DNA of 64,000 nt from Selaginella moellendorffii (GCF_000143415.4 NW_003314266.1:890463-954462), one strand, 5' to 3'; shown: positions 1 to 64,000, numbered from the stretch's first letter. The notes: generated by a model not told the origin, from the letters alone. Numbers and translations: made by a program.

Positions 1-799
1 TAAGAAAAAAGTCAGCCTTGTTTGCTCAAGATCATACCCAGAAGTCCTTGCTCTCTGTAAGATTCGACAAATAGTTTCTGCTAACAGTGACTTTCAGTAT
101 ATACCTACAAGAAAGAAAGAAAAAAGCATTGACAAAAAGAGAGAGAGAGAAAAACATGAACACTAACCTCAATCTCACGTTTGTGCCGTTGTAGGATTCA
201 TACGGCATTTCCACCGCTGAGAACTCAAAAGGATAGACTTTTCTCTCCGCAATCTCTCCCAAGACATCCAGCTCCCTCACTGGAAAAAGTTGGAGTATAT
301 AGAACTTGAAACTATAGAACTAGAAACTAAAGCTACCAAGTGATGTGAAATCGTAGTAATTCCCGCGATCGAAATAGAGCTCTGTGAAGTTTTTCGTGTG
401 AGCAAAAAAAAGAGAGTTGTTCTATAAAAAAGTACCAATCTGCCCGAGTAGCTCGATCTTCACACCGGTATGCTCAAGCTTTCTTCCAGGCAATGGATCG
501 ATACGAACCTGTTGTTCCATGCTAGAAAAATTCCATGACGAGCTAAACAGCCATACCTCTCCATGAAGGCTCTCTTGGCTGTGAAAAATCGGCAGACCAT
601 TGCCCTTCTACAACACAATGCAAAACCATTAGCGGAAAGAAGAGGAAGAAATACAGAGAAATCGATACATAGTTTCTTCTGGTATCACTCTCGGCAAGCA
701 TGATCGCGATCACGCAAGGCGATTTGAAAGCGCCGACGATTAGATCCTGCCAGAGAAAGAGATCATATCAGTGTAAGAACAAAGATCACACCACACCAT
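1..799 (-). CDS. VPS26: Retromer subunit VPS26, 5' part (multi-exon, runs off the window's left end)
   Basis: ATG-only first exon (799-797), then a 50-nt intron. Spliced exons read DLIVGAFKSPCVIAIML.. / KGNGLPIFHSQESLHGE / VRIDPLPGRKLEHTGVKIELLGQI / ELYFDRGNYYDFTSL / VRELDVLGEIAERKVYPFEFSAVEMPYESYNGTNVRLR / YILKVTVSRNY, typical of plant VPS26. Confidence 0.95.
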
Positions 800-918
800 T
801 GCGCCTGCTCCGGGATGATAGAACCCTACATTCCATTTTAAGTACGTGGCACAATGTGAAAGTGACACGTCACAAACTTGGGATATTGATATTTGGAGTC
901 TTAAATTTAAAGGTTTGT

Positions 919-1384
919 TCAAGCAAACCCATTGTCGTTATAGAGGCAATCAATGGTGCTGGTCACAGCGCTTCCATCCTTGTCATTGCAAGTTGTAGTG
1001 AAATCGCACTCTGTGAAAAAGCGATCTGCTGCTATATAGAATTCGCTGAATTTTGAGTACTGCCAAACTGTGGGGTAAAACTCACTGCAAGTGAACGTCT
1101 TGTTGGGGTTAACCTGGATGCACCATGCCAAGTCGATGCTCATCAGAGCATAGAGCCGGCCTGTGCTCCTTTGGCACTTGAGATTTCGTGCTGACGGCTG
1201 GCAAGGAGCGGCATGAGGTCTTGAATCCTACAATGTTCAAACAAGCCATACATTTTCATCACTATAAGTACTAAGAAGAACAATATCATGGACTCACAGT
1301 GGCCTGTGGTGGAGTGCCCATGAGCAGCAGGACCATGGAGAAGCTGAGAAGGAGAGCAAACGATGCCATGACTTTGAGAAACAT
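919..1384 (-). CDS. Small secreted cysteine-rich protein (131 aa, 2 exons), unknown family
   Basis: Exon 1 (1384-1298) encodes the signal-peptide-like MFLKVMASFALLLSFSMVLLLMGTPPQAT. Phase-0 GTGAGT..TTGTAG intron at 1297-1228. Exon 2 (1227-919) is open with 7 Cys and contains track ORF 919..1143. Confidence 0.7.
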
Positions 1385-1687
1385 GAATAGCTAGCTCTTG
1401 GCCAAGCTCATTGCTACTTTGACAGCTCTCCAGGTAATAACATAAAATTCTAAAAAGCTGTTGATCCACCCAGTCTCGAATAAAAGCAACTTTGGTGATA
1501 GGACCATCTGAGATCAAAACCAGCACCAGTGCTATAGAAGATTAGGTAATTAATGGATTTTAAATCTGTTGACAATATGAGTAAGGAATATACTATAAAT
1601 ATTTAAGTATATCACTAATTCTCTCTAATTCTTTTTAATTATGATTTAGTATTAATTTTATTATTAATCACTAATATAAACTGTGAT

Positions 1688-1860
1688 TTTGAGTGCATGG
1701 AATATGGAAATAGAATATACACAATTATTCTATTAGCCTTAAAACCCTAGCTTATATATAAAAGAAGATTGAAATCAATCCGATAACTATCAAAATCCCA
1801 CTACACTAATATTAATATATAACATTGTAACGATTTAGCTGGACGTACATTATCTCCCTC
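1688..1860 (-). mobile_element. Decayed LTR plus polypurine tract, related to the gypsy element at 27415-33549
   Basis: Shares gagtg..ggaatat, gattgaaatcaat and caaaatcccactac blocks with 27415-27585 and 33397-33549; followed by a pyrimidine tract (tatctccctc). Confidence 0.65.
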
Positions 1861-2632
1861 TTTCGAAAGGAAGGATAAAAGGTAATTAAAGTTTGAAATT
1901 AAACTCAATACATGAGAGTTCTTATTAAGTTAGTGTAAGTGATTAATTTTTTCATTATACTTTAGTCATTTAACCACACTATTGACCATTTGAAAGAGTT
2001 TCATTTATAATATCCACAAATATTATTTCTGATTTAGGGACTTGTTAACCTCGTTTATTAACCTATATGCCACTATACTTTTGCACTTAGTAGAAGTGCT
2101 TTATATGTTTGATCCCAAACGTACATATAAATGTATGTTATATGTACATTTATATAAATATTAGTGTACATATTTATGTACACTAATATAAATATGTATT
2201 AGTGTACATATTTATATGTTACACTATAGTTATGTCCATTTACCTTTGTTTCATTAATGATCCAAAACCATACATACCAAAGTCCCATTTCTTAAAGACT
2301 GGGCCGTCCATCTATAAGTGGTTATCCCATAACCACATTTTAGCATCTTTAAGATGCCTAGAGATATGGGAACACCCTTTCCTAATATCCCTTTTTTCAG
2401 TTTTTATCAAATCCCTTTTCATCCACAATAGTACTTGCTAACATTGTCAGTGTGTCAAGACTCGAAGGCCTAACCACTAAATCCCATTGACTTATAAAAC
2501 TTCTTTACCATATGACCAAACCTTTAGTCACTATACAAGAGGTACACTCTTCTTCATTTCTCACTTTAGGATGATATTTCAAAATACTATGGCTCTATGT
2601 AAGTTTCATTGGTACTCCCCCCACCTTTTGCC

Positions 2633-3600
2633 TGTGAGACATAAATCCTTAAGCCCCAAAGTGGAGCCGAAAGGGTGCCATGTGGTAGTAGCCGAAGTGA
2701 AAGCCAAACAAGCGTAACATGTTTGGACTAAAAGTTTCAACTTGAAAAGTCGAGAGCGAGAGTGGAACTCCTAACAAAGGGCTCAAGGAACAAGTTCGAA
2801 ACTAGCAATATGGATAAACAAGTAGGTAGCTTGGTGAAGTGTTTAAGAGCTGACTTTAGCTCCCTCAGGAGATCAAATGGTCAATGCTTCCAATCTAAGT
2901 GTGGTGGCACTATTTATTTGGATATCTGGCGTGGCTCAATGGAACTTCGTTTTAGCCCCATGGCTAGAGCACCCAAAGGTGGAAGGTGGGTACTCATGAG
3001 GCTTGGTGTAGGGTTATGATGTTTCGAAATGTTGTCTTAAAATCCCGGACTGTGGAAAGGAAAAAGAATAATCCTTTAGTGTAGTGACCAAGGATGCAAT
3101 CACATGGTGAGGAAGTCCCAAAGGACAGTGGGACTTAGTGGTTGGGCCTATGGGCCTTGATCCAGTGGCAATGTTGGTAAACACGGCCATGGACAAAAAG
3201 GGACTTAATGAAAACTAAATAATGGATATTAGAGAAGGTTGTTCCCCATATCTATGGGCATCCTAAGGATACTAAGAAGTGTATTTGGGATGATCACTTA
3301 TAGATAGAAGGCCTAGTCTTTGAGAGATGGGATTGTGATGTAGTTGGTGTTGGATCACTAGTGTGACAAAGGTGAATGGGCATGGCCTTAGTATAATAGG
3401 CTGATATGTTGATGGAACCTTTGGGGTGTCGATCATGGGATCAGATACGTGAAGCACTTGGACCAAATGCAAAGGTTGAGTGGCATATATGCTATTCTCG
3501 GGGCTAATAAGCCTCAAGTTCAGAATAAAACTTATGGAGGTTGTGAATAAAACTCCTCTAAGTGGTCACTAAAGTAAATTGGAAAATTTAGTCACTTACA
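2633..3600 (-). mobile_element. Solo LTR (968 bp) inserted in opposite orientation
   Basis: TG...CA termini and a perfect 5-bp TSD TTGCC (2628-2632 and 3601-3605). Strand is relative to the outer copy. Confidence 0.85.
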
Positions 3601-3853
3601 TTGCCTTTGGGTGCATTAATTATGTGGCTAAAATGAAGTATCCAAATAGGTAATGCCACTTAAACTTAGATTGGGAGCATTGACCATTCGATTTTTCGGG
3701 GGAGTTAAAGTTGCCTCTTGAACACTTCACCAAATTACCGTATGTCATATTGGCTTTTTTTGGCTAAATTGGTTCCACTGGAGTGCAATCTCTACACTCT
3801 CCTTACTATCGTTTGACAATCGTTTTGGGCTTTCACCCCCTAACCACTAGTAT

Positions 3854-4075
3854 TTGGACTCGGATTTGAATATGAGTTTGGATTCGGTCTCGGTTTTTGT
3901 CTCAGTCTCAGTTTTTGTCTCAAACTCCATCCTGGACTCAATTTCAATCTTTATTGGACTCCATCTTAGATTCTTTCTCGGATTCCATTTTGGACTCCAT
4001 CTTGGACACTATCTTGAACTCCTTTTCAGACTCTATTTTAAACTCCTCCTTAAACTCTATCTCGGACTCGGTCCG
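3854..4075. repeat. Degenerate 12-bp minisatellite (ttggactccatc-like)
   Basis: Recurrent (t)tggactc/cggattc units; gives the spurious LDSI-repeat ORFs. Confidence 0.7.
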
Positions 4076-4762
4076 AACACTTTTATATATCACAACACTT
4101 GTTATGTGTCAATCCCTCTAATGTCCTTTTCTAGAGACTTGTTCACCGATCATTTTATACTCATTTCTCAAGCACTTATTTAAGAGTTCCACTCTCACTT
4201 TCAACTTTCTAAGTCAGAGTTTTTTGTCCAAACATGTTACATTCATTGGCCATATGACTTATTTTTGGCTCCACTTTGGGACTTAAGGATTTATATTTTA
4301 TAGCTAGTGTAAGATAGAACAAAAGAGGACTAAAGAGCTAGACCGAGAATGCTTAGCAAGAATCACATAAAAGTTTCTACTTTATGTTTATTTAATTAAG
4401 TATAGATGTTAAGTTTAATTTACTAACACTTGAACAAAAGGAGCTAAAAAGAGAAATAGCAATATTGATCTTCTACTATTGTGGTAGTACGGAAAAAATA
4501 TCTAAAAGGACTTATTGATAGGTTACTCACAATCACATTTACAACACTCTTGGGCTTAGTAAAACTCATTGTATTTCTAAATGAGTTTGTGTCAACTTTA
4601 TTTGGTGCTACCAACTTATTAAAGTGTGCTTCTGATGTTGTTTTGAGTGTTTACAGATATTTTATAGATTTTTAAAAATCTTTTCTAGAGTATTTTTGCT
4701 TAAATATTTACATTTTCTTGGCTGGAAATGAAGTTTATTTAATAAACAAAAGAATTTATATT

Positions 4763-5476
4763 TTTGGTGTGGTGCTATTTTGTGAGAGGTGTATTTTTGA
4801 AACTTTAGTAGTCCATTTAAAAAGAATTTTAAGTAAATGTTGAATTTTTTTTATCTAAGTATAATATTATTAAATAAAATCTGGCTATAAAATTAGTGTT
4901 TTGAACTAATTTTATAATAATAAAAAAATAAATGAAATAATAACCAACCAATACAATTCAGCTAAATAAATATTATTATTAATACTGGAAAGAAAAATAA
5001 TAAAAAATGGTAGTATTCAAAAAATTGTATTTAAAAGTTTATTAACGATTTGTTCTTTATTAAAATTTAAAAAAAATTTAATTTTTAATTTTACATTTTA
5101 TTATTTGTAATTTTAAAATTACTTTTATGTTCTTGGTGTGGTGTGATTTTGTGAGAGGTGTATTTTTGAAACTTTAATAATCCAATTAAAAATAATTTTA
5201 AGCAAATGCTGAAAACTTTTGTCTAAGTATAATGCTATCAAATAAAATCTGATTATTATTTTAAAATAATTTTATAATAATAATAAAATAAATGAAATAA
5301 CAACCAACAATGCATGGTATTATTAATACTGGAAAGAACAATAATAATAAAATAATAGTATTAATAAAATAGTATTTAAAAAATTATTAACAATTTGTTC
5401 TAAAGTAAACTTTAAATAAAAACTATTATAAATTTGAATTTTGCATTTTATTATTTGTAATTTTAAAATTACTTTT
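4763..5476. repeat. AT-rich tandem duplication, unit about 350-370 bp
   Basis: ttggtgtggtg..ttttgtgagaggtgtatttttgaaactt at about 4763 and 5133; both units end in ttatttgtaattttaaaattactttt. Confidence 0.85.
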
Positions 5477-5570
5477 GTACCACCAAAATAGTGTAGACTT
5501 CTAGGGTTTTTCCGCGGGCCAAGAATGCCATCGCCATGGAGGTATCTAGCCGAGATCTAGAATCTAGGCA

Positions 5571-6470
5571 ATGTTTCAGCATGGTAGAATCCAGGCATTC
5601 TTCTCGATTTTCGGAAGAGATGCTAGAATCACTGGAGCTAGTGTGAGATTCATGGGCGGAGGGCCTCGGACATTCCCGGGCGGAGTTACAAAGTGGCAGT
5701 GGAAGAGAATGCAGGAGAAGAAAAAGAAGGAGAGGGACAGGATATGGCTGTCTAAGGAGAGATCTCTGTACGAGAGGAGGAGGAGGGCTCAGATAATGGC
5801 GTTGATGCCACTCCGGCCCTGGGAGAAAATCCATCCAGAGGCGCCATCGCTTCCAAAGATCGACAAGGATCCCAAGATCAAGGAGATGGCTCACCGCTTC
5901 CAGACTTGCCGAGGGGTGGATCTCTGGACCAAGAACGATGGTCCGGAGACATGCCGGGAGCTCCGAGAGCTCGACCAGGATGGCTCGGCTCCAGAGTTGC
6001 CGGTTCTCAAAGCTTTCCGGCCGCTGGCACTGTCAACTTCGCAGAGAATCAGCGATCTTAGCAAGAGCCAGCAGGTAGCAATGGCCCAGAAGCAAGAACA
6101 GCAGCGGCAAGATGAGGAGCAGCGAGAGTCCCGGATCAAGAAAACGTTTTACAGCCGGAGGCACGATGATCCTCCCGAGGGTGACGAGGTTTTCCAGCAC
6201 AGCCGGTTCATGCTAGCGAGTTATCTCCGCAAGCAAGGACATATGGGACTCGGCTACGCAGCCGAGACGACCGGGATCACGAAAGATAGCAGCACTTCTA
6301 GCGGTGACAGCGACAACACGATCGAGAGAAGTGACTACTCGTCGTGGCTGAGCGCGCTCGCAAACGATCGACAAAGGCTGGCCGAGCGACAGGAAAGTGT
6401 GGCCGCTGGAAAGAGATCTGGTCAACAGCATCGACCGGGTCAAGTTGCCACGGATGGCGATAAGCACTGA
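5571..6470 (+). CDS. Protein with the N-terminal domain of plant organellar DEAD-box helicases RH33/RH48; no helicase core visible
   Basis: MGGGPRTFPGGVTKWQWKRMQEKK...ERSLYERRRRAQI...IKEMAHRF...DLWTKNDGP matches the RH33/RH48 N-terminus. An Arg/Ser-rich leader precedes it. No DEAD/Walker motifs downstream. Confidence 0.7.
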   Translation: MFQHGRIQAFFSIFGRDARITGASVRFMGGGPRTFPGGVTKWQWKRMQEKKKKERDRIWLSKERSLYERRRRAQIMALMPLRPWEKIHPEAPSLPKIDKDPKIKEMAHRFQTCRGVDLWTKNDGPETCRELRELDQDGSAPELPVLKAFRPLALSTSQRISDLSKSQQVAMAQKQEQQRQDEEQRESRIKKTFYSRRHDDPPEGDEVFQHSRFMLASYLRKQGHMGLGYAAETTGITKDSSTSSGDSDNTIERSDYSSWLSALANDRQRLAERQESVAAGKRSGQQHRPGQVATDGDKH

Positions 6471-6985
6471 GCCAGCACTGGTGGAAATCTTACTCTCCAG
6501 CGCAGCGTTTCTATCAAGACGCAACGCGGTGGCCGATGATCTTGTTTTTATATTTCCTGGTACGTGATCTTATCTTCCCAGCTTTCTTATCGCTCTTTTC
6601 TCTCTTTCGTGCGTGGTTTTCTAACTGGAAGCGTGTTGGATCACAACAAAGCGAGAAGCATCAGTGATGATCGACTCACAGTAGCAAGGTGGCTCTCGGA
6701 TCAAAAAATCGCAATCCTCCCGCATCTTCCAAAGTTAAAAGTGCATAGCGGTTTCTTTGGAGACAGGTGTCATCGTGGCTGAGAGCTTTTGCAGACGATC
6801 GACAAAAGCTGAGCGAAAGATCACGCTGCAAAGATGAAAAGCTTTTCTCCTCCATTACGCCAAATTGCCACGGTAACAACAAGCGATGAAACAACGCTGC
6901 TGTGCTGGGGAGCGCGATCGTCAATGGCAAATATCCGGTGGATCGTGATCTTGTTTTTAGCTCCTGGTACGTGATCTTATCTCTT
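6335..6985. repeat. Diverged local tandem duplication (about 420 bp) of the 3' end of the preceding gene
   Basis: tcgtggctgag..gca(a/g)acgatcgacaaa at about 6343 and 6773; gatcttgttttta..tcctggtacgtgatcttatct at about 6538 and 6947. Confidence 0.7.
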
Positions 6986-7240
6986 GTCGCTTCGTTTTTT
7001 CTTTTTTCTTTCCTTTCTTTCGCTTGTTTGATCCGCTCAGTGAATGGTTTCCTGACTGTGATGTGGTTCCCACTTTGTAGGTGCGACAAGGACACGCAAA
7101 AAACACCGCAAAAGAGGATCATTCAAACAAAAAATGCGATTTTGCTTAGTAGCAAGGGGCGGACAAACGCTCGGCCAATCATTTAGAGGCCAGTTTTTGG
7201 CACGATGCAACAGCAAATAGCACAGGAGTCAGGACTGATT

Positions 7241-7630
7241 CTTTCCCGGTTAGCCGAGGTTTTGTTCGAGAGGAATCCGAGCTGGGGACTGGACAAACGA
7301 GATCGGCTCCACACCAATCACCGTAGGGGAGAAACTTGGCAATCCTATGAGCGAGAATCACCGCAAGGAGGGAACTTGGCAGCGAGAATCACCGCAAGGG
7401 AGAAACTTGGCAACCCGAGTCCAAGGTGGAACAGTCCGAGTTGGAGTCCGATATGGCTAGAGTCCGAGATGGAGTGTCCGAGATGATAGACTTTTCCCGG
7501 TTTCTCCGAGATGGAATGGCGTTCGTTTTGGAAGGGATCCGAGCTGGACGGCCCCAGTCACTGCAAGGGAGAAAGTTAATGAGCGAGCGTGGGGTGAGTC
7601 CGAGGTGGCTAGTCCGAGATGGAGTGGATC
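7241..7630. repeat. Cluster of short imperfect direct repeats
   Basis: Three copies of aatcaccg..ggga(g)aacttggca (7317-7411) and several gtccgagatgga units (7436-7625). Confidence 0.6.
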
Positions 7631-8456
7631 TCTTGACGAGGACGACAATGACTCCCTATGCCGTGCATGGTAGACGTGTGTGCACACACACTCTGTGTGT
7701 GCGCGAGGAAAAGGAATGGTGTGGTGACACGTGGCGTAGTGGCGGATATTCCGTTACTAGCCAAGAAGGTACATTCCGTCGGTAGGCCTATCGGTAAGTA
7801 AAAAAAATTGGCGAACGGTCTCCGTTATTTGGACTGAGATTATTTAAACGCAAAGGGGCATTTGATTTTGGATCCCTTCCAGCAAGGTTTTCCTTCTCGT
7901 CCGCCATAGCCCAGAGGATCCGCCGCCATGGCGATCGGTGGCGCATTCCCGCTGAATCGATGTAATATCGGCTAGATAGATTCGATCTGGTGCTCCCGAT
8001 CCATTGCGGTCTTCTTTCCTCGATTTCTTCTTCTTCGTCGGCAGCGCGCAATGGAACCCGGCGATGCGGCACACCGCATCATGAGAAAGCTGAATTTCGC
8101 GGAGGATCAAGGCCCTGTCTCGAGGTCCGCCCCGTCGATGCCGTCGGCGCCCGCCGCTGTGCCAGCCCGCGCAAGGTCTTCCTCCTCTTCTCCTTCTTCC
8201 CACGCCAATCTATGATCCGCCCGGAGCAGCAGCACGTATTTTCTTGAATCATCCGGCTCGTCACGATCGGTCCTGGCACCGCAAAGTAATTTTTCTCAGG
8301 TAACGTGGAATCCATCCCAATCCTATCGGTTAGAATAGAATGCCGGCACCGTTTCTTTCTTTTCTTTTCTTTGCTTGCGCTTTTTCGCGAAGCTAATTTT
8401 TTCCTCCATGGCATTGTTGTTACAGGACTGGCGGAAGCTTGGAAAATTCTGTGAGC

Positions 8457-10491
8457 ATGGCTTTGGCCTTGTTTCACCACAATCCCGTCGCGGCGGCTTG
8501 CGCATCCCTCAGGTCTAGCTGCGCGAATCGCCGGCGCCAGAATCCATTGTGTCACGCAACGATTTTGAGCTCCTCGCATTCATCCCGGTGAGTGGATATT
8601 AGACCGTGGTACTGTATTCACCACTGTTGACGTCACTAATCGTGTATTCTCGCGCTTGGTGATCGATCGACAGGGCTTTTAACAATCGTTGCAAATCCAA
8701 ACCTTGCATTAATAAATTGCTGGCAATGAGCTGTGGCACGGCGAAGCCGTGCAGTGGCCAACTTGAAAACGAGGTAACAACCGTTTGATTCATTCATGGG
8801 TTCTTCGTGATCTCTTTGTACTCACTTGCGTTGTCTCTGTGCGTGTAGACTATGAAGCTTGCTAGACGGGCTTTTTGCGAAGAAGTAACAAGAAAAGAAA
8901 ATGTTTCTCTGGCAAAGGTATATGGCCTACCCGACTGACGCTTTATCTCATCTTTTCCTTTTTTTCTTTTGTGGAAGGCTGCACTGTTGATTTCGATAGA
9001 AGACGAAGCTTTTATAATGGCTAATCGAGAAAGGGACATGGCAGCTTTGCAGAAGGAAGGTCGAAGTGTTTTCCCGCATACAAAAATATATCCCACCGAC
9101 GCGCTCTATTTGGAGGGCCAGAGCATTGCTCATTGGCTGGATAAGCTAGATTCTCTCGTCAAGACGAGTCAGCATCCAATGGAGGTGTTAAAGACGTTTA
9201 CCAAGAAATCCTCGCTAACCACGGACCCTAGTAACTTTTACTTGCACCAGGTTCTAAGTCTCGGTGCTGGAACTGGTAAGCGTCTTTGACTATTTTTTTC
9301 CTGACGATCTTACGTTGTGTTGTATTTTTTCTTCTTTCAGCTATAATGCTTGGCATCCTTTATATGGAGCTCTCCAGGAGAATGGGCTTACCTGTGAGCG
9401 GAGCACCAGTAGGGGATGACTTCCTCGTTTGGCCCTCGACTGAAAACAATGTATGGTGTGACTTTCTACGCACTGCTTAGGATTTTGACGTTCAGAATCT
9501 CAGCTAACCGTGTACTGTGAGTTTGGTGTTGCAGGTTATCAGTGGGGGTGATTCAGTCGAAACAGGGTTAAGTGCGGAGGTATAAGTTAGCTACATGTTG
9601 CCAGTGATGGTAATATCGTATCTCCTTTGGCGTGTGTGGTTCTCAGATGGTCTTTGAGCCCTTCAAGGGTGGAAAGATATGGTCCAAAAAATCAGATGGA
9701 AGTTACGTAAGGCAGCACTCGAGTGCTGCAAGTGGTCCGCAGGCTGGACCTCATCCAACAAGCGGCTTGCGACCCGTCTCTGACCAGGCAATCTTATCGG
9801 TTCTTCTGCGCAAGCTCAAAGTGAGTAGAATTCCTTTTCATTTTCACTTCTTTCCTTCTCTGCAAGAAGTCTTTTCTTCTTTTATTCCTTTGCATACACG
9901 ACTTCTGATATAGTTTTCATGGTTGGACTGTTTGTTGCACATCCAGTAGGGAGCAGTAGATCATCCATAGTGCTTAGCTTTGTTGTTGCAGCGCCTCTAC
10001 TGGAAGCGAGCAGCCAAAGCTTATGCAGGGTGCGACATTGCTGCCCCGCTCCATCCACTGGCGCTCGCCACTGCCCAAGGTGTGCCGCTGCTTAGTCTCG
10101 GCAAAGAGCAAACTCTTCTTCGCCCGCAAGACTTGAGGCAAGCAAAAGCTTTTGGTTTTCTTCCTCCTCAGCTTAGCGGTGCTTGTTTCCTTGTTTCGCG
10201 ATTGCACAGGCTTGCAGTAGCGGCATCCGAGAAGCTGTTGCTGTTGCAGCGAGACTGGATAACGCGGCGAGATCACGGGCTTCTCCTGTATCATTCCAGG
10301 TATAAAACTCTTCTTTAGTCCTGGCAAGATAGTAACTTGCGAAACACAGGCGATATGGGGAGGCTCTCCAGGAGCTGAGCGCTTGCCTGGCTGTGGCGCC
10401 GGTTCACGACTTGCAAATCCTGGAGCCATTCGTGGAGAAGCTTCACTTGCTCCGGGTGGAATCATCGTGGGCCGCGTCCTTGAACAGCTGA
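8457..10491 (+). CDS. SirB1-N/transglutaminase-like (Transglut_core2) + TPR protein, At4g19160-like, probably plastid-targeted
   Basis: Transit-like exon 1 (MALALFHHNPVAAACASLRSS..). Later exons read AALLISIEDEAF, DPSNFYLHQVL, ILYMELSRRMGLPVSGAPVGDDFLVWP, RLYWKRA, LLRPQDLR/LAVAASEKLLLL, RRDHGLLLY and RYGEALQELSACLA..LEPFVEKLHLLR. Stop TGA at 10489-10491. One GC-AG intron (donor at 10138). Confidence 0.88.
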
Positions 10492-10881
10492 TCTTGATTG
10501 ATTGATCGATCAATCCAAAAAAAAGAGTATTGTTGGCTATCATAACAGAAAATAAACCATTGATCGATCCCACATTAAAACCTTTAAAGGTGAGTATTTT
10601 GCGTGAAAGCTTGGAAAAGATTGAGGGTCACGAAATAGTAACCTTTAAAGGTGTTAATGTGTGACATAACGAAATCGACCAATTGTTTAGAAAATTATTA
10701 TCCTTTTAATGTAATAATAAAACTATAACAAATAAATTGTAAGCATGTACCTACACATTAAGAAAAGATTGTTTCTCGTGATGATCAAAAAACATAGGCA
10801 TTCTTGAGTTTAAAAAAGAAAGAAAAGGAAAAGAACGAGAGAGAAAAATAATAGAGAGCTTCCTTCTCCCATCATCTTCTT

Positions 10882-11212
10882 TCATCTCTTAGCGCGCTTT
10901 GCCGCTGGCCTTTGGCCGTCCTTGGCTGACGATCTCTTGTTTCGAACGCCGCGAACTGGAGCAGTAGTAGCAGCAGTAGCGCCACCACCACCACCGGCCG
11001 GAGTAGCAGCAGTGGCGCTCGGAGTTGGAGCAACGCCATCGCTCTCCTTCTCTTTCACTACACTAGCAGCAGCCCCTTTGCCTTTCTTCTTGGACGAGCT
11101 CTGCTTGTCCTGGTTGGAAGCCGAGGCTTTGGAGTCTTTGCGCTCCTTAGCTCGATCCTTCTTCTCCTCCTTGTCTTTCTCCTTCTCCTTCTCCTTCTCT
11201 TTGCTTGCTACT

Positions 11213-11253
<41 letters not shown>

Positions 11254-14200
11254 GGCCTCCTCGGCCTTTCCAATCTTCTTCACTATAGCATCCAGCGGCT
11301 TCTCTCTGGTGACGCCTTTGCCGGACTTGTGCTCGCTGCTACCGCCGCCACCGGCCCCTCCTCCTCCGCCACCTCTGTTCTTCCGGCCATAAGCCTTGAG
11401 CGGCTTGGCCTTGCCTCCCTCCACCTCGGGCTCTCCCCCCTCTCGCGTGTCGTCCTCTTCCCCGCCACCTTTGCTGCTGGGAACGCCGCCGCCGGGGCTC
11501 AAGCTCGCGCTCTTGGACCTGCTGTTGTCGCTCGCCGCGTTCTCTACAGCTCCGGTGGTTGTCGTCGTGGTGGTGGTGGTGGGAGTAGTCGTCGCGGGTA
11601 CACTCGCCTGGCGTGCTGGTGTCGTGCTTACTGCTGTGGCGGCGGTGGCTTTGGTTGAACAGTTCTCGAGCGCAGTAGCAGGCTTTTTGGTCTCTCTCTT
11701 CCGCGGGGCCGCCTTGTCGGGCTTTGTAGCGCCGGCTTCTGCTTGCATCAGCTTGTCCATCTCTTCCATCACCAGCTTCCTCATCACCACCGCTGCGCTG
11801 TGCTCCGGCGAATCTCGCGGGTAGAAAACGATGCAGTTGTTGAAGACGAGTAAGATGTCCCGGAAAAACTCCAGACTGCCCGAGTATGCTCCCTCCTTGA
11901 GGCGTGCTCTTATCATGTTGAGATCAATGTGCCTTCGAACAACTTGAGCATAGCGAGGATCGTCCTGCACGAGTACAGAGCGAATTAACATAAACTATCA
12001 AGGATAAGGTACCTGGCTTTCTTGTTTCTGCTTGAAGAAAGAAGCTTGCTTGTGGTTGGAAATCGTCCGGAGGCAGTCCATGAGAGGTTGAAGCTTGAGG
12101 ATGTGCGCGGTTTCGTTTTTGGTCCTCCTACTTGTTGGAGAGTCCTCGGGCCCGTCGGCTTGAGAGCCAACATCACTTCGTTCAACTCGGCTGTCCTTCG
12201 ACTGCTCGAGAGCACTGCCACTGCCCTCGTTAACACTTGCTGGAGAACCAATGTCCTGCGTACTGGCCCTCGAAACCACTGCATTGTCAGCTTTTTCCAC
12301 TGAGTCGGCCTGACGAGTTCCTCCCTGTGACTCGTCGCTCTTCTCGTTCAAATCCGCAGCAGGCTTTACGTCTGTGCTCGAAGAATGTTGAGCAGCACTG
12401 GCGCTCGATTCCTTCTCGTCCTGCGAGACTCGCCTCGCGTTTGGCTGCTCGGTAACAATATCTACCACCAACCCGTCGACCTGGACAACGTCGTCGTCTG
12501 CTGGCTGATTAGCATCCGACTTCGTAACATCTTCGGCCTCCGGGACATGCGTACTCAAAACTGGAAGTGGCTCGTCACTTGCTTTTGTCCCCTCGGTGTC
12601 CAAAAGCATCTCACTCCCTGACTCGACGGTGGTAGGAGCCACTGCTGTGTTTTCGGAAGCAGATCCTACAAAATTGCCGTCGGATGCTCTGACAGCTTCC
12701 TTGCCTCCGGTAACATCTGCAGAAGCCTTAGGATCGCCAGCGGCAATTGCTGATGGCTCCCCTTGATCAACAATTGGTAACTTATCCACCTTAGCATCTT
12801 CCATATCCTCAACGCCAGGAACATCAGAGCTAACAGCTTCAACAGTTTCCTTCTCTTCCACCGCTGGTGCTTGCCTTTTCTCTTCCGATAAAACTTCGGT
12901 TGATTTTCCATCACCTTCCATTCCATCTCCGTCATCTTGACAAGTACCATCCTTTACGGGAGCCCGCGCTGCATCGTCTGGTTCGGTATCAGAAGCAACG
13001 ACTTCTTTACTAGCAGTTTCTCGTTCGGACTGTTTACTCTTGCCAATGTCAGCTTCATTCTTCAAGCAAACCATGTCATCACCACCCGGTTTTGTCTCGT
13101 CTTCATCCTGGCGCATTCCTTCATGCGACCCATCTGCTACTACTTTATCTATATCCTCGACCCGCTTCTCTGTATCAACATCTGTGACTACTTCTACCTT
13201 CTGTGCACTGTGAGATTGATCCTCCATATCTACATCCCTTACCGCTGCTTCTGATGCTTTTTCTGTGTCGGCTGCCTCCACCTCCGCAGATTCATCTGTT
13301 GCCACCTTCGCATCTTCCATCGCCTCTGTTGCAGGTTTCCCATCAGCAGTTTCTTCATACTTCTTGACTTCGTCCATACTATCCCTCTTTGCATCATTTT
13401 CAACGGTCGAAACCTCATTGCTCTTAGAGATCCCTGTCTCCTCAGTGCCAACGCCACCTGGAGGATTCCTCTTGTCGACTTCCACGTCCCCATCTTGGAC
13501 AACACAACTCTCTGGAGCGCTTTGATCCGCTGGCTTTGTATGCTCCACTAAGCCAGCGCCAGGCTTTTCCGAAGCGTGCTGCTTGCTCGTAACCTGCAAG
13601 CTCTGCGCTCTCTCAGCCTTGAGCCTCTTCAATCTGTTTGTCAAGGACCTGCCTTGCCAAAGGCCACCTCAGAACAAAGAAAATTTTCCAAAAACCAAGC
13701 ACTACTCACGCTATACACCCATCGTGCCACTCAAGCTCTCGTTTGAGATGTGCCATCCTTCGTTTGCGAACATCGTCAAACCATGAAGGGTACTGCTCTC
13801 TACACGAACCAAAAAAAAAAAAAAAACTTGTATCATCTATCAAACGACAAAAAATAAAAATGGTGAGCCATCACCTTCCATTCCCACCGTTGCAGTATCC
13901 CGATCCGCCATAGCGACCGCAAAGAGCATCAAACTTGCTCTTACAGGCCTGCGAGAACCACACAACAAAATTTCAATAATATTGCCCAGATATCATTTTT
14001 CTAATGGAAGATCTAGCGCAAAGAGAGAATGCTTACCTCCTGGGAGAAAGACGACGATGGCAGGCTGAGGAGCTTGACCCGCGCTTGGAGCTCGCTAGCC
14101 ACGGAGCTCCAATCGCCGGTCCCATGCCGGGCCACTGCGCTCACGAGGAAGAGCTCCTCGAGCGTCCCCCACGCCACGACTGCCGATCCCGACGCCTCGG

Positions 14201-14285
14201 CTACGCATTCATCCTCTTGCGGCCGCTGCTGCTGGGCGAGAATCTGTGGCTGCGGCGGCTGCTGGAGAATACGCGCATCTTCCAT
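10882..14285 (-). CDS. SANT/Myb-like + bromodomain protein (plant BRD4/BRD8-like chromatin factor)
   Basis: N-terminal WGTLEELFLVSAVARHGTGDWSSVASEL (SANT-like), long acidic linker, bromodomain (LRTISNHKQASFF..YAQVVRRHIDLNMIRARL..FFRDILLVFNNCIVFY) and basic tail. Confidence 0.9.
11213..11251. repeat. (GCC)13 coding microsatellite (poly-Ala)
   Basis: Perfect GCC run encoding an Ala tract in the bromodomain gene. Confidence 0.9.
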
Positions 14286-14510
14286 GAGGCGCGCTGCATC
14301 TATCAGATCCCAATTCGCGCCCCAACCTAGGGTTCTTGCAGTGGTTTAGGAGGAGATCTTGAATCAATGTCGCAACACACCTCCATTTTGGAAGAGCCCT
14401 AGATTTCGCGAAAGGAATCGAACCACTGCCCTTTTTATAATGAGGCCCTTTAAAAAATTGGGCACGCGAATGGGAATGGAACCCCGGATCGTTGGTTTTA
14501 CTTGCTTAGC

Positions 14511-14985
14511 ATGAGCGACGAGGAGAAGAGGGAGAGCGCTTGGGGCTTCGAGGAGGCGCCATCGCCATCGCCATCGCCATCGCCACCAGCATCGCCGCCA
14601 GCGACATCGCCGACAGTGCCGCTGCTGCCCGTGCATCAAGCATCACCGATGCCGCTGGTTCTTGCGGGGGTATCGACTGGCCAGATGCTCTTGCTCAAGC
14701 GATTCAAGGATGCGGTGAGGCAGGGCAAGCCGATTCCAAATATGCACATCATCCAGCCAGTTCTTCTCGGTGGCGCCGGCGCTTGCGCATTTGGAGGTCT
14801 CCTGAGCGCGCTTGGCTTTTTACGGGTATGATTTTTTCCTGTGTCCTACATTCTTTTGTTTGATCGCTCTAGGCTGTTACAGTTCGACAAGATCTTTGGA
14901 GCTCGCAAGCCACAGATCGAGGCGTGATCGGGTTCGTAAAGTTGCCAGTTTTCATGGTTTTTCTTGGATTCACTTTGATTTTGTG
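14511..14985 (+). CDS. Small hypothetical membrane protein, divergent from the bromodomain gene; 3' exon uncertain
   Basis: MSDEEKRESAWGFEEAPSPSP..., Gly/Ala-rich hydrophobic segment, GTATGA donor at about 14826 and a ctctag acceptor at about 14872. Confidence 0.45.
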
Positions 14986-15114
14986 ATGTTGCCAGGTTTC
15001 CTGGATAGGAATTCGTTCTAGTTTGTTTTTTTGAGAAGGAAAGAGACATCTTTTTGCCAAAGACGAAGAAGTTCTATCGGTTTAATAACAAGTGCTGTTG
15101 TTTTTCACTCGAGC

Positions 15115-17268
15115 ATGGCAACTTGTAACGTTGGTGTGTTTATGGCTTTTGGTACCCTTGGCGACATACTTCCTTTAGCGGTGAGCTTCGTTCTTTCAAC
15201 AATCGCTCGCTTCTTAACTCGCGCTTATGGTTTCTCTTATTTTCTTGCAGTACGTTGCTATAGCTTTAGCTCGAGCGACTACGAAGTATTCTATTACGTT
15301 CATCACTCATGATTCGCATCAGGTATTGTGGTTTTAGCTGTACATCTCTGGAAACCGTTGCATTCACAGGTTTTGAAGGCGCTCCTTTTACCTGCTGGTA
15401 TTGTTTTGCGCTCCGTCTCAACACCTGCAGTCTTGACACCTGAACAGAAACGGGACTCTTTCCCAGACTCGCTTACTTCTGGTAACACAGTTCCAAAGTG
15501 TGAACTTTCACTCATCCGTGCTCGATGCGTAGAAATTCACATGGAGGAGTGCCTGGACGCGATTGAAAGTCAGGAATCCCACGGTACCATTAGCTTCATT
15601 GCAATCAATTTCTTCGCCCTGGTCGGTTTGTCTGAGTTTACGATCACGCTTTTACCTGTGTTTCGGTTCCTTCGTCAGGAAGGCTGGCATATTGCAGAGC
15701 TTTTGAATGTGCGGTGTATCGTACTTGCGCCATATGTCATGCCTTACAGGCAAGAGAGATACTCAGTGCTCGCATAAACTTTATTGGATTTGATCTTGCG
15801 CAGTGCTCCTGCGTCGTTTGAGCGCAGCTTCAGACAAGTGTACCCTCGTCTGTACAAGCGACTACAACGAGCATCAGCTGAAGAGGTCTCTCGATATATT
15901 TTCTCGTTTTAAAACTTGCGCTTTCTGATTCAATTCACCAGGTTGGATGGAAGGATGTAACACATTGGATGTGGCCGCTTTTTACTGACAGATGGACGTC
16001 ATGGCGCGTTCGAAAGCTTCGGCTTAGCGCGTGTCCCTTGACGGTGGGCTCTTTACATCAAATGAATAACAATGTAAGCTTCCTTGCTTCAGGATCCCGT
16101 TACGGAACTACCTGTTCACGACTGGCCCCGCTCAGTACCACTCTTGTAACTTTGCTTTTAAACTTTGTCCCGTTGATTCATTCGTCCTTCAGGTATGGAT
16201 TCAGCGAGAAAGTTGTAGAATGTCCAGGTGAGTTTCTAGTTTTTGTAACCTTAAGTTTGATACGCGAGTGCTATAGGTTATTGGCCCAGCAGCGTGCGTG
16301 TGTGCGGCTTCTGGCTGCCACCTGACCGTGGGGTTTCGGGGACAACTCATCTTGCACCAAAACTTGCGGAATTTTTGTTGAGAAGCGCCGATTCCAAGCC
16401 TGTCTTTATTGGACTGAGCTCAATAACCAGGTACAATTGCGTCTTTTCTATAGGCAGCATTCAAAACTTGTGTTCTTTGTCTGCAGCATGGGCTTTCTTC
16501 AAAATCCTCTGGGGATGCTACAAGTTGTCACGGATGTTTTGAAAGCTGTAAATATGCGCGGTGTGCTTTTTACAGCCGGTCACCCGTCTCTTGAAGCAGC
16601 TGTTACGAGTGCTGCTGGTCTGGCAACGTCTTGCCTGGAGAAAGAAGGGCTCACTCTTGGTCACAACTTATTCTGCTACTCCGGGTATGAAAGCTCCATC
16701 TTTTGCCAATCAGCAACGTGTTCTTTTCCGTCTAGATATGTTCCTTACAACGATTTGTTTCCAAAATGCTCAGTAGTCATTCATCACGGTGGAAGGTAAC
16801 AAAGCCATTCACATCTTCATCTGGCTCGGACAAACGCTTTTGTGTTTTCGCAGTGGAACGACTGCTGCTTGTCTTCATGCCGGAGTTCCTCAGGTAATCT
16901 AATCTCTTCGTGAATCTCCTCGTGTTTCTTACCAACACGTTTACAGGTGATATGCCCGTTTATTCTCGACCAGTTCTACTGGGCGGAGCGAATGTCATGG
17001 CTTGGAGTGTCTCCACAGCCTCTCAAGCCATACCATCTCGTCCCCGATGCGACCAAGCTTGAAATCTCGGGAGCCGTGGACGCAGTAACTCTGGCAGTGC
17101 GCGAGGCTTTGACAGACAGAATCAAAACAAACGCCATGGAACTCGCAAGCAGCATCAATGACGAGGTACTCTTAAACGCTTACGATTTGGTCTAAAGCTC
17201 AAACTGGAACTCCAATGCAGGATGGCTGTTCCAGAGCTGTGCAAATTATAATGGAAGAAACGCCGTAA
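15115..17268 (+). CDS. GT1-family UDP-glycosyltransferase (sterol-glucosyltransferase-like, At5g24750-type), many short exons
   Basis: FMAFGTLGDILPLA, AINFFAL/EGWHIAE, WMWPLFTDRW, VPYNDLFPKCSVVIHHGG/SGTTAACLHAGVPQ/VICPFILDQFYWAERM. Stop TAA at 17266-17268. Confidence 0.9.
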
Positions 17269-17312
17269 AAACTTTCTCGGAAGTGGAAAGAAGAGAGAAC
17301 AAGCACTGCTCT

Positions 17313-17804
17313 CTAAGCCATGATCTTGGCAGACTTCAAGTAGAGGCTATCCACCACCTTGCTCACGTTCGAGATGGTATCCAGCGTCGCCGGATAGATC
17401 CCATCCGTTTGGGCCGAGTCGAAGATGATGAGGCACCCGGCACCCTGGTCCAGCGTCCCCAAGAACTTCTTATCCAGTATCATCTGCGACAGCTTCTTCT
17501 CCACCGTCTCAATGGGCAGCCCGATGAGCCGCGAGATGTGCGTGATCTCCACCCGCGAGAAAGGCTCGATCAGCCGGCAGAGGTTCTGCTCCAGCAGCGT
17601 GTCGTAGAGCGACGAGAGGTGCCGGTGGACGATGGGATCCTCCTCCAGCTGCGGCTTGTACGTGGCCAGCGCCTCCTCGAAGTCCTTGAGCGAGCGCTTG
17701 GCGTAAGCTTCCGCCACAGCTTTCATGGCGTCGAGCTCCACCCCGGTGTACTTGAGCCCGGCCTTGGACGAGATCAAGCTGCCAACGTCGTCGGCCTGGT
17801 TGGT

Positions 17805-17836
<32 letters not shown>

Positions 17837-18635
17837 AGAACACGGCCCTGGGATCGTCCAGCGCGTTGAAGGCCTCGAATCCCTCGTAGAAGTAGCTGAA
17901 GCCCGTCTTGTAGTCCTTCTCCTCGGCGTGGAGGATGCCGCTCTGGAGATCGATGGTTCCCTGCTGCGCTGGAGGAACGTAGATCGCGTTGGCGGCGGTC
18001 CTGGCGGCCGTGAGCGCCGCCTTGGCCTTGGGGAGGTTGCGCAGCGCGAAGTGGAGCTTGCTCTCGAGGAGATCGATGTCGACGAGGAGGAGCTTGTCGT
18101 CGAGCTTGCGGACTTCTCTCACGAGCTTCGTGATGAGCGCCAGCGCCTCGGAGTAGTCTTTCACTTCCATGAGCAGCGCTGCGAGGCGCGCTTCCACTCT
18201 CTGCCGGAGGAACGTCCTCTTCTCGGTGCGCGTCCACTCCACCATCTCCCGGCACAGCGATATTTGCAGCGTGGAGGTGCCTGGGATCTTGGCCACGGCG
18301 TCGATCACCCCGCGCACGATCTTGGCGGTCTTGGCCTTTGGGATTACGGCGAAGAAGGGGCGGAGCTCCGTGAGCAGGCTGCGCAGATCCTCGGCCCTCT
18401 TTTGCTGCGAGAAGAGCTCCGACAGCACCGAGATTGCCTGCTCCTTCACGCGCAGCACCTCCGCCGCGCTGGACGAGTCCCGCAGCACGGATTGCAGCAG
18501 CGAGATCGCCCTGGGCGGGTCCGCGTCTTGAATCTCCAGCGCCTGAGCTAGGATCTCCTCCGCCCCGGCTGACGGAGGCGGCGGTGGCATCAGGGACGAG
18601 GAGGACGATGCTTGCGCGACAACCGCAGTAGCCAT
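17313..18635 (-). CDS. RPN6: 26S proteasome lid subunit RPN6 (PSMD11), intronless
   Basis: IPKAKTAKIVR, EKRTFLRQRVEARL, LQSGILHAEEKDYKT, LYDTLLEQNLCRLIEPFSRVE (PCI domain). First ATG at 18635. Confidence 0.98.
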
Positions 18636-18953
18636 GGCGGCCAAATATAAACCCTAGCCTCCGGATCTACCCCGCGCCGCGCGTGACAGTCGCTTACCTC
18701 GATCGATCGCCTAGAGGAAGAGAGAGTGAAAAGAAAGAACTAGGGTTTGGACAACTACTGTGGCGGGCCGCCACAGCACCGCCAGTACACGCGCTGGAGC
18801 CCTAATTCCCGGGGCATAAATATCAAGAGCCCTAATTAGGTCGGTCTCTTTTGGGGCAGCGCGCGAGGGTTTCGAGCGCGGGGGCCGCGGGCGCGGGCGC
18901 CGATTTCTTTCCACGACTAGCACGAACACCACCAGCGGCGGCGGCGATCCAGC
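18636..18953. promoter_or_regulatory. Compact bidirectional promoter between RPN6 and eIF1A, with telo-boxes
   Basis: About 320 bp between divergent ATGs; aaaccctag at about 18649 and ctagggttt at about 18740. Confidence 0.6.
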
Positions 18954-19388
18954 ATGCCGAAGAACAAGGGAAAGGGAGGGAAGAACCGGAAGCGAGGTAA
19001 GAACGAGGCGGACGATGAGAAGCGCGAGCTCGTGTTCAAGGAGGACGGGCAGGAGTACGCGCAGGTGATCCGGATGCTGGGCAACGGGCGCTGCGAGTCG
19101 ATGTGCATCGATGGGATCAAGCGGATGTGCCACATCCGGGGCAAGATGCACAAGAAGGTGTGGATCGCGGCGGGGGATATCATTCTGGTGGGGCTGCGGG
19201 ACTACCAGGATGATAAGGCGGATGTGATCCTCAAGTACCAGCCCGACGAGGCGCGGCTGCTCAAGGCGTACAACGAGCTGCCCGATAACATCCGGCTCAA
19301 CGAGGGGATTGCCAGCGTCATGGACGACGAGGAGGAGGGCGGCGACGATTACATCGAGTTTGAGGACGAGGACATCGACAAGATCTAA
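18954..19388 (+). CDS. eIF1A: Eukaryotic translation initiation factor 1A
   Basis: [47 protein letters not shown], acidic tail. Confidence 0.99.
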
Positions 19389-19803
19389 GAGGGCAGCTAA
19401 GCACTGCTTTGTTTCTATATATCTCTCTCTTCTCTTCTATTCTACTAGAAGCACGAGAACAAAGAGTCAATGAGAGAAATCTTCATTGATCGACCCAATT
19501 CATCTCTAGCGTTTGGATTGTTTTCTCGGAGAAACCGATTGTTGGAAGAGAGATCCTAGAAATCTCTCGTGGTGGATGGATCTCCACCAGAAACACACAA
19601 TGAAATCTCCATTGATCGATCCAATTCGCAAGTGATTTGGATTACCCGAATTCGAGCGGATAGAGATCTACGCACCACTCACTCCCGTGGGTCCAAAGAT
19701 CTACGTTTCTCGTGGGTCCAACGATCTACTCTCTTCGTTTCTAGAGAATTCTCTTGTGCCTGTCTCTAGCGAAGAACCCTAAAAGAGAACGTTCTCTAAT
19801 CGC

Positions 19804-20379
19804 TCACCTCCTCTTCTTCACCACCGCGGCCTTGAGCGACGCGGCCGTGTCCACCGCATAGCCGCCAATCGGGGGTAGAATCGTGGGCGGCACTGCCTTG
19901 AGCGCCGTCTTCCTCATCCCCATCACCGGCGTCTTGATCCCGGCGCGGAGGTGATCCGGCAGCGCCCCGATCGCCGCCACCTTCGCCGCCAGCATCCGCC
20001 CCTCGGACCACTGCTTCTCCCTGTGCTCGTTCATCAAGATCCGGCTGGTCTCCTTGGCCAGCCGGTTGAGCTCCGCCAGCATCGTCTGCCGCTCGCCGTC
20101 GCTGATCTTGATCTTGGGCTCGATCGTCTTGCGCTTGGATTGCACCTGGACGCGAATCGTTGCGCCGACCCCAGCGTCCTTGACATTCTTGCTCTCCACG
20201 CCCTTCTTGCCCAGCTTCTTGCCGGCCCCCGCCCCACCCTTCTTGTAGCCGCTCTTCTTGGCCGCCTCCACGATCTTACCCTTCTTCGTGCCAGACACGC
20301 CCAGCACGCGATTCGTGGAGATGCCGCGCCACGGCACCGCCCATGGGATCACCTGGCGCAAGCGCCCCAAGATCACCAT
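19804..20379 (-). CDS. Probable mitochondrial ribosomal protein mL40 (MRP-L28 family)
   Basis: Basic presequence; SRILMNEHR..KVAAIGALPDHLRA..TILPPIGGY resembles plant mL40 (AIEALP..L...A..TLTPPIEGY). Confidence 0.65.
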   Translation of the reverse strand: MVILGRLRQVIPWAVPWRGISTNRVLGVSGTKKGKIVEAAKKSGYKKGGAGAGKKLGKKGVESKNVKDAGVGATIRVQVQSKRKTIEPKIKISDGERQTMLAELNRLAKETSRILMNEHREKQWSEGRMLAAKVAAIGALPDHLRAGIKTPVMGMRKTALKAVPPTILPPIGGYAVDTAASLKAAVVKKRR

Positions 20380-20389
20380 AGAGATGCCC

Positions 20390-20462
20390 AGAAATTTAGG
20401 GTTCTTGGTTCCAGAAATTTAGGGTTCCTGGGCATTTCAGAAATTTAGGGTTCTTGGGCATT
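20390..20462 (-). promoter_or_regulatory. Three tandem telo-box-like units filling the TCAIM-mL40 spacer
   Basis: agaaatttagggttc(t/c)tgg occurs three times. Confidence 0.6.
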
Positions 20463-20484
20463 TCTAGAGATGAAAAATGCCCAT

Positions 20485-21974
20485 CTAGAGATCGGCCATG
20501 TTGAAATTCCATCGCAAGTGCATCATGCTTCTCGTCCCGGGAATTGGCAGCCGATACTCATCCGAGATGCAAATGGACAGCCCCTCCGTCAAGAGCCTCA
20601 GCCTGGTGGAGTGATTCAGCAGTCTCATGCAAGCCGATCGGATTTGCTCCATCTCCAGCTCCGGCGCAAACACCAAGTTCCTCAATCGCAGCTTCTTCCG
20701 GACGTGGAGATTGAGATTCCCCAGCTTCTCCTCCTCGGCCTTGAACTCGATCCTCCTCTTGACAGCCTCACGGCCCCTCTCGTTGACGAACTTGTAGATC
20801 TCTGCCAAGTTCTCGGTCACCGGCACGTTGATATACCCCATTCGATCGTCGACGCTCATGCTGCTGCCACTGCTGCTCGTCACTCGAATCGGGAGATCGT
20901 GAAACTTTCCATCACCGACAGCTCCAATCGCCTCGGCCTCGTGCAGCACCTTGTCAAGGAACGAAGAATACTCCTGCTCCAAGGAGAGCGCATCGTCTGC
21001 GAAGATCATCTCCACTTCCATCAGCCGTGCCGCTCGAAACTCCTTCACTCGCCTCTCCCGGACTGCTGCTCGCTTCGCTGCGATGGAGCTCACATCGAGC
21101 TGGCGGAAGAACTCCGCCCAGAACACCGGACCATCGTCGTGGTTGAGCCACAAGTTGCCGAGACCATCCACGCCACAGCAGCTATCACCGATGAGAAGCG
21201 CGCAGCCTTTGAGCTCGCAATCCGGGACGCTGTCAAGAGCTCGAGCTAGCGAGTGGAGGCACTGGAGCTGCGAGTCGGGCGGCAAATCCTTCCGGAACGA
21301 GACCGTCACCCCGCGGCCCAGCCGCAGCGCGTTCCTGACCACGATCATCCGCTGCTCCTGCCCAAGAACAGTCGTCTCGTTCTGCCGCTGGAGCTCCGAC
21401 GCGGTCTGGAAGAGCTCCGAGAGCTTCATCGTCAGCCTGCTCTTGGAGAGTATCTCGCCACCGCCTGTGAGGTTCCCGGAGAACTCCGGCGAGAGTCCAA
21501 ACGAGGAGAGTAGCAAGCCCAGTGCCGATCGAGTAGCAGGCAGCATCTCAGTTCCTGGCAGCGTTGCCTGTGGCGGTGGCAAGCACACCTCCACCTTCTT
21601 GATCGATTCCTCCTTCTCATCCTTGAATCCCTTGGGCTCTCGCTCGCGCCGGACGTAGAATTCGAGCTTGTACTCATTGACCGAGCAATTCACCTGGCCG
21701 CCCTTGGCGACGCGGAGGTATTCCTGGAGGAGCTGGAAGGAGCGCTGATTGATCTCCTGCCAGTCACGATTGGAGCGATTGGAGTCTCGATTGCGCAGAG
21801 AAGTGAGAGATTTACCTGGTGCTGCGGGTAACTGTGGAAGAGATCCGGATGAACGAGCTTGAACAGGCGCCGGAGCTCGTCGAGGACGTGAGGACGCGGA
21901 GATTGCTGCTGGCAGTAGCCCGCATTGCGGAATCTCTGGCAGAGGAGACGCAGCACCGACCGAGACGATTGCAT
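20485..21974 (-). CDS. TCAIM: TCAIM-like mitochondrial protein (DUF4460 J-domain-like + DUF4461), 2 exons
   Basis: LRRLFKLVHPDLFHSYPQHQ / EINQRSFQLLQEYL (DUF4460 HPD motif), spliced in frame into track ORF 20485..21693; ends in MHLRWNF. Confidence 0.8.
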
Positions 21975-22139
21975 GGAGAATTTAGGGTTCTTCGCCTTCC
22001 TGAGAATATTCGCGGGATATTTTTAGTACCATAAAATCTTGCTTCGGCAGTAGGAGTTTAGTACGGGAAGAAGGCCGGAATTGTCATGTCATGGCCTCCG
22101 CAAAACAAATAGAAACAGTGTAATGAAACTTAAGGTAAA

Positions 22140-23700
22140 GAAGCTTACCTCTACCGCTCATGAGTCTCTCGCTCAGCTCCTTTATGGAGCACCAAAGGTT
22201 TGCGAAATAAGCTCACTCAGCCCGGTTGTGGAACATTTGCATCGCAATGCAGTCGGGCCGAATTGCTGCGACAACAGGAGTATTACAAGAGGAGCAAATA
22301 GAAACCAAACCCTATACCTGGAGAATCTGGAGTGCGTCTTCCACAACCTTCTGGAAGAAGTTGAAGTGACAGTATTGCCTTCCTACCTCAAGGTCGAAGT
22401 TGTTAGCGAGCTTTTAATGTAGTGCCTGCAAGCTTAGTTCGGCCCCAGCCTGAAAATCATAAAATCATTCCATTGTAATGAAGTCATTGTATAAGCTATT
22501 AAGCTAAGTATCGAGGAACAGATTGTAGGTGGCTCGGTGAGCCACAGGACGACCCTCACAAACATTATTGTGTGCACTGGGAGCCAGAGCACCAAGGCAT
22601 CCCCTATAACAAAATGTAAGTTCTACACTTCACTTCTACATCACATAGCTCACTCGCCTTCACTTCGTGAAATTGATATGTAGCTGGTGTGATTATGCTT
22701 CTGCCAGGCTGACTTTTGCCCGAATAGGGAGAACCCTCTGTGAAAGAGGCATCGCTCCAACAGGACGGGCCCACGAAGAACTGCTTCCACGCCAGAGGCA
22801 GGCTGTCGCTGAAAGTGGTGGTAGGAGCAAAATGTTCGCCAACGTGGCCAAACCCTGTTAAAAAAAAAATAACAACAATGTCAATCAACAAACAATCTCT
22901 CAATCTCAAACTTGCGCCTTGGCTATGGGTGGCTGCTGATCCATGCAAAATGACAGATATTCCGGGCAAACAGGGAAGAGAAGAGAGAAATCTTCGTCCT
23001 TGAGGGTGTAGGGGAGATGGATGAATGCCGCACAACCGCAATAGCCCCCGAGCGTGTCACACCGCTTATAGTAAACCGCATGATGCCGCTGGCGACGGCG
23101 CCACTTGCCTTATGTGGCACTATATTTCCTATTGGACCGTTGAAGAAAACCGTTGACTAAAGTAATTAATACATCTTACCTTTATCGTCCTACCTTCAAA
23201 TGTCATCCACTGATACAACAATTTAGTGCACAAGAATCGATGGCTGCCAAGAACAAAATCAAGATACTCATATCAAGGAGCTATTGTGCAAGATCAACAC
23301 AAGTCAAGAGGAAATGCAAGCTACACATTGGTGCCTTCATCCTCATGAGCAGTCATCACGAACATACCTTTGGCAGCCAGGAAGTCGAGAAGCTTGCGTA
23401 TGTGGCTCTGGGAGAGGTCTTCAAAGGCTGCCGACTATGGTATATGGCCCCAGTGCGAGATCATCTGCATGAACAGCGAAGCCAACACTCTCATCTACAG
23501 CTGCAACGCAAGAACAGGCGTCTCTAGCGGCTTCAATGACGAGCCAAAGATGGTCATAAGCTCTGACCACAGTGCGTGAACGTTTGCGCTGAAGGCAGCA
23601 TGCTGATAGTTGCTCGGAAATAACATGAACTTTTGAATCAGGCAGGGCTGAGCATCAAAGGGATGAGCATCACCCTGCAAGGGTTACAGCCCTATGTGCC
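22140..23700 (-). pseudogene. Probable decayed multi-exon gene of unknown family
   Basis: Series of GT/AG-bounded exon-like blocks on the minus strand with in-frame stops; no recognisable domain. Confidence 0.3.
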
Positions 23701-25150
23701 AGAGTTGGAGGACTTTGGGAAATCTCCTTCTGGAAAATACAATTTATGTCCCGATGCTACAAGGGGTATTTGCAAACGGTGAATATTAGGTTATAGGTGT
23801 AGAGCTCTATTGTTTTCTTGGATGGAAACACAGGAAGATATCGGGCCAGAGGGCATCAATTGAATTCAGTAGTTAGGGAATGGTCTCACCCTCATCCCCT
23901 GGGAGGGATGGCTTTGCCAGCTATGTTATGAAGAGGTGGAGACAATGACATACGAATGTCTGGCTTTTACACATATTCTGCAGTAATATCACTTCCCACA
24001 AGTTGGTATGGATGCAATCGCTCATCCCAAGGCTAAAGAGGTTGCCATATTTCTTTGAGGAATCACATGCTATTGGATGCAACTATTCTAAATTCTTTCC
24101 CCATAACTCCAAAATAAATATTAAGACTAAAAATGGGGTATTTATGAATCTATTTATTTAATGTTTTAGTTGGTGGTAATGGATATATTTATAAAATATA
24201 AAAATAAATATATTAATTGGGGTTTAGACCCTTGCTTATTGGATAGACTAAATTCAATCCTAAATAAATGGTCCATATGCTATAGTACTATAATTAGTGT
24301 ATTATTTAGCCAAGGTAATACATATATATACATACATGTATTTACAAACCTTACATATCTAAAATATGTTTGAATATTTTTGGATACCTTTACAACCCCT
24401 GTTGCCACTATTGTAGTTCTCAAGGACTTTGATGTAATTCGGTGGAATCCCCTTCATGTATGGGATCATAATTTACCATATTAATCATTTAAATTAATTT
24501 ATATTTATAATTTATCAACTTTCATTGTTTATAAACTAAATTCTTGAGCTTAGTTAAGAACTTACAAGTTGTGATGCATCCAACATAAAGTGGTAGCTTG
24601 AATTGGACCCTTAAATCCAATGTGAAGTAGTATGCCCATGGTTCCATTTTGGCATAGTTGATTAATAGGAACAGGGGCAAGTGCAGTTGGAAAGGGTGCC
24701 CTTTGTGTCTGACCAGCATCTTCCCAGCCTTGGTTGTGTAAGTCACAACATAGATTATCTTGAAAAGAGTATATGGCGATGACAGGCTTACAACCACCAT
24801 CTTCTCAAGCAGCGCGAAGCGTTTGTCAACGTCACGTCCCGGTGGTCCGGCGCACAGCCATGGATGCAGGGTGGCAGCATCATCTTCTTCCAAAGATTGA
24901 GCATCCACTGATGGGAGCCGTCTTCAAATACATGGGGTTTAGCTTCGCCTTCGGATCATAGAAAAAAGAAAAAAGGAAACCAAACAAAGATTGATGTTCC
25001 AGATTCTCATCCTCGAGGACTTTTATCTTCTACTGAAGTCATTGTATAAGCTAAGCTTAGAAACCACAGACTGTAGGTGAGGATAACACTTGATATGTTG
25101 CTTCATTGATTTCAAGGAAGCCAAGATATTTAAACCCGCATAGCCCTAAG

Positions 25151-26137
25151 ATGGCGAAGAAGCGAAAGGGTGGAGCGGCTCCGGCGGCCTCGGGGGCATC
25201 TTCCGAGGCTCAAGCAGTAACCTCAGGTTTGGTGGGAATCGGTAAGAGCAGAGCAGCGATTGAGATAGCGATTTCTGAGGCAGCAACAGCGATTGAGAAA
25301 GCGACTCCTGAGGCAGCAGCAGCAGCGACCTCGTCCCGGTCAGGTGTGGCCAGAAAGAGAATTCCATGCACTTCCGGCTCGAATTGGACAGAGGAGCAGT
25401 TGCAGTTCTTCAACATTCACGTAGTCCGTGAGGCTGGTTTTGAAGCTTTTTTCAAAGAAAAACCAAGGGAACAGTTTAACCAGGAGGTTGCGGAGTTTCT
25501 AGACCTGAATCTGGAAGTTGTGCGTCCCAAGACCAAGGATGTGGTATCAAGCCAAGTGAAGCATGCTGCCAAAGATCTGATCGCTGTGACCAAGTCTCAC
25601 AGGAACGACGAGAGTGCCGTGGATGACATGTCCAAATCGTTGCTCCAGCTGTTTGACTATGATTCAGGGGAAAGGTCAGTCAGAACAAGATGCACGTTGC
25701 AGCTGGAAATGTCGAATCGGAAAACCGAAGCTACTCCGGATGTTTGCGTTGAAGATGAGGATACCTCCATCAGATTACTCGTTGGGAAGGACAGGGATCT
25801 GAAAGGTCACCATCCTGTACCACAATTGATAGCAGAGGCAATTGCTGCGTATCAAGAGAATGTGGATCTGTGTGAGAGGCTTGTGCTTCCGGCGTATCCA
25901 GAAGAGAAGGTCATTCCAGGGATAGTTATGCTCGGTACAAGGCCCGCGTTCTACCTCATACACATGACCAGGGCTCTGTCGGATTGTGTGAAGCAGGGTG
26001 AGAAGCCAGAGTTTGTTACCATGGTACAGGAGTATGTGCCTCCTAATCTACCAGTCACCATTTCTGATGCAATGCTGGACAAAAGGTTGCGCTATCATGT
26101 CGGTCAGTGCCTAGAGTCATTCAAGCGGCATTTATAA
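25151..26137 (+). CDS. Intronless fungal-type restriction-endonuclease-fold (PD-(D/E)xK, Crinkler-REase-like) protein
   Basis: SGSNW...FNI, ESAVDD, PDVCV, PQLIAEAIAAYQEN, IPGIVMLGTRPAFY and final CLESFK match a family I recall as expanded in Agaricomycete and glomeromycete fungi. Confidence 0.7.
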   Translation: MAKKRKGGAAPAASGASSEAQAVTSGLVGIGKSRAAIEIAISEAATAIEKATPEAAAAATSSRSGVARKRIPCTSGSNWTEEQLQFFNIHVVREAGFEAFFKEKPREQFNQEVAEFLDLNLEVVRPKTKDVVSSQVKHAAKDLIAVTKSHRNDESAVDDMSKSLLQLFDYDSGERSVRTRCTLQLEMSNRKTEATPDVCVEDEDTSIRLLVGKDRDLKGHHPVPQLIAEAIAAYQENVDLCERLVLPAYPEEKVIPGIVMLGTRPAFYLIHMTRALSDCVKQGEKPEFVTMVQEYVPPNLPVTISDAMLDKRLRYHVGQCLESFKRHL

Positions 26138-26939
26138 TAGAGTTGTAGTTCGAACTGACCAGAGGGACGGAAGTTTAGGAGCATCTTTGTCTACTCTTAT
26201 CACTATTCTATAAGTTTTTGTCCCTCCATGCTTTCTAGACTCTAGCAGGCATGCTGATAGTTCACCTATTGTTCGCCTCCTCAGCCTTCACTGCGCTGCT
26301 CCTTTTTTGTTTTTGTTTTTTTTTTGCAAGTGCTTTTTTGATCGTTAGCACATTAGCACGGTGCCATTTCCTTATGCTCTCCTTTGCGCTGCTGCCTAAG
26401 CTTCGATCCAAGAGATCAGAGCGCTGAGAGCTTTCTAGAGCTTTCCTCCGGCGTTCACAAACCCCGAGAAGCTGATGGATGTCAGGTTTAAGGAGCACTC
26501 CTTTTTCTAGTCTTTGTGACTCTATTGCAGGTTTTGGGTGCCCGATAAGCAAGATAACCCAGCTAAGACGCAAGATCGTAATGGCAACGCGATTGGCGTC
26601 AAGGACCATGGTTCGTGTCGTTGCTGGTCCTTTCAAGGTAATTATTGACAATAGTCCAGCTCCATTTTTATTCATGGCCCTGTCAAGCATCTCAGCGGGG
26701 TCGACAACGGTTGTGATGCCCGTTGACTGTCAACTGAAGACCAGGTCAACAGGCGGTTAGGCGGCTAAGCGGCTGGGAGATTTAGCACAAGATTACCAAA
26801 TCTTTGGTGCTTCATTAGCTATCAGCAAGATGACTAGGTGGATTTTCTACCTCTAGCCAAGTTTTCCTACAACAACTCCGTTCACACTTCCATGGGGCAA
26901 ATGCTCTTCTTCGTCAACAGAGATTTCCTCGAGCACCCT

Positions 26940-27280
26940 CGACTCTATCAGTCCCAGCACAGAAGATCAACTTCACTGCCTCCTGGAGCTGCAACATACT
27001 CTGCATGAGCATCTTACTGCTGCCCAAGAATGCTACCGTCGTTTTACCTACACTCATCAACAATCAGCTCTGCGCTTCTCTATCGGCGACCTTGTGTGGC
27101 TTCTCTGTCGCCATCTGCCCACATCTCAAGCATGTGACAAACTCGACATTCGCCACTTAGGACATCATCGAACAAGTCGAGAATTTCCTGAACCTCGAAC
27201 TCGGCTTGCTCCACGACCTCTGAGTTTGTGTCGGGAAGGAGTTGGCAACGTGGGGTTCCATGGGATGAATCCGGATCATG
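26940..27280 (+). mobile_element. Ty3/gypsy integrase C-terminal relic
   Basis: [54 protein letters not shown] is the typical post-integrase (GPY/F-region) segment. Confidence 0.7.
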
Positions 27281-28810
27281 GATGGAAGCTCAAGGCGGAA
27301 AGGACTCCAAGCTGCTCTTGATTTTCTACCGTCCGTCACACGAGTCAAGGTCAACGGTCAACAAAGAAGCAATTGTCCTCCTTTAGGGTTTTCTCTCAAT
27401 TTGCTCCTTACACTTTTGAGTGCTTGGAATATGGAAAAGGAATATAGAGAATATACATATCAATTAGCCCAAAAACTCTAATTTATATACAGGAGTGTTC
27501 AGATTGAAATCAATTCAATGGCTACCAAAATCCCACTACGCTAATATTAGTATATGGCATCGTAGCTGTACACTTGGCCTTCATATCATCCCCTCCTCTC
27601 AGAATAATAGAAGGCCATCAGGGTTCTCTTGTAGAGGGGTTGGGATCTAAAAGAATGTTAGGAGGAGGCATTGGTGGATCTATAAGTGGTATTAATTGTT
27701 TCTGATCCCTTTGTATGAAGCGTTTCAACCACTGCACATGCACAATCTCTAAAGGATTGGCCTACTGGACGTCATGCCGAACCTCATAAATTTGTGGTCC
27801 AACTTGCCACAACACCTGATACAGTCCTTTCCACTGCGTAAGGAGCCCCTTAGATAAACCACGTACCATAAAATGGGGAAAACGGACTAACACCAAATCA
27901 TCCACTTTGTACTCCACAGGTGGACGATAATGGGAGTTGTAGCACCGTTGTTGTCCATTTGTACATGGCCTAAGTGTTTGGCAGGCTCTGCTCGGACAAA
28001 TGGAAGAATGCTCGTTAAATATTGATCCCATAACCTAGCATCGGGAGCTTGTGGCAATCACAAAGGTAAACCCAGCTCCGTTGGTAATATTAGATCATGA
28101 CTATATAGAAATTTATATGGTGAAGCACCAATAGAACTCTGCATCCCTGTGACATAAGCATACCAAAGAGATGGCAAATAACCATCCGAATCCGAATGTT
28201 GAAAGTTCACATACTTCGCAATCATCCCTTTGAATGTTCAAACGAGCCGTTCCACTAAACCGTCTGATTGTGCATGATAAGTACTCGTGAAAGTGTGGCG
28301 TATCCCCAACCGAGACGTCAAAACATGAAATGTCTTAGCCATAAATGCGGGACCATTATCCGAAAGAATTTTCTCTGGACAAAAATGCTAGAACACCACT
28401 CGATTGAGGAGGAAGTATCCAACAGCAGTTGCAAAAGCGCTAGCAAAAGCACCAACTTCCACCCAATGAGTTAAGTAGTCAGAAGCAATAATAACATACT
28501 CATTGCCAACAATCAACCGTGAAAAAGGTCCTATGAGATCAAATACCACCAACTCAAACGGACGGGAAACTGCAATTAACTTCAACTGTTCTTCCATAGC
28601 ACGAAGGGGAGTATTACGAGCTTGGCACCAAACACAGCTATGCATATACCAGATAATATCATGTCACATTTTTGGCCAATAGAAAGACCTGGGCAGCTTC
28701 TCAGTCGTCCCATATGCCCACCTAGAATAAAAGAATCATGGTAGGCATGGAGAAACCATAAGATAAAGACAAAAGGCACCACCAGTCGTAAATTATCATC
28801 AGGATCTATC

Positions 28811-29725
28811 TGTAGCGCATGTGATCATGGGATGAGATTTGGATATACTGTCACCGTGGATCCTTGGAACCTTGGGGGATAAATAGGGATAAAATAGCCA
28901 CTAAGGGCTCTCTCATCAAGCAATTGCTCTTTTTCCAGTTGGTTTAAGGGGAGAGAGATAAAGTGCGTTACAGTTGGTATTGGAGCAAATGACACGGGTT
29001 CGATTCCCATTGGCTACCTAAAATATAATATACCCTCAAGTAAGGTATATTCCTACCCCTAAATTTGAAAATTTGGGATTCTTGTGGAGCATCTCAGACG
29101 AAGGTATCCATCGTGGGACTGCGGTACGGGTGGATAATTAATTGCCTTACATGGAATAGCTGGTCTACACAATGGAAGGATTGGTAGATTCAGTGCTAGT
29201 TCCCCTTGGCTCAGTAGAGGTTATTAGTCAATAGTTAATGAGGACATTGACATCTCTAAAGGGGGGGTGAGTGTAACGCATGTGAATAGCTGACATGGAA
29301 TAGCTAGTCTACACAATGGAAGGATTGGTAGATTCAGTGCTAGTTCCCCTTGGCTCAGTAGAGGTTATTAGTCAATAGTTAATGAGGACATTGACATCTC
29401 TAAAGGGGGGGTGAGTGTAACGCATGTGAATAGCTGACATGGAATAGCTGGTCTACACAATGGAAGGATTGGTAGATTCAATGCTAATTCCCTGGTAGGA
29501 TTGGTCAATAGTCAATGAGGACATTGACATCTCTAAAGGGGGGGTGAGTGTAACGCATGTGATCATGGGATGCAATGTCCTCTCTAAAGGGGGGGTGAGT
29601 GTAACGCATGTGATCATGGGATGAGATTTGAATATACTGTCACCGTGGATCCTTGGAACCTTGGGGGATAAAGCAATTGCCCATTTTCCAGTTGGCTTAA
29701 GGGGAGAGAGATAAAGTGTATAATA
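28811..29725 (+). mobile_element. TRIM (non-autonomous miniature LTR element) nested in the gypsy pol region
   Basis: LTRs at 28811-28972 and 29600-29725; iMet-type PBS tggtattggagc; PPT aaagggggggtgag; TSD ctatc/ccatc. Removing it restores host EDGLLYFLG-x-DPDDNLRLVVP. Confidence 0.88.
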
Positions 29726-30561
29726 CCATCCCCAAAAAATAAAGAAGGCCATCTTCAATTCGATATTGAGAATGTAAATGCCAGAAAGGCAAGTCATTAG
29801 CAAGTGATGCAGGATTCTCAAACGCATCTTGAAGCTTTCGAATCCATGGCTCAATCTTTTGAGCCTCACGAACCTTATCAAGAGAAGGGAGATCTTGCTC
29901 TGTGACATTGAATGTCAAGTACAGCAACCGCCGATGGCACATAATCCTCATCTAGAAAATCCACAAATGCTGGAACAACAAGCTTGTCAGAAACATGAGA
30001 AGAAAGTGGAGAAGGAAGAGGAGCTCAAGAAAGAGCATCAACATCAGCCATAGAACTCCTTGGGTAATGAACAACATTAAAATCATATATTTGAAGCTTC
30101 AAAGCCCACCGAGCAGTACGACCAACTAGATTCTTCCGCTTCAATAACAAAGTAATAGTAGCATGGTCACCTTCAAGTAATGTCTGAGAACCATGTAGAT
30201 ATGCATGAAGTTTCTCGAAACCCTAAAATGCCGCTAAACACTCCTCTGTCGTGGAGTAGTTCACCACTGCTGGTTGTAACGTATGGCTTATATATGCAAT
30301 GGGATGACATTAACCAAGCACACTCAGGCTTTCTTGCATCAACACACCTCTAAGACCAATATCAGAAGCATCTATGTGCAAAATAAAAAGTTGACTATAA
30401 TCAAGATATGCCAAAACCAGAGGAGTTGTCAACAACTCTTTAAGATCTACAAACACTCGCTCACAATCTGAAGACCAGATGAAAGATGATGTTGATGACT
30501 TTAGCAATGTTTGCAACAGTGCAGTGTGATCAGAAAGATGATCCACAGAACGACCGAGATA

Positions 30562-31368
30562 CTACACCTTGCCCAAAAAGCACTGTACATCATTCACACA
30601 CTTCGGAGTAGGGAACTTTAGAAGAGCCACAAGTTTGTCAAGATCAACTTGCAAACCCTCACGAGAAATACAATACCCAAGATAAGTTGTGTCCTTAGAC
30701 CTAAACACGCATTTCGACCGCTTTAGCTTTAAACCAACGTCCCGTAGCTGATCCAACACTTTACACACATCACGAACGTGCTCCTCCCACGTCCCCTTTG
30801 AGTGAATCAAGACATCATCAATGAAGTTAGCAGTCACCTCTAGCATATCATAAAGAACCTCGTCCATCATCCGCTGGAAAGTTGCTGAAGCATTGTTCAA
30901 ACCAAACAGCATCACCAAGAACTCATATAAACCAAACGGTGTACGAAAAGCAATATTAAGAATATCTTTTTCGGCCATCGGTACTTGCCAGTACCCAAAA
31001 GCAAGATCTAGCTTGGTGAACCAATGACTTCGCCCCAAACGATCCAAAAGATTAGCAGTATGAGGAAGAGGGTACACATCTGGGATCATCACTTCATTTA
31101 ACAGATGATAGTCGATGCAGAAACAAATACTTCCATCAAGCTTCGTCACAAGATGAGGTTCACATGCCCAAGGACTCCACGACTTCTGAATAACACCCTT
31201 TTCCAACATCTCCTTGACGTTTGCACGTAAAATCTTGATCTCCTTGGGTGACCGATGACGAACATGAACCTTGATTGGACGAGCATCCCCGATTGAAATC
31301 AGATGATGTGTTGCAATCTTGGCCCCAGACGATAGGTCAAATTCAAAGAGATCAGAATACTTTTTCAT
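30562..31368 (-). pseudogene. Gypsy reverse transcriptase domain
   Basis: SPWA, FCIDY, YPLP, KLDLAFGYWQV, FRTPFGLYEF, FGLNNA..TFQR, FIDDVLI. Confidence 0.95.
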
Positions 31369-33583
31369 GAGCTAGTCAACCACTGCAACACAAAGATCGT
31401 TGGAGGGATCGGAAAAGGGAAGAGCAAAACAAGATGGAAACACAAGAGGAAATAATAGGGGAACAAAAGTAATGGAAGAAGAGGTAGAAGTAGAGGGATG
31501 AAGAGGTATGAAAGTGAGAGGAATGAATGAAATATAAGGAGGTATGTGTAAGCAACCAAAGGGAATGACTTGAAAGACGATTCATAGGGGTTCAAATATA
31601 GAGGGAAAGGGCCCATGAACAAGAGTGCACCGCTTTTTCCAATCGATTAAGGGTCTTGGGATAGTTGGAGTTAAGCGTCCTTGGGTTTGAATAGTACTAG
31701 GTTGGGTGACCTCCCGGGAAGTCCAAATTCAGGAGCTTACAGTATGAGAGAAGGGGGAGAAGCCTCAAAGTCATACTTGGCATGATTGCGCTGCAACCAA
31801 TCCATACCAAGAATAAGGTCAAAAGCTTGACTCGGCACCACCCGTAACGACTGCAGCTCAAGCACAACCAGATCCGCCTCATCCCATGCACATGTATGTG
31901 TACAGCTGTTGCCATAAAGAATGAAAACTGATTCTGCCGCACGATGCAAGTGTAGACGACAACGTAAGGCAACAGATCAAGCAATAAAAAATAAACTCGA
32001 ACCTATATCAACCAACACGGAAAGAATAATAGGAGTTGTCGTCGCAACAGATCAAGCAATAAAAAATAAACTCGAACCTATATCAACCTATATCAACCAA
32101 CACGGAAAGAATAATAGGAGACCTCTTGTTATAAAACGAGCTTGGAAAGTAAACACTGGATGAACTGATGCCGAGTGAACCCCTTGATGATACTCCCGAA
32201 ACAAAGATGGAGGGGTCACTAAGTTATTCGCACAAGGTCCTTTTATTACTCGCGCGACTCCTTGTTTCCCAGATGCATCCCAGTGTCCAAACCTTTCACT
32301 GCAGCAACACCAATAGGACGTTACTAATGCCAAGGTCTCCACCCAGGAAATGGAGGTCGTCAATCCGGAAAACGCCGACAGCGCTGATAAGTATGACCAA
32401 CTTCATCACATGCCCAACAGCGAACATCACGGCCACGACCACGTCCTTGCCCTTGTCCTTGGACTCAAGCAGCAGCAGCATCAACCTCTATTGGAGTAGA
32501 ACCATCACCCATAGGAAGGGGAGCTGAAGGATAAGTAGCGAGAAGTGGAAGAGGCGACGTCTCATAACATTGTGTCAAGCGAAGAGCATCATCAAGGGTG
32601 GCGGGAGCAAGTGCATGCACAAGTCCGATAAGATTTTGACGAAGTGCTGGCCACAATATTCCTAGCTTGATTCGCTTCGATATATTTGGCTCCGCACGAA
32701 GCAAAATACTTTGGAAACAAACGATAAATTGCATCACCGACTCAGATGGCCCTTGGTGAAGACGATGCAATTGTTTGAAGGCATCATCACAGTTGTCGGC
32801 ATGTCTGAAGGTGCGTTTGAAGATGTCCGGGAGAACACTTCAATCCCCACAACTGGCTGTGCTCAAACCATTGTACCATTGCAACGCCATCCCTTGGAGA
32901 CACATGGGAAACTCATGCAAACGTCGAGTATCATCCTAAGAATGATATGTGGCAATCATCGTGAAGTGATCGAACCAATGGTACACATCATCCCCAGGAT
33001 TCCCGTGAGAGAACTCTAGTTGAATGCGAGGATTAGCACCAAGAGCACCATGTGCCGTAAACGCCACTATCAACTAAGTTTGGTTGTTCAATTGCAAGCA
33101 TATAACATCAAGCAATTGTACCAACTGCTGCTCCAAAGTCAAAAGAGGAGATTGCTAATTTGCCATGAAGATAGACGAAGAAAGAGCAAAAGAAGAGAAA
33201 TGAAAAAAAGCAAGAAGGAAATGGAAAATCTAGACAATGCAAAAAGTTAAATCTAAACCAAAATGCTGAAAGGGAAAAACAAAAGAAAGTAAATAGAAAA
33301 AGTTAAATATAGATGATGCAAAAGCTAGATCTAAACTAAAATCCTAAATTTAAGCATTCCTTAGGAACAATCAAAAGTGCCCTTTATCTCTACTAATGTG
33401 AGTGTTTGGAATATAGAAAGGAAATATAAAAAATGTGCATATCAATTAGCCCAAAAACTCTAATTTATATACTGGTTTGAATTGAAATCAATCTGACAGC
33501 TACCAAAATCTCACTATACAGCATCGTAGCCGTACACTTGGCCCTCACAACTCCAAGATTCTTATTCCCAAAAGATTGTTTCC

Positions 33584-33643
33584 AACGTGGCCTTAAAATG
33601 ACGTGCCAGCAGAATAGTGTGCCACGTGGCGATAAATGACGTG
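33584..33643 (+). promoter_or_regulatory. Cluster of bZIP sites (UPRE-like TGACGTG x2, perfect G-box) upstream of TIN1
   Basis: TGACGTG at 33599 and 33637, GCCACGTGGC at 33621, AACGTGG at 33584. Confidence 0.65.
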
Positions 33644-33703
33644 CAGAGGCTTACATGGCGCGTTCTTATTCGCCCAAGCGACGCGGAGGTTTTAGGTTAC
33701 AGC

Positions 33704-35047
33704 ATGAGGCTTGTTTTGGCGCTCTCGTTCGCGCTATGGCTTTCGCTCGCGATCGTTTTCGCGGTGGAATCCGACGATAAGGGTCTCGGCGCTGTTCTGG
33801 TAATCGAAAGTTCCATCGATCGAGCAATCTCTGATTTCTTTCTCCCATTCTCTCCTCCAGGAAGCGACGGATAAAATCGTCCAGCAGCTAGGATGGAAGC
33901 GCGAGGATGTGAATGTGTCGCGGGTCTACTCCCGGAGGATGGGGCAAGCACTGATGTACGAATTCGACATCGAAATCGGTGGAAATATTTTCCCGATCAA
34001 GCTCGCCGAGGACATCAGTACATGGCGCTATGTAGACGAGCTCTCAAATCACGGCACCGACAAGGCGATGGTGGAATTTGGACACTGGGATGACGCGGCG
34101 CTGGCTCCATTCAAGATCGCAGGGCCGGTTGAGCTCTGGATCCAAGATGCCAAGGACCTCCGGCTCGCAATTCCGGTATGCATTCATCACGTTCTTGAAT
34201 CGATCGCTAAAAAAGCCTTTCTTGTTTCCAGAACGATGTGGATGCTGGAGCGTTGCGAAAGGTTTTGCTAGCGGATGGCGCCACTGTGACAGTACTAGGA
34301 GCTCGAGAGATAAGTCTGACGAAGCCATTCAAGGTACCTTTGCCGCTGGTTGGCAGCGGTGATGATCACGCTTCCAGCATCTTGGCACTCTCGGAACAGC
34401 TCAGGCAAGCATCCCGATCCAGCGACCGGCCGATCCTATCACTCCGAGTGGTGAAGCCATCTTCGCTGGTGGCATCCGCCCCGGAGCAGCTGGATTCTCC
34501 GCCGGAGCGCCTCAAAGTGAAGAAACTTTCACCGGGGGCAGTGGAACTGAGCAGCAGGGCGCTGGACAAACTCGCAGGAGGTGAGATCGAATTGAGTGGC
34601 GGTAGCAGCAGTGGCAAGTCACAGTGGCTGTGGCCGCTTCCATCCGTGAACACGTCTGGACCAACCTTGCGGAGCTTGGAGCAAGCGCTCAAGCTCTTGC
34701 TCGGCCCCAGCGCTCACAGGCCGGGCTCCTTCAGCCTCCTCCGCGCCAAGGCCGCGGCAGCGAAGTTCGTCAAGGTGGAATTCGAGCTGGAGAAGCGCCT
34801 AGATGGCGACGATGATGCTCTACCCGAATGGGCAACCAGGCCGACGATCCAGCGGCTCCAGTTTGAGGTCCTGTCCAAGATCGACGGCGACAAAGTGATC
34901 CCCATGAGCGTCCGGCCTTTGGAAACGTATCCCTCGGCTACCACCGCATCGTTCGATTTTTTTAGTGGCAACACCACTAGCTTGGAAAGCATGGCATCGA
35001 CATTCCTTCCTCCAGTGAGCCCTTTGACACTCGACGTAAGTTGGTAA
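33704..35047 (+). CDS. TIN1: TUNICAMYCIN INDUCED 1-like secretory protein (3 exons)
   Basis: Signal peptide; YEFDIEI, LAPFKIAGPVELWIQDAKDLRLAIP/NDVDAGALRKVLLADGATVTVLGAR, LPEWATRP. Confidence 0.88.
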
Positions 35048-35296
35048 AATCGCTTGGTGAATCGCCACTAGATTTTTCTGGATGAAATCATGAAGGGTTT
35101 TCCATGTATCATAACGTAAGTTGGTAAAATTTGGTAAACACATAAAATCATGTAAATCATAGCGATAAGTTGGTAAAAGTTGGTCACAACTGGATAAAAT
35201 CATGTAAGAGTTTACCACAGAGAATAACGATCGTAGCAAATTCTTGGCAAAAAGGAAAAAATTCCAGTTAGCGATCGAAGATGCGAAGCTACCTAT

Positions 35297-37889
35297 CTAT
35301 GGTCGAAACGAGTAAACATCGATCCTGGTATCGTCTCCAGCGGCGTAAAGAACGTTCTTCGCGGTGGACCATTTGAGATCATGGTACATTCCAACATGGC
35401 GGCCATCCGGGAAGAGCTGCGCGAGTCGGGCGGAGGGCCGAGGCATGAAGAAGTCCGCAAAGTAAAGCCCACGAAGAGTGCTTATCGCGGCGGTCCCCGT
35501 GCCTGGCTTTAGAGCTAGCTTGAGGATGCCACTGTCGTCGATTTGCATGGACGAGACGGGAACGCTCGAAGCCTGGAAAAACCAAACGTATGAGCTATGC
35601 CGAAAACGAGGAACTAGCAGCAACGCTTACCTGGTTCGACAGCGTCCGGTAGTCCCAGCGGTGGATAAACTTGTCCATGCTCGCAGACACGATCATGTTT
35701 GCGTCGGTTGCATCCAGGCACGTAATCATCGCGTCGTGGGCTTGCAACCGGCCTGTGCTTCGCAGAGCTCCAAACATACCTGTGAAAGGCTCGTCAAAGA
35801 AGCACGCTTGAGACGAGAGAAAAGAATGTCTCGTACCTGTACAGCGATCGGCACGACGGTCCCAGACGCGGATTGTGCAGTCTCTCGAGGCCGACATGAA
35901 GATGTTTGGGTTTGGAGGGAATAGAGATAAACAAGTTATCAGGTCCTGATAAAAAAGAAACACAACTTAGAAACCGTAAGTACGAGTTGAGATCTACCTC
36001 ATGCTCCACGTACTGCCTTAGAGGCTTCAAATTCGTGAAGGAAGTTGAGGACTGAAGATCGTAGTAGCAGACCTTTTGCTCACAAACATCACTTGGTCCT
36101 GATTTTGTGGTTTCTCCCGTAATAAAAGACGGCTCCAGGGCTCCTAATGCCTGTTGGAACAAGTCAGCAGATTTATAAGAGAATGAAATACCAAAGTACC
36201 TTAATGCACGCTATCAAAGTTGTCGTTTCTCTTGGAAGACATCCTTTCTCTTTCCAGCCTAGACCCCCTACTCCTCCGGCTCCATAGCGAAAAATGCACG
36301 GAGGAGGTAATCTTCGATTTGGAAGTGCACCCTCTCTTGCAACACCACAAACAAGGAGCGATTGGGAGGATACTTGAACGTCCATGGAGCACGCATAGTG
36401 GTGCGGCATTTCTATATGATTCAAAAGCTGCAGTGACAAACAGCGTAAGTTTATACGATCAGAAACAAGAGCAAAAGGTGAGTTTACTTGTCCGTCACAA
36501 GACCAAACAATGAGGGACCCGTCTTTGGCACCAGTCAGTAGCTGGTCTCGCCTGCTGTCTAGTGATGTACACACTTAGTAATTGCACAAAGATGATGACC
36601 TTACCATAAGCCATGGTGAAAACAGTGTTTTTGTGTCCATGAAAGGAGTCCACAGCATGAAGCCCTGAAACTATATTCAAGAGATTATAACAAGAACTTT
36701 TAAGTGCTCTTACCTGACTGTGTCACTGGAGTTTCATGGACCGGCCTCGGCGAAGTCACAACCGAGGTAGGACTGAGATTCCATCCCATGCTTTCCTCAA
36801 TGTAATTTATGTCGTATCTGTCACAGAAAACGTTGCTAAAGTCAGAAAAGCTTTTACGTTCCCTCCATGCCTTACACAAAATGCCCCTCGGTGACGTTGT
36901 GAACAGCAGCCCGCAAGTCCGAGAGTGTCGTAAGATCACACTTCTCATTCAGCTAGAACGAAAGGGAAGAAATGTTAAAACCTGGATTTCTCATATGTTA
37001 ATTCTACCTGTTGTAGGCAAAGCTCCACAGTCTTCCCCAACATTGTTACCGCTGCACATCGGGTCTCTTGCTTGCGAAGAAGTTGAACGATGGATTGAAC
37101 GGCTCCTGGAAACCAAGAAAGCATACAGAGTTAGCCACATGCAGTTGGATGCTAGCTCGGTCAGAAGTACCAACGAGAGGGACAAACTCCATTTGAACTA
37201 TAGAAGCAAATGCTTCAGCGTAGGAGAAGAACTCCATTCGACTCGCATCGATGGATCGCTTCAAGGTGAGGTGCTTCAAAACCTTGAGTGAAAAGAGATT
37301 AAGCCCCGCCAGCCAAAAAATCTAGCAGAAATATACCTTTGGGATGAATGTCTCTTTCATCCTCACTATCAAACGCTCTGGTAGCCTGGAGAAAAAAAGC
37401 CCGAGAGAACAGTAAGAAAAAGAGAAACAAGTTGAGACACCGAAGAACCTTGGAAACAGTAGCATGTATGGCACCACGGATTCTTGGCGCATCACCATTT
37501 CCCGGCTAAAGACTACATCTTCAAAGGCTCCAATCAATTCGTCAAAGACCTGTGAAGAAAAGTGAGTTTTCTTCTCTCTTTCGTATCATCTTCTCGAAAA
37601 GGAAGAAAAGCTTACCAGTTCTGATGATTCTAGCTCCGTGAGCACAAGCGTGATCTCAGAAGCGACGCGATCCAGCTCGCTGGAATCTTTGAGCCGTAAT
37701 ATCAGCGGCGTGAAGAGCTTCTTGAGATCCCGGGTCTTGACGTGATCGGTGAGGAGCCTGGCCATGAGAAAAATCCATTGTAGGATCGCTTGGAGCGCGA
37801 GAAAAGAGCGCCTACCTGAGCGTCTTGAAGAGCTCCGTCGCGAGGGGGATCTCATCGGGGCCGACCTCCACCTCGATGAAGAGCTTCAT
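35297..37889 (-). CDS. WD40-repeat protein with an N-terminal helical (possibly MIF4G-like) domain, multi-exon
   Basis: Starts MKLFIEVEVGPDEIPLATELFKTLR. WD repeats include FHGHKNTVFTM..LLTGAKDGSLIVWS, FMSASRDCTIRVWD and IVSASMDKFIHRWD. Confidence 0.85.
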
Positions 37890-37957
37890 GCTCTTCGCAA
37901 GAAAGTGAGGAGCCCAAAGCCCTAAATAAAATAATGTGAGGATTTAGGGTTTATGCA

Positions 37958-39595
37958 ATGCGCGGGCTATGGGCGGGCGGAGGCGCCGCGATCGCCAATG
38001 CGCGCGCCAGGTATCTCTCCAATATCGCAATGTCGCATCGCCCGCTCCCCCCGGCAGAGATTGAGCGCCTGGCCGAGATAATCCTGCGACAGGTGATGGA
38101 TTCCAAGCGAGCCGGGGAAGGAATCGAGAAATCCCTGGGTCTGTATGGCGATATTCTAGTCCCTGACCTCGTCGGCAAGGTGATCCACCGGATTCCGGAT
38201 CCAAACACCGCCTGGGAGGTGTTCCAGTGGGCCGGGAAGCAATCCAAGTTCACGCACAACAGGTTTACTTGCAACAATCTCCTCAGCGTCTACGTGAAGG
38301 CCCGGCGCGTCGAGGACGCGCATCTCTTCTTCCAGAGCCACATGAAGAACGTCTTCGAGCCGGACGAGGTGTCTTACAACACGCTCATGAATGGTTTCTT
38401 CAAGGCTGGCGACGTGAAGAAGGCGCTGGCGCTGTTTGGAGAGATGAAGGACTCCGGCATTGCGGTCCTGAGGTCTCACAACATTGTTCTTCGAGGGCTG
38501 TGCTCCGGGGGAAAGATCTCCATGGCCTGGGAGGTTTTCAAGGACATGAGTGGGATTTTCTCGCCGAACCTCATCTCGTACACCATCATGATCGATGGCC
38601 TTTGCAAGAGCCGCAAGGTGGACAAGGCCATCACGCTCTTCAAGCAGATGGTGGACAAGGCTATCTACCCGGACGTGGTCACGTATGGTGCTCTGATCGA
38701 TGGGCTTGGCAAGCAGCGCCGGGTGAAGGAAGCTTATGACTTGTTCGAGGAGGCCAGGGCGAAAGGATGCCACCCGACTGTGGTGACTTACAACACCATG
38801 ATCGACGGGCTTTGCAAGTGTGGAAGGATTGAGAACGCTTTGACGCTCTACGACGACATGGTGAGAGAGCCACACTTGAAGCCGGACATGTTCACGTACA
38901 GCGCTCTCATAAACGGTCTCAACTTATCCAACAGAGGGGAGAAGGCTTACGAGCTGTATGAAGAAATGCTGGACACCGGCTGCTCGCCCGACGTTGTAAC
39001 TTACAACACTCTCCTGGACGGGCTCTGCAAGTCGGGTTGCGAGGACAAGGCGATGGAGATTTTCAGGAAGATGGGAGTTGGGAACGTTTGCGATCCCAAC
39101 GTGATCACCTACACAGTTCTCATCGACAGGTTTTGCAAAGTGGATCGGCTGGGAGATGCTGTGAAGCTGGCGAAAGAGATGGAGGGCAGGTCTCTCCTCC
39201 CGGACGCCGTCACGTTCACGACGGTGATCCAGAAGCTGTGCAAGGAGTCGAGAATCGACGAGGCTCACGAGCTGTTTGAGAGCATCGGAAAGACTTGCAA
39301 GCCGGACTCGGTGCTCTTCAACACGATGCTTGCTGGCTACTGCAAGATAACGAGGATCGACGACGCAAAGAAGCTGCACGACCGAATGCTTGACAGTGGC
39401 TGTGCTCCGACGCTCGCAACTTACACAGCTCTCGTCACTGGGTTCTGCCGCACTGGGAGATACAGCGATGCCTTGATCATGTATCACGAGATGATCGAGA
39501 TGGGATTTCCACCGGAGAGACATCTAGCTGAGCTGGTCGATCGGACTAGGACGGATCATCCCCCTCCTCGTCGTCCATACTTCGTGACAACTTGA
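37958..39595 (+). CDS. P-class pentatricopeptide repeat protein
   Basis: Tandem 35-aa repeats (PDVVTYNTLLDGLCK type), intronless, no E/DYW tail. Confidence 0.97.
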   Translation: MRGLWAGGGAAIANARARYLSNIAMSHRPLPPAEIERLAEIILRQVMDSKRAGEGIEKSLGLYGDILVPDLVGKVIHRIPDPNTAWEVFQWAGKQSKFTHNRFTCNNLLSVYVKARRVEDAHLFFQSHMKNVFEPDEVSYNTLMNGFFKAGDVKKALALFGEMKDSGIAVLRSHNIVLRGLCSGGKISMAWEVFKDMSGIFSPNLISYTIMIDGLCKSRKVDKAITLFKQMVDKAIYPDVVTYGALIDGLGKQRRVKEAYDLFEEARAKGCHPTVVTYNTMIDGLCKCGRIENALTLYDDMVREPHLKPDMFTYSALINGLNLSNRGEKAYELYEEMLDTGCSPDVVTYNTLLDGLCKSGCEDKAMEIFRKMGVGNVCDPNVITYTVLIDRFCKVDRLGDAVKLAKEMEGRSLLPDAVTFTTVIQKLCKESRIDEAHELFESIGKTCKPDSVLFNTMLAGYCKITRIDDAKKLHDRMLDSGCAPTLATYTALVTGFCRTGRYSDALIMYHEMIEMGFPPERHLAELVDRTRTDHPPPRRPYFVTT

Positions 39596-39627
39596 AAAGG
39601 GCGAGCTCACGCTTAAGGGTATGAACG

Positions 39628-40000
39628 ATGCTTCCGGAGGTGGTGGTTGTTCTCGAGATCCTGGCCAGACTACCGCTGGAAGAAGTGCTGCGGCTGAGGT
39701 CCGTGTGTAGATCCTGGAAGGCTGCCACAAGCGGCCAGCTCTTCATCTCCAGGCATGAAAAGTTCCAGAGGAAGTCGCCATCGTTTTTCGTCTGCGGCTC
39801 CGAAGAGGGTACGTTTGTTTTGGATCCGCGCAAGCATGGAACAGACAGGAAGCTCTTGACTGCCCAGCAAATCCCGAGGGAGTTCTTGTTGGAGCCAGCG
39901 GTGGCGTGCTTTGCTACGCTACAACCACGGTCCATTACCGTCGACCTGGTGGTGTGGGATCCTCGCGAAACAGTGCCACCAAACCTTCTACCCCAGGCTG
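39628..40000 (+). pseudogene. Truncated F-box gene
   Basis: LPEVVVVLEILARLPLEEVLRLRSVCRSWK is an F-box motif; the ORF then runs into unrelated sequence and a PPR relic. Confidence 0.7.
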
Positions 40001-40157
40001 GAGTTTGTCACCATGGTTTTGCGCTTCTAGTTGTTTGGAAACTAAGAGCCGATCCGGGGTTCGAACCCATGAAGAGGGACCCTATTTTTTTTTCGCTGAG
40101 ATTCGACCGTGTCACGTCTTCGTACTTGGAAAAAAATTCTATGATTCAAATAGCATT

Positions 40158-40380
40158 TTTAGGGTTTATGGGATCGGGCAGAGGATCGCCAATGCGCCAG
40201 GTATCTCTCCATCGGCTGCTAGAGCCAGGCCGAGATACTCGCCATTGAGAAATCTCTGTTTCTACAAGGCGAAATTCTTGTCCTCGGGAGCCTGGGAAAA
40301 TCGAACAGGTTTTCACTTGCAACGATCTCCATCGACGTTAGCATCCAGGATGCCCATTTCCTCTTCCGGAGCCATATGAG
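40158..40380 (+). pseudogene. Collapsed relic of the 5' end of the PPR gene at 37958
   Basis: Shares tttagggtttatg, gatcgccaatgcg..ccaggtatctctcca, ggccgagata, gagaaatc, aacaggttt..acttgcaac and gagcca(c/t)atga blocks, in order, with 37942-38346. Confidence 0.75.
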
Positions 40381-40448
40381 GGACGTCCACGGACGCATTC
40401 CTCGTCGTCGTCGGAGCTTCGTTACTGCTTTAACAGGCCCAAGATGCA

Positions 40449-42719
40449 GTGGAATATGCGAATGCGCGAGTCCATAGCTCGTGGTGGCTATGGCGGATGG
40501 TTGTGGTATGGCGACAGTTGGTTCGACTGTTTTCTTCTCCCGCTCGGAGCTTGGAGCGACGTTTGGTCGCGGCACTACAGGAAGGGAAGCTGCTGGACGA
40601 GGCCCTGGGGAGAAAGGGAGGATTGGATGGCTCTCTGGTGGCCTCGGTGATGAGAAGTGTTGATCCAGACTCCGCGAAGCATTTCTTCCACTGGGCGAAG
40701 CAGCAAGTGGGCTTTTCACACACTTTGGATACGTGCAATGCGCTGCTGGAAGCTACTGTTCGAGCAGGGAGGATCGGAGAGGCAACAGAACTGCTAGAGG
40801 CAGAGTTCAAGGCAGTGCTCAAGAATGTTGTCACTTACAACATCTTGATCCGCGGCTTGTGCTCTGGTGGCGATGCTGCTGGGGCCTTGGAGCTGTTCCA
40901 CCGGATGAGGAACTCGGGTGTTCGTGAGAACTCACAGACGTATCTGAGCTTGCTCCAGGGGCTGTGCTCGGCAGGAATGCTCTCGGCGGCATGGAAGTGC
41001 TATAGAGATATGTGGGACTTCTCTACGCACTTGGACGTCGTGGTGGTCACGACGTTTCTACACTGCTTGTGTAGAGCAGGATCCGTGGACTCCGGGCTGG
41101 AAGTTGTGAAGCAGCTAGAGGCAGAGACGAAATGCATGCCGACTATGGTGACTTACAATGTTCTTATCAACGGGCTGTGCAAGACCGGGAGAGTTTGTGA
41201 TGCCTTCACTGCCTTTAGAAAGGCGATCCACTTCGGGTTTCGGCCAACAGTCGTCACGTACAGCACTCTCATCGACGGGCTCTGTAGAGACCACGAGGTT
41301 GACAAAGGTTGCAAACTCCTGGAAGAGATGGCAGGACGAGGCTGTGCTCCCAATGCGGTCACCTACAATACTTTGGTGAATGCTCTCCTCGGCCAGGGTC
41401 GTTCAAAGGAAGCGTTCTCTCTTCTCGAACAGATGGCAGCAAACGGATGTCCTCCGGAGCTGATTACTTTCGGCTTGATCATCAAAGGCCTCTGCAAAGA
41501 AGGAGAGATCGAAGCAGCTTTTAGAGTGGTGGATGAGATGGTGGACAGAGGCTTCGTTCCAGACGTGGAGATTCACACGGTTTTGCTGCATGCTCTGTGC
41601 GAGCTAGGCCGAGTGGATGAGGCGTGGTTCTTCTTCCAACAGGTACTGCTGATCGGTTTCACTCCGGACGCGGTCACTTACAACACAATGGTCGATGGAC
41701 TCTACAAAGCAGGGAGGCTAGAGGCAGCTGGAATGGTATTGCAGCTTCTGGCCGAGAGCCTCTCGTCTCCGACTGTTTTCACGTTCACCATCGCGGTGGA
41801 CGGTCTGTCCAAGGCAGGAAACTTGACCGGGGCTTCTGAAGTCTTCGACTCGATGCCACAAACGGGAGTTTCTCCAAATACTGTGACTTATGACGCTCTC
41901 ATCGACGGCCTTTGCAAAGCAGGAAAGCTCGATATAGCGCTTGGCCTCTTAAGAGACAAAAGCTCGCAGGCAGGCATGTTTGCGTTTAGCTCTCTTCTTC
42001 ACGGGCTATGCCAGGCTCACAGGCTCGAGGAAGCGATCCAGCTGCTCAAAGCCATGCCTTGCGTGCCGAACGTGGTCTGCTTCAACTCGCTGATGAACGG
42101 GCTGTGCCAGGCTCGCAGAGTTGACGAGGCATTCGAGCTTTTTGACGTGATGAAGGAGTCCGGGTGCTCGGCCGACGTGATCACTTACAACATCTTGCTG
42201 AAGGGACTGTGCAAGCTGCGGAGGATTCCAGAAGCTTACAAGCATGTCGAGCTCATGCGGCGGACGGAAGGCTGCTCTCCCAACGTGGTCACTTTCAGCA
42301 CTCTCATCCAGGGACTTTGCCACGCTGGGCGAGTGAACCAGGCCTGGGAAGTCTACGAGAGGATGGTGGCGGTGGAGGGGATCTCTCCTAACAGGTTCAC
42401 GTACGCGTTCCTGCTGGAAGGACTCTGCAAAGCCGGTGACAGCCGTAGACTCGAGCAGTGTTTCGAGCAAATGCTCGAAAGAGAGTGGAGGAGCTCATCC
42501 TCATGGCCGATTCATTCGCCCGAAGTGGACTTCCTCGTCTCCGGGTTTGCGAGAAACGGGCGAGCTGTCCTGGCTTACGGGATGGCGAAGCTGATGATGG
42601 CAAGAGGATTCGTCCCGGGTGCTGCTACGTGCCGTGCGGTGCTTGACGGGCTCTGGAAAGCAGGAGCCGCCAGAGAACACCGGGAATTCGCCTCGCACCT
42701 CTTGAGCTCACAGGTTTGA
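40449..42719 (+). CDS. P-class pentatricopeptide repeat protein
   Basis: Long tandem PPR array with an N-terminal FFHWAKQQVGFSH motif. Confidence 0.97.
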   Translation: MEYANARVHSSWWLWRMVVVWRQLVRLFSSPARSLERRLVAALQEGKLLDEALGRKGGLDGSLVASVMRSVDPDSAKHFFHWAKQQVGFSHTLDTCNALLEATVRAGRIGEATELLEAEFKAVLKNVVTYNILIRGLCSGGDAAGALELFHRMRNSGVRENSQTYLSLLQGLCSAGMLSAAWKCYRDMWDFSTHLDVVVVTTFLHCLCRAGSVDSGLEVVKQLEAETKCMPTMVTYNVLINGLCKTGRVCDAFTAFRKAIHFGFRPTVVTYSTLIDGLCRDHEVDKGCKLLEEMAGRGCAPNAVTYNTLVNALLGQGRSKEAFSLLEQMAANGCPPELITFGLIIKGLCKEGEIEAAFRVVDEMVDRGFVPDVEIHTVLLHALCELGRVDEAWFFFQQVLLIGFTPDAVTYNTMVDGLYKAGRLEAAGMVLQLLAESLSSPTVFTFTIAVDGLSKAGNLTGASEVFDSMPQTGVSPNTVTYDALIDGLCKAGKLDIALGLLRDKSSQAGMFAFSSLLHGLCQAHRLEEAIQLLKAMPCVPNVVCFNSLMNGLCQARRVDEAFELFDVMKESGCSADVITYNILLKGLCKLRRIPEAYKHVELMRRTEGCSPNVVTFSTLIQGLCHAGRVNQAWEVYERMVAVEGISPNRFTYAFLLEGLCKAGDSRRLEQCFEQMLEREWRSSSSWPIHSPEVDFLVSGFARNGRAVLAYGMAKLMMARGFVPGAATCRAVLDGLWKAGAAREHREFASHLLSSQV

Positions 42720-42888
42720 TCATTCTCGCATCGAAAGATACTGATTAGAGTGCTTTTGCAGTGAAAAAATCTCTTTTTTTCCGCTCATTTTTCTCGAAGC
42801 ACAAGTAAGAACACTTCCATGGTTTATTTTTCTTTGTTCTTGATGTATGTTTCTCAGGGTTTAGGGTCTAAGGCGCGTGGCATGGACA

Positions 42889-44739
42889 ATGATCTTCTCC
42901 CGCCTGCATTTTGCTGTCTCTAAATGGAGATGGTTCTCTAAGCTGCGACCCCATTTCCAGCGACCAAGGAGTAGTAGACTTCCTTTCGCGATCGTAGCGG
43001 TGAGAGAATCACACACACAGCCCTTGAGTGGCCTTTGCAGCAGCAGTACCAGCAACAGTAGCAGCAAGCCGAAGAAGGAGACACTGTTCGCGATCTCCAT
43101 CGCTGAGACAGTTTCCAGGTCGGGCACTTCGATGGAGAGCATAGAGGCGGCGCTGAGATGGTTCCAAGGTACTCCCAGCAACAGCTTGGTGGGAGTGGTG
43201 CTCAAGAACATCCAGGAGCCGGACAGTGCGTGGTTCTTCTTCCAGTGGGCGAGGAGGAAGGCCGGTTTCAGGCACAACACTTACACCTGGAACGTCCTGC
43301 TGAGCGTGTTCGTGAGGGAAAAGAGGCACGCCGAGGCGAGACAGATGATGGACGAGCAGATGCTCCACGACTGCTTTCCGGACGTGGTGACTTTCACCAC
43401 GCTCATGACGGGTTACTCGAGAGCCGGGGAGATGCGAGCTTGTGTGGAACTTATGGAGGAGTATTGGGCCAGGAACACGGACAAGCCCCCGACTGCTCAG
43501 ATGTACAACGTCCTGCTCAATGGTTTCTTCAACGCGGGGATGTTTGGAGAGGCTCTGGTCCAGTTCGAGAAGATGGTGCAAGTGTGCCGGCCGACGCTGG
43601 TGACTTACAACACGCTGGTTACGGGGCTGTCCAAGTCGGGCATGGTGAGAGACGCGCTCGGGATGCTCGAGTTCATGATCGAGTCGGGGCTTTCACCGGA
43701 CGTGATCACTTTCAACTCGGTGCTCGACGGGCTGTGCAAGGAGCAGCGGATACTCGACGCGCACAACGTTTTCAAGCGGGCTCTGGAGAGGGGGTGCCGG
43801 CCGAACGTTGTCACTTACAGCACCTTGATCGACGGGCTGTCGAAGATGGCGAAGATGGACGAGGCGTTGCAGCTCCTGGCGAAGATGGTGGAGCTGGGCT
43901 GCCGCGCAAACACGGTGACTTACTCCACGGTCGTGGACGGGCTGCTCAAAGTCGGGAGAATGGAGGACGCGGTCGTGGTTCTCAGGCAGATGAGGGACGC
44001 CGGGTGCTTGCCGGACGCGGTGACTTACAACACTCTCATCGATGGATTCTTCAAGCGGCAGAGGCTGCGGGAGGCCGTCGGTTTACTCCGCGAGATGCTC
44101 GAGGCCGGGTTCCATCCCAGCGTTGTGACTTACACCACGCTGTGCCACGGGCTTTGCCGGAGCGGCCGCTTCGACGAGGCTGTGGAGATCCTCGACTACA
44201 TGGCTGCTCGAGGCTGCGCTCCCAACGCCATCACTTACAGCTCCATCGTCGACGGACTGTGCAAGGCCGGGAGAGTGACCGAGGCGCTGGGATACTTCGA
44301 AAAGATGGCGCGGGACGAGGTGGTGGCTCCTCACGTCATAGCTTACTCGGCGCTCATCGACGGGCTCTGCAAAGCTGGCAAGATCGACGAGGCGTACGAG
44401 TTCCTCGAGCGGATGATCCGAGCGGGCCGGATCCCGGACGTGGTGACTTTCAGCATTCTCATCAATGGGCTGTGCGACGCCGGGCGGATCGACACGGGGC
44501 TGGAGCTCTTCCGTGGCATGGCCGAGCGAGGCTGCGTCCCGGACATGGTGACGTACGCTACTCTCGTCGACAGGCTTTGCCGAGCTAGCAGAGTGGACGA
44601 AGCTTTCGATCTCTTCCAGCAAATGAGGAGCGATGGATTGTCGCCGGATAGATCGACTCGGAGAACTATGATCCATGGCCTTCTCGAGGTGAACAGGGAC
44701 GAAGACGCGAAGAGAATCCAAGACGAAGAGAACTCTTGA
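42889..44739 (+). CDS. P-class pentatricopeptide repeat protein
   Basis: Tandem PPR array, FFQWARRKAGFRH motif; first in-frame ATG at 42889. Confidence 0.97.
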   Translation: MIFSRLHFAVSKWRWFSKLRPHFQRPRSSRLPFAIVAVRESHTQPLSGLCSSSTSNSSSKPKKETLFAISIAETVSRSGTSMESIEAALRWFQGTPSNSLVGVVLKNIQEPDSAWFFFQWARRKAGFRHNTYTWNVLLSVFVREKRHAEARQMMDEQMLHDCFPDVVTFTTLMTGYSRAGEMRACVELMEEYWARNTDKPPTAQMYNVLLNGFFNAGMFGEALVQFEKMVQVCRPTLVTYNTLVTGLSKSGMVRDALGMLEFMIESGLSPDVITFNSVLDGLCKEQRILDAHNVFKRALERGCRPNVVTYSTLIDGLSKMAKMDEALQLLAKMVELGCRANTVTYSTVVDGLLKVGRMEDAVVVLRQMRDAGCLPDAVTYNTLIDGFFKRQRLREAVGLLREMLEAGFHPSVVTYTTLCHGLCRSGRFDEAVEILDYMAARGCAPNAITYSSIVDGLCKAGRVTEALGYFEKMARDEVVAPHVIAYSALIDGLCKAGKIDEAYEFLERMIRAGRIPDVVTFSILINGLCDAGRIDTGLELFRGMAERGCVPDMVTYATLVDRLCRASRVDEAFDLFQQMRSDGLSPDRSTRRTMIHGLLEVNRDEDAKRIQDEENS

Positions 44740-44888
44740 TTACGACGAAAACAGTTATAAGTTCGAATCCGGGCATCGACAATGATAAGATCGCGCGTTC
44801 GAATCCGGGCACGTACAAATCATCGTGTCGGAGTTTCGACTCCTGTCCGCGACGGTATGGGTTTTAGGGTTCTTGGTTTTGAGCTCCA

Positions 44889-46865
44889 ATGATCCGGCAA
44901 TGGCGGCAATGCCGCTCGCCATTCCGCGTCTCCTACCCGTATTCCAATCCGGGCCACGTCCAGTCCCTGCTCGGCATCCTCGACAATGCGCCCGGCAGCA
45001 GCGGCGGCAGCGATCTCGCGGCGCTCCTCAACTCGAGGTACGATCCCGGCGTTATCATCACCAAGGACACGCTGCGTGTCGTCCTTCGCGAGGTGAAATC
45101 CGCGGAGCTTGCGAAGCAGCTCTTTGATTGGGCTGCTACCAGGCCGCACTTCAGCCACAACAATCTCACTCGCAATGCGCTGCTCTTCGCGACGATTCGG
45201 GGGGGACAGATCGAGCAGGCCCGCGAGATTTTCAAGGGCATTGTTGAGAAGAAGGCCGATATCTATGCGTACAATGCCATGATCAATGCCTACTGCTTGA
45301 AAGGAGAGTTTTCCGCGGCCTATGCGTTGCTGGAAGAGATGAAAACGCACGGGATTGCCAAGAACACCGTCACACACGGGATAGTGATCAAGGCGCTGTG
45401 TGGCAATGACCGGATAGACGAGGCTGTGAGTTACTTTCACTCCATTCCCGAGGACTGCCGGGACGAGATCTCGTATAACACTTTGATCACTAGCCTGGTG
45501 GCTTCCAGGCGGTCCGAGCAGGCCTTGGAGCTTCTTCGGGCGATGGTAGCCGATGGAGGAAGCCCGGATGCTTGCAACTACATGACCGTGATGGATGGGC
45601 TCTTCAAAGCTGGCTCTCCAGAGGTGGCGGCGAAGTTATTCCAGGAGATGCGCTCCAGGGGCCACTCGCCAGACTTGAGAACGTACACCATCATGATCTC
45701 GGGGCTGTCCAAGGCCAAGCAGCTGCCACTGGCTTGCGACTACTTTGAGGAGATGCTACGCAAGAATCTCAAGCCGGACGCCATCGTATACTCGAGCTTG
45801 ATCGATGCGTTTTGCAAGGCCGACAAGGTGGACGACGCATGGAAGCTTTTGCGTTCTAGTGGGATCGAGCCAACCATAACCATGTACAGCACGATGGTCG
45901 ACTCGCTCTGCAAGAACAGGGGGACGGACAAGGCTCTCGAGGTCATCCGGGAGATGAAGAGCAAGAACTGCGAACCGGGGATCCACATATGGACGTCGCT
46001 GGCGACGGCTTATGTGGCCGAAGGACGGGTGGACGAGGCTCTGAAGCTTGTGAATGACCTCGAGTGTGATCCGGACGTGATCTTCTACAGCAGGCTCATT
46101 GGCGTGCTCTACGACACCGGCAGAAGCGACGAGGCTCTCAACATCTTCAACACCATGGTCGAGAAAGGCCTCGCTCCAGACGGTCAGACTTACTCGACGA
46201 TCGTCCACTGCTTCTGCAAGCAAGGCAACATGCGGGCCGCGTCGAAGTTCGCTGCGCTGATGCACGGGACTGGCGTGAAGATGGAGCCTATCGTCTATGG
46301 CATGCTCATGGACGGCTACTTCCGGGAGTGCAACATGGAAGAGGCTCTCAAAACTTACGAGGTGATGCTCTCCAAAGGCGTGCGTCCCAATCCAGTGATC
46401 TACAACATTCTGGTCGGCGGGCTTTGCAAGATGAGGAGGCTGGAGCATGCCACCGAGGTCTTTCGGGAGATGCAAGAGAAGGATGGCATCGTTCCCTCCG
46501 CCAAGAGTTACAGCATTCTCATCCACGGAGCTGCAAAGGCGAGGGAGGTGGAAAAGGTGCTGGATCTTCTGACGGAGATGATCGACAACGGCGTCATTCC
46601 AAACCACATGACTTACACGAGCGTCATCTCCGCTCTCGGCAAGGCTGGCCGCCTGAGCGAGGCGAAGGATGTGTTCCAGGACATGGTGAAGATGGGCCTG
46701 GTGCAAGATGCTCCTGCGTATGGTGCTCTCATCAACGAGCTTTGCAAGAGGTCGAGCTTGGGCGAGGCATGGGACTTGCTTCAGGACATGATGGACAGTG
46801 GCTGCGCGCCGGACAAGAAGGTCTACAAGTCATTTTACCGGGCAGTGAGCAAGAGGGAGCAGTGA
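44889..46865 (+). CDS. P-class pentatricopeptide repeat protein
   Basis: Tandem PPR array, LFDWAATRPHFSH motif. Confidence 0.96.
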   Translation: MIRQWRQCRSPFRVSYPYSNPGHVQSLLGILDNAPGSSGGSDLAALLNSRYDPGVIITKDTLRVVLREVKSAELAKQLFDWAATRPHFSHNNLTRNALLFATIRGGQIEQAREIFKGIVEKKADIYAYNAMINAYCLKGEFSAAYALLEEMKTHGIAKNTVTHGIVIKALCGNDRIDEAVSYFHSIPEDCRDEISYNTLITSLVASRRSEQALELLRAMVADGGSPDACNYMTVMDGLFKAGSPEVAAKLFQEMRSRGHSPDLRTYTIMISGLSKAKQLPLACDYFEEMLRKNLKPDAIVYSSLIDAFCKADKVDDAWKLLRSSGIEPTITMYSTMVDSLCKNRGTDKALEVIREMKSKNCEPGIHIWTSLATAYVAEGRVDEALKLVNDLECDPDVIFYSRLIGVLYDTGRSDEALNIFNTMVEKGLAPDGQTYSTIVHCFCKQGNMRAASKFAALMHGTGVKMEPIVYGMLMDGYFRECNMEEALKTYEVMLSKGVRPNPVIYNILVGGLCKMRRLEHATEVFREMQEKDGIVPSAKSYSILIHGAAKAREVEKVLDLLTEMIDNGVIPNHMTYTSVISALGKAGRLSEAKDVFQDMVKMGLVQDAPAYGALINELCKRSSLGEAWDLLQDMMDSGCAPDKKVYKSFYRAVSKREQ

Positions 46866-47534
46866 GCATCTCGGCGGCTTTGCAAAGCGTTTTCGAGCTT
46901 CGTCGAGCTTGAAGGTGAGCTGAAGATCTCCAGGTTCCTCAGGTAACGGGATAATAGAAATCGCTTCTTCAAATCATCCACATGTTTCCATGTCCTTTTC
47001 TCAGGCGAAACTGTGGCGATGAACGAGGAGTGTGTCGCCTCATTCTTTCCCTACGTTCCGGAGGCCGAGATTGAGAACGATACGACAGACTCTTCCTATC
47101 CATCGAGGTCGAAAGTAAGTGAGAGTAAGCTGGTTTTCTTCAAGCAAAGACCAGAGAACGAGATTTATGTAAAGCAAGCGCAGGTATGAATTGGAATCCA
47201 AACTAGAGAAGTTAAAAATTATGTAGAGCAAGCCAGGTAAGACCAGGTATGGAATTGTCGATCATTTGTTCTCTCTCTATTGGAATCCAAACTTTGCAGA
47301 GAATACACACGAGATGAAAGGAAGTTACGTTATGCAGAATGACCATAAACTCCACCACTCTTGCTCGTCCATCCTGGGGTCCTGGATCTCACGTTCTCAC
47401 CAAGTACACACTTGATGTATCAAATTAATTGATAGAAAGATTATTGGGAAGGCACAAAGATTTTGCAGAATTATTATTGTTTCTCAAACTTTCTATACAA
47501 CCATTGCATCTTAATGTAAATTAAACTTTTATAG

Positions 47535-48425
47535 TTAGCAAGATTTTACATCTGTTCCCCACATTCTTTTGATAACTGGATATTTTGAGAATCTGTGTTG
47601 GGTAGATTCATATAATACTAAATTACAGCTATTTTGAAGTGATAAAAATGTGTTCATCATGCAATTTTTATATTTGCAATATGTATTTGGAGACCATATA
47701 GCTATTTTGTTTCCAGAATAAAATACTAAATTTCCATCTAGTTGTATTCTTAATTGACATCCACTATCATTTTCGTATCCTTTCTTAGACCATTTTTCAA
47801 TATTATAAATATAAAGTACTAATCTACAATTTATATGTAAATATAAAATTGCTTTTTGATTTGGTGATACTAAGAATTCAGTAGACTTCAAGTAATAATA
47901 GGGCATAATACTTATTAATGTAGTAAGATAAATTTTACAAACATTTAAGGAATTTAGTTTAGGAAATAGTAATTGGGGATTATGATTTTTGTAATTTGTA
48001 ATAGTATATTGAATAGCATAATACTCGAGTACCATAGTAAAAAATGATGCACATAATCTTTCTAAAGTATTTCGATGGGATCTTAATAAGGCAGTTAAAT
48101 ATCTTTTAACATTATCTCCATCATCATATTCAGGATCCTCTTGATCAGCTACACATAAAGGAAAAGATTTTCCTTTTGAACCATAAATCCACATTTCAGT
48201 AAAAATATTTAATTTTCCATAAATATCATCTTCTAATGTAAATTGAAAATTCATACTTTGACCTTTAGGTAATTCTCCAGAAGATATATTATCAATCATT
48301 AAATCCATTGCATAAGTAATTAATTTAGCACTTTCTTTTGACATTGCATTTTCTTCTCCATGTTCTATTTGTGAGTTAATAGTACCAAAAAAATATAAAT
48401 TAATTAACATAAATATAATTCTCAT
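47535..48425 (-). CDS. Secreted protein: unknown N-terminal domain + C-terminal bulb-type (GNA) lectin domain
   Basis: Signal-like MRIIFMLINLYFFGTINS; lectin subdomains HINCRLVLY, QLDGNLVFY..AIWSPNT and QNSCNLVLY. Strongly AT-rich and intronless. Confidence 0.7.
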   Translation of the reverse strand: MRIIFMLINLYFFGTINSQIEHGEENAMSKESAKLITYAMDLMIDNISSGELPKGQSMNFQFTLEDDIYGKLNIFTEMWIYGSKGKSFPLCVADQEDPEYDDGDNVKRYLTALLRSHRNTLERLCASFFTMVLEYYAIQYTITNYKNHNPQLLFPKLNSLNVCKIYLTTLISIMPYYYLKSTEFLVSPNQKAILYLHINCRLVLYIYNIEKWSKKGYENDSGCQLRIQLDGNLVFYSGNKIAIWSPNTYCKYKNCMMNTFLSLQNSCNLVLYESTQHRFSKYPVIKRMWGTDVKSC

Positions 48426-49645
48426 TTTTATTTTAAATAAAAATAAATAATAGTTAGTATAAAATCTATTTTTAAAAAAATAATAATATTTTTGTACTTT
48501 ACATTGAATCTAAAAAAAGCCTAGTAAATTTAAAAGAATGGCAAGTAAGTATTGATTAGATATTAATAATATATGTTTATGAGTTTATTTCTTTTGAACA
48601 AATGGCACTTCTCTTCTCTCTAGGCACTAAATGCCAAAGAGCTGGAATGGCAACTTCTCAAGTGAATATCAATCATCTCTCATTCTCTTTATCCTAATTG
48701 TTGATTTTCAGCCACCCTCAAGCTATAATACATCATTCACATTGTTTTAGCACATTTGTAGTAATCCTATATTTATTAATTTGGGAAATTCTACTAAATT
48801 TGAGACTTAAAGGAATCTTTTGAAAAATAAGAATAAGAATATTTTTAGAATATTCTTAAAATTAATGAAGTATATTAAGTTTCAGCAAAGCTTTTTAACT
48901 AAAGCTCTACTCCCATAGATCTTACCAAAGCACAACAAACATTAAAAATGAAAATATATATTATTGTCAATTTGACATCCATTTAATAGCCTCTTGGAAA
49001 TGCTTTGGGTGAAATAGCCAACCACTATATTCATATATAAAAATGAATAAAATTACCAAAATATTTATCAATCATTTTGGAATCTATTACTTCTAATGAA
49101 GATATGAAAGAATTTTAGATTAATGTAGTAAATATTTACTTTTAAGAAAAATCATTGTCAACTAAAGTATAATTTTTTTACTTCATAATCTTATATCACC
49201 TGTTAAAATAATTAATTATAGAATGAATGTTTTTCCAAAATAAAAAAAATTACCTAATTTCTAATTTTAAACTATGTGCTACACCTTCAATAGCAAACTT
49301 TAGAGGAGTAACTGTATGTGCATATTGTTTATAAAACCAACCAAAAACAATACTTTCAAGTGAGATAGTCATTTGAGGATCTTTTAGATTCAATTTTCAT
49401 TTCTTTTCCCACCACCTTATATATTATTGATTTTCTAATTGATTATATGGGCCACATAGGATATACTATTGAAATTTGACTTATGTAATACCATATGTAA
49501 GTTTTGAATTTTCCACACATCTTCCTAACTATATTGGATATGTATCATCTACTAGCTGAACAAATACATCATATCCTTCAGTAATTTCAGAGATGGTAAA
49601 ATATTTTTGAGGTAGTTGATTTTTTTGACCAACATAATGAGGTAT

Positions 49646-51300
49646 TATAGTGCATGTGATTTTCACCTTTTATCTTATGATGATTTACCATAAAATAACC
49701 ATGTTAAACCCTTTATATGCCACATGTCACATGCCACGTGCCACATGCCATATGTCTTTAAAGACAGTGGAGTTTTAAAGCCTTGGGCCACTAAATGAAA
49801 GAATGGAGCTAAACTCCTGTCGCAAATATAACTTCGGATATCGAAAGTTATCTGTCGGTTGTCCTTTTGGATATTCTTTTCTTACTGCCACGACAACAAA
49901 AGGTCGATATTGCTGGATCCTTTATTAATCTCCCCCTAAACTAGTTAAGAAACTGGTCATCACATATGCACTTAAACCAAAAGGGCACTAAGGAAGGAAA
50001 TCCTAAGTTGTTATTTATCAAGCAGACTTGACATGGTGATGAAAAACTCATGATGTTGACTTACACTTGCTAGTGTTGCGAACCCCCGCGATATTGGGTT
50101 TGGTCCTTTAATATTCGCTAAATGATAGCTTACCGTGTCTACCAAACACCCTCGCTATCAAACACCTTGTGTTAGTACCATTCGGTTTCAATTACTATTT
50201 ATGAAAAGTGTCTAGATTTACTAGTTTGGCATATCAACGGAATGTAGAGATTGTCTTGAACACAATGGTGTTCGTCTTGTGTCCAAATTCACAATCTAGG
50301 GATATTCCATATTTAATAAGTTTCAAACTTGTCCCAAAAACTAACTCCTTGTACTGAGGGTGGCTAAAGGTGAAAGCCCAAAGCATGTGTTCCTTGAGGG
50401 GGGGGGGGGGAGGGGGGTGGCTGTGGGAGGGTTCCAAATGTATAATAGGGATAATAGGTAGATTGAGTATGGTTGACCAACTTAAGACATAATTTAGTTC
50501 CCGCTTGTATGCCTATCCTTGTTTTGCGTCCGGCTTGGGTCTAACCCAAGTTGCATACCATGCTAGTTGGTGAAGTACCCATATCCTCACGTTAAGCCAC
50601 CGGTATGCTGAAATAGCACTAAATTCCGTTTAGCTCCATTTTATGTGCTAGTCCTAGCATTGGGATGTTAGTTGCTCTAGAATTGTTTCAAGTCACTCTA
50701 TGCTCCTGTCCCTTTGCTCCTTGGGTTGTACGCTCATAAGTTGTTTCGTGCTCTAGTGCCATCACTCCTTAGCTCTTTGCTAAGAGTTTGGCTTCGTTCC
50801 TTCATTCAATGGCCCAAGGCCTTGAAATCTGGGTTCCGCACCACTGTCCTTTGGACACGTGGTATGTGGCATGTGGCACATGGAGGGTTTAGATTTTGCT
50901 TCATGGTGATCCTATAATAAATCATTATAGGATAAAGGGTAAAAACCACGTGCATTACAAGTCCCTAGCTTACAGCCAAGGAACAAAGGGACTGAAGTGC
51001 GAAACAACGTTTAAGCATTCAGCCCAAAGAGTGAAGAGACAAAAACATGAAGCAATATAGGAATAGTCTTAGAGCATTAAGCATCCCAATGCTAGGACCA
51101 ATATGCAAAATAGAGCTAAATGAACCACCATTTTAGCATACCGGTGGCCTAACGCGAGGATATAGGTACTTTACTAGCTAGTATAGTGAAACTTGGGCTT
51201 AAACACAAGCCAAATGCAGAACAATGACAGACACACAAGTGAGAGTTAAACTATAGCTTAAGTTGGTCAGCCATTCCCTACCTACTTACTATCTCTCGGG
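49646..51300. mobile_element. Nested LTR-retroelement remnants: insertion 49818-50959 inside an oppositely oriented same-family LTR
   Basis: 49646-49817 is the reverse complement of about 50785-50959; about 50960-51295 is the reverse complement of about 50440-50730. The insertion has TG..CA ends, TSD actcc/agtcc and a G-run PPT at about 50397-50417. Confidence 0.75.
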
Positions 51301-51331
51301 AGAAGCGCAGCAAGTAACGTATACCTAGCTC

Positions 51332-52057
51332 NNNNNNNNNNNNNNNNNNNNNNNNNNNNNNNNNNNNNNNNNNNNNNNNNNNNNNNNNNNNNNNNNNNNN
51401 NNNNNNNNNNNNNNNNNNNNNNNNNNNNNNNNNNNNNNNNNNNNNNNNNNNNNNNNNNNNNNNNNNNNNNNNNNNNNNNNNNNNNNNNNNNNNNNNNNNN
51501 NNNNNNNNNNNNNNNNNNNNNNNNNNNNNNNNNNNNNNNNNNNNNNNNNNNNNNNNNNNNNNNNNNNNNNNNNNNNNNNNNNNNNNNNNNNNNNNNNNNN
51601 NNNNNNNNNNNNNNNNNNNNNNNNNNNNNNNNNNNNNNNNNNNNNNNNNNNNNNNNNNNNNNNNNNNNNNNNNNNNNNNNNNNNNNNNNNNNNNNNNNNN
51701 NNNNNNNNNNNNNNNNNNNNNNNNNNNNNNNNNNNNNNNNNNNNNNNNNNNNNNNNNNNNNNNNNNNNNNNNNNNNNNNNNNNNNNNNNNNNNNNNNNNN
51801 NNNNNNNNNNNNNNNNNNNNNNNNNNNNNNNNNNNNNNNNNNNNNNNNNNNNNNNNNNNNNNNNNNNNNNNNNNNNNNNNNNNNNNNNNNNNNNNNNNNN
51901 NNNNNNNNNNNNNNNNNNNNNNNNNNNNNNNNNNNNNNNNNNNNNNNNNNNNNNNNNNNNNNNNNNNNNNNNNNNNNNNNNNNNNNNNNNNNNNNNNNNN
52001 NNNNNNNNNNNNNNNNNNNNNNNNNNNNNNNNNNNNNNNNNNNNNNNNNNNNNNNNN
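51332..52057. other. Assembly gap (726 N)
   Basis: Run of N. Confidence 1.
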
Positions 52058-52231
52058 CTCAATTAACTCCACTAACACAAAAGGGACTGATAAAGGGTCT
52101 AGCAATACCAACCTCCTACCATTGTGGTAGTAAGGAAAGACATTCTAAAAGGACTAGTTGACACAATCACATTCATGATAGGTATATCAAGTTTATTATT
52201 TTTATTATATGATCCTTTTTTTAAAAATTTC

Positions 52232-52507
52232 TCTTTGGGAATATGGCCAAAATCCTCCTAAAAGTCTTGAATTAACTTTTAGGGGAATTAATAGTGTATT
52301 TACTACTGTTTTTTTCCAATAATTAAGCATGGGCTCCATTTTGATAGTATAACCATTACCTTTTTGTGGAAATTCTTTATTTTAATGATCCATTATCTTT
52401 TGTAATCCTGGTATAACTAATGGATCAATCTTAGTTAAAGGTAATGGCTTAGGTTCACCAATAGGCAAAAGTGGTTCTTCATTTGTTGAATTTCTTTTAA
52501 AAAGCTC
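52232..52507 (-). pseudogene. Relic of the C-terminal region of a related DUF7869-type transposase
   Basis: ELFKRNSTNEEPLLPIGEPKPLPLTKIDPLVIPGLQKIMDH*..EPMLNYW aligns with ELFKRDPITGEPMIPQGSPRPMHPDGLKDQKSIVAGIRQHIAFW..KPL of the intact transposase (about 63815-64000). Confidence 0.7.
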
Positions 52508-52953
52508 ACTTAAGCTCTATTTCGTTAAAGTGGGAATTGTCATTATCCCATTTGTAAAATAAGGTTTCCAAACCTTTATATAGTATATAAATATAACAAA
52601 ATTCAACTGCATTGAGGCACATGCCATTTTATTTTAAACAAGGAAATGTCTACTCAATCACTTCTCCTCCCCCTGCCACTGCTTCACCTCTCTCTTCTCC
52701 TTGTCATCGTCGTCCAATTTCTTTCCATCCTTTTAATATTGGCTCAGTTGCTCCGAGTCTAGGTGGAGCCCAAGTCCCCATTCAATCTTTACTTTCCCCT
52801 TATTAATAAAACAACTTCGTAGATTTCCAATAACATGCTGTAACACTTCTAGTATAATGCAAATCCTCTCAAAGAATTGTCTTTTAATATTAATACAATG
52901 GCATGGAACCCCATGCCATAATAAGTTACATTTTAAAATAAATACATGCCATC

Positions 52954-55900
52954 TCAGACTGTTATTTTTTGCCTCCAACGCCTATACAATAATCTTGGAA
53001 TTTCATCACTCTCCACACTATCAGGATTTAAACCCAATAGTAATGCCATCTCTTCTCTAATACGTCCACGCTCATGTTCAGTGGTCGAAGAACCCATCTG
53101 GTTGAGCAGATTATGGAGATGCGGATAGTGCTTGGCTAGACAATATACATGCCATAAATGATGACTGGTGTCTGTCCGATCAAATGGCTTCTGATATATC
53201 GTTCCATCTGCCATTTGGTTGATTTCTGCAGCCACCTCCTGGACTGGCCGGTTCTCTATCACCATCGCTTCAAGCCGTTTTGCAAGGTCCCCCAGAATAT
53301 ACGGTTTCTTCTCCCTAGTTTCCATACTGCAAGAGATGGGGTGCACTGCATATGTGTGCGTGTTCGTTGCAGTTTTAATCGGCAAGTCATCGATGATGAG
53401 GATTTCACTTGACCTAGCAGTCCGGTTCATCACTATAGCCTCTGGCTTGACGAAGATGGGCTTGCTACCCCTCACATGGACCATAGTCAAGCAATCCTCC
53501 TACGTTAGGAGAAAGTCAAATGGTAATATTACTCGCGTCTGATCGTGCATCATCTGTAGCAACGTTAATGCATTGTGGCGCATCATGGATGTCCAAACTC
53601 CCAATTGCAAATTGAACCCGGCCCTCTGTTTTAAGTGTCGCATGGTCATTATTAGATCCCGCAGTTTCTTCCGTGTGATTAATGTGAATCTGTCTCTTTT
53701 GACCAACTTGCGACCGCAGGCTTTGGAGGGTGCAGTGACATTCGAGGATGAGCCACGCTCATGGGAGAAAAGGACACCGTTCAGATCAAAAACGATACAG
53801 TACTTTCGCCGTGACTCTGAAATGAAATGCGTCAGCATAAAAAATGGTACAAGTCAATTTTACCATCTACAATATTAGCGAATGGTGCTCCCGATGGTCG
53901 TTCAGAGGGTTTTGGTCGAGGAAACGTGAAGGGCGGAAATACTCTCCTCTGCAATGTGGGGTCAATCGCATCCGATGGCGTGTGGGCACATGCCATTTCA
54001 GCTGTAGACTCTGGTACAACTGGCTCAACAGTGGCATGGGGTGGTTCCGATGGCGTGTGATCACACGCCATTTCAGCTGGTGCCTCCGTTGGCAAAGTGG
54101 ACATGACCGAACAGGCAGCAGGGGCGGTGTAGGGAGGTTCCAACGGCGCGTAGTCAGACGATTGGGCACACGTTGAGTCCGTTGGAAATGAGGATACGAC
54201 CGGCTCGGCGGCTGGGGCGGCCTTATGCGGGTCCAATGGCGCCTGGTCACCGTCAGTTGGATACGTGGACAAGATTGACTCAGTGGTATGGGCAGCATCA
54301 AGTGGAGCGTGGTCAGCTTGCTTGCCGTTGATATGGATAGTAGCCTCCACCAGCTCTGATGACGCTTGCAGGCAAGTAGAGTCCACTGGCGGATCCATAT
54401 GCATGTCCAAATATCTCCCTTCGATTGAGATAGTATCCTCCCTACTGGCTACTAAAAACAAACTCATTAGCATATTGAATCGACTATACTGTATTTACCA
54501 TCAACTACTATTGGGCGCACTGCTGATTCTGAAGGATTGGACATACGTTTCGACCCTTGCTTGGCACTATCCTTCCTCGACACTAAAGGCTAGAGTTTGT
54601 ATCTTAATTCAACTGAATAATCTCTACTTACCATTTCTTCTGCGACCTACATGGACAATGTTAGAAATGGTAAAAGGTTAGGAATGGATGTACTATTATT
54701 TACCTAATGGTTTGTCTTGTATGACCTTCCTCCGCTGCTCTTTGGCCACCTCAGGCTGGCCATCGTCGTCATCATCGTCATCGTCGTTATTGTGATTGTC
54801 ACCATTGTGAGGACCATCCAAGTCCTCTTCGTCCTCCTCTTCTTCGTCCTCCTCTTCTTTGTCCTCCTCTTCGTCCTTCTGCTCTTCCTGCTCATTATCT
54901 TTCTCTGGCTCCTCATCCCCCTCCTGCATTTCTTCCATAGGCTGCTCAGGCTGGATGGCTTGTTTTTCCAGGACCATCTTGGGAAAATCATCTGGCCGAG
55001 TCTCCATCTCAAAATACAAGACATCCATAGCCTGTTTCAATGCTTGACCTAGGACCGTATCCTCACCCGACTGTCTTAACATGGTTTCTACACGTTCTTG
55101 CACCCTTCGAAGATGACGAGATGAGAAAAACGTGGCCCTGACTTGAAAAGCATCCCTCATCCATTGTACCTCTCCATTGAGATTGGGGAAGGGGAGTCCG
55201 CCATAGGAATCTGAGTCAGGAGGTGGTGACTGGCTCCTTTCACTCAGCCCTTGATTTGCAATGAATGGCATGAGCACACACGCCATAACCGCGAGGCATT
55301 ACCTATCATCTTTTCGTTGCCCTTCTTCCTTTTCGAATCAAACGCCTCTGATCCCGACGACTGTCCAACGTGCTTTCGCTTTTTATGACCACTGTCAGTT
55401 TGAGCTTGGCTGGTGCTTGCCTGTTTTGCCTTTGAAGAAGTGTCTCCTGCAAGGAATGGCATGAGACCACACGCCATTGCAAATATAATTTGTACCTCCT
55501 TTTTTCCTATTGCTTGTCTGTTTGTCCTTCTTCGACGCGCCACCAATGCGCTTTTCAGTCCTCGTGTCTGAATATTCACAACGATCTATAATCAAAATGG
55601 CGTGAGGCCTCACGTGACCTTACCTTGTGCAGGTTGTGAGCTCGGCCTAACATCAGTAGCTGTTAACGCCGTTTCAGCATCTGGGGGTGGCCACGCTCCT
55701 GCATACAGAGCTTGTGAGATAACATTTAAACTTAAAGTGCGTACTCACCAGGTTCGCAGAGAAGATACTGTTTTTCTTTGGCAACTGTAATTATATGCTC
55801 CATTGAAGTCACCTCTTCAATGGAGTTTATCACCGCAACACACGGGACACCCTTGAGTAGTGCGGCTCGAAAGAATAGTCCGCCGCAGTTGTACTCGACA

Positions 55901-58531
55901 ACACATTTGCCCTTGGTGTCACCCGCTATTGCATTGAAGACCCAGCTAAGCATTTCCCATGCTGCACCTGGAGCTTTCTTTGGATTCGAAAGCTCCATAG
56001 CCGTCTTCAGTTCCTCAGGCACGGGTAAATTGACCTCCCTCAGATCAATTCGATCGGCCTTGTCGAACGAAGCTGGGAAGTCACTCCAGTCCCACTCTGC
56101 TGCAGGACCAATAACAAGGGCGAGTGTGAAGATGCGGACATTCGTCGGTATCTTCTTCTTAGCCATTATCCCATGGATCTCCCGCATCTCCTTGCCTTTC
56201 AACCGAGCCTTCACCTCGTTCAAGGCCTTCCAGAACTTGTGATAGGATTCGGAGTCGTAGATCATATAGTGGACTGAAGATTCCACCTCCGCAAGTCCCA
56301 CCATTAAGTCAATGATGGAGCTGACTTCGTCTGCATGAGTGATCTCTTCGTTTGTGAAGTCCATCACACAAAAGATGCTCTTGACCTGCTCATCTCCGCG
56401 GGAAACGATGCTCCTCCACCTTTGATCCTCATCCGAATTCACGTATACCTGGTAAGGTTCTCGATAGGCCTCTGCTGCGGGGTCGAGCTGTTTCTGAAGC
56501 CGGCGGTCGACATCCCTCTTAATGAAATTTGGATACTGATCCAACTTCTCAACTTTACTTTTCGTGGCATCCCGCAGCAGATCGATGAACTTGGGGGCCC
56601 CCTTCACGTACTCGTCGATGTCTTCATTTGACAACTCCAGCTCTTCCATCATCTCTTGCGTGGTGTCGATGCTCACCCTCTCCACGGCCACTTGCTCGAA
56701 GATCCAATCCTTCAATAGCGCACGAGCTCTCAGAGTCATGCACAAGTCCTCGTATGTCACAATATGGCCGGGAGTCATTTTGGTCTTGTTGAAGACTACC
56801 TCACCACGTAGAAGAGCATTAGCCACTGCCAGAAGGTCGTCGTCGTCTAGAGACCGCGAGAAACGCAAGGTGTTGAGCTTCAAATCATTGGGCTTCCGAC
56901 CGTCCTCCACACCCATTGAGTTTAGCAACTCCCCGTCATGGTACCTCCTCAGCACATCTACCCATTTGTCAAAAACAACTTTTGTCGCGAGTAGAATGTT
57001 ATGGATGCTGAGTGTGTCATTGACCCCCAGTGTTTTCGAGAGAAGACTCGAGAATTCCTGCAATGGAAATGGCGTGAGGCCACATGCTATGCCACATGCA
57101 ACGAGGCTTACCTGCCAGGCGCTAGTTGCTAGTGCACGTCCTTGTCCTGGTTTTTGTGGCTTCTTCAGTTGAACCCAGAGCTTCCGTGTTCGTGCCAATG
57201 TCTCGTGCAGACCCGATTTGTAGCACGTTTCTTGCTTGACATTCTGCGCGTGGGAGATGGATATGATAGATCGGAGGGGCGAGTTGCCTTTTATCAGGCG
57301 GACAACTCTTGTCTTGAAGACTTTCTTCACCTCCTCGCCCACCATAATATCCAGAACTATCTCTTGCATCGCCAAGCTAGAATGCTGCCCGGAGACGGCA
57401 TAGAACCGGATGTTTTGATCGTCCAACACCTTCCTATTGATCAAGTTGGAAACCTCGTCTCGCCCTTCATTGTTTGGTAGTAGGGGATCACGTCTGCGAT
57501 GTCGGGTGTTACTGGACTTGCCAGCATCTTCTGCTTCAGTTTCTCCACCCACTCATCAGATACTAGCCTGTGGTTGTATTTGCTTTGGATGTCGATATGG
57601 CTCACGTCGATTGTATATACTTTGTTGGAATAGTAGCAAGTACTATTATCTGCGACGATTTTTGCTGCCTCTTCTTGCTCTTTCTGCTCTTTGCGGCTCT
57701 TCTTTTTGGTGGGTGTAGTGTTCGAACCCGAGGCAATGGCATCACCGAATAGCTTCTTTTTTGGAGCAGCAAAGTCGGACGTCGGCTTGAGCTTGACCAC
57801 CCTTTTCTGCTTCGGGGTAGTTTCCAGATCGACCCCCTTCCCCTTCGCTTCGCGAACTGGAGGCACTCTCAACGGCTCAATGTTGGAATATAGTTTTTGA
57901 ACATCGCCGTAGGTGAGGTCCGTGGATTCCATGTGATCTTCATAGACCCGCAGCGTCTTTGAAATTGTGGGCCTCCTGGACAACCTCTCCCTAGCTCCCT
58001 CTAGGAATTCCTCATACCCGCTGCCCCCCTCCGGGAAGCCGCTAGGATGTGCAAGGTGGATCTTGAAGGCGGACGCTGTCTCTACCACAAGTGCCAGTCC
58101 ATATTCTTGCATGGAACTGCATGGAGTGTCTGTCACTTGGATGAGGATCCCCATGCATTCTTTTCTCCCACCATCTGTGTTGTACAGCATCAGATCCTCG
58201 CCTTCCATCCCGAAAGTCCAACTGGTGAGCTCCTCCCCCTTTTCTGCATCCACATTGACAGTGGCTGGAAGAAGAATGCAATTCCTCGCCTGTTCAGAAA
58301 TGCACAACAATTAGAGCTGACAGATGAAAAGCTAGCAGCTGGAAATAACGTGAGGCCACACGCCATTCACCACTGCATCAGATGTCTTGAGGCTGCATCC
58401 TAAGATGGCGTGAGGCTACACGCCATCTGTAACCGGACTGCACTCGAGAGCCCAATCGGTGCATGCCAATGTTGCTACTGAATGGCATGTGGCCTCATGC
58501 CATTTTCTACTTGGCCTAAAAGACTTACCAT
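52954..58531 (-). CDS. Transposon cargo gene (about 1,600 aa, about 11 exons): ParB/Srx-like domain + degenerate beta-class N6/N4 methyltransferase fold + acidic linker + FCP1/NIF HAD domain; carries one frameshift and one in-frame stop
   Basis: ATG at 58531 with intron 58528-58290. Phase-consistent GT-AG introns join track ORFs 57441..58310, 55732..57552, 55244..55579, 54696..55286, 53832..54473, 53500..53838 and 52954..53490. Motifs: IDVSHIDIQSKYNHRLVSDEWVEKLKQKM..FYAVSGQHSSLA; NPKK..KCVVEYNCGGLFFRAALLKGVPCVAV; VFDLNGVL..GVWTSM..LIIDDLPIK. Frameshift at about 57450; TAG at 53502-53500. Confidence 0.7.
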
Positions 58532-58759
58532 TTGAAGCCGAATGGAGGCCGTGACAATCGAGGCCGGACTCGCTGGCGAATGTGCACTGTGTGTGCAGCG
58601 GATCGTAGCAGCAAGGCTACTCTGCCACTTATAGTTGGAGAGTGGCGCTGAAATCTCCCGGGATGCCAAGTGGGCTGCGTGTGGGTGGCGGAGTGGGCGG
58701 CGGAGTTGGCGGCGAAGTTACAAACTGGGTGTGTCTTGAAGTGGACGCTGATGCACACA

Positions 58760-58930
58760 AGCGCGATGCGAGCGCGAGTGTGATGCAAGCACGAGTGGAC
58801 GCCGATGCACACGAGAAACCTGTAGAGAAGTGAGCGTGATCGCGAGTGGGAGCGCGATGCGAGCGGGAGCACGAGTGTGATGCGAGCGCGAGCGCGAGTG
58901 TGATGCGAGCGCGAGCGCGAGTGTGCGAGT
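58760..58930. repeat. CpG-rich microsatellite (gcgagcgcgagtgtgat)n upstream of the cargo gene
   Basis: Reiterated gcgagc/gcgagt units. Confidence 0.8.
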
Positions 58931-59249
58931 GAGAGTATGAAGCAAAATGTAAAACCTAACCTCACACGCGCGAAATGTCACAACGGTTGGTAATCCCGCC
59001 ACGTCATCATTCCTCGGACTTGGGCGCCACCATTAATTTTTGGATTGCCGCGCGCATGCAAGCACGCAAAATCCAAAAGAAATCCGCAACGTCATCATTC
59101 CTCGGACTGCATGCACGCGAAATCCAAAAGAAAGATCATGATTGGGATATCATTTAATACCCTCGCTATATTTATACCATGCATGATTGGATATTCCAAA
59201 GCATCTTGTATTTCCAAAAATGGCAGATGTTCAGCTAAATAAAGAAATT

Positions 59250-60605
59250 CTATCTGTTTCTATTTTTCTCTCAAATCAATATTATAGCGTGTGGGCTCAT
59301 GCAATTTTGAACCAAAGAAACCCAAAAAACGTTGGACCCAAAATATTTTGAAAAAACCCAAAAAACCCTAAACATTTTAAACCCAAAAATCCAGGCGTCA
59401 TGTGGCGTTATTCCTTGAATGGCGTGTGGGCGCATGCCATTTTTAGGGCCAAATGCTGAATGGAGAAAAATTCCCTTTCAGTGCAAATGCTGCAAGAGGC
59501 AGATGCCGAGCACAAAGGACTGTAACTACCTCACATGACACAGATAAACTTTTCTCTATTTGGCAAAGATAAACTTTATAGCGTGTGGGCTCATGCAATT
59601 TTGAACCCAAAAAATGCACCAAAAAATTCTCGGCGTCATCTGGCGTTATCTCTTGAATGGCGTGGGGCCGCATGTCATTTTCAAGGGCACATAGGAGTAT
59701 ATTCCTAGGATATTCTGACACGCGCGAGATTTTTTTGAGTTTTCTGGAGATCCAACCGTTAGATCGCAACTAGATTTTACAGAATGGTATACAATATCTT
59801 TCTTGATGACCCTGCAAAGAAGCATCTCGATCGGACACCACATGAGACCACACGAGCCTTACAATGTTTCAGGGGCATTTGCCATAGATCCAACCGTTAT
59901 TTTGCTCCAAGATTTTACAGTTTGGTGTGCATTGACCTTTCCATCGACACTGCAAAGGGACATCACAATCAGATGCGAGATCACAAGAAACTAACTTCAC
60001 TAACTCTGGTTTCACCAAGATCTACGTAAGGAGTTATGAAATGAAAGGACCCTCTCTATTGAAATGTGTTTATGGTCCTAGGGGCATTGTGACATATCAA
60101 AGGATTTTGCATCAAGTTTTGTATTTGCATGTTTATCAAGCTACTGAATTGCTAAACCCTAAACCCTAAACATGTGGCAAATGCTGCGTGAAGAAAGATG
60201 CCCTTTCTGGGCAAATGCTGTAAGAGGCAGATGCCGAGCAGATGTATCTCAGGCTAGCGAAGGGGACAAACAAAAGCTAGCTATAAACATGACAGAATGC
60301 AAATAGATTACTAGGCTGGTCCTGCGAAAATCAAAAACCATAATTGAAAACATTGAAAATGCAAAAAGAAAGGTTTATAATATTTTTGAATTTTAAGCAA
60401 CCAAAGGAATGTAAGTAGGGCATGTGTTTGTAAGTTTAAAAATGCCTCAACCACTTAAATTCCCAAGTAAATAAAGCTGTTTCTATTTTTGGTACAGGTA
60501 AACTTTATAGCGTGTGGGCTCATGCAATTTTGAACCCAAAAATGCACCAAAAAATGCTCGACTAGCATTATTCTTTGAATGGCGTGTGGCCTTATATTGC
60601 CATAA
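59250..60605. repeat. Three diverged direct repeats (about 120-190 bp), each carrying a pair of palindromes
   Basis: ttctattt..ttatagcgtgtgggctcatgcaattttgaacc at about 59257, 59552 and 60481, each followed by ttgaatggcgtg. Confidence 0.85.
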
Positions 60606-60959
60606 ATGGACGTACACACAGAGCATAATTATTCCTTTACACGGCGAATAATCTTGGCGCGGATCGCTGACATGGCATGGCAAAGTTCAAATCACTGACA
60701 TGGCACAGCTGGATCGAGGCAAGGACATGATGTGACAAAGTTCAACCTCCGACAGCAAAGTCTAGAAGCTACTCAGTTTGAAATTTGTCAGAGGAGTCAT
60801 AAGATCTGGTTTGTCAGAGGATTTGATGTGACATTCAAGCGTGTGTTATTTTTGAATTCTCGAACTCATTCCTAGGTCTATCATTTTTGTGCGCCGTGTT
60901 CTTGGTTCCGCTGAGCGCAGTGAGCACTGCTTGTGTAAGCGGCGTTGTGGGCTGTGGTT

Positions 60960-61100
60960 TATGCGTCTACGAGCGGTTGCGGCATTGCGAGCGCCATTGC
61001 GAGCGGTAGTTTATGCGAGTGGCAGTTTGTGCGAGCGGCGCTACGAGCAGTTGCGGTGTTGCGAGCGGCGCTACGAGTAGTTGCGGTGTTGCGAGCAGCA
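60960..61100. repeat. CpG-rich 30-bp minisatellite upstream of the transposase
   Basis: gcgagcggcgctacgag(c/t)agttgcggtgtt repeated. Confidence 0.8.
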
Positions 61101-61465
61101 CTGTCTTTGGTGTGGCTACCGCTTCCTCTTGATATTCGGCACTTGTGCTTCCTGGTATGTTCACCATGGAATGGCTTAGGACCACATTTAGAAATGGCAT
61201 GAGGCCACATGCCATCTTGGGCCCTTGCAATTTCATGGCTAGCATATTGTCATGTATGTTTTTACTTGCCTGCAGCTGTGTGTATATCAAGATGGCATGA
61301 GGCCTCATGCCAATTTTGTGAATGCAAAATTTCACGTGGGTGTCAATAGCATGTTTGAATAATGGCATGTGGCCTCATGCTATTGAGGTTGTTTGGTATG
61401 TTATGATTTAAGCCATTCTCCAATCATTTTTTGTATGGTCTTAACTTCTTTTCTGCACTTTCAGA

Positions 61466-64000
61466 ATGGCCTTCAGGGTTGGGGAAAAGGTTTACATTTT
61501 GAATGGTGGGAAGAGAGTTGCAAAAGGGACCCTTGTGTCTATGGATCGGAACTTTGTTATACACTGTCAAAGGCTTGGGGAAGGCAATGTTGCTGTATCA
61601 ATAGAGACTGTCTTCGATGGGAATGTGGTCGCTATTGAACGAGGAGAGATGGTCGTCGGGGTAAATGTTGTTGTTGCCTTGAAAAATCTTCAGAAGAAAG
61701 CAGATGTTGGGGACAGCACAAGTGCGACGCATGTTCCCTCCGTGGATCTTAAGAACCGTGCTACATGGATTCAGGCGAAGGTGTTTCTAAACAACCCCGA
61801 GGGGGAGGTGGTAGCTGAGGGCTTAGCCACAGTTGTCGATCCAAAAGATGCGGTTGCTAATCAAGAATTGGGCTGGGATGATATTGGAGTTGCGATTTTA
61901 GAGGTTGTTGACACAGAAGAAAACAGTTTGACTATTGGAAGCATTGTGCGGTGGAAATTGAGGCACTTAGTGTTTGAGAATGTGAAGGATTCACAATCAA
62001 ACACCACTACAACTGATGACAGAACATCTCTTCATGGGAAAAGAAAGTACACCTTCCTAAAGCGCAGCCAAAGGGATCTGAGCAACGAACCGAAAAGGCA
62101 GAAAATGGCGATGGAGGTTCGAATGGTCTCGACAGTTGCTTGTTGCAAGAGGAGGTGCTGTCAACATGCTGATTGGGATGCTATTGAAGAGGAGAGAGCA
62201 AGATACAAGACATTGTCCTGGAAGGCAGCTCGCAATTTTGTGTATGAGGCATTACGGTCATCTGTTGATGCTTCAGAACATCAGGTGGGGGGCATGGTCT
62301 TCCAGAGGGGTTTGGTCTGCATGAAGGCATGGAGAATCATTTATGGAGTCCCTCGAACCACATTCTACAGAATCAAAACTGAGTTCGAAGAACAAAGGGT
62401 TCAACAGGCAGTCCATGGGAACGACAGTACGCACAAAACCAGGGGTCATGTTGTATATGGAGAGGCAATCTTCAAGAGGTTTGTCGAGACATGTAGCGAG
62501 CAGCAACCACATAAAACCCGCCTCTTGGAAGATGGAACACGAGACACCCAACGAGTTCTCCCTTCCATGTATACCAAGGGGGCCATATTGGAAGATGTGA
62601 ATCGGGAACTCCAGAGTAATGGCTACCGGAAGCTGAGCCAATCTAGATTTAGTAGATTGTGGAGCAACAAGTTCAGGGATGTGAGTATAGGAAAGTACTC
62701 CAGCTTTTCAAAGTGTGACAAGTGCACTGCTATCAAAATGGCTTTGTCGAAGAATTCTTGCAGCGCTCAAGAGCGAGAGACGTTGGTTAGAAGGCGGCTC
62801 GACCACAACATCGAGCAGAGAAGCTGCAGGACTGCATATTATCATAACAGGATTCTCTCCATGGAGAGACCTGACTCTTACCTCTGCATCATCCACGACA
62901 AAATGGACCAGAAAAAGACGTGCTTACCTCGACTCAATCCTGCCCCCAAGGCAATCTCTTCATCCATGCAGCTGCCTGTGTCTATGTTTGGCATAATCAC
63001 TCATGGGCATAGTGCCCAGAACTATGGGAACTTCTTTGTACCTCTATGGGGTGGTGGGGGTGCAAACATGATGATTGCGTCCCTAGCAAAACATTTAAGG
63101 TCTCTGCAAAGTGCGCAGACTGAGCTGAACGGCCAACCCTTGCATAAGGCCCTTGTCGATCGAACCCCATACAGGGTTCAGCTGGAGGAGGAGCAAAGGC
63201 TTGCAGTATCGCGTGGGGCCCCATGCCATCCCAGTGAATATGTTGGCCGTCAGATTGTAGGGTTATCACGTGAGGCCTCATGCCATTCCGATGAGGTTGG
63301 TCGCTCAGTGAATGCACAGCCTCATCCAAACGAAGCAGAATCTCAAGGAAGTTCTTGCGGCCGATGTGGCCTTCCACCCCATCTTCTGCTCCAAACAGAC
63401 AATGCTGGCAGTGAGAACAAAAACATGTACGTCTTCGCGTACTTGGCGATGCTTGTTGCCAAAGGCATATTTGAAACGGTTACACTTGGCTTTCTCATGG
63501 TTGGGCACACTCATGAAGACATCGATGCCATGTTCAGTCACCTGGCAGAGTCCCTCTGGCGATCCAATGTCCTCACCCTCCCACAACTCTACGATGAATT
63601 CCAAAATTGCATCAAAGGCACTGTTGAAGCTGCACTTCTGACAGAGGTTCCAGACTTTAAGGGGTTTGTAAGAGGCTACATCAGGGACGGATCCGAAACG
63701 CTGATTGGCCACTCCAAGCCTCTTCAGTTTCATTTCAGCATGTGTGACGGTGCTCCAGTGATGAGGTACAAGATGAGAGAATGGGACACAGTGTGGCTGC
63801 CAGTGGACGGCATTGAACTCTTCAAGAGAGATCCCATAACTGGGGAACCTATGATTCCTCAGGGTTCCCCACGGCCGATGCACCCGGATGGACTCAAAGA
63901 CCAGAAAAGTATAGTGGCCGGGATTAGACAGCATATTGCCTTCTGGAAGAGGGGGTTGGTGTTTGGTGGAGAATCCTATTTTCAGAGGTGCAAGCCTTTG
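61466..64000 (+). CDS. DUF7869/Sola1-like DDD transposase with two N-terminal Tnp1/En/Spm-like domains (845 codons, 3'-incomplete)
   Basis: Uninterrupted frame from ATG 61466 (after a ttttctgcactttcag acceptor) to the window end. Motifs: CCKRRCC, VCMKAWRIIYGV, FSKCDKC, IIHDKMDQ, LLLQTDNAGSENKN, FLMVGHTHEDIDAMFS. Confidence 0.9.
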   Translation, partial: MAFRVGEKVYILNGGKRVAKGTLVSMDRNFVIHCQRLGEGNVAVSIETVFDGNVVAIERGEMVVGVNVVVALKNLQKKADVGDSTSATHVPSVDLKNRATWIQAKVFLNNPEGEVVAEGLATVVDPKDAVANQELGWDDIGVAILEVVDTEENSLTIGSIVRWKLRHLVFENVKDSQSNTTTTDDRTSLHGKRKYTFLKRSQRDLSNEPKRQKMAMEVRMVSTVACCKRRCCQHADWDAIEEERARYKTLSWKAARNFVYEALRSSVDASEHQVGGMVFQRGLVCMKAWRIIYGVPRTTFYRIKTEFEEQRVQQAVHGNDSTHKTRGHVVYGEAIFKRFVETCSEQQPHKTRLLEDGTRDTQRVLPSMYTKGAILEDVNRELQSNGYRKLSQSRFSRLWSNKFRDVSIGKYSSFSKCDKCTAIKMALSKNSCSAQERETLVRRRLDHNIEQRSCRTAYYHNRILSMERPDSYLCIIHDKMDQKKTCLPRLNPAPKAISSSMQLPVSMFGIITHGHSAQNYGNFFVPLWGGGGANMMIASLAKHLRSLQSAQTELNGQPLHKALVDRTPYRVQLEEEQRLAVSRGAPCHPSEYVGRQIVGLSREASCHSDEVGRSVNAQPHPNEAESQGSSCGRCGLPPHLLLQTDNAGSENKNMYVFAYLAMLVAKGIFETVTLGFLMVGHTHEDIDAMFSHLAESLWRSNVLTLPQLYDEFQNCIKGTVEAALLTEVPDFKGFVRGYIRDGSETLIGHSKPLQFHFSMCDGAPVMRYKMREWDTVWLPVDGIELFKRDPITGEPMIPQGSPRPMHPDGLKDQKSIVAGIRQHIAFWKRGLVFGGESYFQRCKPL

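Follow-up and report, generated by a model that had tools for sequence, protein, structure and literature searches.

Introduction

The closest described counterpart of the gene analysed here lies in a brown alga, where the giant Sola element Sola1-1_Ec32 of Ectocarpus (21.5 kb) carries, opposite its Sola1 transposase, a gene for a ParB-like protein with an N4C/N6A methyltransferase; the passages covered of that report propose that the product binds and modifies its own element and predict that it produces 4mC or 6mA (PMC12477816). In red algae, the Plavaka genes PAG2 and PAG3 provide, in the part of the preprint covered here, a ParB-like protein (HHpred E value of 0.29 in that work) beside inverted repeats, and a PF01555 methylase (bioRxiv 10.1101/2025.02.11.637652). 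Phage ParB-methyltransferase fusions (L005, L006, L008 and L010) place ParB_N ahead of a beta-class methylase within about 420 residues, with DPPY, DPFxGSG and GHxR intact. VANDAL transposons are Mutator-type elements. In Arabidopsis, the VANDAL accessory protein VANC21 acts on introns and intergenic DNA, according to the passages covered (PMC5735166).

Here, we analysed a window of 64,000 nt from Selaginella moellendorffii (GCF_000143415.4 NW_003314266.1:890463-954462). A sequence-only reading had proposed that seven of its ORFs splice into a ParB-like/inactive methyltransferase/FCP1-like fusion protein. We see about an even chance that this is the broken second gene of a highly repeated Sola-like DNA transposon, whose intact copies encode a helper of about 1,630 residues that binds the element's own palindromes and keeps the element expressed or mobile despite host methylation.

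Like the algal ParB-methylase accessory genes, the Selaginella gene is the second gene of a giant element, here at least 11.5 kb long, and lies opposite its DDE transposase; the opposite-strand arrangement is that of Sola1-1_Ec32. The likeness is in layout and described domains, with differences: as far as the covered text of that report goes, the algal protein has 1,104 aa against 1,631 aa in the land plant, its methylase is predicted to be active while the Selaginella catalytic motifs are lost, and neither a NIF domain, present in Selaginella, nor a palindrome array is mentioned. The red algal cassette resembles the predicted Selaginella protein in having a ParB-like protein beside inverted repeats and a PF01555-type methylase; in the excerpts covered, however, its transposase is EnSpm/Plavaka rather than DUF7869, one gene fuses ParB to a 2OG oxygenase and another fuses the methylase to SET, and the repeats form tandem arrays whereas the Selaginella palindromes are dispersed. 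VANDAL elements are likewise DNA transposons of plants that carry an accessory gene, with short motifs clustered in introns and between genes, but VANC is an unrelated protein whose activity was proven experimentally, according to the sections covered, and for Selaginella the parallel is a functional analogy alone. The phage fusions lack the 240-residue helical insert, the linker and NIF, and do not match the window protein significantly in sequence.

Results

Two head-to-head genes in a highly repeated element

The accessory gene (52954–58531, minus strand) and a divergent DUF7869 ORF (61466–64000, plus strand, open beyond the window end; E value of 1.3e-41) stand head-to-head, 2.9 kb apart. 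The ORF contains the candidate catalytic motifs HDKMDQ (62894), TDNAGSENKN (63395) and GHTHEDID (63503), to which we assign a DDE role. We also take DUF7869 and the GHTxxxxD motif as a link to Sola1, and the transposase appears Sola-like from its sequence. Compared by eye, the window motifs HDKMDQ, TDNAGSENKN and FLMVGHTHED do not match the Sola2 motifs DFxENY, SDGxxxQYKN and FFATSHGK given in the covered part of the source. Hallmarks of the Sola superfamily are TIRs and a 4-bp target duplication; within the 64-kb window, no TIR partner was found for the left region of the element.

Both genes lie in a high-depth repeat of at least 11.5 kb, which takes up roughly 52512–64000 of the window and has its right end beyond it. 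Summed contig depth, which is not a copy number, reaches 55,000–101,000 (run X2) and 670,000–850,000 (X1) over the gene, compared with 20–144 (X2) and 21–955 (X1) over 46500–49348. Copies are mostly 95–100% alike. Among the best-supported 40 of 146 rows, 23 of the 28 C-to-T type differences fall in CG or CHG, contexts that hold 34% of cytosines; we count this bias as a pointer to host methylation of the element. Neither the transposase at 61466–64000 and beyond nor the 20 palindromes described below figured in the sequence-only reading.

Palindromes with a fixed spacing

Twenty palindromes of the form TGGCRTG-N6-CAYGCCA, with at most two mismatches, are spread over 52899–63285. Eight lie between the genes, seven in introns 1, 2, 4, 5 and 6 of the accessory gene, and one behind it; coding sequence contains two in exon 10 and two in the transposase ORF. 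They are essentially confined to the repeat: 52058–64000 has 20, against an average of 0.17 across 100 Markov controls, and the first 51 kb has two. The whole window has 22 against 0.56 in controls. Spacing is strict, with 20 sites at a spacer of 6 and at most two at each other spacer from 2 to 10. Within the accessory gene, seven palindromes occur in 683 intron bases, compared with two in 4,895 coding bases.

The accessory protein likely binds the palindromes. The sites could instead serve the transposase, the second protein being an assembly or targeting partner of the transposition complex with no silencing role, for which TnpA of En/Spm and the Myb protein of Harbinger offer comparable partner proteins. 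We regard this as rather unlikely. It would suit a two-gene DDE element with eight palindromes directly upstream of its transposase, and a 2026 preprint describes, in its covered part, sequence-specific activation by a transposase itself. However, the palindromes are dispersed in introns across 11 kb rather than confined to one end, and algal elements with different kinds of transposase repeatedly have ParB-like proteins next to inverted repeats, as far as the covered descriptions go.

Gene model, lesions and relatives

All seven ORFs were recovered at their place on the minus strand, each of at least 100 codons. Our exon model, inferred from sequence, has 11 exons and 1,631 codons: 58531–58529, 58289–57112, 57057–55749, 55698–55624, 55585–55496, 55446–55303, 55249–54704, 54646–54632, 54582–54499, 54451–53864 and 53816–52954. 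All ten introns (38–239 nt) are GT-AG with consistent phase, and 1,631 residues result when the two breaks of the present copy are read as X. The proposed joining into about 1,600 aa is confirmed in part: two of the ORF junctions are lesions and not introns. As written, the coding sequence has 4,895 nt, one base below a whole frame, with a stop at codon 284. The model appears weakest at the intron 6 acceptor and the 38-nt intron 4, and a single polypeptide from exons 1–11 is plausible.

The first lesion, at 57446–57447 on the minus strand, is a frameshift with one base fewer than in other copies. The extra base occurs in 16 contigs of X1, 30 of X2, 11 of X3, and one each of X4 and X14. Its share of the summed depth is 16–37% in X1, X2 and X3, the deep runs, and 100% in X4 and X14. 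A hidden intron across the frameshift, for which frame-restoring GT/GC..AG pairs can be listed mechanically, was rejected, since with the extra base in other copies an intron at 57446 is not needed. The second lesion, a premature TAG in the HAD domain (53502–53500, minus strand), is a sense codon in other copies: in X1 the alternative base accounts for 403,798 out of a summed depth of 405,583, and X3 and X4 behave likewise. A 5,260-nt contig of X4 contains neither lesion, and its remaining coding indels (24, 12 and 15, and a net 3 bases) keep the frame, as do indels between copies. Run X2 has further single-base losses at about 20%, absent from the X1 listing of the same sample. No run contained a splice junction; X20, a run guessed to be RNA, yielded unspliced pieces and is uninformative on expression.

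The homologue search returned seven matches, of which five were kept; P0003 and P0004 were rejected as chance matches driven by repeats. Relatives occur in two lycophytes (Selaginella and Diphasiastrum) and keep the same domains at 18–25% identity. Their gene models are partial. The Diphasiastrum model P0007 joins ParB and NIF without the methylase part, and the Selaginella model P0001 misses both ends, so no single homologue contains all three domains. None of the homologues was placed beside a transposase, and none of the named matches is algal. Word-based searches gave nothing for the window protein, or for P0007 8–120 among longer proteins; the search with alignment A1 was equally blank, which means little since it missed A1's own members. 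Of 30 candidates in a metagenome scan with P0011, one locus remained; it was rejected as a glycosyltransferase region. No relatives were found in viral contigs or phages, and PDB sequence searches gave no meaningful match. Literature searches found no description of such a gene in land plants; plant relatives may be listed in the supplements of the Bostrychia preprint.

The gene is real and transposon-borne, and the present copy is broken and cannot make the protein. That it is cargo, or two adjacent genes, intact merely because the family is young and with no job for the element, is in our judgement clearly unlikely. Partial homologue models would fit, and copies 95–100% alike need little selection for open frames. 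On the other side stand the frame-keeping indels, the palindromes within the gene's own introns, the retention of the same domains in the distant relatives, and the same layout in the covered description of the Ectocarpus element.

A putative ParB-like segment and a conserved helical domain

The motifs quoted in the sequence-only reading were all found (NHRLVSDEW at aa 240, SGQHSSLA at aa 301, MDFTN at aa 626, EYNCGG at aa 782 and DLNGVL at aa 1355). The first two fall in the segment read as ParB-like (57241–57647, minus strand; aa ~216–351, with YNHR, SGQHS and HAQN), which is split by the frameshift and whose halves were searched separately in profile libraries. For the first half, the sole PHROG match was a ParB-like family, PHROG 1033 (E value of 0.11); tblastn reached a phage ParB_N protein at an E value of 8, and five of ten Atlas structure rows for P0007 8–115 fell in DndB, ParB_N or GmrSD_N clusters, all below the naming threshold. 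Against these hints, Pfam and NCBIfam gave no match for the segment, 325 of 500 shuffles scored as well against an HMM from 12 phage ParB proteins, hhalign with a ParB profile gave a probability of 1.9%, and 118 of 300 shuffles were equally good in a ParB block test. The half-domain fold had pLDDT below 55. The Arg of the nucleotide motif (G(x)HxR/GQHR), kept in 12 of 12 phage ParB rows, is missing from the window protein and P0007, which both have SGQHS. The evidence thus weakly suggests a ParB/Srx domain.

A helical domain follows (56461–57057, minus strand; aa ~394–593). It is the best-conserved part among relatives, and had no match to solved folds (best Z of 5.3), which does not imply a new fold.

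A predicted methyltransferase fold without its catalytic motifs

Residues 594–830 (55750–56460, minus strand) are predicted to adopt a beta-class amino-methyltransferase fold that lacks the catalytic and SAM motifs. In a structure search of 48,161 chains (VIA), the best 11 were all amino-methyltransferases (Z 8.1–9.7, rmsd 3.8–5.5, 161–204 aligned residues), although Z of 7–8 is common by chance and the next unrelated row had a Z of 8.1; 8s9n_A aligned with Z 8.1 and rmsd 4.6 over 168 residues. The model (mean pLDDT 61; residues 285–374 below 50) has the strand order of a permuted Rossmann fold, with the catalytic strand ahead of the SAM-binding strand. PF01555 appeared in eight of ten Atlas rows for P0001, one of which reached the naming threshold. 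Foldseek with the model returned nothing at E 0.001, PF01555 gave no match at the Pfam cut-off in the window protein and 13 aligned relatives, and our own methylase profiles (seven, then five sequences) did not score above shuffles. The beta-class fold and order proposed earlier are therefore upheld by predicted structure and not by sequence profiles.

The proposed motif loss was confirmed in the window protein and in aligned relatives. At motif IV, DFTN takes the place of (D/N/S)PP(Y/F/W) where the matching strand ends, and relatives have DSAN, DATT, DANS or DLRR. At motif I, FxGxG is replaced by EYNCGG, with EYGCGG in P0001 and DINTGG in P0011. No aligned relative keeps DPPY or FxGxG, and since the loss is common to them it is not decay of the present copy. 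P0011 retains the C-terminal-half pattern P.K..I..LI..FT..G..V.D.

An enzyme active despite these motifs, which would deposit 4mC or 6mA on its element in the way suggested for the algal proteins, is improbable. The predicted fold and order are retained, D627, where the motif IV strand ends, has an Asp as its counterpart in groups P0002/P0011, P0014 and P0006, and motif I keeps an acidic residue and two Gly. However, Pro-Pro-aromatic is absent from the window protein and every relative covering the site, FxGxG is gone, and the window protein has no acidic residue behind the next strand, at a position that we presume to be functional. In bdelloid N4CMT, changing SPPY to APPA abolishes activity, according to the passages covered (PMC8885841, bioRxiv 10.1101/2021.02.12.428880). 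N4CMT and Marchantia DN4MT1 present the beta-class fold in eukaryotes, as here, but as active host enzymes with SPPY that are not transposon-borne, and the covered passages of the same sources mention no ParB. A parallel for a mobile element keeping a catalytically dead amino-methylase is DIRS1, where, according to the part covered, the domain is PCIF1-derived, belongs to another structural group and lies within a retrotransposon polyprotein (PMC4738411).

The acidic linker and the NIF domain

Exons 4–10 encode an acidic, Pro/Ser/Thr-rich linker (53817–55749, minus strand; aa ~827–1346) that is likely disordered and had no family at the Pfam cut-off. The C-terminal NIF/HAD domain (53338–53802, minus strand; DLNGV, WTS, DDLPIK), as read earlier, exceeds the Pfam cut-off for PF03031 (23.8 bits vs 21.8, E value of 3.9e-5, with X at the premature stop). 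Active CTD phosphatases carry DxDx(T/V); here Asn stands in place of the second Asp, which acts as general acid in FCP/SCP enzymes. Plant and fungal NIF proteins with DLNG form a separate group. The sequence-only reading suggested that a CTD-phosphatase-like domain could be carried to the element; that this would be an active RNA polymerase II CTD phosphatase, tethered there by the protein, is very improbable: the first Asp, WTS and DDxPxK are kept and P0007 retains DxD, but the window domain lacks the second Asp, matches no NCBIfam FCP/SCP model or solved CTD phosphatase, and shows nothing pointing to the CTD.

Discussion

A helper that binds the element's palindromes could work as follows. 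The ParB-like segment and the helical region would form a dimer that recognizes the two 7-base arms, held six bases apart, much as ParB recognizes inverted repeats. Instead of writing a mark, the methylase fold may grip DNA or flip a base. On its long acidic linker, NIF would bind or act on a phosphorylated factor of chromatin or transcription. Such a helper would have an effect like the anti-silencing by VANC, reached by unrelated means. By analogy, the protein may be a module of prokaryotic type that was repurposed and binds the element, a reading made less novel by the close algal transposon precedent.

A bolder version, which we consider unlikely, is a phage-type anti-silencing machine in seed-free land plants, with ParB-like clamp loading at parS-like palindromes and spreading, a disarmed amino-methylase that keeps bases from the host's CG and CHG methylases by shielding or flipping them, and a NIF phosphatase attached by a tether.

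For algal ParB-plus-methylase helpers, binding and marking of their own DNA has so far been a proposal. Compared with these cases, the Selaginella gene is new in its land plant host, its degenerate methylase motifs and its added NIF domain. The loss of the methylase motifs in every aligned relative, with the fold seemingly kept, argues that the protein is useful for recognizing DNA rather than for methylating it. Because the 20-base candidate site is sharply defined and near-identical copies are many, the idea is directly testable. If true, the anti-silencing machine would give plants a second sequence-specific system against silencing, of independent evolutionary origin; anti-silencing would then be a likely cause of the family's large size, and the system could become a programmable tool.

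The accessory gene and its repeat

The accessory gene (52954..58531, minus strand) is a transposon gene. On the plus strand, a transposase ORF of 844 codons starts at 61466 and runs past the window end (DUF7869 match, E 1.3e-41). Its motifs, which we take to be Sola1-type, are unlike those in the available part of a Sola2 alignment. Summed contig depth, which is not a copy number, is even over both genes and about a thousandfold above that of the left flank. The transposase start (61466-61630) also weakly resembles Transposase_23 (En/Spm TNP1; E 0.089).

The left end of the repeat was not located, as a contig of public run X14 continues for 240 unlike bases to the left of 52512. A second high-depth repeat (49756-51331), with nested inverted arms (50447-51296), adjoins an N gap (51332-52057). 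Since one contig of run X1 joins 50217 to 52511, part of this second repeat may belong to the left end of the element. The window is plant nuclear DNA, in which PPR genes, an F-box gene, RPN6 and a bromodomain gene are found further left. Four long PPR ORFs are in tandem (37940-46865), the F-box ORF (39625-40245) lying within their span, and host genes at 10885-21981 and 47538-48509 correspond to bromodomain, RPN6, DUF4460/4461 and weak B-lectin matches. A retroelement probably left the tandem repeat of 144-base units and the fragment of a reverse transcriptase at 29146-29672 and 30565-31371.

Palindromes in the element

The palindrome TGGCRTG-N6-CAYGCCA, scored with up to two mismatches, has 20 occurrences in 52058-64000, where controls average 0.17. 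The first 51 kb contribute two more, giving 22 in the whole window as compared to 0.56 in the control. With a spacer of 6 there are 20, and with any other spacer at most 2. The introns, 683 bases in all, contain seven palindromes; eight are intergenic, one follows the accessory gene and four fall in coding sequence. They could be bound by the transposase, with the accessory protein as its partner in transposition, but we consider this unlikely.

Short repeats of 78-, 70- and 63-base families surround the intergenic palindromes (59242-60542), which suggests that the sites spread via local duplication. In the Pro-rich exon 10, a duplicated unit of 75 bases carries two coding palindromes (53976-54070). 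Two others (63200-63330) are in the transposase ORF, after the first of its candidate catalytic motifs and before the second, in a stretch that resembles an insertion and leaves the frame open. Between the two genes, AAACCCTA, the telo-box of plant telomere type, is found twice (59363 and 60154).

Open and decayed copies of the accessory gene

The seven minus-strand ORFs proposed in the sequence-only reading are all present. Together with four small exons outside them, they form an 11-exon gene model in which 10 of 10 introns, mostly of about 50 bases, are GT-AG with consistent phase. The proposed single spliced protein is plausible, but the CDS is broken twice: it lacks one base for a complete reading frame, with a stop at codon 284 as written, and a TAG lies within the last exon. 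Reading the two breaks as X gives a protein of 1,631 residues. No splice junctions were seen among contigs of seven public runs.

Runs X1, X3 and X4 have a sense codon at the TAG position; in X1 it makes up 403,798 of a summed depth of 405,583. An extra base at 57446 is found in 16 contigs of X1, 11 of X3, 30 of X2 and a single long contig each of X4 and X14. It accounts for 16-37% of the summed depth in the deep runs, but for the whole depth in the shallow ones. In a 5,260-base X4 contig covering 53414-58625, the remaining coding indels are of 24, 12, 15 and a net 3 bases. Judged from this sense codon, extra base and frame-keeping indels, the family includes open copies and the window copy has decayed. 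Idle cargo or a split gene is a distinctly unlikely description. Among 28 C-to-T type differences between the window copy and others (best 40 of 146 rows), CG contexts account for 8 and CHG contexts for 15, while these contexts make up 34% of cytosines; the excess fits host methylation.

A predicted methylase fold with replaced catalytic motifs

The beta-class amino-methyltransferase proposed for the middle part is matched by predicted structure, whereas sequence profile searches with this domain gave no match. The exon 3 model, for which 8 sequences were used, has a mean pLDDT of 61, with residues 285-374 below 50. Its first 11 structure rows are all amino-methyltransferases (Z 9.7 to 8.1; first unrelated row, Z 8.1), among them M.BceJIV, CcrM, M.MboII, M1.HpyAVI, TTHA0409, M.PvuII, type III Mod proteins, M.RsrI and bdelloid N4CMT. 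Foldseek with the domain model returned no match at E 0.001. The Atlas model of P0001, a Selaginella homologue, has PF01555 in 8 of 10 rows, some within ParB_N fusions.

In the predicted fold, the strand that should lead into DPPY terminates in D627 and the one that should lead into DxFxGxG in E782, in agreement with the replacements read from sequence. Relatives retaining PPY or FxGxG are absent among aligned homologues covering these positions, so the loss is old. In bdelloid N4CMT, changing SPPY to APPA is reported to abolish activity (PMC8885841). A still active methylase, for which the predicted fold would speak, is improbable because the accessory protein fails the catalytic-motif tests.

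The named relatives belong to Selaginella moellendorffii and Diphasiastrum complanatum, which, together with the intron length, makes a seed-free land plant the probable host. The Selaginella proteins share no more than 22-28% identity with the window protein. Four annotated Selaginella proteins from two loci (P0001, P0008-P0010; 379-451 residues) contain only the helical and methylase-like parts; they may be truncated element remnants or, alternatively, a host-kept version.

The two ends of the protein

The proposed C-terminal FCP1-like HAD domain is found as a NIF domain above the cut-off (23.8 bits versus 21.8, read through with X), but no sign of the Pol II CTD accompanies it. It keeps the first Asp, WTS and DDxPxK, the second Asp being Asn, and fails the catalytic-motif test for a CTD phosphatase. 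Consequently, delivery of such a phosphatase to the element, as first proposed, is the least probable explanation. P0007, a Diphasiastrum gene model, combines a ParB-like half with a NIF domain that has DxD and matches that of the window (pairwise E 2e-5). Since it holds both, this predicted gene, which is devoid of the middle part, supports linkage of the two ends.

The ParB-like part is suggested by weak leads, but has no match among Pfam or NCBIfam profiles, and three further similarity tests gave results at chance level. The sole PHROG match of its first half is a ParB-like family (E 0.11), and 1 of 14 phage tblastn matches falls in a ParB_N protein (E 8). Its second half has SGQHS in common with P0007 (25% identity), and 5 of 10 Atlas structure rows for this part of P0007 are from DndB, ParB_N or GmrSD_N clusters, all below the naming threshold. 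The half-domain structure model is unreliable. ParB/Srx ancestry is nonetheless rather probable, an estimate raised by the published layout of algal elements. The motif Arg, present in 12 of 12 phage ParB rows, is Ser in the window protein, making nucleotide hydrolysis doubtful, as had been suspected. By Atlas features, P0007 residues 8-115 come closest to clusters of unnamed proteins from sponges and molluscs and of fungal DUF3723 (scores 0.82-0.84), a lead that may point to further eukaryotic ParB-like families.

A possible role at the palindromes

In Ectocarpus, the element Sola1-1_Ec32 (21.5 kb, 4-bp TSD) encodes on its opposite strand a ParB-like and N4C/N6A methylase protein of 1,104 residues, and the authors cite similar proteins of green and red algae (PMC12477816). 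In red algal Plavaka elements, one gene combines a methylase with SET and another a ParB-like part with an oxygenase, beside inverted repeats (bioRxiv 10.1101/2025.02.11.637652), and DIRS1 elements retain a dead methylase (PMC4738411). VANC21 occupies introns and intergenic DNA of its own element (PMC5735166), a functional analogy to the placement of most of the palindromes here. No land-plant account of such a gene was found in the literature covered, most subscription papers and Repbase being outside its scope.

The observed gene structure with its two breaks, the repeat and the palindromes, together with the predicted folds, lead us to favour, at an even chance, a model in which the intact accessory protein would bind the palindromes of its element and keep it active despite host methylation. 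The methylase fold would then act without catalysis, and the NIF domain would serve as a tethered effector or binder. By likeness of layout, the Selaginella gene may work like the algal ParB-methylase accessory genes.
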